A stretch of 57,429 nucleotides of DNA. It comes from a virus. Taxonomy: Duplodnaviria; Caudoviricetes. Both the position numbers and the translations under genes were made by a program. Location: IMG/VR virus record IMGVR_UViG_3300023184_000150, positions 1 to 57,429 of that record; one strand, 5' to 3'. The notes under the pieces are model-generated. The model saw nothing but the letters and a program-made list of their open reading frames with translations, searched no databases and was not told where the DNA came from. Below are positions 1 to 57,429 of this stretch, in pieces; positions within the stretch are counted from its first letter, which is position 1, and every line of letters begins with the position of its first letter.

Positions 1-241
1 ATCCAGCGGCGGCTTATGTATATACACTAACATATACATAAACGTAGGGTGTCTCTATCCCTTCATTTTGCTTATTCTTTATCTTCAAACATCTAAACCG
101 CAAGCAATTATGCGATCTTCATCCTTTAGGGTAGTAGATGAGCACTCTTATCGGCAAGAGATTTCCCTCCCTGTGATCCAAAATCCAGGTTTCCGGGCGC
201 ACGAACTTAGCCTGCGCTAGCTTTTAACCGATTAACTGAGC
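1..241 (-). ncRNA. Candidate structured non-coding RNA, family not recognised, probably truncated at the window edge
   Basis: No ORF of 60 aa or more and visibly more GC-rich than the flanks. Dense inverted repeats: 14-23/32-41 (10 bp perfect), 46-49/59-62, 90-95/135-140 enclosing 99-102/111-114, 145-149/156-160, 197-201/213-217, 224-227/232-235. Starts right after the stop of the GIY-YIG gene. Strand assumed from that gene. Confidence 0.45.
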
Positions 242-670
242 CTAAATTTTATTTTTTATGTGGGAGCCATGGACACGGACAGATATTTGTCCGTTATAAT
301 ATTCGTTTGATTCTAATACTTTGCGGTCGAATTGTTCGCGGGCCTCAACGTACGATGTTTCTGCTTTGCTTTTACAATAATGTAATATTTCTCTTGTGAA
401 GTTTTCTTTACCAAATAACTCAACATCTTTGTTAAGTTCTAAGTTTGAGCCATAATAATCTTGCCAGTCGCTGTTTATCTTGCTTCTGATCTTCTTTTTC
501 TTCTTTGTGCCGTTCTTCAACTTTACAGTCTTGTAGGTCGTTTTACTAAATTTTGCTAATTTTTTGCCAATATAAAGTCTGCCTGAAGTATTGCATGAGA
601 TAAGATAAACAAATCCTACGCAATCTTCAGGCAGTTCTGTTACTATAGCACCTTTATGGTACCAAGTCAT
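242..670 (-). CDS. Small GIY-YIG (Seg-like) endonuclease
   Basis: GFVYLI...LYIGKK motif pair, YYGS, conserved Glu (SYVEA), YYN near the C-terminus, Lys-rich insert. Confidence 0.75.
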   Translation of the reverse strand: MTWYHKGAIVTELPEDCVGFVYLISCNTSGRLYIGKKLAKFSKTTYKTVKLKNGTKKKKKIRSKINSDWQDYYGSNLELNKDVELFGKENFTREILHYCKSKAETSYVEAREQFDRKVLESNEYYNGQISVRVHGSHIKNKI

Positions 671-1198
671 TTATTTTTTAACTCCAACAAAATATAAATC
701 GCAGTGGGCATTAGTATATTCAAATCTATATTGTTTAAAAATTTCTTCAAAATTCCATTTATCGGTGAAATCTTTAATTGATAAATTTTTATAATAATCA
801 GTGTCGCAAGTAAATGGGCTATCATACGGAGTAGTTCTTTTAGTACCGTGTTCTCCTCGCCCAATACTTGCACTTGTAACTATAATTAGACCATTGGATG
901 CTGTTAGATTTAACATGTTTTCAAACGTTTTATCCCATTTTGGATTATGTTCAAAACATTCTGTACTAATAGTGACTCCAAATGGTAGTTCTGATCTATA
1001 GTCCTCACCAGAACACACCACATCAACGCCTGGTCCATTTCCTAGATCGATACCGATATAAGCACAATTTTTAAAAAAATCTCGAACGGTGCCGTTGATA
1101 TTCAAACTTCCAATTTCTAAAACACGTTGGCTAGCAAAGTAATTTGGAAATTGAGAAGCAACCCTACTAAAAAAATCAACCTGTAATGGATGTGCCAT
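671..1198 (-). CDS. Class I SAM-dependent methyltransferase (type 11-like)
   Basis: VLEIGS motif I, YIGIDL motif II, ISTECFEH, L..NGLIIVT. Confidence 0.75.
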   Translation of the reverse strand: MAHPLQVDFFSRVASQFPNYFASQRVLEIGSLNINGTVRDFFKNCAYIGIDLGNGPGVDVVCSGEDYRSELPFGVTISTECFEHNPKWDKTFENMLNLTASNGLIIVTSASIGRGEHGTKRTTPYDSPFTCDTDYYKNLSIKDFTDKWNFEEIFKQYRFEYTNAHCDLYFVGVKK

Positions 1199-1204
1199 TA
1201 TCTT

Positions 1205-1402
1205 TTATGCCTTGGCTGTTTTTGCTTCCTTACGAGCATTCTTTTCAGCAGTAATTTCATTGCGGCGGGCTTTAACAGCCTTGGCTAATTCACCTAATGC
1301 TTTACGGGCACGGGTTCCAGCAGCAGCATTACCTGCTTCAAATTTTGCATCTTCTGATAAGAATGCATCCATTTGATCTTTAATTTGTTGTGTTGATGAC
1401 AT
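1205..1402 (-). CDS. Histone H1-like (Hc1-family) small basic protein
   Basis: KFEAGNAAAGTRARKALGELAKAVKARR signature. Start moved to ATG 1402, which follows an AAGGA RBS. Confidence 0.7.
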   Translation of the reverse strand: MSSTQQIKDQMDAFLSEDAKFEAGNAAAGTRARKALGELAKAVKARRNEITAEKNARKEAKTAKA

Positions 1403-1706
1403 TTTGTTTTCCTTTTGTTGGTGGTCTTCCACGTTTCTTTGGCAATGATTTTACTCTTGCCAGTTCTCTTTTTTCTGCTCTAATACCGTCTTTAACATTT
1501 TTTCGATGTTCTCGACTAACTGTAGCAGATAATCTTCTCATCTTTTTTTCTATATCTATCATGCTTTTGATACTTTTTCGAGTATCAACACCGTTTTTAC
1601 TACTAGGGCTATTGATAAATGCATGATGATAGTTATGTAAATCTACAAAGTGAGATACTAATTGTGAGTATAACTCCTTATATTTGTTTAATTGTTCATT
1701 CGACAT
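1380..1706 (-). CDS. Basic protein, possible Hc1 paralogue with AT-hook-like tail
   Basis: 108 aa; overlaps both neighbours; contains PKKRGRPP. Confidence 0.55.
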   Translation of the reverse strand: MSNEQLNKYKELYSQLVSHFVDLHNYHHAFINSPSSKNGVDTRKSIKSMIDIEKKMRRLSATVSREHRKNVKDGIRAEKRELARVKSLPKKRGRPPTKGKQNVINTTN

Positions 1707-3474
1707 AATCTACATCATTACTGTAAGAGGTAAAACCGTTTTCTTTGATTACTCTTAAAACATTATTCACCCTGCCCACTAGCTCATCCTTATGCGATAT
1801 TAAGTATATATTCTTACTTCGTTCTCTAGCCATCTTTTTTAGGACCGCTAGGGCACTTTCTACACCTGCTGAGTCCATTCCGGCATCTACAAGTTCATCG
1901 ATAAACAGTAAATTAATGCTTTGATACAATCCTTCCCAAACATCTCGGAAAGCAAAGCTCATACTTAGAATTAATCGATTACGTTCTCCTCTACTTAGAT
2001 TATCAAAATCTAAATCTTGCCCTAACTGAGTTATCTCAACATTTAGGTCATTTTGAAAAATAACACGATGCGGTAATCCAAGTTTATCAATATAATAACT
2101 CAACCGTTTGTTTAGATAACTTAAATTTTGATCAATAATCTTTTTACGGATAAAACTATCCTTGTTAGTTAATAGTTTGTGTAAAAATTCTTGATGATCT
2201 TTAAGTTTAGTTAATGCATTTATAATATCCCAGTTAATTTCTTGAATAGCAGTCTTTTTCAATTCTTCTATTTGTTCTTCGTAAGGATTTAATTCAGCCG
2301 CCCTTGTAGTTAAACTTTTTTCAAGACTATCTAAATTGTTTTTATGTCCTAATGCTTCTGCTTCTGTGTCGTAGAATGTTGCGGGCATACGTGGAGCAGC
2401 GCCATCACCGATCTCATCTGTAATCTTTTTTAAGTCTTGCGATACTTTATCAAAGTATTTCATTGCTTCGCTTAAATGATGTGTAGCACTAGCGGTCATT
2501 TCTTCATGTTTATGATCGTGAAGTTCCTGTTCGCAAGCATGACAAGTTTTATTTGCTAGGCTTTTTAATTCTTGTTCATACTTCTTAACTGTTTTTTCAG
2601 CCTGTCCTAGAGCAGATTGTAGTGTTGCTGATTGCTTATTAAGATTTTTTATCTTGGTATTATGTTCGTTCCACAATTTAAGTTGAGAATGTGCTAGTAA
2701 TTCTGCTTCGATATCAACATTTTCAAGACGCATCATTGCACGACCGATGTTTTCTATATCAGCAGTCTTTTTGGTTTCCCACGCACTGCTCTTGATACCT
2801 AAACTATCAATGCTTTTTTGTACATTTTCGTTAGCACCCTTAATGCCTTCTATCTTATATTGTTCAGCAGTGATAAGTTCTTTACTTTCTTTTACCTGTA
2901 ATTTAAGAACTTCTGCTTTTTCTGACAATAAAGTAATGCCTAACAGTTGTTCAATGATCTCACGCTGGTCTGCAGCCTTCATTGACAGGAACGGTTCAGT
3001 ATAAGTGTTAAGAGCAACCAAATGTTTAAACATAGTATGCGACATTTCTAGCATCTGTTCAATGGCTTTTTGTGTTTCTCTACTATCGCCCTGACTATCA
3101 TCTTCTGATTCTTCAGTTTTTAGTTGATTATCATTAACAAATAGCTTGAGTATATTAGGTTTGCGGCCACGTTCAATACGATATTTTGTGTTATTTTTCT
3201 CAAATTCAACAGTAACAAGCATAGCCTTACCGTTAGTTTTGTTAATTAGGTTTTCTTTTTTAATGTTTGTTAATGCTTGCCCATACAATGCGTAAGATAA
3301 TGCATTAACAATCGTAGTTTTACCTGTGCCATTACGTGATCCAGTATCGTCTCCACCGAGATCGAGGTTAGATCCTAGTACTAGTGTCAAGGCTTGCTTG
3401 TCAAAGTCTACGGCTTGTGTTTGATTCCCTACACTGAGGAAGTTTTTTACTGTTATATTTTTAAGATGGAACAT
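1696..3474 (-). CDS. Recombination endonuclease ATPase subunit (T4 gp46 / SbcC / Rad50-like)
   Basis: Walker A NGTGKTT, coiled coil with CHAC zinc hook, LSRGE signature, LLFIDE Walker B, ISH. Confidence 0.95.
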   Translation of the reverse strand: MFHLKNITVKNFLSVGNQTQAVDFDKQALTLVLGSNLDLGGDDTGSRNGTGKTTIVNALSYALYGQALTNIKKENLINKTNGKAMLVTVEFEKNNTKYRIERGRKPNILKLFVNDNQLKTEESEDDSQGDSRETQKAIEQMLEMSHTMFKHLVALNTYTEPFLSMKAADQREIIEQLLGITLLSEKAEVLKLQVKESKELITAEQYKIEGIKGANENVQKSIDSLGIKSSAWETKKTADIENIGRAMMRLENVDIEAELLAHSQLKLWNEHNTKIKNLNKQSATLQSALGQAEKTVKKYEQELKSLANKTCHACEQELHDHKHEEMTASATHHLSEAMKYFDKVSQDLKKITDEIGDGAAPRMPATFYDTEAEALGHKNNLDSLEKSLTTRAAELNPYEEQIEELKKTAIQEINWDIINALTKLKDHQEFLHKLLTNKDSFIRKKIIDQNLSYLNKRLSYYIDKLGLPHRVIFQNDLNVEITQLGQDLDFDNLSRGERNRLILSMSFAFRDVWEGLYQSINLLFIDELVDAGMDSAGVESALAVLKKMARERSKNIYLISHKDELVGRVNNVLRVIKENGFTSYSNDVDYVE

Positions 3475-4487
3475 TAAAGATTATTATAAATTTCTAGTAA
3501 AGTTGTTTTGTCGAATTGATCGCTATCAATATTAATCAGTTGTTCTGTTACAATTTGATCAACACTTTCAAACTGTGCATCTGGGTTGTCATCGATAGTA
3601 CCTTCCATATTAGTTTTATCTTGAATAAGACTAATTTCACGTATATCATATTTGTCAATGAACGTTTCTTTAATGAAGTTTGCTTCTTCGTAACTGATAT
3701 CGATATCGAGATTTACTTTGATATGCATTTTAGACTTCATAATATCATCGGCTTTATCAATTAAGTCACTAAGTTTTACAGTTCTATACTTAGGACAGTT
3801 AGGCCAATCAATAAAATTAGGCTCACCGCCCCATTCTAAAGTCATCATACCACGTTTGTCGTCCCATGTATCTGAGAAGTTATGTGGAAATGCATTACCA
3901 ATATAGATCACTCGGTTATTTTCTTGACGTTTATGGAAGTGTCCGCTGAATATATAGTCAGGACCGTTAAAATCTTCTGCTCTAAGTTCTCCGTGATCTG
4001 GCATTTGTACCATAGCATTCATAAAAAACTTAGGCAATTCAAAGTGGCCAAAGACATATTTGCTTTTTATATCCTTCATAGCCTTCCATTCATCACCTAC
4101 TAGCCAAGGCACAAGTGTGACATCACCCCGGGTTGTAACACTATCTACAATAGTAACGCCTGGAACGTGCCGACCAAAAGCACTCGAGTGAATATCACGC
4201 TTGTCTTTATAGAACAGATCATGGTTACCTGGGAACCAATAGAACTGTTCAAATGCTGCGCCTAGTTTTTCTAGGCAGCGCAAACTGCTATCTAATGTGA
4301 ATAAGTTTAGACTGTTACGGTTATGACTCCAATCGCCTAGGAAGATTGCTGTTTCACACCCAGCAGTTTGTGCTTCTTGAATAAACCAATCAACAAATTC
4401 TTCACAATCTCTTAGATGTGTTGTACTATTTGATTTTAGTCCAAAATGTATGTCAGTAAAACACGCAACTTTCTTAAACAAAGCCAT
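3474..4487 (-). CDS. Recombination endonuclease nuclease subunit (T4 gp47 / SbcD / Mre11-like)
   Basis: Metallophosphoesterase motifs DIHFG, GD, GNHD, GHF, SGHFH; abuts the gp46-like gene. Confidence 0.95.
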   Translation of the reverse strand: MALFKKVACFTDIHFGLKSNSTTHLRDCEEFVDWFIQEAQTAGCETAIFLGDWSHNRNSLNLFTLDSSLRCLEKLGAAFEQFYWFPGNHDLFYKDKRDIHSSAFGRHVPGVTIVDSVTTRGDVTLVPWLVGDEWKAMKDIKSKYVFGHFELPKFFMNAMVQMPDHGELRAEDFNGPDYIFSGHFHKRQENNRVIYIGNAFPHNFSDTWDDKRGMMTLEWGGEPNFIDWPNCPKYRTVKLSDLIDKADDIMKSKMHIKVNLDIDISYEEANFIKETFIDKYDIREISLIQDKTNMEGTIDDNPDAQFESVDQIVTEQLINIDSDQFDKTTLLEIYNNL

Positions 4488-4507
4488 TAATTATTCTCCT
4501 AATTGTA

Positions 4508-4536
4508 AGTTTAGCAGATGTAATGGATAATGTCAA
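4508..4536 (-). promoter_or_regulatory. Sigma70-type promoter for gp47/gp46
   Basis: TTGACA-17-TAAACT with a TG extension; AGGAG RBS downstream. Confidence 0.65.
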
Positions 4537-5444
4537 ATCTCAGTTTGCTCATCTTCTTCAATACTAGTTTCTTCTGATTTAGGTTGTCTAAAGTGTTTAT
4601 ATAGTTCTGCTTGTCGAGCAGTTTCTTCTGCATATTCTTGTTGATATTGACGAGTCATACTTGGAGTTAATCCAGCTTCTTCTAACATATCATCACGAAT
4701 ATTTTGATTTTTCTTCTCAATGTTTAACACACGAGTAAATGAATTAGTAACTGCTGCTGTATAATAAGCAAATGGGTTCTCTGATTTACTTTCATCAAAC
4801 TGTAATCCAATTTGACTTAGCTGTAAAATAGCCTGCCCTCGCATTTCTTCATTATAAGTATAGCCCCGCCAGTTAGATCGTTGAGCATACCGCTCACTTA
4901 GTTTAATAAACATCTTACCTAAATTTTCAGTAATACGTCCATGCTCTTTGCTAAACTTACCAGTATCAATTGGTCCTTTCCAATGACTTTTACCCACACA
5001 AATTAATTCATCTTGATCATTGAACTTCCAATGTTGGAAAGGAGGGAAATTAACTTTTTCGTGACTGTCTGCGGTATTCTTTAAAGTTTTTTTACGTCCC
5101 GGCGCCATGGGAACATGCTCAAATGTCATAATACGTATAACAATATCAGTTTTAGCAATAGTTTTATAGTCTGCGGTGCATTCGGATAATTTAATTTTCT
5201 TATCTCCTGCAATTCTTGCTGCACCAAACGCTAGAATTCCTTGTCTTTTTGCACGGTTACGCTTGGCTTCTGCTATGGTCCTTATATTAACTTTGTCTAG
5301 ATTTGTTAATATTATGTCATGTTGTTGATATTCAGGTGATGTGTAACTGCTAAATGAGCATTTACTCTTATGTATCTCTGCTAATAAATCTCGATTGTTT
5401 AGGTATTTTACCTTTTTTCCTGTTGGGGATATATGGGTTGTCAT
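4533..5444 (-). CDS. Phage late-transcription sigma factor (T4 gp55-like)
   Basis: YLNNRDLL..., NWRGYTYNEEM, FDESKSENPFAYYT are typical of gp55-like proteins; lies next to gp47 as in T4. Confidence 0.8.
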   Translation of the reverse strand: MTTHISPTGKKVKYLNNRDLLAEIHKSKCSFSSYTSPEYQQHDIILTNLDKVNIRTIAEAKRNRAKRQGILAFGAARIAGDKKIKLSECTADYKTIAKTDIVIRIMTFEHVPMAPGRKKTLKNTADSHEKVNFPPFQHWKFNDQDELICVGKSHWKGPIDTGKFSKEHGRITENLGKMFIKLSERYAQRSNWRGYTYNEEMRGQAILQLSQIGLQFDESKSENPFAYYTAAVTNSFTRVLNIEKKNQNIRDDMLEEAGLTPSMTRQYQQEYAEETARQAELYKHFRQPKSEETSIEEDEQTEI

Positions 5445-5472
5445 TATTATTATTGATCTCCGTTGTTATAAC

Positions 5473-5500
5473 ATTATAACATTGATTATTCAAAGGTCAA
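5473..5500 (-). promoter_or_regulatory. Sigma70-type promoter for the sigma factor gene
   Basis: TTGACC-16-TATAAT with extended -10 TG. Confidence 0.6.
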
Positions 5501-5562
5501 TGATAATGTTTATAAGAGCATATTATTTATGGGTAAATATACTATACGAGGAATTATAGATT

Positions 5563-6396
5563 ATGCCAACTTCTTATACAGTAAATGGACAACCAGCAAC
5601 CGAAGCTGAATACAATGCTGCCACTTCTGAAATGAATTTTGATATTCCTGAGCCCACAGTAACTAATAATGAAATGGGATTTGATACAGAAATTCCATTT
5701 GGAGAAAGAGAAGTTCCGGGTGTGCCGCGTGGCGCAATCCCGACCAGATCTCCAAATACTGTTGTAAATTACACTGATGCTAATGGAATAACTCTTTCAG
5801 AATTTTCAAGAGTAAGAATTAGGGTACCACTTAACTATCTTAATAACTATACCATGGGTAGAAATTCAGAGTTAGGAAAATTAGGTGGAATAATTTTTCC
5901 ATATACTCCTAGTATTAGCTATGATGTTAAGGCAGACTATACAGCATCTAATCCATTACATTCAAATTTTCCTATTAATTTTTATCAAAGAAGTAGCGTG
6001 GGACCAATTAGTATTAGTGGAAAATTTACTGTAGAGAGCGCAGAAGATGCCAGAGTTTATTTGGCTACTATTCATTTGATAAAAGCATTAACAAAGATGC
6101 GATCTGGTGGTAGTACAGGCGATGAGGATAGTGGAGCACCACCGCCTATTTGCAGACTCGATGCTTACGGAGAGATGCTTAAAAATGTTCCAGTAGTTAT
6201 TACTAGTCTTAGAGTAGAATTGCCAGATAGTGTTGATTATTACACTACAAAAGATGATGTAACTGGACAAACAAGTGTTCCGGTTATATCTACAATAGCA
6301 ATTACTTGCTTACCAATGTACAGCAGAGCGGAGATGCAAAGTTTTTCAGTGGATAATTATGTTAATAATAGATATGCTGGTGGAGGATTCATTTAA
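5563..6396 (+). CDS. Baseplate / tail tube initiator-like protein (gp48/gp54-like)
   Basis: IIFPYTP, GAPPPICRLDAYG, NVPVVITS motifs; first gene of the baseplate cluster, upstream of the gp53-like gene. Confidence 0.6.
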   Translation: MPTSYTVNGQPATEAEYNAATSEMNFDIPEPTVTNNEMGFDTEIPFGEREVPGVPRGAIPTRSPNTVVNYTDANGITLSEFSRVRIRVPLNYLNNYTMGRNSELGKLGGIIFPYTPSISYDVKADYTASNPLHSNFPINFYQRSSVGPISISGKFTVESAEDARVYLATIHLIKALTKMRSGGSTGDEDSGAPPPICRLDAYGEMLKNVPVVITSLRVELPDSVDYYTTKDDVTGQTSVPVISTIAITCLPMYSRAEMQSFSVDNYVNNRYAGGGFI

Positions 6397-6689
6397 TGTA
6401 TAGTAAAACTAGCCCTTATTATAAAACTCAAATAGTTAATGGGTATCTTGATGTTATAGATTTTAGAGACTTACCTATTCAGAGAGATGATATATTGTTT
6501 GAAGTAACCGCCACCTACGAAAATAGACCAGACTTACTAGCTTATGACTTATATAAAGATCCTAGCCTATGGTGGGTATTTGCAGTACGCAATAAAAAAA
6601 TACTTAAAGATCCTGTTTATGATCTAGTAGCAGGTGTAAAAATATATCTTCCTAAAATGAGTACTCTTAAATCAGTGTTAGGAATTTAA
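6396..6689 (+). CDS. Baseplate wedge protein, gp53/LysM-like
   Basis: RPDLLAYDLY...LWWVFA.RN...G.KIYLP. Confidence 0.8.
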   Translation: MYSKTSPYYKTQIVNGYLDVIDFRDLPIQRDDILFEVTATYENRPDLLAYDLYKDPSLWWVFAVRNKKILKDPVYDLVAGVKIYLPKMSTLKSVLGI

Positions 6690-6690
6690 T

Positions 6691-9600
6691 ATGGGGTATA
6701 CGGCAAATGGAGATTACGATGGTGTAGGTGATGATAAGCTACAGTCGGAAAATGTTGAGAATAAAACAAAGAAAGCTAGTAAAACTCCCGAAGAACAATT
6801 TGCCGCTGACTCTAAACAAAAAGTAGTTCAGTTAGGCGAAAATAATATTTTAAACAATTATAGGTCAGTTACCTATAACTTTACATTAGCTGCACTTGAT
6901 AACAGTAATCTTAAAGATCCCGAAACTTATAGAAATAGTGAATTAAAATTAATTATACTAAAGTCCGGCGGTAAGGGTAATCAAGGTATGGGAATTGGTG
7001 CTAAAATTAATACCGCTGCCTTTGCTCAAGAAGCTAGAGCAGACTTTGCTGCTAGAGATCCTAGAAGAACAGACTTAGCTGAAGAAACAAAAGTTGAAAG
7101 AAGTTTTGCGGCAGAATTAGTTGGCGGATTTAACAAAGATAGTCCGGGACGCTTTGACATGTTTATTGAAAATGTTGAAATTGAAACTTTAATGGCGCCC
7201 AGCGAACAAACAAATACTAGCATGGCCACTAAGATAACTTTTGATGTTATTGAGCCATATAGTATTAATGGATTTATAGAAGCATTACATATATCAGCAC
7301 TTTCTGCAGGATATCCTAGTTACCTGCAAGCCAGCTTTCTTTTAAAAATGGAATTTTGGGGATATCCTGATAATGAAGATTTACCATCTCCTGTAAAAAT
7401 TAAAGATGCCGAGCGTTATTTTCCATTTGGTTTAACTGCAATGGAAGTTGAAGTAACTGAAAGAGGAATGAAATATAAATGTTCAGCGGTGCCCTATAAT
7501 GAAAGAGCATTTGGGCAACCAAATAAAGTTAAAAAACCTATCAAGATGCAAGGTACTACTGTTGCAGAAATTCTTTTTGATTTTTTTAAAAATATAAATG
7601 CTCAGGTTGTTGAATCTGATAAAGAAAGTAAAGACTCTAAAGGCGCAAATGCAGGCCATGATGTATATGCAATGAAATTTCAAGAATGGGATCCTGAAAA
7701 AGGTTTTGTAGATAGTCTTCTTGGCGGCCAAATCGGTTACGCAAAATTTAATGAGATAATGAAAGACAATGCATTATATGCAATGAATGATCCTGGTGAT
7801 ACTAGCAAACCTAATGCATATCAAGCAGATGGCGCTAAACAACCTAGCACAGAACAACAAATAAGTCATCCTGAGAGTATAAAATATAACGCCAAAGATA
7901 GTGCGATACATTTTGGTGAAGGTATGGCTATTTCTGATGCTATTGCTTCAGTAATTAGAGATAGTGAATATGTTAAAGATATTTTAAAAAATATCGGAAC
8001 TAAACCAGGTGTTCCGGACGAGTTCGGAATGTTAGATTATTTTCTTATAAAAATTGAAGTAACTAATTTAGATGCAATTGATCAAAGTTCTCAAAAACCA
8101 TTTCAAAAATATACTTACGTAGTAAGCCCGTATAGAATACATATTAGTCGTATTCCTAATTATGGTCATGATAAAATAAAAGAAGAAACTTTAAAAAAGT
8201 TAAGTCTAAGAGAATATAATTATATCTATACAGGAAAAAATATAGATGTATTAGGATTTAAACTTAATTTTAACACTTTGTTTTTTGAAGCAATTCCTGC
8301 TTCTATGGCCAATAAAGATGTTGTTCCTTCTTCCAAAGCTGCTGCTCCTAATAATTCTCCAGATGTTAAAATAAAATCTAAAAGTGATGCAGATTATAAA
8401 GAAGCATCTGAAAAAGATCAAATACCTTCATCCCCGGTAAAAACTGACTCTACTCCGGTACAATCACCGACTGGTGGTAATGCAAGCCAACCTAAAGATG
8501 CTTATAGTTTATTAGCAAGAAACATGCATGAAGCAGTGGTTAATTCTAAAGCCAGTATGCTAACGGGAGAACTTGAAATATTAGGTGACCCTATGTTTTT
8601 AGTCACAGGCGGCGCAGGCAATTATAAACCTAAACCCGGCGGCAGAGGCAAAACTAGCATGGGAGAAGCTAATCACAATTATAGTGAAGTATTAATCACT
8701 GTTAATTTTAGAAATCCTATTGATTTTCAAAGTCTTGAAAACGGTGGAACAATGTATTTTGATCCAAATCGAGTACCGTTCAGTGGAGTATATAGAGTAC
8801 TAAAAGCAGTCAATACTTTTAAAGATGGTATTTTTAAACAACGGTTAGACATATTAAGATTACCTGGACAAATATTAGATACTAATCTAAAACCTGATAA
8901 TCCAAAAGACAGATTAGAACTATCTCCAAATCCTGATGATACAATAATACCAGATGAAACATTGGCCAATAGTCCTGAACAGCGTATGGACTCTGAAACT
9001 GTAATGGATCAATTGAACAGAGGATTGCCTAGTCAGGGATTACCCGGCGAGTTAAGCAATTTTACTGATGCCACAGGCGGTTTAGGCGGATCAGAACCAT
9101 CTATGTTAAATCAAACAGCTGGGTTTGTCTCTAATTTAGATGAGTTCTCGCAATCTTCAGTTATGGGTCAATCGTTGCCTGACGATGCATTATCTAATAT
9201 AAGATTACGCTCATCAGGGTTAGTAAGTTTAAGTCAAGATTCTTTAGGATCAGCAGCTACAGTTCAATCTGCTAGTGACACTTTAAATGGAGATAAATCA
9301 TTTACAAATTCTATATCAAATGCTCTACACAATAATAAAATTAATTCTGCATATAACATATCCAATATTGGATCTGGTATAGGTAAAGGCGCCAGTGTTT
9401 TAATCAATACCAACGAATATGTATCTTCATCACCCACAGCTAATGAAATTAAACAGGGATTAAATATTAATCCTGTAGCGTTAGCACCAGGCAGTATTAG
9501 TAATGTGGCAGGATCATCTAATGGAATAACTCCGAGTTCTATTTCAGCAATACAAGGAATGAGCGGCGGCTATGGAAAACTAATAGGAGGTTTAGGAAAT

Positions 9601-10170
9601 AAGATAACATCTTTAACTTCATTATCTTCAGACCCACAGGGAATTGCTGCTAGAGTAGGATTAAATCCTGGAAGACTATCTGGACTTACCGGTGGCGGCC
9701 TGCAAAGTAAATTGGCAAGTCAAATTACAAACATAGTTGATAGCACACCTGAAAATGTAAATTTATCACAAGCTGCATCTGCAGGACTTGCATTAGATTA
9801 TCTACCAGCTAGTAAAATGTCAAATATTCCAGCAACTCCACAATTTGCAACTGCACCTATTCCACAAGCAGATCCGGGGTATTCTAAACAAGTTGCTGGT
9901 AGAGGACTTCCTGCATTGCAGAATCTATATGGTGTTAATAGCCCAACTAAACTATCTACTAATTTAGTTCCACAAGAATTGATTGCTGAAGCTAAATCAG
10001 CAGCTCCGGCAATATCTACAAATCCTTATTCAAATTTAACCGGGTCATCTAACTCAGTTGATATAAATTCAATGAAGGATAAATTAGCATCTGCTAAAAC
10101 TCAATTAGCGGGTGTGTCTAATATTTCAGGTAATAGTCCTTTAGATAAGTTAATTAATAAATTTGGATAA
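6691..10170 (+). CDS. Large baseplate hub-like virion protein with Ser/Gly/Asn-rich C-terminus
   Basis: LEILGDP and FSGVYRVLKAVNTFKDGIFKQRL are typical of hub (gp27/GpD-like) proteins; lies between the gp53- and gp5-like genes. Confidence 0.55.
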   Translation: MGYTANGDYDGVGDDKLQSENVENKTKKASKTPEEQFAADSKQKVVQLGENNILNNYRSVTYNFTLAALDNSNLKDPETYRNSELKLIILKSGGKGNQGMGIGAKINTAAFAQEARADFAARDPRRTDLAEETKVERSFAAELVGGFNKDSPGRFDMFIENVEIETLMAPSEQTNTSMATKITFDVIEPYSINGFIEALHISALSAGYPSYLQASFLLKMEFWGYPDNEDLPSPVKIKDAERYFPFGLTAMEVEVTERGMKYKCSAVPYNERAFGQPNKVKKPIKMQGTTVAEILFDFFKNINAQVVESDKESKDSKGANAGHDVYAMKFQEWDPEKGFVDSLLGGQIGYAKFNEIMKDNALYAMNDPGDTSKPNAYQADGAKQPSTEQQISHPESIKYNAKDSAIHFGEGMAISDAIASVIRDSEYVKDILKNIGTKPGVPDEFGMLDYFLIKIEVTNLDAIDQSSQKPFQKYTYVVSPYRIHISRIPNYGHDKIKEETLKKLSLREYNYIYTGKNIDVLGFKLNFNTLFFEAIPASMANKDVVPSSKAAAPNNSPDVKIKSKSDADYKEASEKDQIPSSPVKTDSTPVQSPTGGNASQPKDAYSLLARNMHEAVVNSKASMLTGELEILGDPMFLVTGGAGNYKPKPGGRGKTSMGEANHNYSEVLITVNFRNPIDFQSLENGGTMYFDPNRVPFSGVYRVLKAVNTFKDGIFKQRLDILRLPGQILDTNLKPDNPKDRLELSPNPDDTIIPDETLANSPEQRMDSETVMDQLNRGLPSQGLPGELSNFTDATGGLGGSEPSMLNQTAGFVSNLDEFSQSSVMGQSLPDDALSNIRLRSSGLVSLSQDSLGSAATVQSASDTLNGDKSFTNSISNALHNNKINSAYNISNIGSGIGKGASVLINTNEYVSSSPTANEIKQGLNINPVALAPGSISNVAGSSNGITPSSISAIQGMSGGYGKLIGGLGNKITSLTSLSSDPQGIAARVGLNPGRLSGLTGGGLQSKLASQITNIVDSTPENVNLSQAASAGLALDYLPASKMSNIPATPQFATAPIPQADPGYSKQVAGRGLPALQNLYGVNSPTKLSTNLVPQELIAEAKSAAPAISTNPYSNLTGSSNSVDINSMKDKLASAKTQLAGVSNISGNSPLDKLINKFG

Positions 10171-10175
10171 AAAAT

Positions 10176-12461
10176 ATGGGTTTTGAAAAACGATCACGCT
10201 CTCCGCTAGCCACACCAGGACCGTTCCTTGCTGAAGTAACCAGCCATCTTGATCCTACATACATGGGTGGATTAGAAGTTGCTCTGCTCAAAGGAATGCC
10301 TAGCATATCCAAAGAGCAAGGAGAAACTTATGTAGTTAGATATCTAAGTCCATTTAGTGGAGTTACATCAATAAGATTTGAAGGAACAAATAGTAGCGAC
10401 TTTAATGATGTACAAAAAAGTTATGGTATGTGGATGGTTCCTCCTGACATCGGCGCCACTGTTATGGTAATATTCATTGACGGAGATCCTAATCAAGGTT
10501 ATTGGATGGGGTGTGTTAGTGATGTTTTTCAAAATCATATGATACCCGGTATTGCTGCAAGTAGGCAAACTGAAATGACTGATGAGCAGCGTAGAAAATA
10601 TGGTACAGATTATCTACCAGTTGCTGAGTTCCATAAAAAATCAAAAGATTTACAAAATCCAAATCCTGAAAGATTTAAAAAACCTATACATCCGTTCGCT
10701 GACAGATTAGTACAGCAAGGACTGTTATTAGATCCAATTAGAGGAGTTACATCAAGTAGTGCTAGACGTGAAACTCCTAGTGGAGTATTTGGTATTTCTA
10801 CACCAGGCCCATTAGATACAAGCGCAGGGGCAAAACGTGGTAATATAGGATATGGAGCAGGAAAAGCCGCACCTGTAAGTAGGCTAGGCGGCTCAACATT
10901 TGTTATGGATGATGGTGACGTTAATGGTCAAAATGAATTAATAAGATTGCGTACCAGAACAGGACATCAGATATTAATGCATAATACTTATGATTTAATT
11001 TACATAGCAAATAGTCAAGGTACTGCTTGGATTGAATTAACTTCTAATGGTAAAATTGATATATATTCACATGATAGTGTAAGCATACATACGGAACATG
11101 ATTTTAACTTTCTTGCCGATAGAGATATTAATATTGAAGCAGGCCGCAATATTCATGTCAAAGCAGGTAAGAATATGGAAACCAATATTACAGGTTATAA
11201 TTACCTTACTGTAGATGAAAATCAAAAGATTGCTATTAGAGGAACACATGACGAGACTATCGGCGATACAGTTAAAATAACAGTAGGCAATAGTTACAAT
11301 TTAAATGTTTCACAAGATATTAAACAATCTGCAGCGGGAACTATTAATCTTAAATCGAACGGAAATATTAATTTAGATACACAGTCACAACTAAATTTGG
11401 GTGCTGTTGGAAATATGATCGGTACCGCAGCAAATATTCATTGGAATGGTCCAGCTGCGGGACCTGCTACCGCCGCTGATAACGCAGAAGTACCACCAGA
11501 TTTACCATTGTTTAGTTTGCCTCAACGATTAGTAAGTTGGGGATGGAGTGACGGAAAGTTTTATAATACAGGAACAATTAAAACTATCATGCAACGTGCT
11601 CCGACACACGAACCTTGGCCACAACATGAATCGATTAACCCATTGCAATTTACTCCACCGGCAACTGATGTTACATTAGCAAATAGAACAGCATCAGGAA
11701 TTCCACCAAACCCAGCAGCAGACAAACAACCTCCTGCAAATCCACCTGATGTAACTCCGGGAACATGCACTCCTGAATATTCTAAAGACATTAATGCTGG
11801 TTCTTCTCAAGAAGGCATTAGTGCTATTAAAGCCGCATGTGCAAAATATGGATTAACTACTCCGATTGCAGTAGCATCTTTATTAGGTATAGCAGGCGGA
11901 GAATGTCGATGGAAGCTAGTTGAAGAAGGATTTAACTATAAAGCAGATAGATTATTACAAGTATTTCCTAGCGTGTTTAAAGGTGATGCTGCCCTAGCAC
12001 AACAGTATGCAGGCAATCCTAATAACTCCTTACCTGAATTCTTATATGGATATACTACAAATAAAGGAAAAGGCCTAGGAAATACACAATCCGGAGATGG
12101 TGGAAAATATATAGGTAGAGGGTATATTCAATTAACTGGTAGAAGTAATTATGCTAGGTATGGAACAATGATTGGACAAGATTTAATTGGAAATCCTCAA
12201 CTATTAAATACTCCAACTATTGCTGCTGAAGTTGCTGTTAAGTATATGTTAGATAGATGTAAAGTTGCTCAGTCAGATCCTGGTTATTTTGAAGCAGCAT
12301 GTAAAGCAATTGGATTTAACACTCCTGATATTCATACTCGTAAAAAAGGATATTATGAATGTTTCTTGGGTCAATTACAAGGCAAAATGCTAAGTTCTGG
12401 CAATAATGGTATTGTTACAGATAGTAGTGGTAACCCAATTAAGACCGGGTCTGGTAGTTAA
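10176..12461 (+). CDS. Baseplate central spike (gp5/VgrG-like) with C-terminal GH19 lysozyme domain
   Basis: DP..MG.L.V and SYGMWMVPPDIGA OB-fold, beta-helix repeats, HEPWPQHE, and GH19 motif GDGGKYIGRGYIQLTGRSNY. Confidence 0.85.
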   Translation: MGFEKRSRSPLATPGPFLAEVTSHLDPTYMGGLEVALLKGMPSISKEQGETYVVRYLSPFSGVTSIRFEGTNSSDFNDVQKSYGMWMVPPDIGATVMVIFIDGDPNQGYWMGCVSDVFQNHMIPGIAASRQTEMTDEQRRKYGTDYLPVAEFHKKSKDLQNPNPERFKKPIHPFADRLVQQGLLLDPIRGVTSSSARRETPSGVFGISTPGPLDTSAGAKRGNIGYGAGKAAPVSRLGGSTFVMDDGDVNGQNELIRLRTRTGHQILMHNTYDLIYIANSQGTAWIELTSNGKIDIYSHDSVSIHTEHDFNFLADRDINIEAGRNIHVKAGKNMETNITGYNYLTVDENQKIAIRGTHDETIGDTVKITVGNSYNLNVSQDIKQSAAGTINLKSNGNINLDTQSQLNLGAVGNMIGTAANIHWNGPAAGPATAADNAEVPPDLPLFSLPQRLVSWGWSDGKFYNTGTIKTIMQRAPTHEPWPQHESINPLQFTPPATDVTLANRTASGIPPNPAADKQPPANPPDVTPGTCTPEYSKDINAGSSQEGISAIKAACAKYGLTTPIAVASLLGIAGGECRWKLVEEGFNYKADRLLQVFPSVFKGDAALAQQYAGNPNNSLPEFLYGYTTNKGKGLGNTQSGDGGKYIGRGYIQLTGRSNYARYGTMIGQDLIGNPQLLNTPTIAAEVAVKYMLDRCKVAQSDPGYFEAACKAIGFNTPDIHTRKKGYYECFLGQLQGKMLSSGNNGIVTDSSGNPIKTGSGS

Positions 12462-12467
12462 TAAATA
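12461..12467 (+). promoter_or_regulatory. Putative late promoter (ATAAATA)
   Basis: Variant of the T4 late element TATAAATA, 4 nt before the gp25-like ATG. Confidence 0.5.
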
Positions 12468-12471
12468 TAAT

Positions 12472-12909
12472 ATGCCTTACAAGAATCTTGAAATTAATCC
12501 TGTACAATATAACCCTCAACATACTGATCAATTAAGTCAGTTTTATAAAGGATTTAGTACAGTTAATCCTAGTAACAGGGGATCTAAACTTTATGATTTT
12601 GATTTAATTAAACAAGATATACTTAATCAATTTAATACTCGTAAAGGCCAACGAGTTATGAATCCTAAATTTGGAACTATAATTTGGGATTTATTAATGG
12701 AACCACTAACCCCACGAACAAAAGAATTACTTACAGGTGATATTACCACAATTTGTAAATATGATCCTAGAGTGTATCCGTCTCAAATATCAATAAATGA
12801 ATATCCAGAAGGGTATATAGTAGAAATTGTTTTATCAATGAAAAATACTAATCAGTCTAGTGTTTTAAAACTAGCGTTTGATCAAAAGATTGGATTAAAA
12901 TTACAATAA
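12472..12909 (+). CDS. Baseplate wedge protein gp25-like
   Basis: LIKQDILN.FNTRKGQRVMNPKFG.IIWDLLMEP...DPRV. Start moved to MPYKN at 12472. Confidence 0.85.
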   Translation: MPYKNLEINPVQYNPQHTDQLSQFYKGFSTVNPSNRGSKLYDFDLIKQDILNQFNTRKGQRVMNPKFGTIIWDLLMEPLTPRTKELLTGDITTICKYDPRVYPSQISINEYPEGYIVEIVLSMKNTNQSSVLKLAFDQKIGLKLQ

Positions 12910-12930
12910 TCTGCCCACTTAATTACTACA

Positions 12931-12937
12931 ATAAATA
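12931..12937 (+). promoter_or_regulatory. Putative late promoter (ATAAATA)
   Basis: In the intergenic gap, 14 nt before the gp6-like ATG. Confidence 0.5.
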
Positions 12938-12951
12938 CGGTATAAACTATT

Positions 12952-15900
12952 ATGATACCATCAACAAACACAAAATTATTAGTCAGCGAAGATTGGAAAA
13001 AGATTTATCAATCTTTCCGTAATGCTGACTTTAAAAGTTACGACTTTGAAACACTTCGTCGTACAATGATTCAATATCTTCAGGAAAAATATCCTGAAGA
13101 ATTCAACGATTATATTGATAGTAGTGAGTATATTGCACTTATTGATGTTATTGCCTATCTAGGTCAAAATTTAAGTTTTCGTATTGATTTAAATGCTCGT
13201 GAAAACTTTTTAGAAACTGCTCAACGCCGTGACAGTATTTTAAGACTTGCTCAACTAATTAGTTATAATCCTGATAGAAACACTCCGGCTAGCGGCCTTT
13301 TAAAAATTACAGCAATTGCTACTACTGATAATGTGTATGATTCAAATGGTTCAAATTTATCCAATACAACAATAGGATGGAATGATCCCACAAATCCAGA
13401 CTGGTATCAACAATTCATTAATATTATGAATTCTGCTATGTCAAGTAATTTTGGTAATTCTGTTGATAGAAAAACTATCGATGGTATAATTACTGAAAAA
13501 TATCAGATTAATAGTTCAAATGCTGACGTTCCAATTTTTAATTTTTCTAAAAGTATAAATGGTACGGCGATGAATTTTGAAATTGTACCTGCTACATTTT
13601 CAAATAAAGACTACATTTATGAAGAAGCACCTGCCCCAGCAACTCCGTTTAGCATTATTTACAAAAATGATAATCAAGGAAGTGCTAGTGCTAACACAGG
13701 ATTCTTTGCACATTTTAAACAAGGTAGTTTAAGTGTTTCTAGATTTAATGTTGATTCTCCTGTACCAAATGAAATTATAGGAATTAATACACCCGATATC
13801 AATAATACCGATACATGGTTATGGCAATTAGATAAAAATGGAAATTTTTCTACATTATGGTCACAAGTTCCTTCTTTATTGGGAAACAATGTTATATATA
13901 ACAGTCTTAATAAAAGTATTAGATCTGTATATGCTGTAAGTACAAGAGACTTAGATCAAATAGATTTAAATTTTGCTGATGGTATTTTTGGAGATCTTCC
14001 TAAAGGGGAGTTTAGATTTTTCTATAGGCAAAGTAACGGATCTACATATATTATAAAACCTGAGCAAATGCGTGGAATTATAATTTCAATTCCATATACA
14101 AATGCATTAGGACAAAATCATTCCTTGCAAATTACCTTTAGCTTACAATACACTGTAACTAATAGTGCTGGTCCCGAATCTAATTCGAGCATACAAACTA
14201 AAGCACCTCAGGTTTATTACACTCAAAATAGAATGATTACAGGGGAAGATTATAATATTGCCCCGTTAAAAGCAGGATCAGACATTTTAAAAATTAAGAG
14301 TACTAATAGAATATCTAGCGGACTTAGCAAATATTTTGACTTGTCTGATGTTAGTGGAAAATATAGTAAAACAAATATATTTGCCACTGACGGAATTCTT
14401 TATAAAGAAGAAAAAGAAAATATAGTTGAATTTGAATTTATAGGAACACCGAATCGGAATCAAGCAGCAGCATTTATTAAAAACACATTAAATCCTATTG
14501 TATCATCTACTCAATTGCGATCTTTTTACTTTGACAATTATGATAGAATTGATTTACTAACAGTTTCAGCATTTTGGAATCTAGTAAATTCAATTCCAAA
14601 CGAAAGTCGTGGATATTTTAATCGAGGTATTGTTCCTACCCCAATTGGAACATTCTCTTCAACAGCATTGCAATATGTAGTTCCTGGATCTATTATAAAG
14701 TTTGTATCACCATATGGAAATTATTTTGATAAAAATAATAAACTTAGAACTATTCCTAGTGCAGGAATCCCCACTGGTGGTCGTTCATATATTTGGGCTA
14801 CAGTTAAGCAGGTAATAGGCGACGGTGCTAACTATGGTCAAGGTAAATTATCTGACGGGACAGGTCCGGTGGTATTATCAACATTTGTTCCGCAAGGCGC
14901 TATTCCTCAAGAAGTTATTTACAAATATAGTAATATCTTAAATTATTCTATAGAAACAGAAATTGCAAATATATGTATAACCAAAAGAAATTTTGGATTA
15001 ACAATTAATTCTTATACAAGACAGTGGAATATTATTCTTAATTCTAATTTAAACCCAACTGGTTCTTTTAGTATATCTAATCAAAATAATGTAGAAGATG
15101 CGGGGCTTGATGCTAGTTGGTTAATTGCATTTATTTGGACTGGAAAAAAATACAAAATCAAATATAGAACTTTAAATTATATTTTTGAAAGTAATAAAGA
15201 AACTGCATTTTTTAATAATAATTCTTCTGTAAATTATGATTATACAACCAATGCAGTAATTAAAGATAAAATTATTGTTCTTTCAATAAATCCTACAATA
15301 GAAAACTCGGGCGGCCTCGGGTATGATCATATATGGCAAATAGATGACTCTATTATAGAATCTGATGGATATGTTAATCCTTCAAAAATAAAAGTCAGTT
15401 TTTATGATGACACAAATACAGGACAAATTTTAGATCCTAATTCGTTTGATGAAATAGTAGGCACACAATATGTTTATTTTAAGCAAATAAATTCAAGCAC
15501 ACGATATAGTCTAACATCAGATGACATAATTCCTCATTATAATGAATATTCTGTACCAAATACGGAAAAAACTGACGGACAATTGTTTTATTTTTATTCA
15601 AAAGATGTAGATGTTGTTAAGTATTGGTCATCTACCTATCAACGATTTGTATATACTGATCAATATTTTGGAAGAATTGGTAGATCTGATATTAAATTTC
15701 AATACGAACATAATAGCGGGGAAGAACGAAGGATTGATCCTAGTAAATCAAATATTATAGATATATATGTTTTAACTACAACGTATGATAATGATGTAAG
15801 AAGTTGGTTACTTGGAAATGCATCATCAGAACCTATGCCTCCTACAAGTCAAAGTTTAGGACAAAATTATAATTCAACATTATTACCTATTAAAGCAATT

Positions 15901-16329
15901 AGTGATGAAATTATTTTTCACCCTGCTTCTTATAAAATATTATTTGGTACAAAAGCTAATGTTAATTTACAGGCAAAATTTAAAGCAGTTAAAAATCCTG
16001 ATAAAATATTAACCGACAATGATTTAAAAACAAAAATACTTTTAGCAATTAATGACTTTTTTGCTTTAGAAAATTGGGATTTTGGACAATCATTTCACTT
16101 TGGCGAATTATCAACTTATATAATGAATTTATTGACTCCGTATATCACTAACTTTGTTATAGTTCCAATTTCAGATAGTAATAGTTTTGGAAGTTTATAT
16201 GAAGTAACCTGTTTATCAAATGAAATATTTGTTAGTGGAGCACAAATAACCGATATTGAGATCATCGACGCTATTACAGCATCACAATTAAAGTCTTCTT
16301 CATCAATCATAACAACGAGCGGAACATAA
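12952..16329 (+). CDS. Baseplate wedge protein gp6-like
   Basis: DFETLR...ENFLETAQRRDSILRLA, FADGIFGDLP, QNRMITGEDY. Confidence 0.85.
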   Translation: MIPSTNTKLLVSEDWKKIYQSFRNADFKSYDFETLRRTMIQYLQEKYPEEFNDYIDSSEYIALIDVIAYLGQNLSFRIDLNARENFLETAQRRDSILRLAQLISYNPDRNTPASGLLKITAIATTDNVYDSNGSNLSNTTIGWNDPTNPDWYQQFINIMNSAMSSNFGNSVDRKTIDGIITEKYQINSSNADVPIFNFSKSINGTAMNFEIVPATFSNKDYIYEEAPAPATPFSIIYKNDNQGSASANTGFFAHFKQGSLSVSRFNVDSPVPNEIIGINTPDINNTDTWLWQLDKNGNFSTLWSQVPSLLGNNVIYNSLNKSIRSVYAVSTRDLDQIDLNFADGIFGDLPKGEFRFFYRQSNGSTYIIKPEQMRGIIISIPYTNALGQNHSLQITFSLQYTVTNSAGPESNSSIQTKAPQVYYTQNRMITGEDYNIAPLKAGSDILKIKSTNRISSGLSKYFDLSDVSGKYSKTNIFATDGILYKEEKENIVEFEFIGTPNRNQAAAFIKNTLNPIVSSTQLRSFYFDNYDRIDLLTVSAFWNLVNSIPNESRGYFNRGIVPTPIGTFSSTALQYVVPGSIIKFVSPYGNYFDKNNKLRTIPSAGIPTGGRSYIWATVKQVIGDGANYGQGKLSDGTGPVVLSTFVPQGAIPQEVIYKYSNILNYSIETEIANICITKRNFGLTINSYTRQWNIILNSNLNPTGSFSISNQNNVEDAGLDASWLIAFIWTGKKYKIKYRTLNYIFESNKETAFFNNNSSVNYDYTTNAVIKDKIIVLSINPTIENSGGLGYDHIWQIDDSIIESDGYVNPSKIKVSFYDDTNTGQILDPNSFDEIVGTQYVYFKQINSSTRYSLTSDDIIPHYNEYSVPNTEKTDGQLFYFYSKDVDVVKYWSSTYQRFVYTDQYFGRIGRSDIKFQYEHNSGEERRIDPSKSNIIDIYVLTTTYDNDVRSWLLGNASSEPMPPTSQSLGQNYNSTLLPIKAISDEIIFHPASYKILFGTKANVNLQAKFKAVKNPDKILTDNDLKTKILLAINDFFALENWDFGQSFHFGELSTYIMNLLTPYITNFVIVPISDSNSFGSLYEVTCLSNEIFVSGAQITDIEIIDAITASQLKSSSSIITTSGT

Positions 16330-16330
16330 A

Positions 16331-19300
16331 ATGGCGTCTTCTAATAAACAATCAGCAAACTTACTTCCTGAATATTTAAAGACAGATAAAAATTCAAAAT
16401 TTTTATCAGGTACAATAGATCCGCTAATTCAAACGCCTCAGTTAGAAAGGGTAGATGGATTTGTAGGATCAAAAATAACTCCTAATTATAATCCTTCAAC
16501 TGATTATTACCTTAAAGAGAATCTACCATTACGTTCTGAATATTCATTAGAACCTGCATTAGTGTTCAAAGATAAATCATCTAATATAACCGATGTAGTT
16601 GCATTTGATGATATTATAAATGAAATTAAAATACAGGGCGGAAAAACTGATGATTTAGATACGCTATTTAAAAATAAGTTTTATTCATACGATCCTTACA
16701 TTGATTGGGATAAACTTGTAAATTATAATCAATATTATTGGCTTACAACCGGTCCGGATACTATTGTAATAACACCTACTGAAAATATCTTTGTAGATAT
16801 GATAGGACACCCTTCATATACCATGCCTAATGGATATCCATTAAGTAATGGAATGAAAATAGTTTTTACAATTAGTTTTACTAATACATCAGAAACAACT
16901 ACTACTGTAATAACTTCAGGTACTTCATACATAGTCGAAGGAGTAGGCAGCAGCATACAGTTAATTGATTTTACATTATTGGAAGTTAATAGTTCAGTTG
17001 CAACTGTATATAATGAAACATTTGACGGCGACGCATTTGATTCTTATCCATTTGATGGCGATTCAAAATTGCCAGTTACTCCTGAATATATTACTATTAA
17101 TAGAGCAAGCAATGATTTAAATCCATGGTCACGGTACAATAGATGGTTCCATGCGGATGTTATCAAAGTTACTTCTGAAATTAACAATCATTCTTCAGTA
17201 ATATATCCTTTAGATAAAAGAGCTAAAAGACCAATTATTGAGTTTAAACCAAATATTCAACTTTATAATTTTGGTAATAAAGGTATTAGGAATGTTGATT
17301 TAATTGACGTAGATACAACTAGTACAAGTTTAGTAGATGGCACCTTAGGATACTATGTCGATGGTGTATTGTTAGAAAAAGGCAATCGTGTAATTTTTAA
17401 TGCTTCTACTTCTACAATATTCACTGTAAATTATGATGTTACAACAAATCCACCCACACTTAGATTAATTGCAAATACTTCTACTAAGTTATTAAACTCT
17501 ATAGAAGTAAATTATGGTTATGTAAATAGCGGAACTACATGGCATTATACAACTAAGGTTGTTAATAATGTAGAAATTACAAAATGGTGGAAATCACAAC
17601 AACATACAAAAATAAATCAAGCACCGTTGTTTGATTTGTATGATCAGTACGGAATTAGTTATACTGAAAAAAATTCTAATTTTACCGGAAATAAAATTTT
17701 TGGTTATGATGTAGGAACAGGAAAAAATGATAGTGTATTAGGTTTTCCTTTAAAATATCAAAATAGTGTAGGTGTAGGAAGTTACCTATTTAAAAATTAT
17801 TTCATGTCAGATGCTATTTCTCTTACCAATAATGAAAATGTAAGTTATAGTATATCTGCAGGAATTACATATTTTAAAGTTGCTGGTGAATTAAAAAATG
17901 TATGGAAAATAGCATCTAATTATAAAACTCCTATAGTTGAAATACAAACGGTTCCAACTTCTACTAGTTCTGTAATTATAACTTCTATAACCAATTCAGC
18001 CACTTCGGTTGTTTCTTTTGTTAATGGAAGTTTGGTTAAATCGTCATTAGGGGATGATGGATTATCTGTAATTTTTGATAATAAGTTATCTGTTAATGAT
18101 ACTGTATCTTTAGAAATTACTGCCAGCGATATCCCTAATTCAAACGGGTATTTTAAAACTCCGATAAGTTTAACAAATAATCCGTTAAATGGTAACATTG
18201 AAACAATGACATTAAGTGGATTGAGCGATCACTTATCAACCATGATAACTAGTGACTCAAACTTTAGTGGAGTATTTCCGGGAGTCAGCAATTTAAGAGA
18301 TATAACAGGATATTCTACATATGGCAAAAGACTAATAATTAATGCCAATCCTATTGCATTCTCTCAAATATTTTTAGGAAAAAAAGAACATAATGTAATT
18401 GATGCTATTCGATATGCAGCAGATCAATATAATCAATTTAAAATGAATCTGTTTAAGGCAATTTCTAATGTTGATAGTCAATTAACTCCTGCTGATGCAC
18501 TCGATGTTGCATTAAAAGAAATCAATGCTAATAGAGATACTCGTTCTCCTTATTACAATTCGGACATGCTAGGATATGGTCCGAATAAAAAAATATCGAC
18601 TAAAGTAGCTACAGTAGCAGGACCTAATCAGATAGTTTATATATCTGAGTTTTTTGACTTAACAACTCTTAGTACTCGGGCATTTTTTGTATATGTAAAT
18701 GATATACAATTAATTCATGGAACAGAATATATTTTTGATAATACAGATTCTAATACAATAAAAATTGTAAAATCGATCAGTGTGGGTGATATCATCACGG
18801 TAAATTACTACAGTAATACTAATGGATCATTCATTCCTGCAACTCCTAGTAAATTAGGTCTATATCCAAAATATAAACCTTTCAAATATACAGATACTTC
18901 GTTTTTATCAACTGATGCAACAGTTATTCAATGCCATGACGGTAGTATAATAAAATCATACGATGATTATCGAGATGATATTATTTTAGAATATGAAAAA
19001 AGAGTTTATAACAATATCAAAATAAACTACAATAAAAATATTTTTGATGTGTTAGCATCAATGCCTGGAGCATTTAGAAATAATGACTATTCGTTAGACG
19101 ATGCCACAGACATACTTTCTAAAGATTTTGTCAAATGGACCGGTATATATAATATTGATGTTACTACTAACAATGTATTTGACGAAGCTAATCAATTTAC
19201 ATGGAACTACGTAGAATCTTTTGATACCTTATTTAATAGTCCTGTGCCTGGCTATTGGAGAAGTATATACAAATATTTCTACGACACTGATCGTCCTCAT

Positions 19301-22300
19301 ACACATCCTTGGGAAATGTTAGGACATACAGACAAGCCAAGTTGGTGGGATACACATTATAATTGGGTTGATCCTCTTAAAAGAACCGCATTGATTATAG
19401 CTATTTTATATGGTTATACCAATGAGCCACCCGATACTACTATTAATAGTAACTATGCTCGTAGTAGATTTATATTCATTGTTCCAGTTTCTCTTTCAGG
19501 TGAGTTATTATCTCCTGCAGAGTTTTTAGTATCTGAAAATAGTTATTATAATAAAAAGTCAGAATGGAAATTTGGTGATGGCGGCCCCGCCGAAACTGCA
19601 TGGAAGCGGAGTAGTTATTGGCCGTTTGTTTCTAATATATTAGCCGCAACACTATACCCATCGTCTTATACTGCTAGTATGTATGATGTTAGTCGTACTA
19701 CTTTTAATATGTTAGGACAACTAATCTATAATAATGATTTGTATTTAAATCCATCAAAATTATTAATAGACGGAGATGTACAAACTGCTGGATATGGAGT
19801 GTATGTTGTTGAAAAAGGAAAACAAAAAGATCTACAGTATGTTGCATCTTTAAAACAAGACTTAACATATATTAATTTTAACCTATTTCATAAACTTGGA
19901 GGATTCGCTAGTAAAGATAAGCTACAAATTATTATTGATTCAATTGATCCAGTTTCTCAAGCACCTGGTGCTATTTTGCCGCTCGAAGATTATTCGTTAA
20001 TTTTAAATGTAAGTAATCCAATTAAATCAGCTAGTATTTCTGGAATTATTATTCAACGTTCGAACGGCAAATTTATCATCAAAGGATATGATAAAAATAA
20101 TCCATATTTTAATATTCTCAAACCTAATAAACAATCTCAAGCTAAAAGAATTACTGTAGGAGGAGTTTCTTCTGCATTCACAGATTGGACAGGAATTGTT
20201 AATAATGGAAATAGTGGTCTTAGTTCAATTGATATTACTTCAGCAGCTCCCAATACAACACATTATTATAAAACAGGTCAAATTGTAAGATATAACGGTG
20301 CTTATTATATAGTTAAAGTTGGACATACTTCACAATCTGTATTTGATCCTACATTGTTTCAAAAATTACCAGAACTGCCAATGACAGGTGGAGCAACGGT
20401 AGCATCTTATGCTAAATTTGAAAATGAAACAACTAAAGTTATATATGGAACTAGTTTTAACAATATACAAGATGTTTATGATTTGTTAGTGGGATACGGT
20501 GCATATCTTGAAAGTCAAGGATTTATATTTGATGAATACAATGCTGATTTAAATGATATTGTAAATTGGAAATTTACAGGTAAAGAATTCTTGTATTGGA
20601 CCACACAAAATTGGGCAGAAGGTAATTTAATTACATTAAGTCCATTCTCTGATTATCTAAAATATTCATTTGCAGACTCTATAGTTGATGATATTGCATA
20701 TAGCCGATATGAATATAGTTTGCTAAAAGCCGATGGTAAGTCATTTCCAATAGATAAATTCCGATTGAGTCGTGAAGATGGTGTTTGTATTATTAATACT
20801 ATAGATACATTAGATGGTATATTCTTTGCAACATTAAATTCTGTACAAAAAGAACACGGAATGGTATTCAATAATTCTACAATTTTCAATGACACTATAT
20901 ATGATATTGAAACAGGATACAAACAACAAAGAATTAAACTTTCGGGATTTAGAACTTTAGGATGGAACGGCGATTTATCAAGTCCTGGTTTTGTGTATGA
21001 CAATGTTAAGATTACTGATTGGAATTCTTATGGAATATATCTACCAGGAAATATTGTAAGATATAATGGTTCATATTACGAAGCAAATGTTAAAATTAGT
21101 AGTGATGCTACTTTTGATTTTAATAAATGGACAAAATTAAATAGTAAGCCTGAATCTAATTTGTTACCTAATTTTGATTATAAAATTAATCAGTTTGAAG
21201 ATTTTTATAGTTTAGATATTGATAACTTTGATGCCACTCAACAGCAATTGGCACAGCATCTTGTTGGTTATACACCAAGAACATATTTTAATAATATCTT
21301 TACAAATCCTATAACTCAATATAAATTCTATCAAGGATTTATTAAAGAAAAAGGAACAAAAAATGCTATCGATAAATTAGATAAAGTTGGTAAATTTACT
21401 CGTCAAGGAAATATAAAATTTAATGAAGATTGGGCTTTTAGAATTGGTGAGTATGGAAGTTTTAATACTTATAATGAACTTGAATTTACATTAGATGAAG
21501 GTGGAACATTAGAAAATCCTTACATTGTTAAATTAGTTGATGAATTGCCTTCTGATAAAAATCCGTTAATCAATTATATAGTTACTTCGGACCTATTGTT
21601 AGTTTCAGAAAATAATATTACTACATCGACATTTGTTACAAATCCATCGACATTTTTTGACAATAATCTAACATTGATTACTGCGGGTTATGTTAGAATG
21701 GATGATGTTACTGCTACGGCTTATAACAAAAATAGTTTATTAGATATTGCAAATAATTCTGTTTTATCAAATGGCGATACAATATGGCTGGGTTTCTTAG
21801 AAAATGGTGATTGGGGAGTTAGTAGGTATTCAAAACAATCAGCTAAAATTGCAGGAGTATATGTAAGTGCGCCAGCAACTTCAATCACTTTCACTACTGA
21901 TAGAAATCATGAATTATCAGTAGGAGAAATTATATCCGTGGTAAGATTTAATAATCAAGTTAATGGCATACATATTATTACAGATATTCCTAGACTAGAT
22001 CAATTCACAGTTGCATCAGCATTAACAACAATCGTTAATGCTGATTTATTAAGCTATGGTGAATTATTTAAATTTGAAAATGCAAGATATGCAAATGTTG
22101 AAGAACTTTCTAATATAAAAACTTTATTACGTTATAAAGAAGGGGAGAAATTTTGGATAGATGAAAACGCTGATGGAAAATGGCAAGTTTATGAAAAGAC
22201 AAAAAATTATTCCACCGCTACTAATTTTGTAGGCCCGGCAACGCCATTAAATCAACACCTCGGACAATCTATATATTCATCAGATAATAGTGATGTTGTG

Positions 22301-25300
22301 ATGGTGTCTGCACCTGGATATACAATACCAAATTCTAATAGTATAGGTACAGTAAAATTATTTAAAAAGAATAACACCACAAAATTATTAAACGAATATT
22401 TTGATTATACATTAGGTGCAGGATATTGTACATCTAGTGCTGATACTCAGTTTGGTTATTCAATAGCGTACGATAGTAACAAAAAATTGTTTTTTACAGG
22501 AGCGCCTGGTGCATCCAACGTTGTTATTAACACTTCAGACATAGGTGTTAGATATATTTCAGTTTTTAGTACATCAACATTAGGAACTGCAAAAGGTTTT
22601 AATTCAGAGGGAGTAGTTAAGGTCCATGGTATTGATTCTAATAAAGAAATATATACTAAAGTTTTGGTAAGTCCAGTTTCAACTACTACATATACAGCAT
22701 CACATCTTCGTTTCGGACATTCCTTATACATTACTCAACCTAATGCTAATTCTAACACAACCTTGCTAGTAGGTGCTCCGGGCGATTCCACAACAAGTAC
22801 TACTGGTTTTGTTTATACTTACAGCGTAACACCAACTGCTGATATCATGATTCAAACTCCCATCTGGATTCGTCCTAATGGATCATTAACACCCGGCAGT
22901 CAATTTGGACATAAAATTGCAGGTGATACATCAGGAACAATTATTGCTATTAGTGCTCTGAAACATATTGAAGGCGATAACGTTGGAATGGTTCAATTAT
23001 TTGATAAAACGTTATCTTGGTTCCAAACTATATATTCACCGTTTGGAACATCTGCTGAATTTGGTAATGATGTAACGGTGTCCTCTGATGGTTCTTTGAT
23101 GTTTATATCATCAACTAATTCAAAAGCATTGGGAGAATCATCAGGTAAAGTTGCTGTTTATAAAAAAACAGGAACAGGAGTTGTATTCCAATACAAAACA
23201 TCTCGTGCTCGAGTGATACTTTTGCTTGCTGCTAATATTAATGCTCCACTTTATTATGGAGAAGAGACAATTCTAAATTGGATGATGCAAGATTTATATA
23301 CTCAGGCAGACATAGATGCATTTAATCAATTTTGGATTGACTATAGATTAGCAAATCCAATCGACGCAGCAATATATGATGCACAACGAGTAGCAGACTC
23401 TGTTAATGCGGTAAGCACTAGATTTTATGTAATTGGAGCATATCAAGACAATGCCGATGCACCTTTGTATCCAACTGAGGAAAATATTAGATACTGGATG
23501 TTGAACGGAATAGATAATAACCGCGCTAATTTTAACGCAGCAATTGCAGCAAATAATATAGCCAATCCTAAAGAATATCGAAGGATACTTGAAGAACGAG
23601 CATTGGCAACATCTCAATCAGGGTACATATTTACGTTGAATCAAATTATTGACAATCCTCTACAAAATAATAATTTAAATTTTGGACAATCAATAGTTAT
23701 TAGTAAAGATAATAATATATTAGCGATAAGTTCTCTTGGTATAAACAAATCCGAATTTGTAAAATTTGATGAAAAGTCTAAAAAAGGTGAGACAACATTT
23801 GATGGTGATACAACTAAGTTTATTAATTCTATACCAGATGCAGGCACAGTATTGGTTTATAATAACCTAAATGGGTATTTCATAATAGCAGAAGAAATTA
23901 TAAACGAATCAATATTAGAAAATAGTAGATACGGAGCATCTTTGTCTATTACAAATGATGATTTATTTGTAGGCTATCCAACTGGTACAGAATATAGCGG
24001 AACAGATAAATCTGGTTTTTCTCAATTTTCCAAAATTTCAGATACTGGAAGCTGGAAATTACTTAGAGAACAAGATCGTTCTGTAGATATTACCACAGTT
24101 GATAGAGTAGCATTAATTGATTCTATTAAAGAAGAAGTTGTAGAATATTTAGATATAATTGATCCCTTGAAGGGAAAAATTGCAGGAATGGCTGAACAAG
24201 AATTAAAATATAAATCAGTATTTGATCCTGCAATTTATACAATAGGTATCGCTTCTTCAATAGTTGATACTGAGTCAAGCTGGATAGATGATCATATAGG
24301 AGAACTATGGTGGGATTTAAGTACAGCAAAATATCAATGGTATGAGCAAGGTGATGATATATTCAGAAAAAATAATTGGGGTAAATTGTTTCCTGGAGCA
24401 AGCATAGATGTCTATGAATGGGTTAGATCTGAGTTAATGCCCAGTGAATGGGCTGCTCAAGCTGATACTAATGTAGGACTAACTAAAGGAATTAGTGGCC
24501 AACCTAAATATCCAGACAACAGCATTGTTTCTATTAAACAAAAATTTAATAACGTAACAAACTCTTTTGAAAATGTATATTTTTTCTGGGTTAAAAATAA
24601 AGTAACAGTTCCTGATGCTAAAAATAGAAGAATAAGTAGTTATCAAGTAGCTAGTATTATTGCAGATCCTGTATCTAATGGATTAAAATTTATTGAAATT
24701 TTATCAGCAAATAGTTTAGCATTTGCAAATATTCAATCAATGCTTATTGGAAATAGAATAAATGCAAATATTTCAATTGACACTACAAGTAATGAAATAC
24801 CAAAACACACAGAATGGGTATTATTATCAGAAGGTGATCCTAACGGAATTCCGCCTGCTTCAATTGAGAAAAAATTATTCGATAGCACCTTAGGACATGA
24901 TCCAGATGGAAATAAAGTTCCTGCAACTGGTTTAACTTATAGAAACAAATATGGAATTGGAATAAGACCTCAGCAATCTCTGTTTAAAGATAGGATAGAA
25001 GCTTTACGAAATATTGTTGAATTTGCTAATTCAATTTTAATTAAAAATAAAATAACAGGTAATTATAGCTTTGATAATTTAACTAAGATTGATCCAATAC
25101 CTGATATCTTTTATAGAGAATTTGATGCAAAAGTTGAAAGTTTATCAGATTTGGATAATATATCGACTACTAATTTTTCCCAAGCAATAATAGAATGTCA
25201 AGTAGATAATGGTAAAATAATTTCAGCAGATGTAATATCTTCCGGTTATGGATATATGTATCCTCCTAAGGTAACTATACTATCAGACAATGTATCCGAT

Positions 25301-28300
25301 GCTGAAATTTTAACAGAAATTGATGACGACGGTAAAGTAATAAATCTAACAATTTCAAATTCTGGAGATGGATTTGCTTCAGCACCGACATTAATTGTTC
25401 GTCCTCAAACTATTATTGTTGAAATAAATTCAGAATATGGTAATAGATGGACTAAACATCAATATGATTATAATTCATTATCATGGGTAAGAATTAAAAA
25501 TCAAACATATAATACTCCGTTATATTGGGAATATGTTGATTGGAGTAGTGAATCATTTAATTCTTTTAAAGCATACTCATATGTATTAGATGGAGTATAT
25601 GAATTAGATTCTGCTAAAAATTTACTTCCAGGTGCATATGTAAAAGTTAATAATGTAGTTGAGGGAAATTACATTATTCTTGAAAGAATGTCTAACAATA
25701 TAATAGGTAATTTTTCTGAAAATTATGATATTGTATTTGTAAAAAATGGAACAATACAAATTTTAGATACATTATGGAATTATTCTGAATCAAATTATGC
25801 ATATGATATTGCAACATTAGATGAAACGTTGTATGATCAAATTCCAGACTTAGAAGTATTCAATATATTATACGCATTAAAACATGATATTTTTATTAAT
25901 GATTTAAGAGTAAATTGGAATTTATTATTCTTTGTAGCAGTTAAATATGCGCTAACTGAACAGAAATTATTAGATTGGGCATTTAAAACATCTTTTATAA
26001 ACATTACTAATTTTATAGGAACATTAGATCAACGTCCTGTTTATAAATTAGATAATGAACAATATTTTGAAGATTATATTAATGAAGTTAAACCATATCA
26101 TAGTCAAATTAGAAAATACACATCTAATTACGCATATTTAGATAACACTGATGAAAATTCTCCATTAAGTGCAACAGATTTTGATTTGCCACCTTACTAT
26201 AATACTGTAACTGATAAATTTGAAGTTGTAGGATTATCAAATTCACTAATAAATTCTCAACCGTGGAAATCTTGGGCAGATAATTATACTTCTGAAATTG
26301 GTGAAATTGTAGTTTCAAATAACGGAACACTTTATACCCAACGTCCAATAGTACGTGTTACTGGAGGAGGAATCCATGTTACTTCTACAGCCACTGCTGA
26401 AGCTTACATAAGAAATGGCGGAATTTACAAAATAGTTGTAACTAATCCAGGTGCCGGATATACCGAAAATCCTGTAATAACAATCTCCGGTGGCGGCCCA
26501 ATGGTATATAGCACTGCTACTGCATCGGCACGTTTATTAAATTTAAAAACAAGGAAAAATTTAATAGGTATTAAATTTGATAGAGTAAATGCAAACTCCG
26601 AAATAGGAATTACATCAGTAACTGATACATTTACATGTACCGGTGATACTGATAAATTTGTGCTTACATGGTTAGCAGATCCTAATAAAGAAAACATTCT
26701 ACCTACTTTAGATAAGCAATTAATACTATCTACTGATTATACAATTGAGTATTACACTGAAGAATATAATGGATATACAAAAAAATATTCTAGATTTGTA
26801 TTTTTAAATGTTGTACCTTCTGTAAATCAAATATTCAGAATTACATATAATAAAAATATTAATTTATATACTGCGGTTGATAGAATTGAAAATTTATATA
26901 CTTCAACCGCAGTGCTATCAACGTTGATGACAGGAACAGTTTATCCTGGATCAATCATTCAAGGATTACCATTTGATTATTCAGTACCATGGGATACCGT
27001 TCAAGGTAACGGAAATTTTGGAGTTGATAATTCAACATGGAGTGAGCTTGTAAATTATTATACAACTGCAAAATTAATTAGTACTGCTACATTTGGTGCT
27101 TCTACATTATATCTTAACACCACCACGGGTATTGTTCCTGGACAAGTTATTAATATTTTAAACTCATCAACAATTCGTATTAGACCTGATACAATTGTTA
27201 AATCTGTTAATGCTTCTACAAGATCTATAACAATTAGTAAACCGTCATATAGAATAATAAATGCTAGCTCTACTGCTACCGCAGTCGGATCTTCTATAAT
27301 TATCAGAACTACTCCGCCGTTTAATGGAGGTATAGTTAAAGATGATAATGTTATTATTACTGGAATTACTTCTGGCGGTTATAACGGAACTTATAAAGTT
27401 TTTTCTGTACTAGACGCTGATCAATTTTATATTAAATCAACATCGGTATTATCAACAACAAAACCAATTATTAGTTTAATTGCTTCTGCAACTATTGCGA
27501 CTATACTTACTACAATTGATTCTAACAATGTATTAATAGATAGATATGAGGGAATTTATAAATCTGCATCATCTATGATTGTTGTTAATTTAGATACATT
27601 ATATGATGATATAATTAAAATATCTGTATTTTTAGATGAATCTCCTACAGAGTTAGAAACTGGAATTCCTATTGTAGGACCATATCCTGGTGCAGAATAT
27701 TATTATATGGCCAAGGGTAGTAACGGTAAAGCCATTGCATCTTTTTATCATATGTCTTCTCCTAGTTATAGTATTCGACTATTAGTTTATGGTTGTCCTA
27801 CTATTGAATTCTGGAAACCTGATACATTAGTTTCTAAATTAGATACATCTATATCCGGCGGCACCTTAGCAGCAGGAGTATCAGGAGCAATCATTGACGG
27901 GGATGCATTTTTAAATGTAAGAAACGGATACGCTCCTGAAGAATTAGTTGCAGGACATTCTCTTGATAGTGTTGGTATTAATGTATATACAAAAGCAGAT
28001 AGTTCATATGCTACAGTAGTTTCTGGATCGTTTCCTGTTATAGCAGGAGAAATAACAACTGCCACTATAAGCATGAATGCATTTGCAGGATTAATGGTTC
28101 ATTATAATGGCAAAAACTTTAACAGATTGACATCTGCTGACACAAATTCAGGCCCATATTTTAGTAATATAATAGGAACGCCAGTAGGAAGTGGATCATT
28201 AACTCAATTACAAACACCTTTATTGGATGACTATTCTCAAGGACCGTTTAATCTAGGATTTACATGGAATATGTTTGGTGTTAATTATACGGACGTACAT

Positions 28301-31300
28301 GTAGGAACAAACGGATATTTAACATTTGGCGGCGGTTCTGATTTATGGACTCCATTAACAATAAATGCGCTTCCGTACCCTGCTATTTTTGTAGAATATT
28401 GCGATCTTTGGCAAAAATATGGAATTATTAATAGTGCACCTTTAGTAAGCGGTGAGCCTCCGGGATTATTTTATAATAATGGAACAATTGGAGATTTTGC
28501 ATTTTGGAGATTACGTTTTCAAGGATCACATTACATTTATAGAAACAATCCATTAGCTATGCCTACATTTAATTATGAAGTTACATTATATACTAATGGA
28601 GCAGATCAATATATTGAAATAATATATGAGAATGTATGGAAAGGAACAAATGTTAACGGAGACGTTGGATTTGTAGCCGGTGTTGCAAGTGCTAATGGAA
28701 ATTCTAATATTAATATACCTTATACTTCTATCGATAATGAGTCTAGTCATGTATTTTATAGTACTTCCAACGGCGGTAATTGGCAGTATGCAGGTAAAGG
28801 TAAATTTAACGCTTTTAGAAATCCTTTTGCATTTACTACTTCTACTCAATATTATACATTAGGTGATACTATATATCTAGCACCTCAAACAGTATCAGGT
28901 CGTGCAGGATATACAGCAATAGACGTCGGCGGGTCTAGATCTGTAATTGATAGCAATATGATTTTAGTTAGTAATACAAATTCTGCTATAGTAGAAAGTC
29001 TTGCAATTATTGATGATATTCGTAGTGTGTATGTTCTTGTAGATGGAATTGAAAGATCTGATTATATTTTAACTTCTGTAGGAAATAATAATAATAGGGC
29101 TTGCGTCAAAGTTAATAATCTTAGTTCAATTCCTCATACAATAACTGCTTGGTTCTTTGAATCTAAATACACAACCTTTAACAGGGTAAATGAAGAGTTT
29201 ATTACAGTTGGTAGTACTTCAACTTCGGTATTTATTTTATCTACAATACCGGGAGTAATTGAACCAGTAAGTGAAGAAGTAATTATTGAATTGGGTCAAT
29301 TTTCTACACCTTCAATAAGAAAACGATTATTGCCTCCTAAAACAAGTTATTACAAAGTTAGAAGTAATCAACGAGTATTTGATATTGATAATCAATCCCA
29401 GCATCCACAAAATACATACAATGATGAATTGGTAAAAGTTTATGCAAATGGCGTAGAACTTAGACATGGGTTTGATTACACCGTTGATGTTATATTCAGC
29501 ACCATAACACTAGCAGATGGTTTGTTGCATGATGGCGATGTGTTGGCTATAGTTGCATTAAACAATCAAGATTTTATTATTACTGATAATATATTAAAAT
29601 TAACTAACTCCGTAAATAGCGGCACAACTTTAAAAATTACCTCTTTCACTGATCATGATAACATGTTGCTTAGAACTGAGAGATTTAAAGGAAACGGTAC
29701 TGGGAAATTTAAATTGGCATTCCCTGTAATATACGATAGTTATGTCTGGGTATATCAAAATGGCATTCCACTTACTTCTAAATATGATTTTGAAATTTTA
29801 GATAATTCAACAACCATTCAAATTAATAGTCAAATTATTGTTAAAACAACAGACGATATATTAATAACAACAGTAAATCCACCCTCATATGGTAGTCAAA
29901 TTTTAGGGTATAGAGTTTTTAATGACATGTTTAATAGACAACATTTTAAACGTATGTCTACTTTTTATAGCACAACATTATCTAGAAATTTAGCATTTGA
30001 CGATACTGAAATTTATGTAACTGATGCCACTAAATTAATTCCTCCAAATCCATTAACTAATAAACCGGGTGTTGTATTAATTGATGGAGAGCGTATAGAA
30101 TTTATGGTTAAAGATGGAAATGTACTACGACAATTAAGAAGAAGCACATTAGGTACCGGACCAGCAAATATTTCAATTCCGGGCACTACTGTAATAGATC
30201 AAAGTCTTCAACAAACAATTCCATACAATGAAACTATATCTGTACAAACAACTTCTACAATTGCCTCAACTTATATAATCAATACATTGAGTAATCTTGT
30301 TACAGGAGATGGTATAACATTAACCTCTGGAATAGATGCAATACATCAACTTAGTATATATTATGGTGGAAGAGAACTTAGAAAACAATCTTTAACAGTA
30401 CATGATAATACCAAAGCATACGATACAACTTCTACAAGTATATTAATATTACCTCCGGAATTTACAATAACAACTTCTACACAGTTATTAACGTTAAATG
30501 TATTAGATCAACTTAGTATTGATACTAACATAACAATAGTTCAAAAGAAAGGATATGTTTGGTCAGGTACTGAAACATTATTAACTAGTGATGTAATAGA
30601 AGCACATTTCTTAAGAGAAAAAGAAGCAGCATTGCCTGATATATACTATTACGGCGGATTACAGAATTTAACAATAATTGCAGGATCCATCACTGGTGAA
30701 ATTCAAGCCGGTAATCCATTTTTTACTGCTTTTGATATAATATTATCTTTTGGAGGACCTGCAATTTATGTAGGTATAGGTCCTAGACTACCAAAAAATG
30801 GAATAGCAACAACCCTTAATAATAAAATATATTACAAACCTCAACCATCTTGGGAAGGTGTTGATATTTTTGATTATTATATAGTAGACAAGTTTGGTAA
30901 TAAATCTTATGCTCCTGTAACTATATCTACATGGAGACTGCTAGTACAACCGATTACCATAGATGTACCTTATGAAGCTATAGATTTTCCAATAGCCTTT
31001 AATGTAGTTAGAGGTGGTCCTATTTCATATGTAGTTCTTGATCAGAACAACGATCGAATAGGAAATCGAGGCCGCTGGGAGGTTAAAAATGATGGACAAT
31101 TATATTTCACCGCCACTCCTAAATATATATCTGTAGCAGATTTAATTTATATTGGATATACTGCATTTACTATATATGATAGTTTCTCATATTCATATAT
31201 TCTTGTTAGAGTATTACCGCCGGTAGTTCTGACAGCAGGCCCACTTGAAATATATGTTGTAACAAGTAGTACAAATTTCCAATTAGAAGCCTCTGTAATA

Positions 31301-32062
31301 GCCGGAGGTCCTGTTGTTGAAGTTGGTATTTTTTATCAGCCTATTGATGGAATAGCAACTGCTATAAACAATCATATGTATTATACTCCTACTCCTGGTT
31401 TTAAAGGTGAAGATAAATTTTCTTATTATATAAAAGATAATGAAAATAATATATCTACTGCTACTGTAATAGCAAAAGTATTACCTGTAGCAATCAATGA
31501 CAGAGGCAAAGATGTATATTATAATTCAGTTGAAAATTCAATCGAGGTGTTTCTTGCAATTAAGGGAATAATTAATAATTTGCCAGTTTCTTATCCAAAT
31601 CCTACACAAATTAATAGATCTAAATTTGTAATATCTATAATTATGTCACCTAAACACGGAATTGCAACAACTTCTACTTTAGATGTTTTATACACTCCAA
31701 CACCCGGATATTATGGAACCGACTCATTCAAAGTTAGTTTAATAGATGATTACGGAGATGCTACTGTAGCTGAGTATTCTGTAGATGTAGGATTAATTTT
31801 AGCCGGAGCAATTATTATTAATGTTCCAGCAAATAGTAATAATTATCCAATTAAACCAGTTGTTAATAAATTTGGACCAATTTATGGCGTGAGAGTTGAT
31901 ACTCCTCCCTCTCATGGTACTTTAACAGTTGATAATATCAATCTATTGTTATTCTATACGCCGGATCCAGGATGGACAGGAGCTGACACATTTACATATT
32001 CTATACAAGATCAGTATGGTTATTGGTCTCCATCTAAAGCTGGAACAATTACAACGGTTTAA
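16331..32062 (+). CDS. Giant multidomain baseplate/virion protein (5243 aa, gp7-like position)
   Basis: Uninterrupted ORF after gp6. N-terminal LLPEYL; YINEVKPYH; FG-type propeller repeats; G.GY...P repeats; CBM-like, NIDO-like and C-terminal Ig-like repeats. Confidence 0.75.
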   Translation: MASSNKQSANLLPEYLKTDKNSKFLSGTIDPLIQTPQLERVDGFVGSKITPNYNPSTDYYLKENLPLRSEYSLEPALVFKDKSSNITDVVAFDDIINEIKIQGGKTDDLDTLFKNKFYSYDPYIDWDKLVNYNQYYWLTTGPDTIVITPTENIFVDMIGHPSYTMPNGYPLSNGMKIVFTISFTNTSETTTTVITSGTSYIVEGVGSSIQLIDFTLLEVNSSVATVYNETFDGDAFDSYPFDGDSKLPVTPEYITINRASNDLNPWSRYNRWFHADVIKVTSEINNHSSVIYPLDKRAKRPIIEFKPNIQLYNFGNKGIRNVDLIDVDTTSTSLVDGTLGYYVDGVLLEKGNRVIFNASTSTIFTVNYDVTTNPPTLRLIANTSTKLLNSIEVNYGYVNSGTTWHYTTKVVNNVEITKWWKSQQHTKINQAPLFDLYDQYGISYTEKNSNFTGNKIFGYDVGTGKNDSVLGFPLKYQNSVGVGSYLFKNYFMSDAISLTNNENVSYSISAGITYFKVAGELKNVWKIASNYKTPIVEIQTVPTSTSSVIITSITNSATSVVSFVNGSLVKSSLGDDGLSVIFDNKLSVNDTVSLEITASDIPNSNGYFKTPISLTNNPLNGNIETMTLSGLSDHLSTMITSDSNFSGVFPGVSNLRDITGYSTYGKRLIINANPIAFSQIFLGKKEHNVIDAIRYAADQYNQFKMNLFKAISNVDSQLTPADALDVALKEINANRDTRSPYYNSDMLGYGPNKKISTKVATVAGPNQIVYISEFFDLTTLSTRAFFVYVNDIQLIHGTEYIFDNTDSNTIKIVKSISVGDIITVNYYSNTNGSFIPATPSKLGLYPKYKPFKYTDTSFLSTDATVIQCHDGSIIKSYDDYRDDIILEYEKRVYNNIKINYNKNIFDVLASMPGAFRNNDYSLDDATDILSKDFVKWTGIYNIDVTTNNVFDEANQFTWNYVESFDTLFNSPVPGYWRSIYKYFYDTDRPHTHPWEMLGHTDKPSWWDTHYNWVDPLKRTALIIAILYGYTNEPPDTTINSNYARSRFIFIVPVSLSGELLSPAEFLVSENSYYNKKSEWKFGDGGPAETAWKRSSYWPFVSNILAATLYPSSYTASMYDVSRTTFNMLGQLIYNNDLYLNPSKLLIDGDVQTAGYGVYVVEKGKQKDLQYVASLKQDLTYINFNLFHKLGGFASKDKLQIIIDSIDPVSQAPGAILPLEDYSLILNVSNPIKSASISGIIIQRSNGKFIIKGYDKNNPYFNILKPNKQSQAKRITVGGVSSAFTDWTGIVNNGNSGLSSIDITSAAPNTTHYYKTGQIVRYNGAYYIVKVGHTSQSVFDPTLFQKLPELPMTGGATVASYAKFENETTKVIYGTSFNNIQDVYDLLVGYGAYLESQGFIFDEYNADLNDIVNWKFTGKEFLYWTTQNWAEGNLITLSPFSDYLKYSFADSIVDDIAYSRYEYSLLKADGKSFPIDKFRLSREDGVCIINTIDTLDGIFFATLNSVQKEHGMVFNNSTIFNDTIYDIETGYKQQRIKLSGFRTLGWNGDLSSPGFVYDNVKITDWNSYGIYLPGNIVRYNGSYYEANVKISSDATFDFNKWTKLNSKPESNLLPNFDYKINQFEDFYSLDIDNFDATQQQLAQHLVGYTPRTYFNNIFTNPITQYKFYQGFIKEKGTKNAIDKLDKVGKFTRQGNIKFNEDWAFRIGEYGSFNTYNELEFTLDEGGTLENPYIVKLVDELPSDKNPLINYIVTSDLLLVSENNITTSTFVTNPSTFFDNNLTLITAGYVRMDDVTATAYNKNSLLDIANNSVLSNGDTIWLGFLENGDWGVSRYSKQSAKIAGVYVSAPATSITFTTDRNHELSVGEIISVVRFNNQVNGIHIITDIPRLDQFTVASALTTIVNADLLSYGELFKFENARYANVEELSNIKTLLRYKEGEKFWIDENADGKWQVYEKTKNYSTATNFVGPATPLNQHLGQSIYSSDNSDVVMVSAPGYTIPNSNSIGTVKLFKKNNTTKLLNEYFDYTLGAGYCTSSADTQFGYSIAYDSNKKLFFTGAPGASNVVINTSDIGVRYISVFSTSTLGTAKGFNSEGVVKVHGIDSNKEIYTKVLVSPVSTTTYTASHLRFGHSLYITQPNANSNTTLLVGAPGDSTTSTTGFVYTYSVTPTADIMIQTPIWIRPNGSLTPGSQFGHKIAGDTSGTIIAISALKHIEGDNVGMVQLFDKTLSWFQTIYSPFGTSAEFGNDVTVSSDGSLMFISSTNSKALGESSGKVAVYKKTGTGVVFQYKTSRARVILLLAANINAPLYYGEETILNWMMQDLYTQADIDAFNQFWIDYRLANPIDAAIYDAQRVADSVNAVSTRFYVIGAYQDNADAPLYPTEENIRYWMLNGIDNNRANFNAAIAANNIANPKEYRRILEERALATSQSGYIFTLNQIIDNPLQNNNLNFGQSIVISKDNNILAISSLGINKSEFVKFDEKSKKGETTFDGDTTKFINSIPDAGTVLVYNNLNGYFIIAEEIINESILENSRYGASLSITNDDLFVGYPTGTEYSGTDKSGFSQFSKISDTGSWKLLREQDRSVDITTVDRVALIDSIKEEVVEYLDIIDPLKGKIAGMAEQELKYKSVFDPAIYTIGIASSIVDTESSWIDDHIGELWWDLSTAKYQWYEQGDDIFRKNNWGKLFPGASIDVYEWVRSELMPSEWAAQADTNVGLTKGISGQPKYPDNSIVSIKQKFNNVTNSFENVYFFWVKNKVTVPDAKNRRISSYQVASIIADPVSNGLKFIEILSANSLAFANIQSMLIGNRINANISIDTTSNEIPKHTEWVLLSEGDPNGIPPASIEKKLFDSTLGHDPDGNKVPATGLTYRNKYGIGIRPQQSLFKDRIEALRNIVEFANSILIKNKITGNYSFDNLTKIDPIPDIFYREFDAKVESLSDLDNISTTNFSQAIIECQVDNGKIISADVISSGYGYMYPPKVTILSDNVSDAEILTEIDDDGKVINLTISNSGDGFASAPTLIVRPQTIIVEINSEYGNRWTKHQYDYNSLSWVRIKNQTYNTPLYWEYVDWSSESFNSFKAYSYVLDGVYELDSAKNLLPGAYVKVNNVVEGNYIILERMSNNIIGNFSENYDIVFVKNGTIQILDTLWNYSESNYAYDIATLDETLYDQIPDLEVFNILYALKHDIFINDLRVNWNLLFFVAVKYALTEQKLLDWAFKTSFINITNFIGTLDQRPVYKLDNEQYFEDYINEVKPYHSQIRKYTSNYAYLDNTDENSPLSATDFDLPPYYNTVTDKFEVVGLSNSLINSQPWKSWADNYTSEIGEIVVSNNGTLYTQRPIVRVTGGGIHVTSTATAEAYIRNGGIYKIVVTNPGAGYTENPVITISGGGPMVYSTATASARLLNLKTRKNLIGIKFDRVNANSEIGITSVTDTFTCTGDTDKFVLTWLADPNKENILPTLDKQLILSTDYTIEYYTEEYNGYTKKYSRFVFLNVVPSVNQIFRITYNKNINLYTAVDRIENLYTSTAVLSTLMTGTVYPGSIIQGLPFDYSVPWDTVQGNGNFGVDNSTWSELVNYYTTAKLISTATFGASTLYLNTTTGIVPGQVINILNSSTIRIRPDTIVKSVNASTRSITISKPSYRIINASSTATAVGSSIIIRTTPPFNGGIVKDDNVIITGITSGGYNGTYKVFSVLDADQFYIKSTSVLSTTKPIISLIASATIATILTTIDSNNVLIDRYEGIYKSASSMIVVNLDTLYDDIIKISVFLDESPTELETGIPIVGPYPGAEYYYMAKGSNGKAIASFYHMSSPSYSIRLLVYGCPTIEFWKPDTLVSKLDTSISGGTLAAGVSGAIIDGDAFLNVRNGYAPEELVAGHSLDSVGINVYTKADSSYATVVSGSFPVIAGEITTATISMNAFAGLMVHYNGKNFNRLTSADTNSGPYFSNIIGTPVGSGSLTQLQTPLLDDYSQGPFNLGFTWNMFGVNYTDVHVGTNGYLTFGGGSDLWTPLTINALPYPAIFVEYCDLWQKYGIINSAPLVSGEPPGLFYNNGTIGDFAFWRLRFQGSHYIYRNNPLAMPTFNYEVTLYTNGADQYIEIIYENVWKGTNVNGDVGFVAGVASANGNSNINIPYTSIDNESSHVFYSTSNGGNWQYAGKGKFNAFRNPFAFTTSTQYYTLGDTIYLAPQTVSGRAGYTAIDVGGSRSVIDSNMILVSNTNSAIVESLAIIDDIRSVYVLVDGIERSDYILTSVGNNNNRACVKVNNLSSIPHTITAWFFESKYTTFNRVNEEFITVGSTSTSVFILSTIPGVIEPVSEEVIIELGQFSTPSIRKRLLPPKTSYYKVRSNQRVFDIDNQSQHPQNTYNDELVKVYANGVELRHGFDYTVDVIFSTITLADGLLHDGDVLAIVALNNQDFIITDNILKLTNSVNSGTTLKITSFTDHDNMLLRTERFKGNGTGKFKLAFPVIYDSYVWVYQNGIPLTSKYDFEILDNSTTIQINSQIIVKTTDDILITTVNPPSYGSQILGYRVFNDMFNRQHFKRMSTFYSTTLSRNLAFDDTEIYVTDATKLIPPNPLTNKPGVVLIDGERIEFMVKDGNVLRQLRRSTLGTGPANISIPGTTVIDQSLQQTIPYNETISVQTTSTIASTYIINTLSNLVTGDGITLTSGIDAIHQLSIYYGGRELRKQSLTVHDNTKAYDTTSTSILILPPEFTITTSTQLLTLNVLDQLSIDTNITIVQKKGYVWSGTETLLTSDVIEAHFLREKEAALPDIYYYGGLQNLTIIAGSITGEIQAGNPFFTAFDIILSFGGPAIYVGIGPRLPKNGIATTLNNKIYYKPQPSWEGVDIFDYYIVDKFGNKSYAPVTISTWRLLVQPITIDVPYEAIDFPIAFNVVRGGPISYVVLDQNNDRIGNRGRWEVKNDGQLYFTATPKYISVADLIYIGYTAFTIYDSFSYSYILVRVLPPVVLTAGPLEIYVVTSSTNFQLEASVIAGGPVVEVGIFYQPIDGIATAINNHMYYTPTPGFKGEDKFSYYIKDNENNISTATVIAKVLPVAINDRGKDVYYNSVENSIEVFLAIKGIINNLPVSYPNPTQINRSKFVISIIMSPKHGIATTSTLDVLYTPTPGYYGTDSFKVSLIDDYGDATVAEYSVDVGLILAGAIIINVPANSNNYPIKPVVNKFGPIYGVRVDTPPSHGTLTVDNINLLLFYTPDPGWTGADTFTYSIQDQYGYWSPSKAGTITTV

Positions 32063-32089
32063 ACAATATTATTTTGATAAATTATAAAG

Positions 32090-32096
32090 ATAAATA
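32090..32096 (+). promoter_or_regulatory. Putative late promoter (ATAAATA)
   Basis: 5 nt before ATG 32102. Confidence 0.5.
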
Positions 32097-32101
32097 CCAT
32101 T

Positions 32102-32764
32102 ATGGATAATAAAGAAATGAACAATTTACCTAACGATAATAAGACAAATCAAGCGTCAAAACCTAATGAAACTAGTTCTGTTAGAATTCAAGGGCATATA
32201 AAGATATTTGACCCGGAAACTAAAGAAGTTTTCATTGATAAACGTAATGCAATTCATTACGAAAACTTTTCTATTGCCCTTGCACAAAGTATTTCTAATC
32301 AAGGTAATGGCCCAATTGGAGAAATGGTATTTGGTAATGGTGGATCGAGGGTTGATCCTACTGGTATTATTACATATCTAACACCTAATACTGTTGGTAG
32401 TAATGCATCATTATACAATGAAACGTATTTTAAAACAGTTGATGCAAAAAGAATATCTTCATTAGATCCTGCAAGAAATTTTATGGAATACAGACATTTA
32501 GCTGGAGTTCCATATTCTGATGTTTTAATAAGTTGTTTATTAGATTTTGGAGAACCTAGTGATCAACTGGCCTTTGATAATAGTACAAATCAAGACGGAA
32601 ATTATGTGTTTGATGAATTAGGATTAAAATCTTATAGCGAAGCCGGCCCTAATTTAGGGTCTTTATTAACTCATGTGATATTTCATCCCGTACAAAAATC
32701 TTTAAACAGAATGATTCAAATTGATTATACAATACGAATCCAAAGTATCAGCACTGGAATTTAA
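32102..32764 (+). CDS. Virion structural protein (baseplate/fibre attachment)
   Basis: GHIKIFD...NAI...FGNGG...FDELGL...LLTHVIFHPVQKS resembles fibre-base proteins. Confidence 0.6.
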   Translation: MDNKEMNNLPNDNKTNQASKPNETSSVRIQGHIKIFDPETKEVFIDKRNAIHYENFSIALAQSISNQGNGPIGEMVFGNGGSRVDPTGIITYLTPNTVGSNASLYNETYFKTVDAKRISSLDPARNFMEYRHLAGVPYSDVLISCLLDFGEPSDQLAFDNSTNQDGNYVFDELGLKSYSEAGPNLGSLLTHVIFHPVQKSLNRMIQIDYTIRIQSISTGI

Positions 32765-34524
32765 TGATGACAGCTTCATATGTATTACATTTTTCAGATC
32801 CAAACAACCTAAATACAATTACTGTATTGCCGGTTCCACAAGGTCCCGGAGTTAATATTGATAGTACTAGTTTAACTTTAGTAGGACCCGGATATACTAA
32901 TTATGGTCTTCCTATGGCCCAAAACTTTCTAAAATTATTAGAAAATTTTGCAAGCCCTAATCAACCACAATATCCTATTAAAGGTCAGCTATGGTATGAT
33001 ACATCCAATCCAAAAAAACCTGTTTTAAGAATTAATAATGGAAAATTTACAAGCGGACGATGGCCTAGCGCAAGTGGAATTTATCAACAAACTGATGATC
33101 CAATACTTCGTTATACAACAAGTACAATAGCAGAAGGTGACATATGGGTTGATACAGCACATAATCAATTAAAAATTAGATACAGTAATGATTGGACAGT
33201 TGTTGGACCAAGTGTTCAATCGGGTACTAATAAATCTGGGCCAGAAGCAATAAGTATCGAATCTACCGCAGGTGAGTATTATCCAGTTATTAAGAATTGG
33301 GTAGACGGCCATATTGTAGAAATTATTTCATTTACTAGTTTTACCCCTCGCACAGTCATTGATGGATTTTCATCAATTAAAATTGGAACAAATTTAACAA
33401 CTAAAGTAGTAGCAAAATATAATGGTTTAGCTGAAAAGGCATCTGCACTTGAAGTGTCACCTGGCGTTCTAATAAATGCTAATCAAGTATTAAAAAATTC
33501 TGCATCACTTCAAATACATACAGGAACATTCTATGTTGAAACTTTAAACGGATTATATGTTAGACCTAATGCAACTAGTAGATCAATAAGAATTTATTCT
33601 AACTTGACTAATTCAGCGTTTGTTGATTTTTTAAATATTGATCCAGCAGCTACATTTAGAACAGGTATCGGAACTAGCTCCTTTATTACATTTAATTCAG
33701 GTTATGCAAGTGTAGGTATAAACAAATCCCCTGTATCTAATTCACCAACGTTGGATGTTAATGGTGGGGGTAGATTTTTAAATACACTAACTATTACAAC
33801 TGCATCAACAATTGCATTGTCTGTTGGAGGCGGCGCATCTTTTGGAAAAGATATTTCTACAACTGGATTACGAGTATCAGGGCAAACAACTAGTACAGGA
33901 AAATTAACTGTAGGTGCCTCTGGTAGTGGTATTATTATAGAGCCAGGGATAACAGATCAATATGATATTGGTTCATTGTCTAAAAAATTTAAAGCTATAT
34001 ATGCAAGTGATATATATGCAACTACATTTAATGGTAATGTAACTGGATCTGCGGTTTCATTAGCATCGGCTAGAGATTTTAAAATTCAAGGGCAAGTTAC
34101 AGCAACTGTTGTTACATTTAACGGTACAACCAATGCAATTTTTGCAACTAGTTTAACACGTGATTCAATAAATGCTCAAACTGTTACTGAAACACCTGTT
34201 GCAACACATACATTGTTAGTATTGAATACCGCTACAACAACTTCTAGTTTAGAGAAAATTTCTAAGAAAAGTTTCTTATCTGATGTATATCCTAATATAT
34301 TTCAAACTGGGATGATAATTCCATTTGGAACTTCTACAAATATACCTTCTGGATTTTTAGTATGTGATGGAGTTGCACAATTAATAGTAACATATCCAGA
34401 CTTGTATACATTAATAGGAACTACATATGGTGCTGGAGCATCAGGTACATTTAGAACTCCTAATATGTCTGCAACTACTCAGGTTTCTCCAAGCACATAT
34501 ATAACATATATTATAAAGACTTAA
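32764..34524 (+). CDS. Tail fibre protein with C-terminal tail-collar domain
   Basis: Shared N-terminal module (YG...NFLKLLENFA, GQLWYD); C-terminal GMIIPF...PSGFLVCDG...YPDLYTLIGTTYG...FRTPNM. Confidence 0.75.
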   Translation: MMTASYVLHFSDPNNLNTITVLPVPQGPGVNIDSTSLTLVGPGYTNYGLPMAQNFLKLLENFASPNQPQYPIKGQLWYDTSNPKKPVLRINNGKFTSGRWPSASGIYQQTDDPILRYTTSTIAEGDIWVDTAHNQLKIRYSNDWTVVGPSVQSGTNKSGPEAISIESTAGEYYPVIKNWVDGHIVEIISFTSFTPRTVIDGFSSIKIGTNLTTKVVAKYNGLAEKASALEVSPGVLINANQVLKNSASLQIHTGTFYVETLNGLYVRPNATSRSIRIYSNLTNSAFVDFLNIDPAATFRTGIGTSSFITFNSGYASVGINKSPVSNSPTLDVNGGGRFLNTLTITTASTIALSVGGGASFGKDISTTGLRVSGQTTSTGKLTVGASGSGIIIEPGITDQYDIGSLSKKFKAIYASDIYATTFNGNVTGSAVSLASARDFKIQGQVTATVVTFNGTTNAIFATSLTRDSINAQTVTETPVATHTLLVLNTATTTSSLEKISKKSFLSDVYPNIFQTGMIIPFGTSTNIPSGFLVCDGVAQLIVTYPDLYTLIGTTYGAGASGTFRTPNMSATTQVSPSTYITYIIKT

Positions 34525-34527
34525 AAT

Positions 34528-35520
34528 ATGGCCTATATCATATACAATAATGACGGAACAATTTTAGCAAATATTGCTAATGGTGATATTGATAGTGTTA
34601 CTACTAGCTTAGACTTAATTGGAAAAAATGTTGATAATTACGGGCAATATTTTAATAATGATCTTGTTAAGTTATTAACAAATTTTTCATCTGATGTAAG
34701 TCCAAGAAGTCCTAAAATAGGGCAGTTATGGTTTAATTCTTCTTTAAAGAGATTAACAGTATTTGACGGAACATCATTCAAACCTACATATGGTGCCTAT
34801 GTAAGTGGTACTGAATCAATTACAACAAGTACTGGTGATTTATGGTACGACACTATTAACAGCCAATTAAAAATTTGGAATGGTAGTGTATATAAAACAG
34901 TCGGACCAGCAGTATCAGGATTATATGGAAAATTTGGTGTAGAACCCCCATATACTCCAATTAGAGATTATGATACAAATGTTACACAAAAAGTAGGAAT
35001 ATTGTATTCTAATGGTTCTTCTATTGCGTTATTATCTACATCGTCTTTTTTGATGTCTAGACAAGACGGATTGTCGTATTTGGATTACAATACTACAGCT
35101 ACTATATACCCTGGGATCACTATTAGTAAAAATGTAGATATTAAAGGACTCTTTCGAATCAGAGGAAACGAACAAATATCAGCTAATAGGACATTAACCT
35201 CATATTTTGATATAACATCTTATGGTGATCCAGATGATCCGGATGTTCCTACAGCAAAAACAAATATAGAAGCAGGTAATATTGCTATATCTCAACATTT
35301 GGCTTTGGTATTTACTACTGCAACAAATCAAACGTATTATGATCTAGCTTATCCATATGGCTCTGATGCAAGAGTTGTTTGCTATTATAGTGGCTCTCCG
35401 TCCGTTAGACGATTTGTACTAATACCGGATCCTTTACATCCATCTATTATGATGTGGCGTTGGTGGGATCTATATTATAATACCGCACTTTCAACACTTA
35501 CTAATGTGGTAGTTATCTAA
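34528..35520 (+). CDS. Tail fibre-like virion protein (paralogue)
   Basis: Same N-terminal module (LDLIGKN..NYG, KLLTNF, GQLWFN, GDLWYD). Confidence 0.65.
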   Translation: MAYIIYNNDGTILANIANGDIDSVTTSLDLIGKNVDNYGQYFNNDLVKLLTNFSSDVSPRSPKIGQLWFNSSLKRLTVFDGTSFKPTYGAYVSGTESITTSTGDLWYDTINSQLKIWNGSVYKTVGPAVSGLYGKFGVEPPYTPIRDYDTNVTQKVGILYSNGSSIALLSTSSFLMSRQDGLSYLDYNTTATIYPGITISKNVDIKGLFRIRGNEQISANRTLTSYFDITSYGDPDDPDVPTAKTNIEAGNIAISQHLALVFTTATNQTYYDLAYPYGSDARVVCYYSGSPSVRRFVLIPDPLHPSIMMWRWWDLYYNTALSTLTNVVVI

Positions 35521-35532
35521 GGATTATATCAA

Positions 35533-36819
35533 ATGGCATATATTTTAAACAAAACAAATGGGTCAATAATTGCTACAGTGCAAGATGCCACTATCGATTT
35601 ATCTACTGATTTAATATTTCTTGGCAGAAATTATGCCGGCTATGGTGAGCCTCAAAATGAAAATTTTATTAGATTATTGGAAAATTTTGCAAATTCAACT
35701 CCGCCATCTAAACCAATTGAAGGTGAAATTTGGTATGACTCATCAAATAAAAGAATAAATTTTTATGATTCAAAAGAATGGAAAAGTGTTTCAAATTTAG
35801 TAGTTAGTGAAACTGATCCGTTCAATATTTCTAATCCACCTCCAATTGGTAATCTATGGTATAATTCTTTAGAAGATCAATTGTTTGCATCTAATGGAGA
35901 CGAATATATATTAATTGGACCTCCTACTGGAGCTGATACTCAGGCAGGTTGGAGAGGTTCATTTGAACAAGATCTCAATAGTACAGGTATAAACATTTAC
36001 AATATTAAAGCGATAATTGGTTCAGATGTTGTTGCAGTAGTTTCCAATCAAGAATATACTGTATATTCCGCACCATTTCCTGCAAGTCCTAAATATCCTA
36101 TATATAATGGTGAAAATGTTCCTAGGCTACACAAGGGCATTAATTTAATAGGAGCAAATGCAACTACTGGAGTATCTGCATACGTTAATTCATCAAATGT
36201 ATATAGTAGTGGTACTGTATTATGGGGAACTGCTGCTCATGCTATATCTGCAAATTCTGCAACTTCATCGGCTGGGTTTATATATGGAGAATATGCTTTA
36301 AATGCATATAAACCCATTTCTTTTTTAAATACATCTACTGGTAATAAAGCAACTGTTAATATAAATCATGGCTTTACCTACAATCCTTTTACTAACTATG
36401 TAAAAGCAACTAGGTTTGAAGGTACTGCTACTAGTGCGTTTTATGCAGATTTGGCAGAAAGATATGCAGCAGATGCAATTTATGAACCAGGCACGGTTTT
36501 AATTATAGGTGGTGAAAAAGAAGTTACAACAACTGCAATTTATGCTGATACAAGGGTAGCGGGCATAGTAAGTAAAAACCCAGCCTATATGATGAATTCC
36601 GAGGCCGGAACCGACGAAACTCACCCTTATATTGCCTTAAAAGGTCGCGTTCCTTGCAAAGTTTCAGGTCCTGTAATTAAAGGTGATCTACTAGTAACAA
36701 GCGGCACTCCGGGATATGCTCAAGTATGGTCTTCTCGAGCTCCTGAAGGATCTGTAATAGCAAAGGCCCTCGAAAATAATCTCGAAGGCCTTGGTATTAT
36801 TGAGGTACTAGTAGTTTAA
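35533..36819 (+). CDS. Tail fibre-like protein with C-terminal intramolecular chaperone (peptidase G2-like)
   Basis: Same N-terminal module; YADLAERY..D..YEPGTVL.IGG, GIVSKNPAYMMN, LKGRVPCKV.GP..KGDLLV. Confidence 0.7.
   Translation: MAYILNKTNGSIIATVQDATIDLSTDLIFLGRNYAGYGEPQNENFIRLLENFANSTPPSKPIEGEIWYDSSNKRINFYDSKEWKSVSNLVVSETDPFNISNPPPIGNLWYNSLEDQLFASNGDEYILIGPPTGADTQAGWRGSFEQDLNSTGINIYNIKAIIGSDVVAVVSNQEYTVYSAPFPASPKYPIYNGENVPRLHKGINLIGANATTGVSAYVNSSNVYSSGTVLWGTAAHAISANSATSSAGFIYGEYALNAYKPISFLNTSTGNKATVNINHGFTYNPFTNYVKATRFEGTATSAFYADLAERYAADAIYEPGTVLIIGGEKEVTTTAIYADTRVAGIVSKNPAYMMNSEAGTDETHPYIALKGRVPCKVSGPVIKGDLLVTSGTPGYAQVWSSRAPEGSVIAKALENNLEGLGIIEVLVV
36760..36792 (-). terminator. Putative intrinsic terminator for the minus-strand transcript, embedded in the convergent fibre gene
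   Basis: 11-bp stem 36763-36773/36782-36792; its single mismatch is a G.U pair only on the minus strand; short U tract. Confidence 0.45.
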
Positions 36820-37697
36820 ACTGCCATTGATGCTTTAATGGATGCATGGAAATTGTATCCAATTAATTTAACGTCTTCCATAGTAAATTTAGTTATATCG
36901 GTAATATCTGTATTAAGCTCTATTGTAGGTAATACTAATGGTACTCTACTCAATTGTTCTCTAACTTGCTCCAAGTGATTATCATATATGTGTGCATCAC
37001 CAAATGAAATAATCAATTCACCTACTGTAAGGCTGCACACTTGTGCAACCATATGTATCAATAATGCGTAACTTGCAATGTTAAAAGGCACCCCGAGAAA
37101 CATATCAGCACTACGCTGATACATATGGCAACTTAACTTACCACTACTACTTACATAAAATTGTGCCATCATGTGACAAGGAGGAAGCGCCATTAAATCA
37201 ATTTCACCGGGATTCCATGCACTGATGATATGCCTACGTCCATATGGATCTTTTTTAATACCATTAATCAATGTTTGTAATTGATCAACGTGTTTAACTG
37301 CCATGCGATTAGCGCCAAACACCGGAGCACGCCATGCTCTCCACTGAACTCCGTATATCCTACCAAGGTCTCCTTTGAATCTTGCCTTTGGTTTCCAGTA
37401 ATCTGCATTAGCATTACCAGACCAGATGGTACTTTCTGTACTAGTACGACTACCGTATAGAATCTCTTTTAAGCGATTCTCGTCCCCACTACCTTCAATA
37501 AACCATAGTAGTTCGCTAACAACAGCTTTCCAAGCTAACCGTTTTGTGGTAATAGCTGGAAATCCTTCTTGCAAATTAAACTTTAATTGCAGTCCAAATT
37601 TACTGATAGTACCAACACCTGTTCTATCAGGTCGATGCTCTCCAGTTTCTAAAATATCTGAAAGAGCATCGCGATAGGTGTGTTCGGAATCTGACAT
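36816..37697 (-). CDS. thyA: Thymidylate synthase
   Basis: DRTGVGT, ELLWF, YGVQWR, RRHIISAWN, ALPPCH, YQRSADMFLGVPFNIASY, GDAHIY. Confidence 0.97.
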   Translation of the reverse strand: MSDSEHTYRDALSDILETGEHRPDRTGVGTISKFGLQLKFNLQEGFPAITTKRLAWKAVVSELLWFIEGSGDENRLKEILYGSRTSTESTIWSGNANADYWKPKARFKGDLGRIYGVQWRAWRAPVFGANRMAVKHVDQLQTLINGIKKDPYGRRHIISAWNPGEIDLMALPPCHMMAQFYVSSSGKLSCHMYQRSADMFLGVPFNIASYALLIHMVAQVCSLTVGELIISFGDAHIYDNHLEQVREQLSRVPLVLPTIELNTDITDITKFTMEDVKLIGYNFHASIKASMAV

Positions 37698-38335
37698 TAA
37701 GCAGCAACAGTTTTCTTAGCCTTAGATTCTTTAGCCTTTGGTGGATCAATAGCATCTGCCATTCTACGGAAATTAGCAGCATCCTTGGCTAACTTGTCAG
37801 CTTTGGAACGATATTGTTTTGCAACTAGTATAGGATCAGACACTTCTTCAGTAGATTCAATCACTACAGATTTTTTATGATCTACTACTACGACGTCTGG
37901 TACAATGATTTCTTCTTTAATTGCAGTTTCCTTAACGGTTCCTTCTTCACTAACCGCAAGATCCTCTACTCTGATTCCTTTTTGTTCAGCAATCATTTTG
38001 TTGAGTTCATCTAATTGTGTTGTTGATTGACTACTAGGAGTCATTAATACAAGATTAGTTGGGACTTTTTTAAGATGTCCGTTGGCGTGCAAGTATTGTA
38101 GCATGACAGTACCATCTGGAAATCTTCGAGAAGCAAGAATATCTGCTAGTTCATTAGCCTGTTGTCCTGAATCACTTTCAATAAGACTCATTAATGCATC
38201 ATGATATGAATCAGTTAGTCCGTTAGTACCTACTACTAATGCATTAGTGGGCTCGCCTGGAAGAGTACGATAAACTACTGCTACACGAGCAGAATTGTTT
38301 TTCATCTTTCCTACATGTTTGGTAAATTTAGCCAT
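37697..38335 (-). CDS. Hypothetical phage protein
   Basis: 212-aa ORF, GGAG RBS, abuts thyA. Confidence 0.7.
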   Translation of the reverse strand: MAKFTKHVGKMKNNSARVAVVYRTLPGEPTNALVVGTNGLTDSYHDALMSLIESDSGQQANELADILASRRFPDGTVMLQYLHANGHLKKVPTNLVLMTPSSQSTTQLDELNKMIAEQKGIRVEDLAVSEEGTVKETAIKEEIIVPDVVVVDHKKSVVIESTEEVSDPILVAKQYRSKADKLAKDAANFRRMADAIDPPKAKESKAKKTVAA

Positions 38336-38350
38336 GCTACTCTCCTTGTA

Positions 38351-38566
38351 TTATTCTGCGGCTGCAGGCTGATCTTCAGTCTTCGGTGGTGCTACTGCAA
38401 CTAAAAATGCATTTAGTTTGTCATAGGTTGCACCGACTGCTGAAATTTCATTAGCAGCAAATACACCACGGCGAATTCCCACTTCTACAATTGATCGTAG
38501 ATTTGCTAGATCGGTAATTGTAAGTTCTGGTGTTGCGGCAGTTTCTTGAGGTTGATTTTCTTCCAT
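38351..38566 (-). CDS. Hypothetical phage protein
   Basis: 71-aa ORF with AAGGA RBS in a tight operon. Confidence 0.7.
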   Translation of the reverse strand: MEENQPQETAATPELTITDLANLRSIVEVGIRRGVFAANEISAVGATYDKLNAFLVAVAPPKTEDQPAAAE

Positions 38567-38567
38567 T

Positions 38568-38852
38568 TTATTTTTCCTTATGTAAATTATTGCATCCTAT
38601 TGCTAGCATGGTTAGTTCTTTCGGATCTTCCATTCCTATTTCAGTAGTAACTTTGATTTTCCTGTTTTGATCTAAACCATATCCTTCTAGAATGGCATAT
38701 CTACCATTCAAATTATATTCAATCCAATGTTCGATGTCTTTAACATTAAATCTATGCTCTATTTTTAAAATCGTAAAATGCTCTGGAATAAAGGATAGTT
38801 TCCTTAATCCTAATAATCCCAAAGCATTTATTGTTCCTCTATTTAGAGACAT
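38568..38852 (-). CDS. Hypothetical phage protein
   Basis: 94-aa ORF in a tight operon. Confidence 0.65.
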   Translation of the reverse strand: MSLNRGTINALGLLGLRKLSFIPEHFTILKIEHRFNVKDIEHWIEYNLNGRYAILEGYGLDQNRKIKVTTEIGMEDPKELTMLAIGCNNLHKEK

Positions 38853-38864
38853 TATATACCTATT

Positions 38865-40133
38865 TTATTTATAATGTGCAGTCTGACCATAGGGTGCAAT
38901 TATGGTTTCGTTGCCGTGAATAATAAACAATGTATCACAGTAATCTTCATCACCCCAGCTGCCGCAAGGATATCCATCAGTGAACATAATGAATTTTTTA
39001 GGTTCAATATTTTGATTCTTCATAAATTCAAAATTCACATCAAAATCAGTACCACCGCCGCCCTTACATTCATAAGATGTAATGTCATCAGCAGAATCTC
39101 CTGAAAAACAAGCATAGTTATAAATCTCTGTGTCAAAGCACCAGAGATCTAATTTAAAATCTTTGTACTCGTCCATAATGCCTTTAACCTCACTGATGAA
39201 ATCTTTAGCCATTGCGTCTGAAATACTACCACTCATGTCAATTGCTACTGAAACATCTACGGTTTCGTCATTCATTAAGCCTGGAAGAATAGCACCGCAA
39301 TGTTGGCTCTTACGATTTGGGCGGTTGAAACTAAAATTGCTTTTTAGAATACTTTGAATATTCATACGCAACATCTGACGCCAATCCATTTTAGGCTCAG
39401 TAAAGTCACCGATCATACGTTGGATACCAGCAGGCACTCGTCCAGCACCTGCAGATTGTGCAGCCGCCACCATTGCCTCTTTGATCTCATCACGGATCTG
39501 TTTCTTTTCCTCAGCGGTTAGTTTAGGACGACCTTTGCCACTACCATCGACATCACCGTCATTCCCACCGCCTTCACTATTACCGTCATCACCGTCATCT
39601 AGATGTTCGTCTAGCAATTCACCTAGTGAAGCAATATCAATCTTATCTGCTTTTTCGTAAAGAATGTCGTAGATTTGTTCATAGCTCATGCCACGATATT
39701 TGTCGTCTTGATAAATTTTAATAAAGTTTGGAACAATGCCAATACGTTCATCTTTTAGAATTTGATTTGTTGCATAGTCTGCGGCAATATTTGACAATAC
39801 AGGATCACGATGATCACGACGACCCATATGATCAAATACATTATGTAGAACTTCATGTGCAAATCCAAACTCTGCTTCTTTAGGAGTTAGTTTATTAACA
39901 AAGCCGTTATTGTAATAAAAGTTACGACCGTCTGTAGCCAATGTACCGCACCAATCAGATGCATCTACCATTTTAAGACGTGTAGCTAAATTGCCAAAGA
40001 ATGGATGACGTAGCAATAGTCCAACACGAGCAGTAATAAGTTTATCTAAGATCTTATTCTTTTCTGTTGTGGTGAATTCTTTGCTGGCCCAATCTTGTTT
40101 TTTAACTTTCTCTGTTTTCATTACTGACGACAT
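38865..40133 (-). CDS. Metallopeptidase-like + VWA domain protein (DUF2201-type MoxR partner)
   Basis: HEVLH (HExxH), acidic Gly-rich linker, MIDAS DMSGS, GGGGTDF, FTDG. Confidence 0.85.
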   Translation of the reverse strand: MSSVMKTEKVKKQDWASKEFTTTEKNKILDKLITARVGLLLRHPFFGNLATRLKMVDASDWCGTLATDGRNFYYNNGFVNKLTPKEAEFGFAHEVLHNVFDHMGRRDHRDPVLSNIAADYATNQILKDERIGIVPNFIKIYQDDKYRGMSYEQIYDILYEKADKIDIASLGELLDEHLDDGDDGNSEGGGNDGDVDGSGKGRPKLTAEEKKQIRDEIKEAMVAAAQSAGAGRVPAGIQRMIGDFTEPKMDWRQMLRMNIQSILKSNFSFNRPNRKSQHCGAILPGLMNDETVDVSVAIDMSGSISDAMAKDFISEVKGIMDEYKDFKLDLWCFDTEIYNYACFSGDSADDITSYECKGGGGTDFDVNFEFMKNQNIEPKKFIMFTDGYPCGSWGDEDYCDTLFIIHGNETIIAPYGQTAHYK

Positions 40134-40161
40134 AGTGTATCCTTTTAGTGTTCGAGTGTAT

Positions 40162-40190
40162 ATTATACATTAAATTTATCAAAAGAGCAA
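40162..40190 (-). promoter_or_regulatory. Sigma70-type promoter
   Basis: TTGCTC-17-TATAAT. Confidence 0.6.
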
Positions 40191-40192
40191 GT

Positions 40193-40213
40193 AAAAAGGG
40201 TCCCTAAGGACCC
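40193..40213 (-). terminator. Intrinsic terminator after the MoxR gene
   Basis: GGGTCC/GGACCC stem, 4-nt loop, followed by UUUUU on the minus strand. Confidence 0.7.
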
Positions 40214-40217
40214 AATT

Positions 40218-41300
40218 TTAACCTTCCATTGCTTGGATAATGTATTTGCCATACTTCTCATGGAAGCGATCAAAGTTCTTCAACTTACTTGCATCAAACG
40301 GCAGTTCATAACTAGTTAATGCAACTTTGGCACCCATAACAATTAGCTCAGTTGGGAAGTTCTCCATTAAGAATTCGAAGAAGTTATCTGCCATTTCGTC
40401 CCAGCCTTTAACTTTCTTGCGATCTGCTTCTTGCAGTTCGTAACAAAGACTAATGCTCAACGAGTACATTGCAGAGATTTCTTTGATACTAGACTTCTTA
40501 ACCTTACCTGCCAAAATGTCTGAAGGGTTAGGCATCTGTTTAGCAACACGGCGATGAGCCATAAACTTAACAGCAAGACCTTCGCCGACTGCACCTGCAA
40601 TCAAATCAGTTAATGTAGAATCGGACACATCGTCATCTTCAAGCAATTCGCTAACAAAAGACCAAGAACGAGGAGTAGCAAACGCACGACTTGCGGACTT
40701 AGGATCAAAGTCGTATAGGTCTTGTTTAGCAAAGCCCAAGTAACCAACAACTTGTTCATGCAAGCGATTCTTAACAGCCCATTCTTGCCAATCTTCGTAG
40801 TCTGTACGCAATTCCAAATGCAAGAAACGATTAGCTAACGGAGCAGGCATGCGATATGTAACACCTTTGTCAGTTTCACGATTACCTGCTGCTACAATAG
40901 CAACACCTTTTGGTAGTTGATAAGTTCCAACACGACGATTAAGAACCAATTGGAAAGCCGCTGCCTGTGTAGCAGGTGCCGCCGAGTTCAACTCATCCAA
41001 GAAAAGGATAGCAGTTGATTCTGGATCAGTGGGCAATTCTGCAGGAGGAGCCCATGTCATAGTGTTTTCGTTACTATTGTAATATGGAATACCTTTAATG
41101 TCAGTAGGTTCCCAAAGGCTCAAACGTACATCAATTACTTCACGAGCTTGTTCGTCGCCCAGTTGTTTAATGATGTCCGATTTACCAATACCGGGAGGGC
41201 CCCACATGAACACAGGGCGCTGCTTTTTCAAGCATTTACGGATTGCTAGTTTAGCTTCGTTAGGGCTAACGGTACGATTTGCGGAAATTTTCTCTGCCAT
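40218..41300 (-). CDS. MoxR/dynein-related AAA+ ATPase
   Basis: GPPGIGKS Walker A, LFLDE Walker B, AAGN sensor, PLANRF arginine finger, TPRSW. Confidence 0.9.
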   Translation of the reverse strand: MAEKISANRTVSPNEAKLAIRKCLKKQRPVFMWGPPGIGKSDIIKQLGDEQAREVIDVRLSLWEPTDIKGIPYYNSNENTMTWAPPAELPTDPESTAILFLDELNSAAPATQAAAFQLVLNRRVGTYQLPKGVAIVAAGNRETDKGVTYRMPAPLANRFLHLELRTDYEDWQEWAVKNRLHEQVVGYLGFAKQDLYDFDPKSASRAFATPRSWSFVSELLEDDDVSDSTLTDLIAGAVGEGLAVKFMAHRRVAKQMPNPSDILAGKVKKSSIKEISAMYSLSISLCYELQEADRKKVKGWDEMADNFFEFLMENFPTELIVMGAKVALTSYELPFDASKLKNFDRFHEKYGKYIIQAMEG

Positions 41301-41362
41301 AAAAAACTTTCAGTGGTTTAGTTAATTAAAAATACTATTGCTTCTTGCTGTAGTATGTATTA

Positions 41363-41391
41363 ATTATACTGCATTTTGCTTCTATTGTCAA
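41363..41391 (-). promoter_or_regulatory. Consensus sigma70 (early) promoter
   Basis: Perfect TTGACA-17-TATAAT. Confidence 0.8.
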
Positions 41392-41396
41392 GTACT

Positions 41397-41777
41397 TTAT
41401 TGTTTTTCAGCAAATCTCTTCTGTGCTCGTTGTAATTTTTGGAGATTTCCTGCAAATAGAACCAGTTGTACAGCCATCTTTTCTCCAAAAAGATATATTT
41501 CTTTGTGGGTTATATAAAATGGACAATCAATATTCCGATCTATCCAAAGCAAAAGTGAGTTATTAACATAAATGGACTCATCAAATTCTACTCTGTGATG
41601 TTTTATACCGGCATCAACCAAGCATTCAAACCCTTTTTCAGTGAGCCATAACCCGCCTTTTTCTTTAAGTCTGATGTTTTGCCAAAATACATGTACTAGT
41701 TTTCTTATAGATTTATCGTCAGTAGCAAGCCCGAGCTGTTCTGCTACATATTTGGTAATTTTAATTTTTGGATTCAT
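41397..41777 (-). CDS. Hypothetical phage protein
   Basis: ORF in the operon; ATG 41777 preferred over GTG 41792. Confidence 0.65.
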   Translation of the reverse strand: MNPKIKITKYVAEQLGLATDDKSIRKLVHVFWQNIRLKEKGGLWLTEKGFECLVDAGIKHHRVEFDESIYVNNSLLLWIDRNIDCPFYITHKEIYLFGEKMAVQLVLFAGNLQKLQRAQKRFAEKQ

Positions 41778-42060
41778 CGGTGATTTTCTCACCTGTAGTT
41801 AGTTTATACACAGAAAACTCAGTAGAATTGAACATTTTATTTAATTTTTCGGCTAGGTTAAATGCATGTCCGCTGTTAGCAAAGGATACTTTCTTATACT
41901 TTGGACCTACTTCCTGTGCAACCATACTACTGGTTTTTAGATTGATTGGTTTATCTTGATAAAACACAGACCAAACGGCGTCAGATTCCAAAACTTGATC
42001 TGTTTTATATGATTTTTTGTTTGTTATCTCTAACAATACATTAGGTTTAGGTCTTGACAT
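41761..42060 (-). CDS. Hypothetical phage protein
   Basis: MSRPKP start at 42060 follows a GGAG RBS; ATAAATA element at 42090-42096. Confidence 0.7.
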   Translation of the reverse strand: MSRPKPNVLLEITNKKSYKTDQVLESDAVWSVFYQDKPINLKTSSMVAQEVGPKYKKVSFANSGHAFNLAEKLNKMFNSTEFSVYKLTTGEKITDESKN

Positions 42061-42103
42061 TATATACGACTCTCCAAAAAGTGCGTATATATTTATCGGA
42101 TTT

Positions 42104-42319
42104 TTAAAACTTTCCACCATCCATTTTTACTTCAATATTAGATGATGCAGCAACAATCTGATCTAATTGACCTGCTAATCGCGCCATAACTATTGATAAG
42201 CTATTTTGTAAATCAGTTGCTTCTTTTATTGTTAAAAGAACAGTTTGTTGATTGCTTTTTATAGCAATTCTAGTCTTATTTAAGAATTCTTCAATTGGAT
42301 ATGTGTTTAGTTGCATCAT
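42104..42319 (-). CDS. Hypothetical phage protein
   Basis: 71-aa ORF; ATGA overlap with the upstream gene. Confidence 0.65.
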   Translation of the reverse strand: MMQLNTYPIEEFLNKTRIAIKSNQQTVLLTIKEATDLQNSLSIVMARLAGQLDQIVAASSNIEVKMDGGKF

Positions 42320-42783
42320 AATTTGTTAATGGTATTTAAAACATTCTTCATTTCCTGCTCTGTTTTGTAGGGACCGTGAAATGGATAGCGTTCTAATGTA
42401 ATTAATTTAGGGCAAAAACTTTTAACCCATCCTTTACGAAATTGAATTACATAATATCCTGCACAATATTGACTTTTGCTCTTAGAACTTTTAGCATACA
42501 ACGGTAATTTTTTCTTTACATTATACACAGGTTCAAATGGTTTTGAGCTGCATGGGTAATTGTAAATAGTATATGTGAGCGGCTCTATTTCAAAAGTATG
42601 TTTAATACTGTTATTATCAAGAGTTTCGACTATGTCTTTATAATTTTTAATACTAATCATTTGACCTTTACGTAAGAATATATATCCTTTTTTGTTCTTA
42701 GCAATAGATCCAATCTTTTTACCTGAATCTTCAATGATCCATTCTTTATTGGGAATTAATACTTTTGAAATTACTGCATTCAT
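42316..42783 (-). CDS. Hypothetical phage protein
   Basis: 155-aa ORF with ATGA overlaps at both ends. Confidence 0.7.
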   Translation of the reverse strand: MNAVISKVLIPNKEWIIEDSGKKIGSIAKNKKGYIFLRKGQMISIKNYKDIVETLDNNSIKHTFEIEPLTYTIYNYPCSSKPFEPVYNVKKKLPLYAKSSKSKSQYCAGYYVIQFRKGWVKSFCPKLITLERYPFHGPYKTEQEMKNVLNTINKL

Positions 42784-43772
42784 GCTATATACCTCGCATT
42801 TAGTGGTTCTGCATAACTTTGCACCTGTTCGCTGATTTTGTTTAGATCATATTCAGAGCATAGTTTAAGCAATCTTACTCCAACTTGTGGAATATTTTTT
42901 TCTGCTTGTGTAGCAGTATCTATTGTTTCTTTAATTAACTCTTTAATGTTATCCGGTTGTGCTGTTAAATCGCACAGTTGTACATTACGAGTGTAATCAT
43001 CTAATACACGATGCTCGACACCTTCGTGGTCAGACCAACGTTGCAACATGAGATTGTTCCAATTATAGCCTTTGGATTCTCTGTCGGCAAAGGCATCACG
43101 GAGACCAACTTTATTCTTTGTGCCTTTCTCACGTACTCCCGGATAAGCACTAAAGATGTTGTCAGAGGTGTCTCCACGCATACACTTTTCAAAGAGTAAC
43201 CATGCTGGGTCTGGTGCGCCTTTTGGCAAATTAGTTTTTTTATCTTTAACAGGCTTACCTTTTTCATCAAAGTATCCCTCGTGTGTAGTTGTAATCTGCA
43301 TTACACCATTATATTGGCGAACATTTGGTGCAACAAGTTGTGCAAAATCTCCATCTGTTGAAATAATAATATGATTGTCAGCAGGATGACTTTGAATCCA
43401 TCCTGCAATTAAATCATCTGCTTCTAATTGCTGATGTTGTAATACTGTACAGTTAGTCTTGTTAGTAATATAATCTTTAAACTCGTCAAACGTTTCCCAA
43501 AATACACGATCTTCTTCTGCTTCTCTTGGACTTTGAGCAGCACGGGCTTCTGTACGTTGCCGTTTGTAAGGAGCATATATGTCCTTTCGCCATGATCGAC
43601 CTTCTAAAAAGAAGATAACATGATCACCTTTAAAGTCGCGCCATGCTTTACGAACACTACCCAATACAGTAGCAAGACTCATACCAATCTTATCATTTAG
43701 ATCACCGCGAGTAGCGTGTCTTGCACGGAAGAATGTATTTGCTGTATCTACTAAGATGTATGTTTTATTCAT
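42780..43772 (-). CDS. rnh: RNase H / 5'-3' exonuclease (T4 rnh, FEN family)
   Basis: ILVD, SWRK..Y..YK, EADD, STDGDFAQL, GDTSDNI. Confidence 0.9.
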   Translation of the reverse strand: MNKTYILVDTANTFFRARHATRGDLNDKIGMSLATVLGSVRKAWRDFKGDHVIFFLEGRSWRKDIYAPYKRQRTEARAAQSPREAEEDRVFWETFDEFKDYITNKTNCTVLQHQQLEADDLIAGWIQSHPADNHIIISTDGDFAQLVAPNVRQYNGVMQITTTHEGYFDEKGKPVKDKKTNLPKGAPDPAWLLFEKCMRGDTSDNIFSAYPGVREKGTKNKVGLRDAFADRESKGYNWNNLMLQRWSDHEGVEHRVLDDYTRNVQLCDLTAQPDNIKELIKETIDTATQAEKNIPQVGVRLLKLCSEYDLNKISEQVQSYAEPLNARYIA

Positions 43773-44176
43773 TAAGAAATTTCCGATCTACCGTCACCTA
43801 AATTATTAACATTAATGTAACCACTTCCTCGGCGATCCATATTAATATCTGCCTCACTCCCGATATTCCTGCATAGATCCTGAAACCATTGATCAACAAT
43901 AGATTCCTCGGTATCACCCTGATAGCCGTTACTTTTTAATTGTAACACAAAATACTCGTTCCAGTCAAGTTCAAAAAAACCATTGCGAATATTATCTTTA
44001 TTGACATGTGTATCAAGAACTGCTACCCACGGTTCTTTCTTTTCTGTAGCAATCTCTTTGGCTGTTTTCTGTTTCTTTGCTTTTGGTACTACTTCTTTAA
44101 GTTCCGGTACTAAAGGCTCCTCTACCACCGACTGCTTGTCTTTAATGCCAAATAAATTTTTAATAAATTTTTTCAT
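43772..44176 (-). CDS. Hypothetical phage protein
   Basis: MKKFIK start at 44176 avoids overlap with queE. Confidence 0.65.
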   Translation of the reverse strand: MKKFIKNLFGIKDKQSVVEEPLVPELKEVVPKAKKQKTAKEIATEKKEPWVAVLDTHVNKDNIRNGFFELDWNEYFVLQLKSNGYQGDTEESIVDQWFQDLCRNIGSEADINMDRRGSGYINVNNLGDGRSEIS

Positions 44177-44223
44177 TCTATTTTCTCTTGGTATGTATAT
44201 AACGGCTTGATCTAGGATACCCA

Positions 44224-45078
44224 TTAAGTTCCCCACTCATTTTTAAAGAGTGGTACTTGTAGTCTATCACTATATCGTAGTCCATGTTTCATTGCTAGTA
44301 ATGCTACATTACGATTGTTCATGGCATACACACTTTCAACTCCGCCTACTGGCATTAGATAAACATGTCCTGTAAATCCTGCACTACGATATGCGGCAAT
44401 GGCACACTCGGCATCAGCAAAGTCTTGTTCTGTGGCAATAACAAACTTCAAATATGCTGTGCCATATTCTTCATACTCACATACACGGTCAGGTTTAATA
44501 GCATCTTCCCACGCTTCACCACTGCATGGTAATTTAGCACTTACGCTAAATGTAACGTCTCTATAGAAGTCAATATCATCAGAATGATATTTCCATGTAT
44601 GCAAATATTGTTTAAATTCTTTTGTTAGACGAAATGTACCATTTGTCTCAAATGTAATTTCTTTAAGACCTTTCATCTTAGGATGACTTAGTAAGTCTGG
44701 ATATTGTTTTTGCCAACCTAACAATGGCTCACCCCCAGTAATAACTAGATGCTCATCACGCCATTCACCGTGTGGAAGAATTTCCATAATGCGTTCTATA
44801 ATTGCATCTGTCGTAAGCAATGGACTTAGGTCTTTAAAACGTGGATCCCAACTTGCATAACTATCACATCCTGTGCTAACTAGTGGCAACATTTTATAAT
44901 CTGTATATTTGATTGGATCTATATTATTTGCTTCTTCGCTTAGTTCACCACGTGGCATACCAAACCCTGCACATTTAAAGTTACATCCGAATGTACGTAA
45001 GAAAACAGAAGGAACACCCATATAGCGTCCTTCACCTTGAATTGAATAGAATAGTTCTGCTATTTTGATTTTTGACAT
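44224..45078 (-). CDS. queE: 7-carboxy-7-deazaguanine synthase QueE-like radical SAM enzyme
   Basis: IAELFYSIQGEG, VFLRTFGCNFKC...CDS, VITGGEP, FETNGT, SAKL, LKFVI, YLMP, RLQ. Confidence 0.85.
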   Translation of the reverse strand: MSKIKIAELFYSIQGEGRYMGVPSVFLRTFGCNFKCAGFGMPRGELSEEANNIDPIKYTDYKMLPLVSTGCDSYASWDPRFKDLSPLLTTDAIIERIMEILPHGEWRDEHLVITGGEPLLGWQKQYPDLLSHPKMKGLKEITFETNGTFRLTKEFKQYLHTWKYHSDDIDFYRDVTFSVSAKLPCSGEAWEDAIKPDRVCEYEEYGTAYLKFVIATEQDFADAECAIAAYRSAGFTGHVYLMPVGGVESVYAMNNRNVALLAMKHGLRYSDRLQVPLFKNEWGT

Positions 45079-45096
45079 ATTAAACCTCGATAAGTA

Positions 45097-45124
45097 ATTA
45101 TATACTTTTATTTAGAAAAGTCAA
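45097..45124 (-). promoter_or_regulatory. Sigma70-type promoter for queE
   Basis: TTGACT-16-TATAAT; GAGG RBS. Confidence 0.5.
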
Positions 45125-45140
45125 CCCTATTGAATAAAAT

Positions 45141-46067
45141 ATGCGAACAGAAATAATATGGAATTTACACGATCATTGTAAATCACAATGCACATACTGC
45201 CCTACTAGATTTTGGGGAGGAGAAACCCCCCATCATATATCTGAATATTTAGAAATTACACAAAAAATAATAGATCATTATACATCGTTGGGTAGAAAAA
45301 TTGATTGGACATTTAACGGCGGCGAACCTTTAGACATGTTTGATTTTCCTATGCTATTAAAATTATGTAAAGAACATGATGGCACAATTAGTTTAAACTC
45401 CAACGGAGGTAGAATGTGGCTTGATTGGTGGGCCATTGAACCACACATTGATAATCTTAATCTTACATATCACTATTGGCAAAAACCTGCACTTATTAAA
45501 TTTATTTTAGATACATTTAAAAATAAGGACAAGCATGTGAATATAAATGTACCAATTCGTCCAGATTATTTTGAAGAAGATATGCAAAGAGCATTAGATG
45601 TAGAAGCCAACCATGAAATAACTGTTGGAAAATCAGTACTATATAACGAAGCAGATACAGCGGCTGGGATGTTTCAATACACCCCTAAACAATTAGCAAT
45701 AATATCAGGAGTTGAGTTTATTGAACCTTCTATCATTACAGAAATAGAAAAAGAAGAAGAAATTAAAAAGATAGAAATTATTCCGTTAGTAATTGAACAG
45801 AAACATTTTAAAACTACTACATTTAAAGAAAGATTTGAAGAAAAACTGGCCGCAAATTTAGGATATACAGGTATGCTATGTAACTCAGGAATTGAATATC
45901 TTAGTATATCTCATAATGGATGGGCAACCGGCAGTAATTGCAATAATAGACCACTAGGCAATATATGGGATGTTAATTTTTTATTACCTAGTAATGCTCA
46001 TACCTGCACAATGATGCATTGCATATCTCCGAGAGATCAACAAATTACTAAATTTAAATCTACTTAA
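45141..46067 (+). CDS. Radical SAM protein with C-terminal twitch/SPASM-like Cys cluster
   Basis: CKSQCTYC (CX3CX2C), FNGGEP, SNG; C-terminal CNSG...SNC...LGNI...CTMMHC. Confidence 0.8.
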   Translation: MRTEIIWNLHDHCKSQCTYCPTRFWGGETPHHISEYLEITQKIIDHYTSLGRKIDWTFNGGEPLDMFDFPMLLKLCKEHDGTISLNSNGGRMWLDWWAIEPHIDNLNLTYHYWQKPALIKFILDTFKNKDKHVNINVPIRPDYFEEDMQRALDVEANHEITVGKSVLYNEADTAAGMFQYTPKQLAIISGVEFIEPSIITEIEKEEEIKKIEIIPLVIEQKHFKTTTFKERFEEKLAANLGYTGMLCNSGIEYLSISHNGWATGSNCNNRPLGNIWDVNFLLPSNAHTCTMMHCISPRDQQITKFKST

Positions 46068-47130
46068 AATTTTCTAGTAATTTATTTGCACTAAAAAAAT
46101 TAGTAGTCAAATCTCTAGTTTGTGCTAATAATTTAGGAAGACGTGTCTCATAGTGATCCATATGCTGACAAATAGCGAAACATAGATTAGGTCTATGATT
46201 CTTATACGCTTCAAAACTTTCAGTCCATTTGCTAGGATATTTAAATGTGTCATAATACATCTCAGTATAACTTAAACGATCGGGAACTAATGGAATAGCA
46301 CCTACTAATGCACCTTCATAACAACTGATGCCAAGTGTTTCTTGTAGATTGGCACTGAACACCATTTTTGCTTCACCTAACAAATTATGATATTCATTCT
46401 TTGTTAGTTCTTGATCTTGACAAACTACAAATTCGTATTGTGGCAACTGTTCTTTTAAATCACGGAAGATCTCGACTTGCTTCTCAGGTGCAATACGATG
46501 CGGGAACAAAATAAGATCACGCTTTTTCATGCCCTTGTATAAGTTTAAAGTATTATCCATATACTCCATCGGCCAACCAGTGCGTACAATTTTACCTTGT
46601 TCGATCATGGACATCTTCCATTCTTCATCTAATGTTTCGCTAAACGTTTTAGCAAACAGGTCAATATGAAAGTCTGTAGCAAAGTAGTTGTGATCGATGG
46701 CGTGGAAGTAACTTTGTTCAGCGTGTCTTACCCAGGGAGCATCACCAATGAGACGTCCTAAAAAGTCTTGAGGGTCATAACTACCAGCATGCCATAATCC
46801 ATGTATAGTTACAGGAATGCCGAGAAGTCTGGCCATGTACTTGAGATTGATGACACCAGGGTGCCAAGCATCAGTAAATACAAAATGATCACCTGGGCGA
46901 ACGGCTCCGTTGCAAAATAGCCGGCCCATCTGCTCAACCTGACTAGCCTTGTATATATTAGTTCCGCCAAAATTAAGAAAAGCACCAGGGGTAGTAGCAG
47001 CAGGGATATCAGTAGGTCCAGAAATAACTTGAACATTGTGTCCAGCCTTTCGTAAGAGATTAGGTACATGGTCTTTCCATTGACCAGTGTACCTTGTCGA
47101 GACTGCTTCAATATCGACTACGTAGATCAT
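46060..47130 (-). CDS. GT-B (GT4-like) glycosyltransferase
   Basis: FPHRIAPEKQ and EX7E motif ETLGISCYE followed by GAIPLVPDRLSYTE. Start moved to MIYVVD at 47130. Confidence 0.8.
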   Translation of the reverse strand: MIYVVDIEAVSTRYTGQWKDHVPNLLRKAGHNVQVISGPTDIPAATTPGAFLNFGGTNIYKASQVEQMGRLFCNGAVRPGDHFVFTDAWHPGVINLKYMARLLGIPVTIHGLWHAGSYDPQDFLGRLIGDAPWVRHAEQSYFHAIDHNYFATDFHIDLFAKTFSETLDEEWKMSMIEQGKIVRTGWPMEYMDNTLNLYKGMKKRDLILFPHRIAPEKQVEIFRDLKEQLPQYEFVVCQDQELTKNEYHNLLGEAKMVFSANLQETLGISCYEGALVGAIPLVPDRLSYTEMYYDTFKYPSKWTESFEAYKNHRPNLCFAICQHMDHYETRLPKLLAQTRDLTTNFFSANKLLENFK

Positions 47131-47131
47131 A

Positions 47132-47368
47132 TCAACGTTGATTGTATGGACGAGGGTTATTCCCCTTGTACTCAGTACGTGGCCTACGTTCTCCACCGTT
47201 ACTCCAACGTTGGAAGTTACGGTATTCTTGACTACGATATAGATCGCCTTCATTAAATGGTAGAAGATTAAACCTGCAATGATCTAACCAAGCCTCAAGA
47301 TCATCAAAGATCTTAGATACTTCTGGTTTCATTTTAAGAGTTTTTTGAATGTAAGCGGGTTGCGCCAT
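47132..47368 (-). CDS. Hypothetical phage protein
   Basis: 78-aa ORF with AGGA RBS; fills the gap before the glycosyltransferase. Confidence 0.7.
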   Translation of the reverse strand: MAQPAYIQKTLKMKPEVSKIFDDLEAWLDHCRFNLLPFNEGDLYRSQEYRNFQRWSNGGERRPRTEYKGNNPRPYNQR

Positions 47369-47384
47369 TTTAAGTTTTTCCTAT

Positions 47385-47768
47385 TTAAAGGGAGTTGTTG
47401 AAAAGAAGTGAAGCGCCGTTTTCGCCGTCTTCACTTACATCGATAATGGTCTTACGACCGGGGTACCTTGTAGTAATTGTCGTGTTAAGATCACGAGCAA
47501 TCATTTCACAAGATTTGTGGTTGAGTTCAAGAATGCCATCATTGTAGCACTTCTCAAGCCAACGCTTAAACTGAATAAATTCAATATCGCGGTCATCTTG
47601 AAAGACCTCAATAAAAACTTTAAAGTGGAAAATATGTCGATGTGGTGTTCCAAGGAAACTAACATCATATTCATCGCCTGTGGCCAACTTAGGATCAGTT
47701 GCGGCTGCGGGATACATATGGATACCTTCTTTACGGAAGGTAACCCAAATCATTGATTGATCGTTCAT
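47385..47768 (-). CDS. QueD-like (6-pyruvoyl-tetrahydropterin synthase / T-fold) protein
   Basis: EGIH, HRHIFHF His cluster, DRDIEFI..K, SCEMIA, VSEDGENG fit the T-fold pattern; context of queE and tgt. Confidence 0.6.
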   Translation of the reverse strand: MNDQSMIWVTFRKEGIHMYPAAATDPKLATGDEYDVSFLGTPHRHIFHFKVFIEVFQDDRDIEFIQFKRWLEKCYNDGILELNHKSCEMIARDLNTTITTRYPGRKTIIDVSEDGENGASLLFNNSL

Positions 47769-47947
47769 TCTGATGTTTTCTTAGCTACAGTTTTTAGAGG
47801 TTTAGGAGTCTTAGTCTTTTCAGGAAGATTATCTTTCATCATATTCATCATTTCCCAAAGTTTCCAATCCATGCTTTCAAGCAATTTGAATAGACGTTCT
47901 TCTGTAGTTTCTTGTTTTGCTTGTTTAGTTAGCTTTGCATTAATCAT
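47765..47947 (-). CDS. Hypothetical small protein
   Basis: 60-aa ORF with GAGG RBS and ATGA overlaps. Confidence 0.55.
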   Translation of the reverse strand: MINAKLTKQAKQETTEERLFKLLESMDWKLWEMMNMMKDNLPEKTKTPKPLKTVAKKTSE

Positions 47948-48456
47948 TTTATTACCTCATCGTTTTTGTATTGATTCCAGTCTGTAAATTTACTACGATC
48001 CATAAGTGTATGCAGACTGTGGGACCATACACCGGGATTAGTTGCTTTAAAATCTTTATCATCAATTTTAATCATTGTGTTGTAATTCCACAATTTAATA
48101 TAAGGAAGTGGTATACGAATTTGTGGAATAAAATTGTTAAATTCATTACAACCGTTTTCTAGAAATTCTTCTGCTAAGTTGATTGGAATATCAAGACTGC
48201 ATATATATTCTTTTTTTAGAAAGAACTCAATCATTGAGTCCCAACTTCTCCACTCATCATAGTTTGTGGGATTAAAACTATGATTAGCACCAAAGAAGAT
48301 ATGCTCCGCACCATTTAAGTTTTTAGCAATATCTTCAAAAGATTGAAGACCTGTAACAAATAATGTTTTCATTCCAAATGCAGGAGTATGCTCAACCTCT
48401 GTTCCAATAAAAAATTGAGCAGTATCTGATTCGCCAGTTATATAATTACGTTTCAT
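47944..48456 (-). CDS. Hypothetical protein in the deazaguanine cluster
   Basis: 170 aa with motif-like segments FFIGTEVEHTP, HIFFGANHSF, KIDD.DF..TNPGVW. Confidence 0.7.
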   Translation of the reverse strand: MKRNYITGESDTAQFFIGTEVEHTPAFGMKTLFVTGLQSFEDIAKNLNGAEHIFFGANHSFNPTNYDEWRSWDSMIEFFLKKEYICSLDIPINLAEEFLENGCNEFNNFIPQIRIPLPYIKLWNYNTMIKIDDKDFKATNPGVWSHSLHTLMDRSKFTDWNQYKNDEVIK

Positions 48457-48462
48457 AATATT

Positions 48463-48491
48463 AGTATAGCAGAATTATTATTCAAATGCAA
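48463..48491 (-). promoter_or_regulatory. Sigma70-type promoter
   Basis: TTGCAT-17-TATACT with TG extension. Confidence 0.6.
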
Positions 48492-48495
48492 TAGC

Positions 48496-50040
48496 TTATT
48501 CAGCCAATCTGTTTTCAAGTGCTCTATATTTTGGATCTTCAACATCTTCTGTATCTACTTCTAATGAAGTTGTAATATTTTCAATTTCAAACAAATTGTT
48601 AAATGTGTTTTGAGCAGGACCACCTTGCATTCTAGAACCTTCGAGACTTCTTAAGAAATTTAATCCTTCTTCGATCATTTTAAATGCTTCTACTTTTGAT
48701 TTAGTGTTAAACAATTCTTCAACAAATCGATCAAAGTAAAGAATATTACGTGGTACCCAATCGCTATATTGATCACCTGCAATATCTTTAGAACTAAGTT
48801 TATTCCAATGTCTCCAGTCTGGTTTAAATCTAGTAGTTTCAATATCTGCTAACTGATTAGCACGTTGTACAGCAACAATGTGGCATTCAACATTATGACC
48901 CATCATTAGGGCATAAGCAAAACTATCCCATGATGTTTTACCTTCTTTCTTAATCTTGTTCAACATGCCAGGAGCATAGTGACAAATATCGCCCATTGTT
49001 AATCTGCGACCGAATTCGCTTTCGAATGGGAATGGTATGTCTGATTCTGCAAGTGCTTTGTTGTCTGGGGCTTTGTCCATAATAACACTCCACCTTTTTG
49101 TGGTGTGTTGTGCATTGGTATAGACAAGTCCGTGCGCTGTTGCGATAAACGGTGAGGCGCAGTCAAAAGATACGGTAAAGTTTTCATTGATATGTTTTCT
49201 GATTTGTCGTTGTATTGAAGTCAAATATACAGCCCAATCTAATTGTGCTGTGCCTAGGAAGTGCATCCAGTCTTTACCATTAAGCAAACCTTCGTCTCTA
49301 AGAGTCATTAGTCGCTTTAAAGTAATATCCATCTTGCACATATTAGCGCCACCCATGGCCCAACCTTCTGCGGCTTTATCGCCCCATACTGCTGGATCGC
49401 TAAATTCTTTTACTCCATTATACCACTTCTCAGCAGTATCCCAATCGTTACCTTGGAGAACATTTAAAAACTTTGTAAGTCCTTGCCTATTATCTAGGAA
49501 GAACTTGTTGTTATATTTTGTTTTATTTAAACAGTCATCGAATGTTTTCAAGCCAGTCTTAGGACTGTGAATATGATCACATGCCCAAGTAGGAACGTCT
49601 AACATCATTGACCAATCGGCGGTTAGTTCAAGCCAATCTAAAATTTGTTTTCGAGTTTTAGTTGCGGCAGGACCTTCAAAGTTTAACCAATCAAATTTAA
49701 GAACACCTTTACCAATTTGATATCCACCTGAGTCACCTAAGATCATAGTGTTGTTTCGATCTCGTTGTTGTATCATTGATTCTTGAATAACACTTTTATT
49801 AAGATCTAATTGTGCATGACCTGCTGAATACAAACCATATTTGTATGTGAAATATCCATCTTCGGGATTTAAAAAATTCATACCTTCAATACCACGATCA
49901 AATCCTTTAGGAATACGATCATCAGGTATGAATTTTTCTAATCTTTGTTTAGCGATGTATGTACTATAAAAAGAACTAATTGCTGGCAAATATACTGCAT
50001 AGTCTTTTTGTAGTGGTGTTAGATTAAGGTGTCTTTTCAT
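48496..50040 (-). CDS. dpdA: TGT-fold guanine transglycosylase (DpdA2-like)
   Basis: GDSGGYQ catalytic Asp motif, MMLDVP, NVLQG, GWAMGG, HFLG, SFDCASP, HN near the C-terminus; no Cys zinc motif of the bacterial tRNA TGT visible. Confidence 0.8.
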   Translation of the reverse strand: MKRHLNLTPLQKDYAVYLPAISSFYSTYIAKQRLEKFIPDDRIPKGFDRGIEGMNFLNPEDGYFTYKYGLYSAGHAQLDLNKSVIQESMIQQRDRNNTMILGDSGGYQIGKGVLKFDWLNFEGPAATKTRKQILDWLELTADWSMMLDVPTWACDHIHSPKTGLKTFDDCLNKTKYNNKFFLDNRQGLTKFLNVLQGNDWDTAEKWYNGVKEFSDPAVWGDKAAEGWAMGGANMCKMDITLKRLMTLRDEGLLNGKDWMHFLGTAQLDWAVYLTSIQRQIRKHINENFTVSFDCASPFIATAHGLVYTNAQHTTKRWSVIMDKAPDNKALAESDIPFPFESEFGRRLTMGDICHYAPGMLNKIKKEGKTSWDSFAYALMMGHNVECHIVAVQRANQLADIETTRFKPDWRHWNKLSSKDIAGDQYSDWVPRNILYFDRFVEELFNTKSKVEAFKMIEEGLNFLRSLEGSRMQGGPAQNTFNNLFEIENITTSLEVDTEDVEDPKYRALENRLAE

Positions 50041-50043
50041 ATT

Positions 50044-51021
50044 TTATTTAATTTTGTCATACCAGTATTTTAGCATATCAGACAACGTTTGGTCTATATT
50101 AATGGTTGGTTTCCATTTTGTTAAATTAACTAAATCAAAAGAATCACCATGCTGATAATGAATATCAATAGGGCGATAAAAATTAGGATTTATTTCTTGC
50201 TTAACGTCTTTAACTCCACTTATTTCGATTAGTTTAGTTGTAAAATATTGCATTTTTTGTGGTTCATCTCCACACACATTAAAAATATTACCATTTACAT
50301 TTTCGTTAATCATTGAAAGATAGTATGCATTTACTGTATCTCTAACATCAAGGACAACTCTTACACTTTCTAAATTACCAACCTGCAATATAGGTTCTTG
50401 ATATCCTTTCATCATACGGGCAATTTGATATGCATCAGATGAGATTGAAAAATTCTTACCTCTTCTTGGGCCTGTATGAGAAAATGCACGGGTAATAAAA
50501 CCTTTAATTTTACCATTGACCATTCGTTCTTGCATATAAAGGTCAGTTGCTGCTTTTGATGCTCCGTAGGGATTTGAAGGTAAAATTGCATCATTAATTG
50601 TAATTTTACGTCCGTCTATCCCAATATTTCCATATACTTCTGACGTAGAACAAAACATTAATTTACAATCTGGTTGATAATCAGATATAACTTGTATTAA
50701 ATTAGCAGACCCTATAATGTTATCTTCAAAAGTACCAATTGGATCAATAAAACTTGATGGAGGATGCGACTGTGCCGCAAGATGAAATACACCATCGAAT
50801 TTATATTTTTTAAAAATTTGTTCTAAAACACGAAGATTATTTAGATTTGAATATAAAAATTTAATATCTTTATAAACATTATCCGGAACAATGTCTTGTA
50901 TGTCCGTCTCCATACCATTAGTACCTCGTATTAATCCATATACGTTATGTCCATTAGCATGTAATAAGTTTGCAAGATGAGGTCCTGCGAAGCCTGTTAT
51001 ACCTGTAATCAAAAAATTCAT
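50044..51021 (-). CDS. gmd: GDP-mannose 4,6-dehydratase-like extended SDR
   Basis: LITGITGFAG, HLAAQSH..SSF, STSEVYG, PYGASK, RAFSHTGPRR, GNL..VR..LD, YRP.D. Confidence 0.75.
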   Translation of the reverse strand: MNFLITGITGFAGPHLANLLHANGHNVYGLIRGTNGMETDIQDIVPDNVYKDIKFLYSNLNNLRVLEQIFKKYKFDGVFHLAAQSHPPSSFIDPIGTFEDNIIGSANLIQVISDYQPDCKLMFCSTSEVYGNIGIDGRKITINDAILPSNPYGASKAATDLYMQERMVNGKIKGFITRAFSHTGPRRGKNFSISSDAYQIARMMKGYQEPILQVGNLESVRVVLDVRDTVNAYYLSMINENVNGNIFNVCGDEPQKMQYFTTKLIEISGVKDVKQEINPNFYRPIDIHYQHGDSFDLVNLTKWKPTINIDQTLSDMLKYWYDKIK

Positions 51022-51037
51022 ATTTTACCTCGTTAAA

Positions 51038-51421
51038 TTAATTTGTTTCATGTTCTTTGCTTAGTATCTCTGTTATTTTTAATTGTTCTTCAGCGCGGGC
51101 AAGTTCTTTTTTAGCACGATTTATATTTTCTCTAGCAAGTTTAACAGCGGGATTATCGTTGGGCAAGGATATTAGAACTTCTTCCTCTATCTTTTTCTTT
51201 CGTACCCAATCTAATAATCCTAAGGAGTATTCGTCTAATGTGACAGTTGCGTAACTAGATGGCAATGTCTTCCAACTAGTATGGTCAAATACTTGCAAAT
51301 CTGAACCCCATACACGAACCATTCCCTGTATGGGATTTTCATTAGTCATGCTAATGTAAGGTACAGACGTGTCGCCACCTGATACCCTAACACCGACGCC
51401 GCTGGCTAGACCTTTTATCAT
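51038..51421 (-). CDS. Hypothetical phage protein
   Basis: 127-aa ORF; ATGA overlap with the clamp gene. Confidence 0.65.
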   Translation of the reverse strand: MIKGLASGVGVRVSGGDTSVPYISMTNENPIQGMVRVWGSDLQVFDHTSWKTLPSSYATVTLDEYSLGLLDWVRKKKIEEEVLISLPNDNPAVKLARENINRAKKELARAEEQLKITEILSKEHETN

Positions 51422-52152
51422 GCGTTTGCTGGAATAATATATTTGTAAGTAGCCAAGCCGCTATCTAAAGTGATCTGCATAGCACCTTCATTACTAAAAC
51501 TAATTTTAGTATTGTTAGCATCTGCAACTTTCAAAATGCTCAACACACTGGTTACAGGCCATGTCCATGCTTTAGTAATCTTTCCAACAACACCTGTAGC
51601 AAATACAAATTCACCACCGTGACTGCTAACATCGCCGAATGTAAATGTTAATTTGTCGCCTTCTGTTTTAGCCAAGAAAGTTGTATGTTCTGTATTAGCA
51701 CCTGCCTGGAATTGAAAACGTTGAACAGAAGCAAGTGTTGGCTCAACTTCAACATCCCATTTAACACCACGGAATTTAACAGTTTTCAATTTTTCATTGA
51801 TAATGTCTTGATTCATAAAGCGATAATCATTTTTAAAATCGCCGTCTTTGTTTTCAAAGTGAAGACCAACTGGAATAGTTTCGCCATTACGTTCAGCAGT
51901 AACTACTTCAATTTTAGAATCTTCTTGATATTCTTTACCATCTAATAGATAGCGTAGTTTTTCAAGTTGTGGCATACCATATGTACCAATCATATCTGGA
52001 TATGGATTAGCAGTCTCGGCATACATAATAACTGTACGGTCATCTGCCATACTGTCAATTTGTGTTTTTTGATCTGTGCCTGTAATTTTAACAATGTTAA
52101 GAAAGCCTAATTTGTTAGTATGTGCAACAATGTCTTGTAGAATAGATTTCAT
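51418..52152 (-). CDS. Probable sliding clamp (gp45/PCNA-like)
   Basis: 244 aa with alpha/beta repeat pattern and C-terminal YKYIIP; directly downstream of the DNA polymerase. Confidence 0.6.
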   Translation of the reverse strand: MKSILQDIVAHTNKLGFLNIVKITGTDQKTQIDSMADDRTVIMYAETANPYPDMIGTYGMPQLEKLRYLLDGKEYQEDSKIEVVTAERNGETIPVGLHFENKDGDFKNDYRFMNQDIINEKLKTVKFRGVKWDVEVEPTLASVQRFQFQAGANTEHTTFLAKTEGDKLTFTFGDVSSHGGEFVFATGVVGKITKAWTWPVTSVLSILKVADANNTKISFSNEGAMQITLDSGLATYKYIIPANA

Positions 52153-52170
52153 AATAATTTCCTTTTAGTT

Positions 52171-52199
52171 AGTTTATTTAGATTTAGGGAGAAAGTCAA
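52171..52199 (-). promoter_or_regulatory. Sigma70-type promoter with an embedded TAAATA late-like element
   Basis: TTGACT-17-TAAACT. Confidence 0.55.
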
Positions 52200-52207
52200 G
52201 TAATATT

Positions 52208-54880
52208 TTAATCAAAACTGAATAAAGAATTAAATGTGTTTGTTTCGGTTGTTGATTCTAGATCCCACTCTAGAACTCCAATAAGATTATCAAGTTTGTT
52301 ATTAATAATAGTTGCTTCCATTTCAGCATGATCAAATGGCAAGTCTTGGAACCATTTAGGTAGTCTAAGTTCATCAACCGGATATGCAATACTTGTATAT
52401 CCTAGAGGATTAGCTTTTACCTTGCAAACAATAACTTTCATACCATCGACAATTTGTTGGCTGTATTTGTCACCGTTCATACGTTTAAGAGTATTCCAAT
52501 TGATACTGGCACGGACATGTCCTGGCATATTTGCCTTGCCCGCTTTCTTTTCTTTTTCTTGATACTCAGCAATATTGTTTGCACGTTTCGGACTACCTTT
52601 TTCCCAGCCGGGGCGGGCTTTAAACTCAGTTCGGAATTCAGAAATCATTTCTAAAATTTCATCTTCCTGACTGCCATTTAAAACTTTTGTTAGAACTTCT
52701 TCCAAGAACTTTTGCATAAATTCCGGAGTATCACTACGCTTCAAATCTAAGCCCATGGCTTTGATCTTGCCGGGTTTAGTTTCGCTATCATATCTCTTGC
52801 CATCCTTATCATAGTACAATACAGCATAACGCTTCTTGGTAATGAACAAGCCTTTAATAGCAACGATTTCACGTCCTGCCTTAATAACCTCTCCACGACT
52901 CTTTGGACAGTGGAAAGCATCTAACATGAACTGCGGAAATGTAGCATTAACATTATCTGCAATCGTGTTATACAATTGGATAGCAATATCTTTATCCCAG
53001 GGAATAAGTTTCTTTTGGATATCAATTTTCAATGTATTGTAAGCAGAAAAATAACATGAGTCTGTGTCACCGTAAATAATACTCTTACCAACGTGATCAA
53101 AATCACCTGTGATAACTTCATTAACCTTACCTGCCATATGACGAGCAATAGCACGACCTGTTAGTGTAGTACTTTGTCCAATACGCTTGTCAAAGAATCT
53201 GCAACCTGGATTAAGAATAGCACCATACAAACTATTCAAGTTAATCTTCTTAACCAGTTGTCGTTTGTCCCAATATTCTTCTTCAATCTTATTACCGGCA
53301 TCCATTGCTACTTTAAGTTTCTTCTGCATATCCTTACGCTCACTATACCAGCGAGCCAACAAGCCTGGGATAATACCTTCTTGTTCATAGGTAAAGATTG
53401 TACCATTGGCACTGAGCATCCACGGATTATTACTTTCATAAATTAATCTATAAGCTTCTGCTCCACTTATAATATCATGTTCTCCATTTTCCCAATCAAT
53501 AGTAAGTTCGTATGCACGATCTTGACGCATCACCGCTTCGTATTCTAAACTACCAAACATACCTTCCCATGCGGCAGCAAATGATTTTTTATGTAATGTA
53601 GTTTGCTCGTGAATAAATTCATCGGTATTAGTTTGACGTATTTGCCCAACAATAGTTTCTGGACCCATATTCAATGCTCGAATTACACTTGGATATAGAC
53701 TGTTAATGTCCATACTGCCAATATAGTCATGTAATCCTTTTTTAGGATATGCTACATACGCACCTGCTGCTTGATTGTTTTCTGTTTCGTCACGTTTGGC
53801 ACGACTTGGAACAATTAATCCTCTGTGATGTGCTTCATTAACAATAGCCTGTTCTGTAACGGCAACAGCACCCATTGTGGTTTGTAGCAATACAGTACAT
53901 TCATGTGCCAGTGTATTAGCAAGATCGATAAACTTTAGTTTCTTATCTAGCTTGTCAAGTAGTGCGGTATCCTGTCTATTATATTCAATGAACTTGCGGA
54001 AGTCATTGTTATATAACTGATCCAATGTACCTTCATAAACAGTTTTACTTTCACCTATCTCCATTTCTCCAATGGCATCGAGTCTGTAGGTGTGACGTTC
54101 TTCATAGGTATATTTCCTGTACAATTCGAGACTGTCCAGATGAACGCGACCAATAAGATCATAAGTAATAGCCTGTTTCCCATATTTCTCATATTCTCTT
54201 TTCTTTGGAAATTGATCCCACAAACAGAATCTGCGAGTATCTTCTTTACTTAGTACTTTTGTAACACGATTGACTGTGTAAGGAATATCAAACCCTTCAC
54301 TATTCCACCCACTTAGAATATCAGCATCTTCGATTAGATTTAAAAATGCATCCAACATTTCTGCTTCTGTTTCAAACAATATTGTGTTAGGAAAATCTTT
54401 AACTTGTTCCTGTGCTTGTTCCATGGTTAGTGTTTTAGGTGGAACAGCAAAACAAACTAATGTATCCATCCATTGTAAATGAACCGCAATACTTGTAATT
54501 GGCATGAAAGCATCTTCAGGAGTGCTATAGCCACGTTCTGGATCAAAATCAACTTCAATGTCAAAAAACGCTACATGAAGTTTTGGGGCATCAATACCGA
54601 GATAGTGATCTTCTAAACATCGGAAAGCCGGTTTAATATCACTTTCGTAAAGCCTACGTTCGCCGTGGATACGTAGTTCTTTTTGGAAGTCCTTGTTATT
54701 TCTACAAGATACTTTGCTTAGATTCTCACCGTAGATTGATTTGTACTTACCCTTTTGATCAGGATAATAAAAAATGAACTTGGCAGGATATTCTTGATAA
54801 ATTCTGCCCTTCTTTGCATCGCGCTCAACTACCTTAACGATATCTTTGTCGCGATCCCACCATGCATCAACATATGACAT
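52208..54880 (-). CDS. Family B DNA polymerase (gp43-like) with 3'-5' exonuclease
   Basis: FFDIE, GWNSEGFDIPY, YNRQD, DINSLYPS, KINLNSLYG, YGDTDS, KKRY; no intein seen. Confidence 0.97.
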   Translation of the reverse strand: MSYVDAWWDRDKDIVKVVERDAKKGRIYQEYPAKFIFYYPDQKGKYKSIYGENLSKVSCRNNKDFQKELRIHGERRLYESDIKPAFRCLEDHYLGIDAPKLHVAFFDIEVDFDPERGYSTPEDAFMPITSIAVHLQWMDTLVCFAVPPKTLTMEQAQEQVKDFPNTILFETEAEMLDAFLNLIEDADILSGWNSEGFDIPYTVNRVTKVLSKEDTRRFCLWDQFPKKREYEKYGKQAITYDLIGRVHLDSLELYRKYTYEERHTYRLDAIGEMEIGESKTVYEGTLDQLYNNDFRKFIEYNRQDTALLDKLDKKLKFIDLANTLAHECTVLLQTTMGAVAVTEQAIVNEAHHRGLIVPSRAKRDETENNQAAGAYVAYPKKGLHDYIGSMDINSLYPSVIRALNMGPETIVGQIRQTNTDEFIHEQTTLHKKSFAAAWEGMFGSLEYEAVMRQDRAYELTIDWENGEHDIISGAEAYRLIYESNNPWMLSANGTIFTYEQEGIIPGLLARWYSERKDMQKKLKVAMDAGNKIEEEYWDKRQLVKKINLNSLYGAILNPGCRFFDKRIGQSTTLTGRAIARHMAGKVNEVITGDFDHVGKSIIYGDTDSCYFSAYNTLKIDIQKKLIPWDKDIAIQLYNTIADNVNATFPQFMLDAFHCPKSRGEVIKAGREIVAIKGLFITKKRYAVLYYDKDGKRYDSETKPGKIKAMGLDLKRSDTPEFMQKFLEEVLTKVLNGSQEDEILEMISEFRTEFKARPGWEKGSPKRANNIAEYQEKEKKAGKANMPGHVRASINWNTLKRMNGDKYSQQIVDGMKVIVCKVKANPLGYTSIAYPVDELRLPKWFQDLPFDHAEMEATIINNKLDNLIGVLEWDLESTTETNTFNSLFSFD

Positions 54881-54886
54881 ATTTTT

Positions 54887-54940
54887 CCTCCTCGTGATTT
54901 AATGGCTCACTGACCGTCTTATAATCAATTATGGCTGATT
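54887..54940 (-). promoter_or_regulatory. Tandem stem-loops plus SD in the DNA polymerase leader (putative translational operator)
   Basis: AAUCA-GCCAUAAU-UGAUU and GUGA-GCCAUUAAA-UCAC, directly followed by GAGGAGG. Confidence 0.6.
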
Positions 54941-54949
54941 CAACCTTAC

Positions 54950-55243
54950 TCATAAATTATTTAGCATCCTAAATAGACCAATGCTATCTATGGTGACCAA
55001 CAAACAGTAGTTTGCGAACATTCCAAAAGAACGTCTAGAAATACAAGCCCATCCATACATAATACACTGGCAAATAAAAATAGGATACAATATAATAAGA
55101 GGCGGAGTAGGAACAGTGAGCGCCATAGTAACACTACATCCGATACTAAGCGCCCAAGCCGTAACTTCAACGATAAAACGTAAAGGGTAAACTTTATAGT
55201 CATTACGTATCCAATTAATTATGTTTAATATAACTTTATTCAT
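54950..55243 (-). CDS. Small membrane protein
   Basis: About three hydrophobic segments; start MNKVIL at 55243 overlaps the upstream stop. Confidence 0.65.
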   Translation of the reverse strand: MNKVILNIINWIRNDYKVYPLRFIVEVTAWALSIGCSVTMALTVPTPPLIILYPIFICQCIMYGWACISRRSFGMFANYCLLVTIDSIGLFRMLNNL

Positions 55244-55508
55244 CAGTACGACGATGTGAATGCCCACTGATATCCACAATGGTTTCCAAATCATCAAACT
55301 CTTTCCATACGCTGTCCCATTGATCTTTTTGTGCAATACGGATTGCTTTTTTAATCACGCTGGGCTTAACCTCAAGTTCCTCTGCCACTGCTTTAATGGT
55401 ATCGTTAAGGCCTTCGGTAAGGTCTTGAATCTCTTGCATAACGGTCATGCCTTCTGCAACGATTTGTTTAATTTTGGCCTGTTCAGGCGCTCCAAATGCT
55501 TTACCCAT
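55236..55508 (-). CDS. dsDNA-binding protein (T4 DsbA / GapR-like)
   Basis: Helical pattern EIQDL.E.LNDTIKAVAEELEVKPSVIKKAIRI; ATG 55508 follows AGGAG. Confidence 0.6.
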   Translation of the reverse strand: MGKAFGAPEQAKIKQIVAEGMTVMQEIQDLTEGLNDTIKAVAEELEVKPSVIKKAIRIAQKDQWDSVWKEFDDLETIVDISGHSHRRTDE

Positions 55509-55515
55509 AAAAAAT

Positions 55516-55557
55516 CTCCTTGTAAGTAAGTATATACTCAACAAGGAGGTTTGTCAA
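55516..55557 (-). promoter_or_regulatory. Sigma70 promoter nested in an RBS-pairing inverted repeat
   Basis: TTGACA(55557-55552)-17-TATACT(55534-55529); 8-bp inverted repeat 55516-55523/55541-55548. Confidence 0.65.
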
Positions 55558-55565
55558 GGTTTATT

Positions 55566-56108
55566 TTATAAACGAGCGTCTATAATGTTCCAATTGATAA
55601 TTTTCCAATGATTAGTTAGATAACCTTTTTTGTCTGCAAGGTAATCAATGTTGAAGGCATGCTCCCACCAATCTATTAGCAGTATAATATCATTTTTAAT
55701 TTGGTGATTAGTGATAGTTTTGATCTCACCATTACGAGCAAGATAGACCCATCCACTGCCCTGTATTGCCATAGCAACTTTGGTAAATTCATCTTTGAAG
55801 TTTTCAAATGATTTAAAATGTTTGTCAATAAATTCTTTGGATGTACCAATTGGTGTATTGTCCTCATCTGGAATCTGTAATTGTGGAAAATACATGCTAT
55901 GTAAGTACGCACCTGCTTCATTGAAGTCTAAATCGCCTTCACCGGAATTGAAACGATTAACATAAGTTCTATATAGTTTGCCATAATGATAATCTATAGC
56001 ATCCTCACTTAGCACAGGTTCTAGAGCATCGCGGGCATAGGATAACTTCACTTGTTCAAGTGTTTTAATCTCCTTACCTTCTACTACATATTTTATAAAA
56101 TTAAACAT
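55566..56108 (-). CDS. sod: Fe/Mn superoxide dismutase
   Basis: L.Y..DALEP, YHY, LHSMYF, GSGWVYL, DWWEHA; all four metal ligands identifiable. Confidence 0.88.
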   Translation of the reverse strand: MFNFIKYVVEGKEIKTLEQVKLSYARDALEPVLSEDAIDYHYGKLYRTYVNRFNSGEGDLDFNEAGAYLHSMYFPQLQIPDEDNTPIGTSKEFIDKHFKSFENFKDEFTKVAMAIQGSGWVYLARNGEIKTITNHQIKNDIILLIDWWEHAFNIDYLADKKGYLTNHWKIINWNIIDARL

Positions 56109-56797
56109 TATTTGTTTTTACCAGATCTCATATTAGCCATCCAATGTGCAAGTTGTCCCTTACGACCGCCTTGATGTGCTATCTTACGTAATGTACTTAT
56201 CTTTCCTTTGGTAGGAACATGATAACGCTTTGAGTCGCCTTTATCTTCAGGATGGCGGCCATCGGCAAAGTTTTCTTTTTGTGTAGGAATATGATTTGGA
56301 CCGTAACTTATCCTACTGCCTACAATTTGTTCTAATCCAACATGTAATGCAGGTCCTGATAAATGTTTTCGTAGCCATTTTTCTGCTAGATTGTTTATAA
56401 TTTTTTCGTTAGCATGAACAACGCCACCTTGACTTTTACTATGAACATACGCATGATATGCTTCGTGTGCCGCCTGTGCTACATCTTTTGCTGCTTTGCT
56501 GTCTAAGTTTGGTAAGTTGATACTGCCCACTCCGTCCCCTGTATCTCTAAACATAGGAGGCCCGCTGCTTTGATAAACATAATACATTCCGGGTCCTAAC
56601 TCGTCATCGTCATCAGTTACTCGATCTCTTCCTAAGATATTTTGAATTACGTCATATGCTGTCCATAGTGTAGGAGCAGGTGCGCCACCAACATGTGTTG
56701 TTGGAAGCATAGGTTTATCTTCTGGATCAAAATCACCGTAACGTGCTTTTAAATCTGCATCACTTGCAAGAGCCTCAAGTAATTCATTGATACGCAT
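56108..56797 (-). CDS. Hypothetical protein with HExxH motif and basic C-terminal module
   Basis: MRINELLE N-terminus; AHEAYH; ENFADG...AHWMANMRSG tail. Confidence 0.65.
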   Translation of the reverse strand: MRINELLEALASDADLKARYGDFDPEDKPMLPTTHVGGAPAPTLWTAYDVIQNILGRDRVTDDDDELGPGMYYVYQSSGPPMFRDTGDGVGSINLPNLDSKAAKDVAQAAHEAYHAYVHSKSQGGVVHANEKIINNLAEKWLRKHLSGPALHVGLEQIVGSRISYGPNHIPTQKENFADGRHPEDKGDSKRYHVPTKGKISTLRKIAHQGGRKGQLAHWMANMRSGKNK

Positions 56798-57088
56798 TTA
56801 GCAATTCCATTTTCTTAATGATAATGCTTTGCGTGTAGGTTCGCCGTTAGGCTTTTTCATAGGACCATCAACCCCGCCCATCCTTGCACAGAATGATTTA
56901 CGGCGTTTAGCATCTTTACTACCTGCTTTCAATTTGCTTGGTTTAGTAGTAACTGCTGTTTGTAGTTTGCTACCAGGGTGCTCTCTACGATAACTAGCAA
57001 CACCTTTGGCATTTAGTCCGCCAGACTTGCTTTTGCCGGCCTTACGATGCCAAGCAGCAGATTCATTTATAAACTCGTATGCTCTCAT
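56798..57088 (-). CDS. Small basic phage protein (DUF6321-like)
   Basis: GGLNAKG..SY, RRKSFCARM, ALSLRKWNC; MRAYEFINE N-terminus. Confidence 0.7.
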   Translation of the reverse strand: MRAYEFINESAAWHRKAGKSKSGGLNAKGVASYRREHPGSKLQTAVTTKPSKLKAGSKDAKRRKSFCARMGGVDGPMKKPNGEPTRKALSLRKWNC

Positions 57089-57428
57089 TGTTTTTTCACC
57101 TTTGGCTGACGGGCTTTATACAAGGCCGCTGTGGCCATTACTTTTTTTTTTCTGGGGTCTTATTTTTGAATTGGTGATACTTTTGTGGATCAGCATTTTG
57201 GAAATTATCAACCCAAGCATCTAAATCCATAGTAGGTTCCAATTGTCTTTCTAACATAGAGTTCAATGATTCAAAGTATGTATTATTACCTTCCGCCCTA
57301 CGTTGCTCTACTGGTTCCCAATCTAATTTTTTACCGTTGGGTAAAATTGCAAAACACGGTCCGTCGATCATTTTAGATTGTCTAATTTTTGCATCTGGAA
57401 AATTAGATTTAACTAATTGAAACCATTG
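57085..57428 (-). CDS. 3' part of a gene that starts beyond the window, with an apparent frameshift at an A10 tract
   Basis: Frame is open from the window edge to TAA 57138. One extra A at 57142-57151 extends it (VMATAALYKARQPKVKKQ) to a TGA that overlaps the next ATG. Confidence 0.55.
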
Positions 57429-57429
57429 C

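Follow-up and report, generated by a model that had tools for sequence, protein, structure and literature searches.

A phage glycosyltransferase related to the queuosine-tRNA mannosyltransferase family belongs to a QueC-less 7-deazaguanine module and may put a sugar on a base of phage DNA

A jumbo phage of the class Caudoviricetes encodes a glycosyltransferase (GT) that belongs consistently to a 7-deazaguanine module lacking QueC; the module also comprises QueE, DpdL, a 170-aa protein, and a probable transglycosylase that is DpdA-like and has a TGT fold. Going by sequence comparisons, the C-terminal nucleotide-sugar domain of the GT shares specific ancestry with the QTMAN/GTDC1 family, and the animal member of that family uses GDP-mannose to modify the queuosine of tRNA-Asp. 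Taking everything together, we lean toward the view that the GT, a retaining-type GT-B enzyme with a QTMAN-related donor domain, glycosylates a 7-deazaguanine for phage DNA. We analyzed a stretch of 57,429 nucleotides (positions 1 to 57,429 of IMG/VR record IMGVR_UViG_3300023184_000150), which we call the window. The relevant genes are as follows.

44224..45078, minus strand: QueE, 7-carboxy-7-deazaguanine synthase, a radical SAM enzyme (phrog_2076, 4.7e-50)
45141..46067, plus strand: second radical SAM protein, with weak likeness to viperin and QueE (Pfam Radical_SAM, 8.8e-07)
46060..47130, minus strand: QTMAN-related GT-B glycosyltransferase, 356 aa (ORF, homologues, conserved columns, model, and relation to QTMAN)
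47132..47368, minus strand: 78-aa ORF directly upstream of the GT (ORF; present in 73 of 80 related loci)
47385..47768, minus strand: DpdL-like T-fold protein, a QueD paralogue, 127 aa (phrog_17812, 3.3e-32; signature LGTPHRHIF)
47944..48456, minus strand: conserved 170-aa protein between the DpdL and TGT-like genes (conserved in related loci)
48496..50040, minus strand: TGT-superfamily (DpdA-like) protein, 514 aa (fold matches; no match to Pfam TGT)
50044..51021, minus strand: NDP-sugar 4,6-dehydratase/epimerase (SDR) between the TGT-like gene and the clamp region (Pfam GDP_Man_Dehyd, 1.2e-57; Epimerase, 1e-45)
51418..52152, minus strand: sliding clamp (35% identity, E 5e-53, to a PAC2 CDS annotated as proliferating cell nuclear antigen)
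52208..54880, minus strand: family B DNA polymerase, ending …NTFNSLFSFD (phrog_262, 1.8e-199)

The GT gene, 356 codons plus a stop, lies within a longer minus-strand ORF (46060-47253), and position 47130 is the methionine at residue 42 of that frame. We place the start there because the phage homologues align from residues 30-43 and the upstream ORF stops at 47132. This bears out the span of 46060 to 47130 given in the original prediction, and the peptide that it quoted, LILFPHRIAPEKQVEIF...TKNEYHNLLGEAKMVFSANLQETLGISCYEGALVGAIPLVPDRLSYTEMY, is indeed found in the frame. The product is a real and widespread protein: metagenomes yielded at least 8000 closely related sequences (every one of the 8000 candidates scored), and the family forms 1194 clusters at 50% identity (E<=0.001). 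For the GT, nothing in Pfam, PHROGs, NCBIfam, or PADLOC rose above threshold; the Pfam family Glycos_transf_1 reached just 12.8 bits (E 0.085) against a gathering cut-off of 26.4, and among 50 members of the GT family it matched 38 at E<=1, the best at 2.3e-6. Searching the PDB with phmmer gave only chance matches to von Willebrand factor with E above 1, while a profile of the phage family found only a putative glucosyltransferase (8xsg, 2.9e-4). The ESM Atlas returned only the GT's own viral clusters, and a scan of species-representative cellular genomes with the single protein found no relative.

The AlphaFold model of the GT (pLDDT 95.4, pTM 0.92) has a GT-B/GT4 fold. Its best solved match is sucrose-phosphate synthase 6kih (Z 25.6, rmsd 3.2, 315 residues aligned), BshA 6n1x matches at Z 24.9, full-length matches to GT4 enzymes range over Z 20-25.6, and the top Foldseek hits are exclusively GT4/GT5. 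Judging from the model and from conservation, the GT has two Rossmann-like domains, the EX7E motif, and the Arg/Lys pair for the diphosphate. We predict that the donor is bound by R212 and K217 in FPHRIAPEK, by the EX7E pair E264 and E272, and by PDRLSYTE at 283-290; R212/K217 and E264/E272 are kept in at least 90% of the 50 family members.

Several comparisons tie the GT to QTMAN rather than to GT4 enzymes in general. A family HMM built from the 50 phage members scored 33.2-86.2 bits on all 16 of 16 bacterial QTMAN_N (PF12038) proteins, whereas no other open frame in 46 loci exceeded 9.6 bits, generic GT4s from the QTMAN_N genomes included. With hhalign, the phage family and QTMAN align over 290 columns (probability 99.6, E 9.5e-25). 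Comparing single sequences gave E 3e-9 to 5e-19 for 15 of 15 QTMAN proteins and 9.5e-5 for the best of 41 control frames. When we scanned 400 genomes in the reverse direction, the 17 best matches (E<=2.5e-6) were all in the 16 QTMAN_N genomes, 16 of these 17 were the QTMAN_N gene itself, and the next matches had E>=4.7e-5. Also, in a tree of 67 rows (without every second row of A1, L169, and the L180 fragment), a branch with SH-aLRT 98 parts 28 of 28 generic GT4s from phage plus QTMAN. The original prediction had staked its case on the protein being closer to QTMAN/DUF3524 than to generic GT4 enzymes, and by HMM, hhalign, single-sequence comparison, and the 400-genome scan, it is much closer. 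At the level of sequence, the QTMAN-like pattern in the GT is far beyond chance.

The motifs that the original prediction gave for GTDC1/DUF3524 do occur in real bacterial QTMAN_N proteins, as WNHRWEYDKNPE.F and STA.HEFQG…EA…G..P..P.RL.YPE. Set beside the QTMAN C-terminal signature that we used for comparison (WNHRWEYDKxPE; STAxHEFQG…EA; PxRLxYPE), the window GT has a variant of it: FPHRIAPEKQVE; SANLQETLG…YEG; PDRLSYTE. Three elements align between the two: H-R-x-x-x-(E/D)-K; (Q/H)-E-x-x-G…E with the EX7E pair; and P-(D/N)-R-L-x-Y-x-E. These comparisons are with bacterial QTMAN_N proteins, and the tie to animal GTDC1 runs through the name of the Pfam family and the names of Atlas clusters, which are automatically named tRNA-queuosine alpha-mannosyltransferase; one of these clusters includes both bacterial and arthropod sequences. 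In the PDB, neither the phage-family profile nor the bacterial QTMAN profile retrieved a QTMAN structure, and the latter matched generic GT4 chains only.

The likeness to GTDC1/QTMAN stands for the C-terminal donor domain but not for the N-terminal domain. Aligned on its own, the C-domain matches QTMAN over 116 columns (probability 99.8, E 1.7e-27), whereas the N-domain against the QTMAN_N domain is not significant (probability 2, E 0.024). Single N-domains do not separate QTMAN from generic GT4 (best values 0.0086 and 0.018). PF12038 matched nothing at E<=10 when searched against all six frames of the window. Nor does QTMAN_N appear in a list of 25 families for the 50 GT family members, the other 12 families each occurring in at most one member. 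So whereas QTMAN consists of PF12038 plus a GT-B C-domain, the phage GT has no detectable QTMAN_N domain, and its N-terminal (acceptor) domain appears to have diverged beyond recognition. In GT-B enzymes, it is usually the N-terminal domain that holds the acceptor. Because QTMAN_N is not detectable in the GT, a common way of recognizing deazaguanine is not implied, and the common C-domain could reflect only a common type of donor. Each family is tied to 7-deazaguanine in nucleic acid. The phage GT is found among genes for DNA replication and DNA modification, while QTMAN acts on tRNA, and the likely base for the phage enzyme is DG or CDG, without the cyclopentenediol of queuosine.

Homologues of the DpdL-like protein with 48-68% identity adjoin or lie near the GT in Sinorhizobium phage Phosso, ACP17, PAC2, BUDD, and BCSR5, and the window protein has the motif LxxxHRHxF, which was defined for DpdL in the main text of PMC10516641; this protein is a proposed 7-carboxy-7-deazaguanine decarboxylase. 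NCBIfam models of QueE match the product of 44224-45078 at up to 1.8e-15, which is under their cut-offs. The 170-aa protein has no match in Pfam, PHROGs, NCBIfam, PADLOC, or the PDB, and is weakly similar to the ACP17 gene that lies upstream of the ACP17 dpdA (27% identity, E 8e-8). The 78-aa ORF has no family match in Pfam, PHROGs, or NCBIfam. We did not find QueC or FolE within the window, which represents about 16% of the genome, so that this phage may encode FolE, QueD, or QueC elsewhere. Phosso, PAC2, and ACP17, whose genomes are complete, have no QueC.

A GT homologue together with DpdL, the TGT-fold protein, and QueE recurs in six divergent phage lineages; Phosso, PA5oct-like PAC2, ACP17, BUDD, and BCSR5 all have this combination. 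In a seventh lineage, PhiXhv-12, a distant GT homologue is preceded by genes for a Gat-QueC fusion and a PIG-L deacetylase. The GTs of these seven lineages are only 26-49% identical. Among related viral loci with full flanks, 16 of 16 have DpdL, the TGT-like gene, QueE, and the 170-aa gene. Across all 80 related loci, the counts are 75 for DpdL, 73 for the 78-aa ORF, 68 for the 170-aa gene, and 54 for QueE. In the window, PAC2, Phosso, and ACP17, the module sits among replication genes, beside the polymerase and the clamp. The module does not always include the second radical SAM gene, which is present in 11 of the 80 related loci and in 2 of the 16 with full flanks. This gene is convergent with the GT and overlaps its end by 8 bases, and its product matches NCBIfam viperin at 3.7e-06 (far below the cut-off) and PADLOC pVip at 2.5e-08.

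The original prediction also placed a TGT-fold gene nearby, and 48496-50040 fits that description. By sequence, this protein matches neither Pfam (TGT included) nor the PDB. Its AlphaFold model is only moderate (pLDDT 63.5), yet the best matches of that model by VIA are TGT (Z 14.7), ArcTGT (14.6), QTRT2 (13.9), and DpdA (12.9), with generic TIM barrels at 11.2 or less, and its top 50 Foldseek hits are all TGT. PA5oct-like phages have a 41% identical counterpart, encoded immediately upstream of their GT, and tblastn (E<=1e-3) brought up relatives in PA5oct-like phages, one Vibrio phage, and Phosso only.

The tail of the TGT-like protein contains the peptide QNTFNNLFE, which it has in common with the C-terminus of the DNA polymerase. 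Among the 28,327 residues encoded by open frames, the pattern TFNxLF appears at just two places, the polymerase C-terminus and this tail. Structure prediction suggests that the sliding clamp is the likely docking partner of the tail. Clamp-peptide complexes are well known to the complex predictor that we used. It gave the clamp plus the tail a score of 0.60 (the best of three controls scored 0.00), which the tool rates as weak support: in its calibration, 116 out of 157 solved complexes reached the mark, as did 2 out of 215 mismatched pairs, but only 18 of the solved complexes reached it with a score of 0.60 or less, as against both of the mismatches that passed. The partner's pLDDT was 38-48 across the runs, and at least 30% of contacts were common between runs. 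Separately, we considered a docking peptide on the GT itself and rejected it: its conserved C-terminal motif, FFSAxxL, is part of a terminal helix that the model folds with confidence, and the motif does not match the polymerase peptide.

The expectation of a GDP-mannose enzyme beside the GT was not supported. There is an SDR of the Pfam GDP_Man_Dehyd family, but it falls under every NCBIfam equivalog cut-off, with dTDP-glucose dehydratase as its best match, and it is present in 0 of the 80 related loci. In one of these (L007), the spacing from clamp to GT is about 980 bases shorter. Because no related locus has the SDR, we view it as an insertion that is peculiar to the window phage and that says little about the donor, and we rejected it as evidence for GDP-mannose. 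It may tailor the donor sugar.

One of the closest described systems is the 2'-deoxy-7-deazaguanosine (dDG) system of Cellulophaga phage phiST (DpdL/DpdA3-type; Cui, Hutinet et al., NAR 2023, PMC10516641). According to the main text of that study, phiST has QueE, a DpdL with LxxxHRHxF, and a TGT-superfamily insertase, without QueC, and DpdL-type clusters are tied to dDG in its DNA. The window module differs in its added GT (tblastn with the GT found no match in phiST) and in its longer, divergent type of TGT-like protein. ACP17, which was used in the same study, has a GT between its dpdA and dpdL, and the main text does not contain the word "glycosyl." It does relate that ACP17 dpdL plus dpdA yielded no dDG in E. 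coli, and that other enzymes may be required. The portion of PMC12191111 that we draw on describes PA5oct DNA as resistant to five restriction enzymes, which points to modified G, and as attacked by nucleases that sense hypermodified DNA.

Two other sugar transfers are instructive. Like the window GT, the T4 alpha- and beta-glucosyltransferases are phage GT-B enzymes, and they sugar a modified base (hydroxymethylcytosine) that is already in DNA. The base there is a pyrimidine, whereas here it would be a purine analogue, and there is no sequence relation to the window GT, in that the T4 enzymes were not matched in the PDB sequence search. The structure of T4 alpha-GT (1y6f) matches our model at Z 18.3 (rmsd 4.4, 302 residues), which ranks below many GT4 enzymes (up to 25.6). 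The second case is HuiG of huimycin biosynthesis, which as described in the part of a preprint that we use (bioRxiv 10.64898/2026.04.15.718813) is a GT4-type enzyme that puts GlcNAc onto a free 7-deazapurine base. By that description, HuiG resembles the window GT in being a GT-B enzyme that attaches a sugar to a 7-deazapurine from the preQ0 pathway, and differs in using the free base and in belonging to actinomycete secondary metabolism, with gene clusters that lack dpdA.

Our preferred scheme is then as follows, where the acceptor, the order of the steps, the sugar, its linkage, and the protective role are what we infer. QueE would make 7-carboxy-7-deazaguanine, and DpdL would process it, by the published proposal through decarboxylation to 7-deazaguanine. 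Guanine in phage DNA would then be swapped for the deazaguanine base by the TGT-like enzyme, which is probably tethered to the clamp. The GT would put a sugar from an NDP-sugar onto the deazaguanine, either on DNA or on the base before insertion, and the sugar-bearing purine would shield phage DNA from host nucleases. Plain 7-deazaguanine from DpdL would have no queuosine-like side-chain hydroxyl, and therefore the sugar linkage would have to be of another kind than in QTMAN.

A variant of this scheme that differs in the order of steps has the GT sugaring the free deazaguanine base or a nucleotide precursor, with the large TGT-like enzyme then inserting the finished glycosylated base, perhaps much as the eukaryotic TGT inserts bulky queuine. 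The TGT-like protein is indeed large (514 aa, compared with 373-413 residues in the matched solved TGT/DpdA chains), the N-domain of the GT is unlike that of QTMAN, which acts on tRNA, HuiG works on a free 7-deazapurine, and in the main text of PMC10516641 DpdL is proposed to work on the free base. On the other hand, the same text proposes that the known added decorations of phage deazaguanines, such as methylation by DpdM, are made on DNA. We think that this variant is unlikely, though it deserves to be kept in mind.

We are more skeptical about tRNA as the target, be it host or phage-encoded, in which case the TGT-like enzyme and the GT would make a glycosylated wobble deazaguanosine as animal QTMAN does. 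It is true that the closest cellular relatives of the GT are in a family named for tRNA-queuosine mannosylation and that the TGT-like protein most resembles tRNA enzymes in its fold, and according to the part of PMC13282480 that we draw on, jumbo phages often encode many tRNAs. But the same module is present in PA5oct, whose DNA behaves as G-modified, and DpdL-type clusters are tied to DNA in phiST. Furthermore, the module's place is beside the polymerase and clamp in all four of the genomes mentioned above, the tail of the TGT-like protein has the polymerase's C-terminal peptide, and the QTMAN_N domain is not conserved in the GT. A tRNA target strikes us as quite improbable. Least probable of all is that the GT is an ordinary GT4 whose position is incidental and whose acceptor is not a nucleic acid (a virion protein, the envelope of the host, or a small metabolite, for example a pterin): its solved structural neighbours are all small-molecule or glycan GT4 enzymes, including the tetrahydrobiopterin glucosyltransferases 5zer (Z 20.7) and 9v0l (Foldseek E 2.4e-7), and JGI labels several homologues "glycosyltransferase involved in cell wall biosynthesis," but the linkage to deazaguanine genes persists in seven lineages despite the GTs' divergence and in 16 of 16 full-flank loci, and the kinship is specifically with QTMAN and not with the envelope GT4s of the same genomes.

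If glycosylation of a 7-deazaguanine for phage DNA is the right reading, the glycosylated deazapurine would add a new class to the hypermodifications of DNA. To our knowledge, the sugar-bearing bases of DNA are pyrimidines, as in T4 and the Pbunavirus cases. According to the main text of Cui et al. 2023 (PMC10516641), the published 7-deazaguanines in DNA carry small substituents. We found no publication on glycosylated 7-deazaguanine in DNA or on a link between QTMAN and phages; for PMC10516641 this covers the main text, and the supplements may list ACP17-type clusters. Such a base would have consequences for the evasion of restriction and CRISPR, for type IV and END nucleases, which sense modified DNA, and for the sequencing and cloning of phages that carry the base.

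More speculatively, several unrelated jumbo and T4-like phages, PA5oct among them, might carry sugar-bearing 7-deazaguanine in their DNA, made by a GT that shares ancestry with the animal queuosine mannosyltransferase, so that one ancient theme would be played on phage DNA and on eukaryotic tRNA, and the GT would be the "missing enzyme" behind the failure of dpdL plus dpdA in E. coli. We offer this broader picture tentatively. If it is true, then the G modification of PA5oct-like phages, which are under study for therapy, would get a name. Biochemists gain a concrete enzyme and culturable phages (PA5oct, Phosso, and ACP17) to work with, and the specific tie to QTMAN offers a testable evolutionary link between the modification of phage DNA and the modification of animal tRNA.

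The glycosyltransferase gene lies where the original prediction placed it, at 46060–47130 on the minus strand (356 amino acids), and the peptide quoted from it is found in the protein. The longest open reading frame extends to 47253. Phage homologs begin to align at residues 30–43 of this longer frame, and the upstream reading frame stops at 47132, so we take 46060–47130 to be the gene. Because the 57-kb fragment of this uncultured virus is estimated to be about 16% complete, the whole phage is of jumbo size. T4-like replication and baseplate genes are present, and one open reading frame of 5,243 amino acids (16331–32062, plus strand) lies amid the baseplate and tail-fiber genes. The thymidylate synthase (36816–37697, minus strand) is 49–67% identical to its 80 retained genome-contig matches, nearly all of which are from metagenome-assembled genomes labeled Patescibacteria/CPR or Nanoarchaeota/Woesearchaeota; part of the matches could come from phage contigs binned with those genomes.

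The glycosyltransferase belongs to a large family. There are at least 8,000 relatives in metagenomes (all 8,000 scored candidates had E ≤ 0.001), of which the best 120 are 76–93% identical, and the family forms 1,194 clusters at 50% identity and E ≤ 0.001. Standard family libraries give it no name, and Glycos_transf_1 reaches just 12.8 bits. An AlphaFold model built with an alignment of 50 diverse members (pLDDT 95.4) has the two-domain GT-B fold. Its top matches among solved structures are GT4-type enzymes (6kih, Z 25.6; 6n1x, Z 24.9); T4 alpha-glucosyltransferase and the glycosyltransferase of phage HY126 score Z 18.3 and 19.4.

Is this protein related to the tRNA-queuosine mannosyltransferases (QTMAN/GTDC1), as was proposed from DUF3524 motifs? 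DUF3524 (Pfam PF12038) is now named QTMAN_N. In place of animal GTDC1, we used the bacterial PF12038 proteins, found in 16 of 401 genomes of one class (E 1e-35 to 7e-59); generic Glycos_transf_1 genes taken from five of these genomes served as controls. The bacterial proteins are full-length (about 350–410 amino acids); one (L172) sits within a 707-residue frame that may be a fusion or upstream read-through. The proposed motifs are present in these proteins and align with those of the phage: IlWNHRWEyDKnPE.F with IvFPHRlapEKQPeiF, and STA.HEFQGLavlEAv.aGa.PlvPdRL.YPE with SaalQETlGIs..Ea…GciPlVPDRLSY.Emy.

The phage family is closer to these proteins than to generic GT4 enzymes. The phage-family HMM gave 33.2–86.2 bits on all 16 QTMAN_N proteins versus at most 9.6 bits on every other open frame of at least 200 amino acids in 46 loci. 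Profile–profile alignment gave a probability of 99.6 (E = 9.5e-25, 290 columns), and against single sequences the phage profile matched 15 of 15 QTMAN proteins at E 3e-9 to 5e-19, versus 9.5e-5 for the best of 41 control frames. In a scan of 400 genomes, the 17 places that the phage profile ranked highest (E ≤ 2.5e-6) were all within the 16 QTMAN_N genomes, and 16 of them were the QTMAN_N gene itself; the other 7 places had E 4.7e-5 to 6.8e-4. Finally, in a 67-row tree (without half of the 50-member alignment and without the bacterial locus L169 and the L180 fragment), a branch with SH-aLRT of 98 parts 28 generic GT4 enzymes from the phage and QTMAN groups.

This likeness is confined to one half of the protein. 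The C-terminal, nucleotide-sugar domains of the two families align with E = 1.7e-27 (probability 99.8), but the N-terminal domains do not (E = 0.024, probability 2). Single N-domains of QTMAN proteins were not separated from generic GT4 N-domains, and a Pfam QTMAN_N search of the window had no match even at E ≤ 10. Its donor half thus relates the protein to the QTMAN family, whereas the family's defining domain places it outside. This relation does not itself support shared recognition of a deazaguanine acceptor. The observation behind the original prediction holds, and its interpretation is supported in part.

The following genes surround the glycosyltransferase:

44224–45078, minus strand: QueE, by family match
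45141–46067, plus strand: second radical SAM protein, convergent with the glycosyltransferase and weakly viperin-like
47944–48456, minus strand: conserved 170-residue protein, with no match in any library or the PDB
48496–50040, minus strand: TGT-like protein, 514 amino acids, by model fold
50044–51021, minus strand: NDP-sugar dehydratase/epimerase (SDR)

Beside the glycosyltransferase, a 127-residue T-fold protein carries LGTPHRHIF, which fits LxxxHRHxF, the signature of DpdL, a proposed 7-carboxy-7-deazaguanine decarboxylase (PMC10516641). In sequence, the 514-residue protein does not match TGT. A model of moderate quality (pLDDT 63.5) resembles bacterial TGT (Z 14.7), archaeosine TGT (14.6), QTRT2 (13.9), and the DNA preQ0 insertase DpdA (12.9), versus at most 11.2 for generic TIM barrels, and the 50 Foldseek matches listed were all TGT, in line with the predicted TGT-fold neighbor. 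Neither QueC nor FolE was found in the window (about 16% of the genome), nor was QueC found in the complete genomes of Phosso, PAC2 (a PA5oct-like phage), and ACP17.

In five cultured lineages, homologs of the glycosyltransferase that are only 26–49% identical are accompanied by QueE, DpdL, and a TGT-like gene. These lineages are Sinorhizobium phage Phosso (whose homolog of the 514-residue protein is elsewhere in the genome), PA5oct-like Pseudomonas phages, Acidovorax phage ACP17, Xanthomonas phage BUDD (where a neighbor is annotated as queuine tRNA-ribosyltransferase), and Burkholderia phage BCSR5. In Xanthomonas phage PhiXhv-12 (locus L213, 4669–8755), a more distant homolog comes after a Gat-QueC fusion (annotated as GlmS) and a PIG-L deacetylase in a row of four genes that also has a GFO/IDH/MocA oxidoreductase. 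This row suggests an archaeosine-type deazaguanine pathway with amino-sugar decoration. Counting the lineage of the window itself, the glycosyltransferase has a 7-deazaguanine context in seven lineages. Among 80 related viral loci, which are one lineage and not independent cases, DpdL is in 75, the 170-residue gene in 68, the TGT-like gene in 63, and QueE in 54; each is in 16 of 16 loci with full 8-kb flanks. The 170-residue protein, which weakly resembles the protein encoded upstream of ACP17 dpdA, is as constant as DpdL and QueE and is an unexplained core component of the module. The radical SAM protein at 45141–46067 (PADLOC pVip, 2.5e-08; NCBIfam viperin, 3.7e-06, far below the cut-off) is in just 11 of the 80.

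The SDR had been put forward as a GDP-mannose enzyme that accompanies the glycosyltransferase. It is absent from all 80 related loci, including those whose clamp is 99% identical, and its length explains why the clamp-to-glycosyltransferase spacing is longer here than in a related viral locus (L007). The SDR gene is an insertion particular to this phage.

Four observations favor DNA rather than tRNA as the target. First, PA5oct DNA is reported to withstand five restriction enzymes, a pattern that points to modified G, and nucleases that sense hypermodified DNA restrict this phage (PMC12191111). Second, the module adjoins the DNA polymerase and the sliding clamp. Third, the TGT-like protein (residues 476–484) and the C terminus of the polymerase (52208–54880, minus strand) share the peptide NTFN(N/S)LF, a candidate clamp-docking motif. 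TFNxLF has just two copies among the window's open frames of at least 60 amino acids (28,327 residues): one ends the polymerase, and the other, which is conserved, lies in the TGT-like protein's tail. Fourth, a predicted complex of three clamp copies with this tail scored 0.60, versus 0.00 for the best of 3 controls (partner pLDDT 38–48; runs agree in at least 30% of contacts). The prediction tool grades this as weak support. In its calibration, 116 of 157 solved complexes reached the mark, as against 2 of 215 mismatched pairs, but at scores of 0.60 or below just 18 of the 157 got through, and both passing mismatches fell in that range. Since the predictor knows clamp–peptide complexes well, the pass may also reflect memory.

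We propose that QueE would make 7-carboxy-7-deazaguanine, that DpdL would process it, and that a clamp-tethered TGT-like enzyme would exchange guanine in DNA for the product. The QTMAN-related glycosyltransferase would add a sugar afterwards, on DNA, or earlier, before insertion. Which atom accepts the sugar, which sugar it is, and in what order the steps run are inferred. If the phage base is plain 7-deazaguanine, then the sugar cannot be attached as it is in mannosyl-queuosine. Expression of ACP17 dpdL and dpdA in E. coli gave no 2'-deoxy-7-deazaguanosine, and other enzymes were suggested to be needed (PMC10516641). In ACP17, the glycosyltransferase gene lies between dpdL and dpdA, and it is an obvious candidate for the missing enzyme. 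Our literature search found no paper on glycosylated deazaguanine in DNA or linking QTMAN to phages, and "glycosyl" is absent from the main text of Cui et al. 2023 (PMC10516641). Deazaguanine modification of DNA and glycosylation of DNA bases are each already known as a kind, and the module would be a new variant that combines the two.
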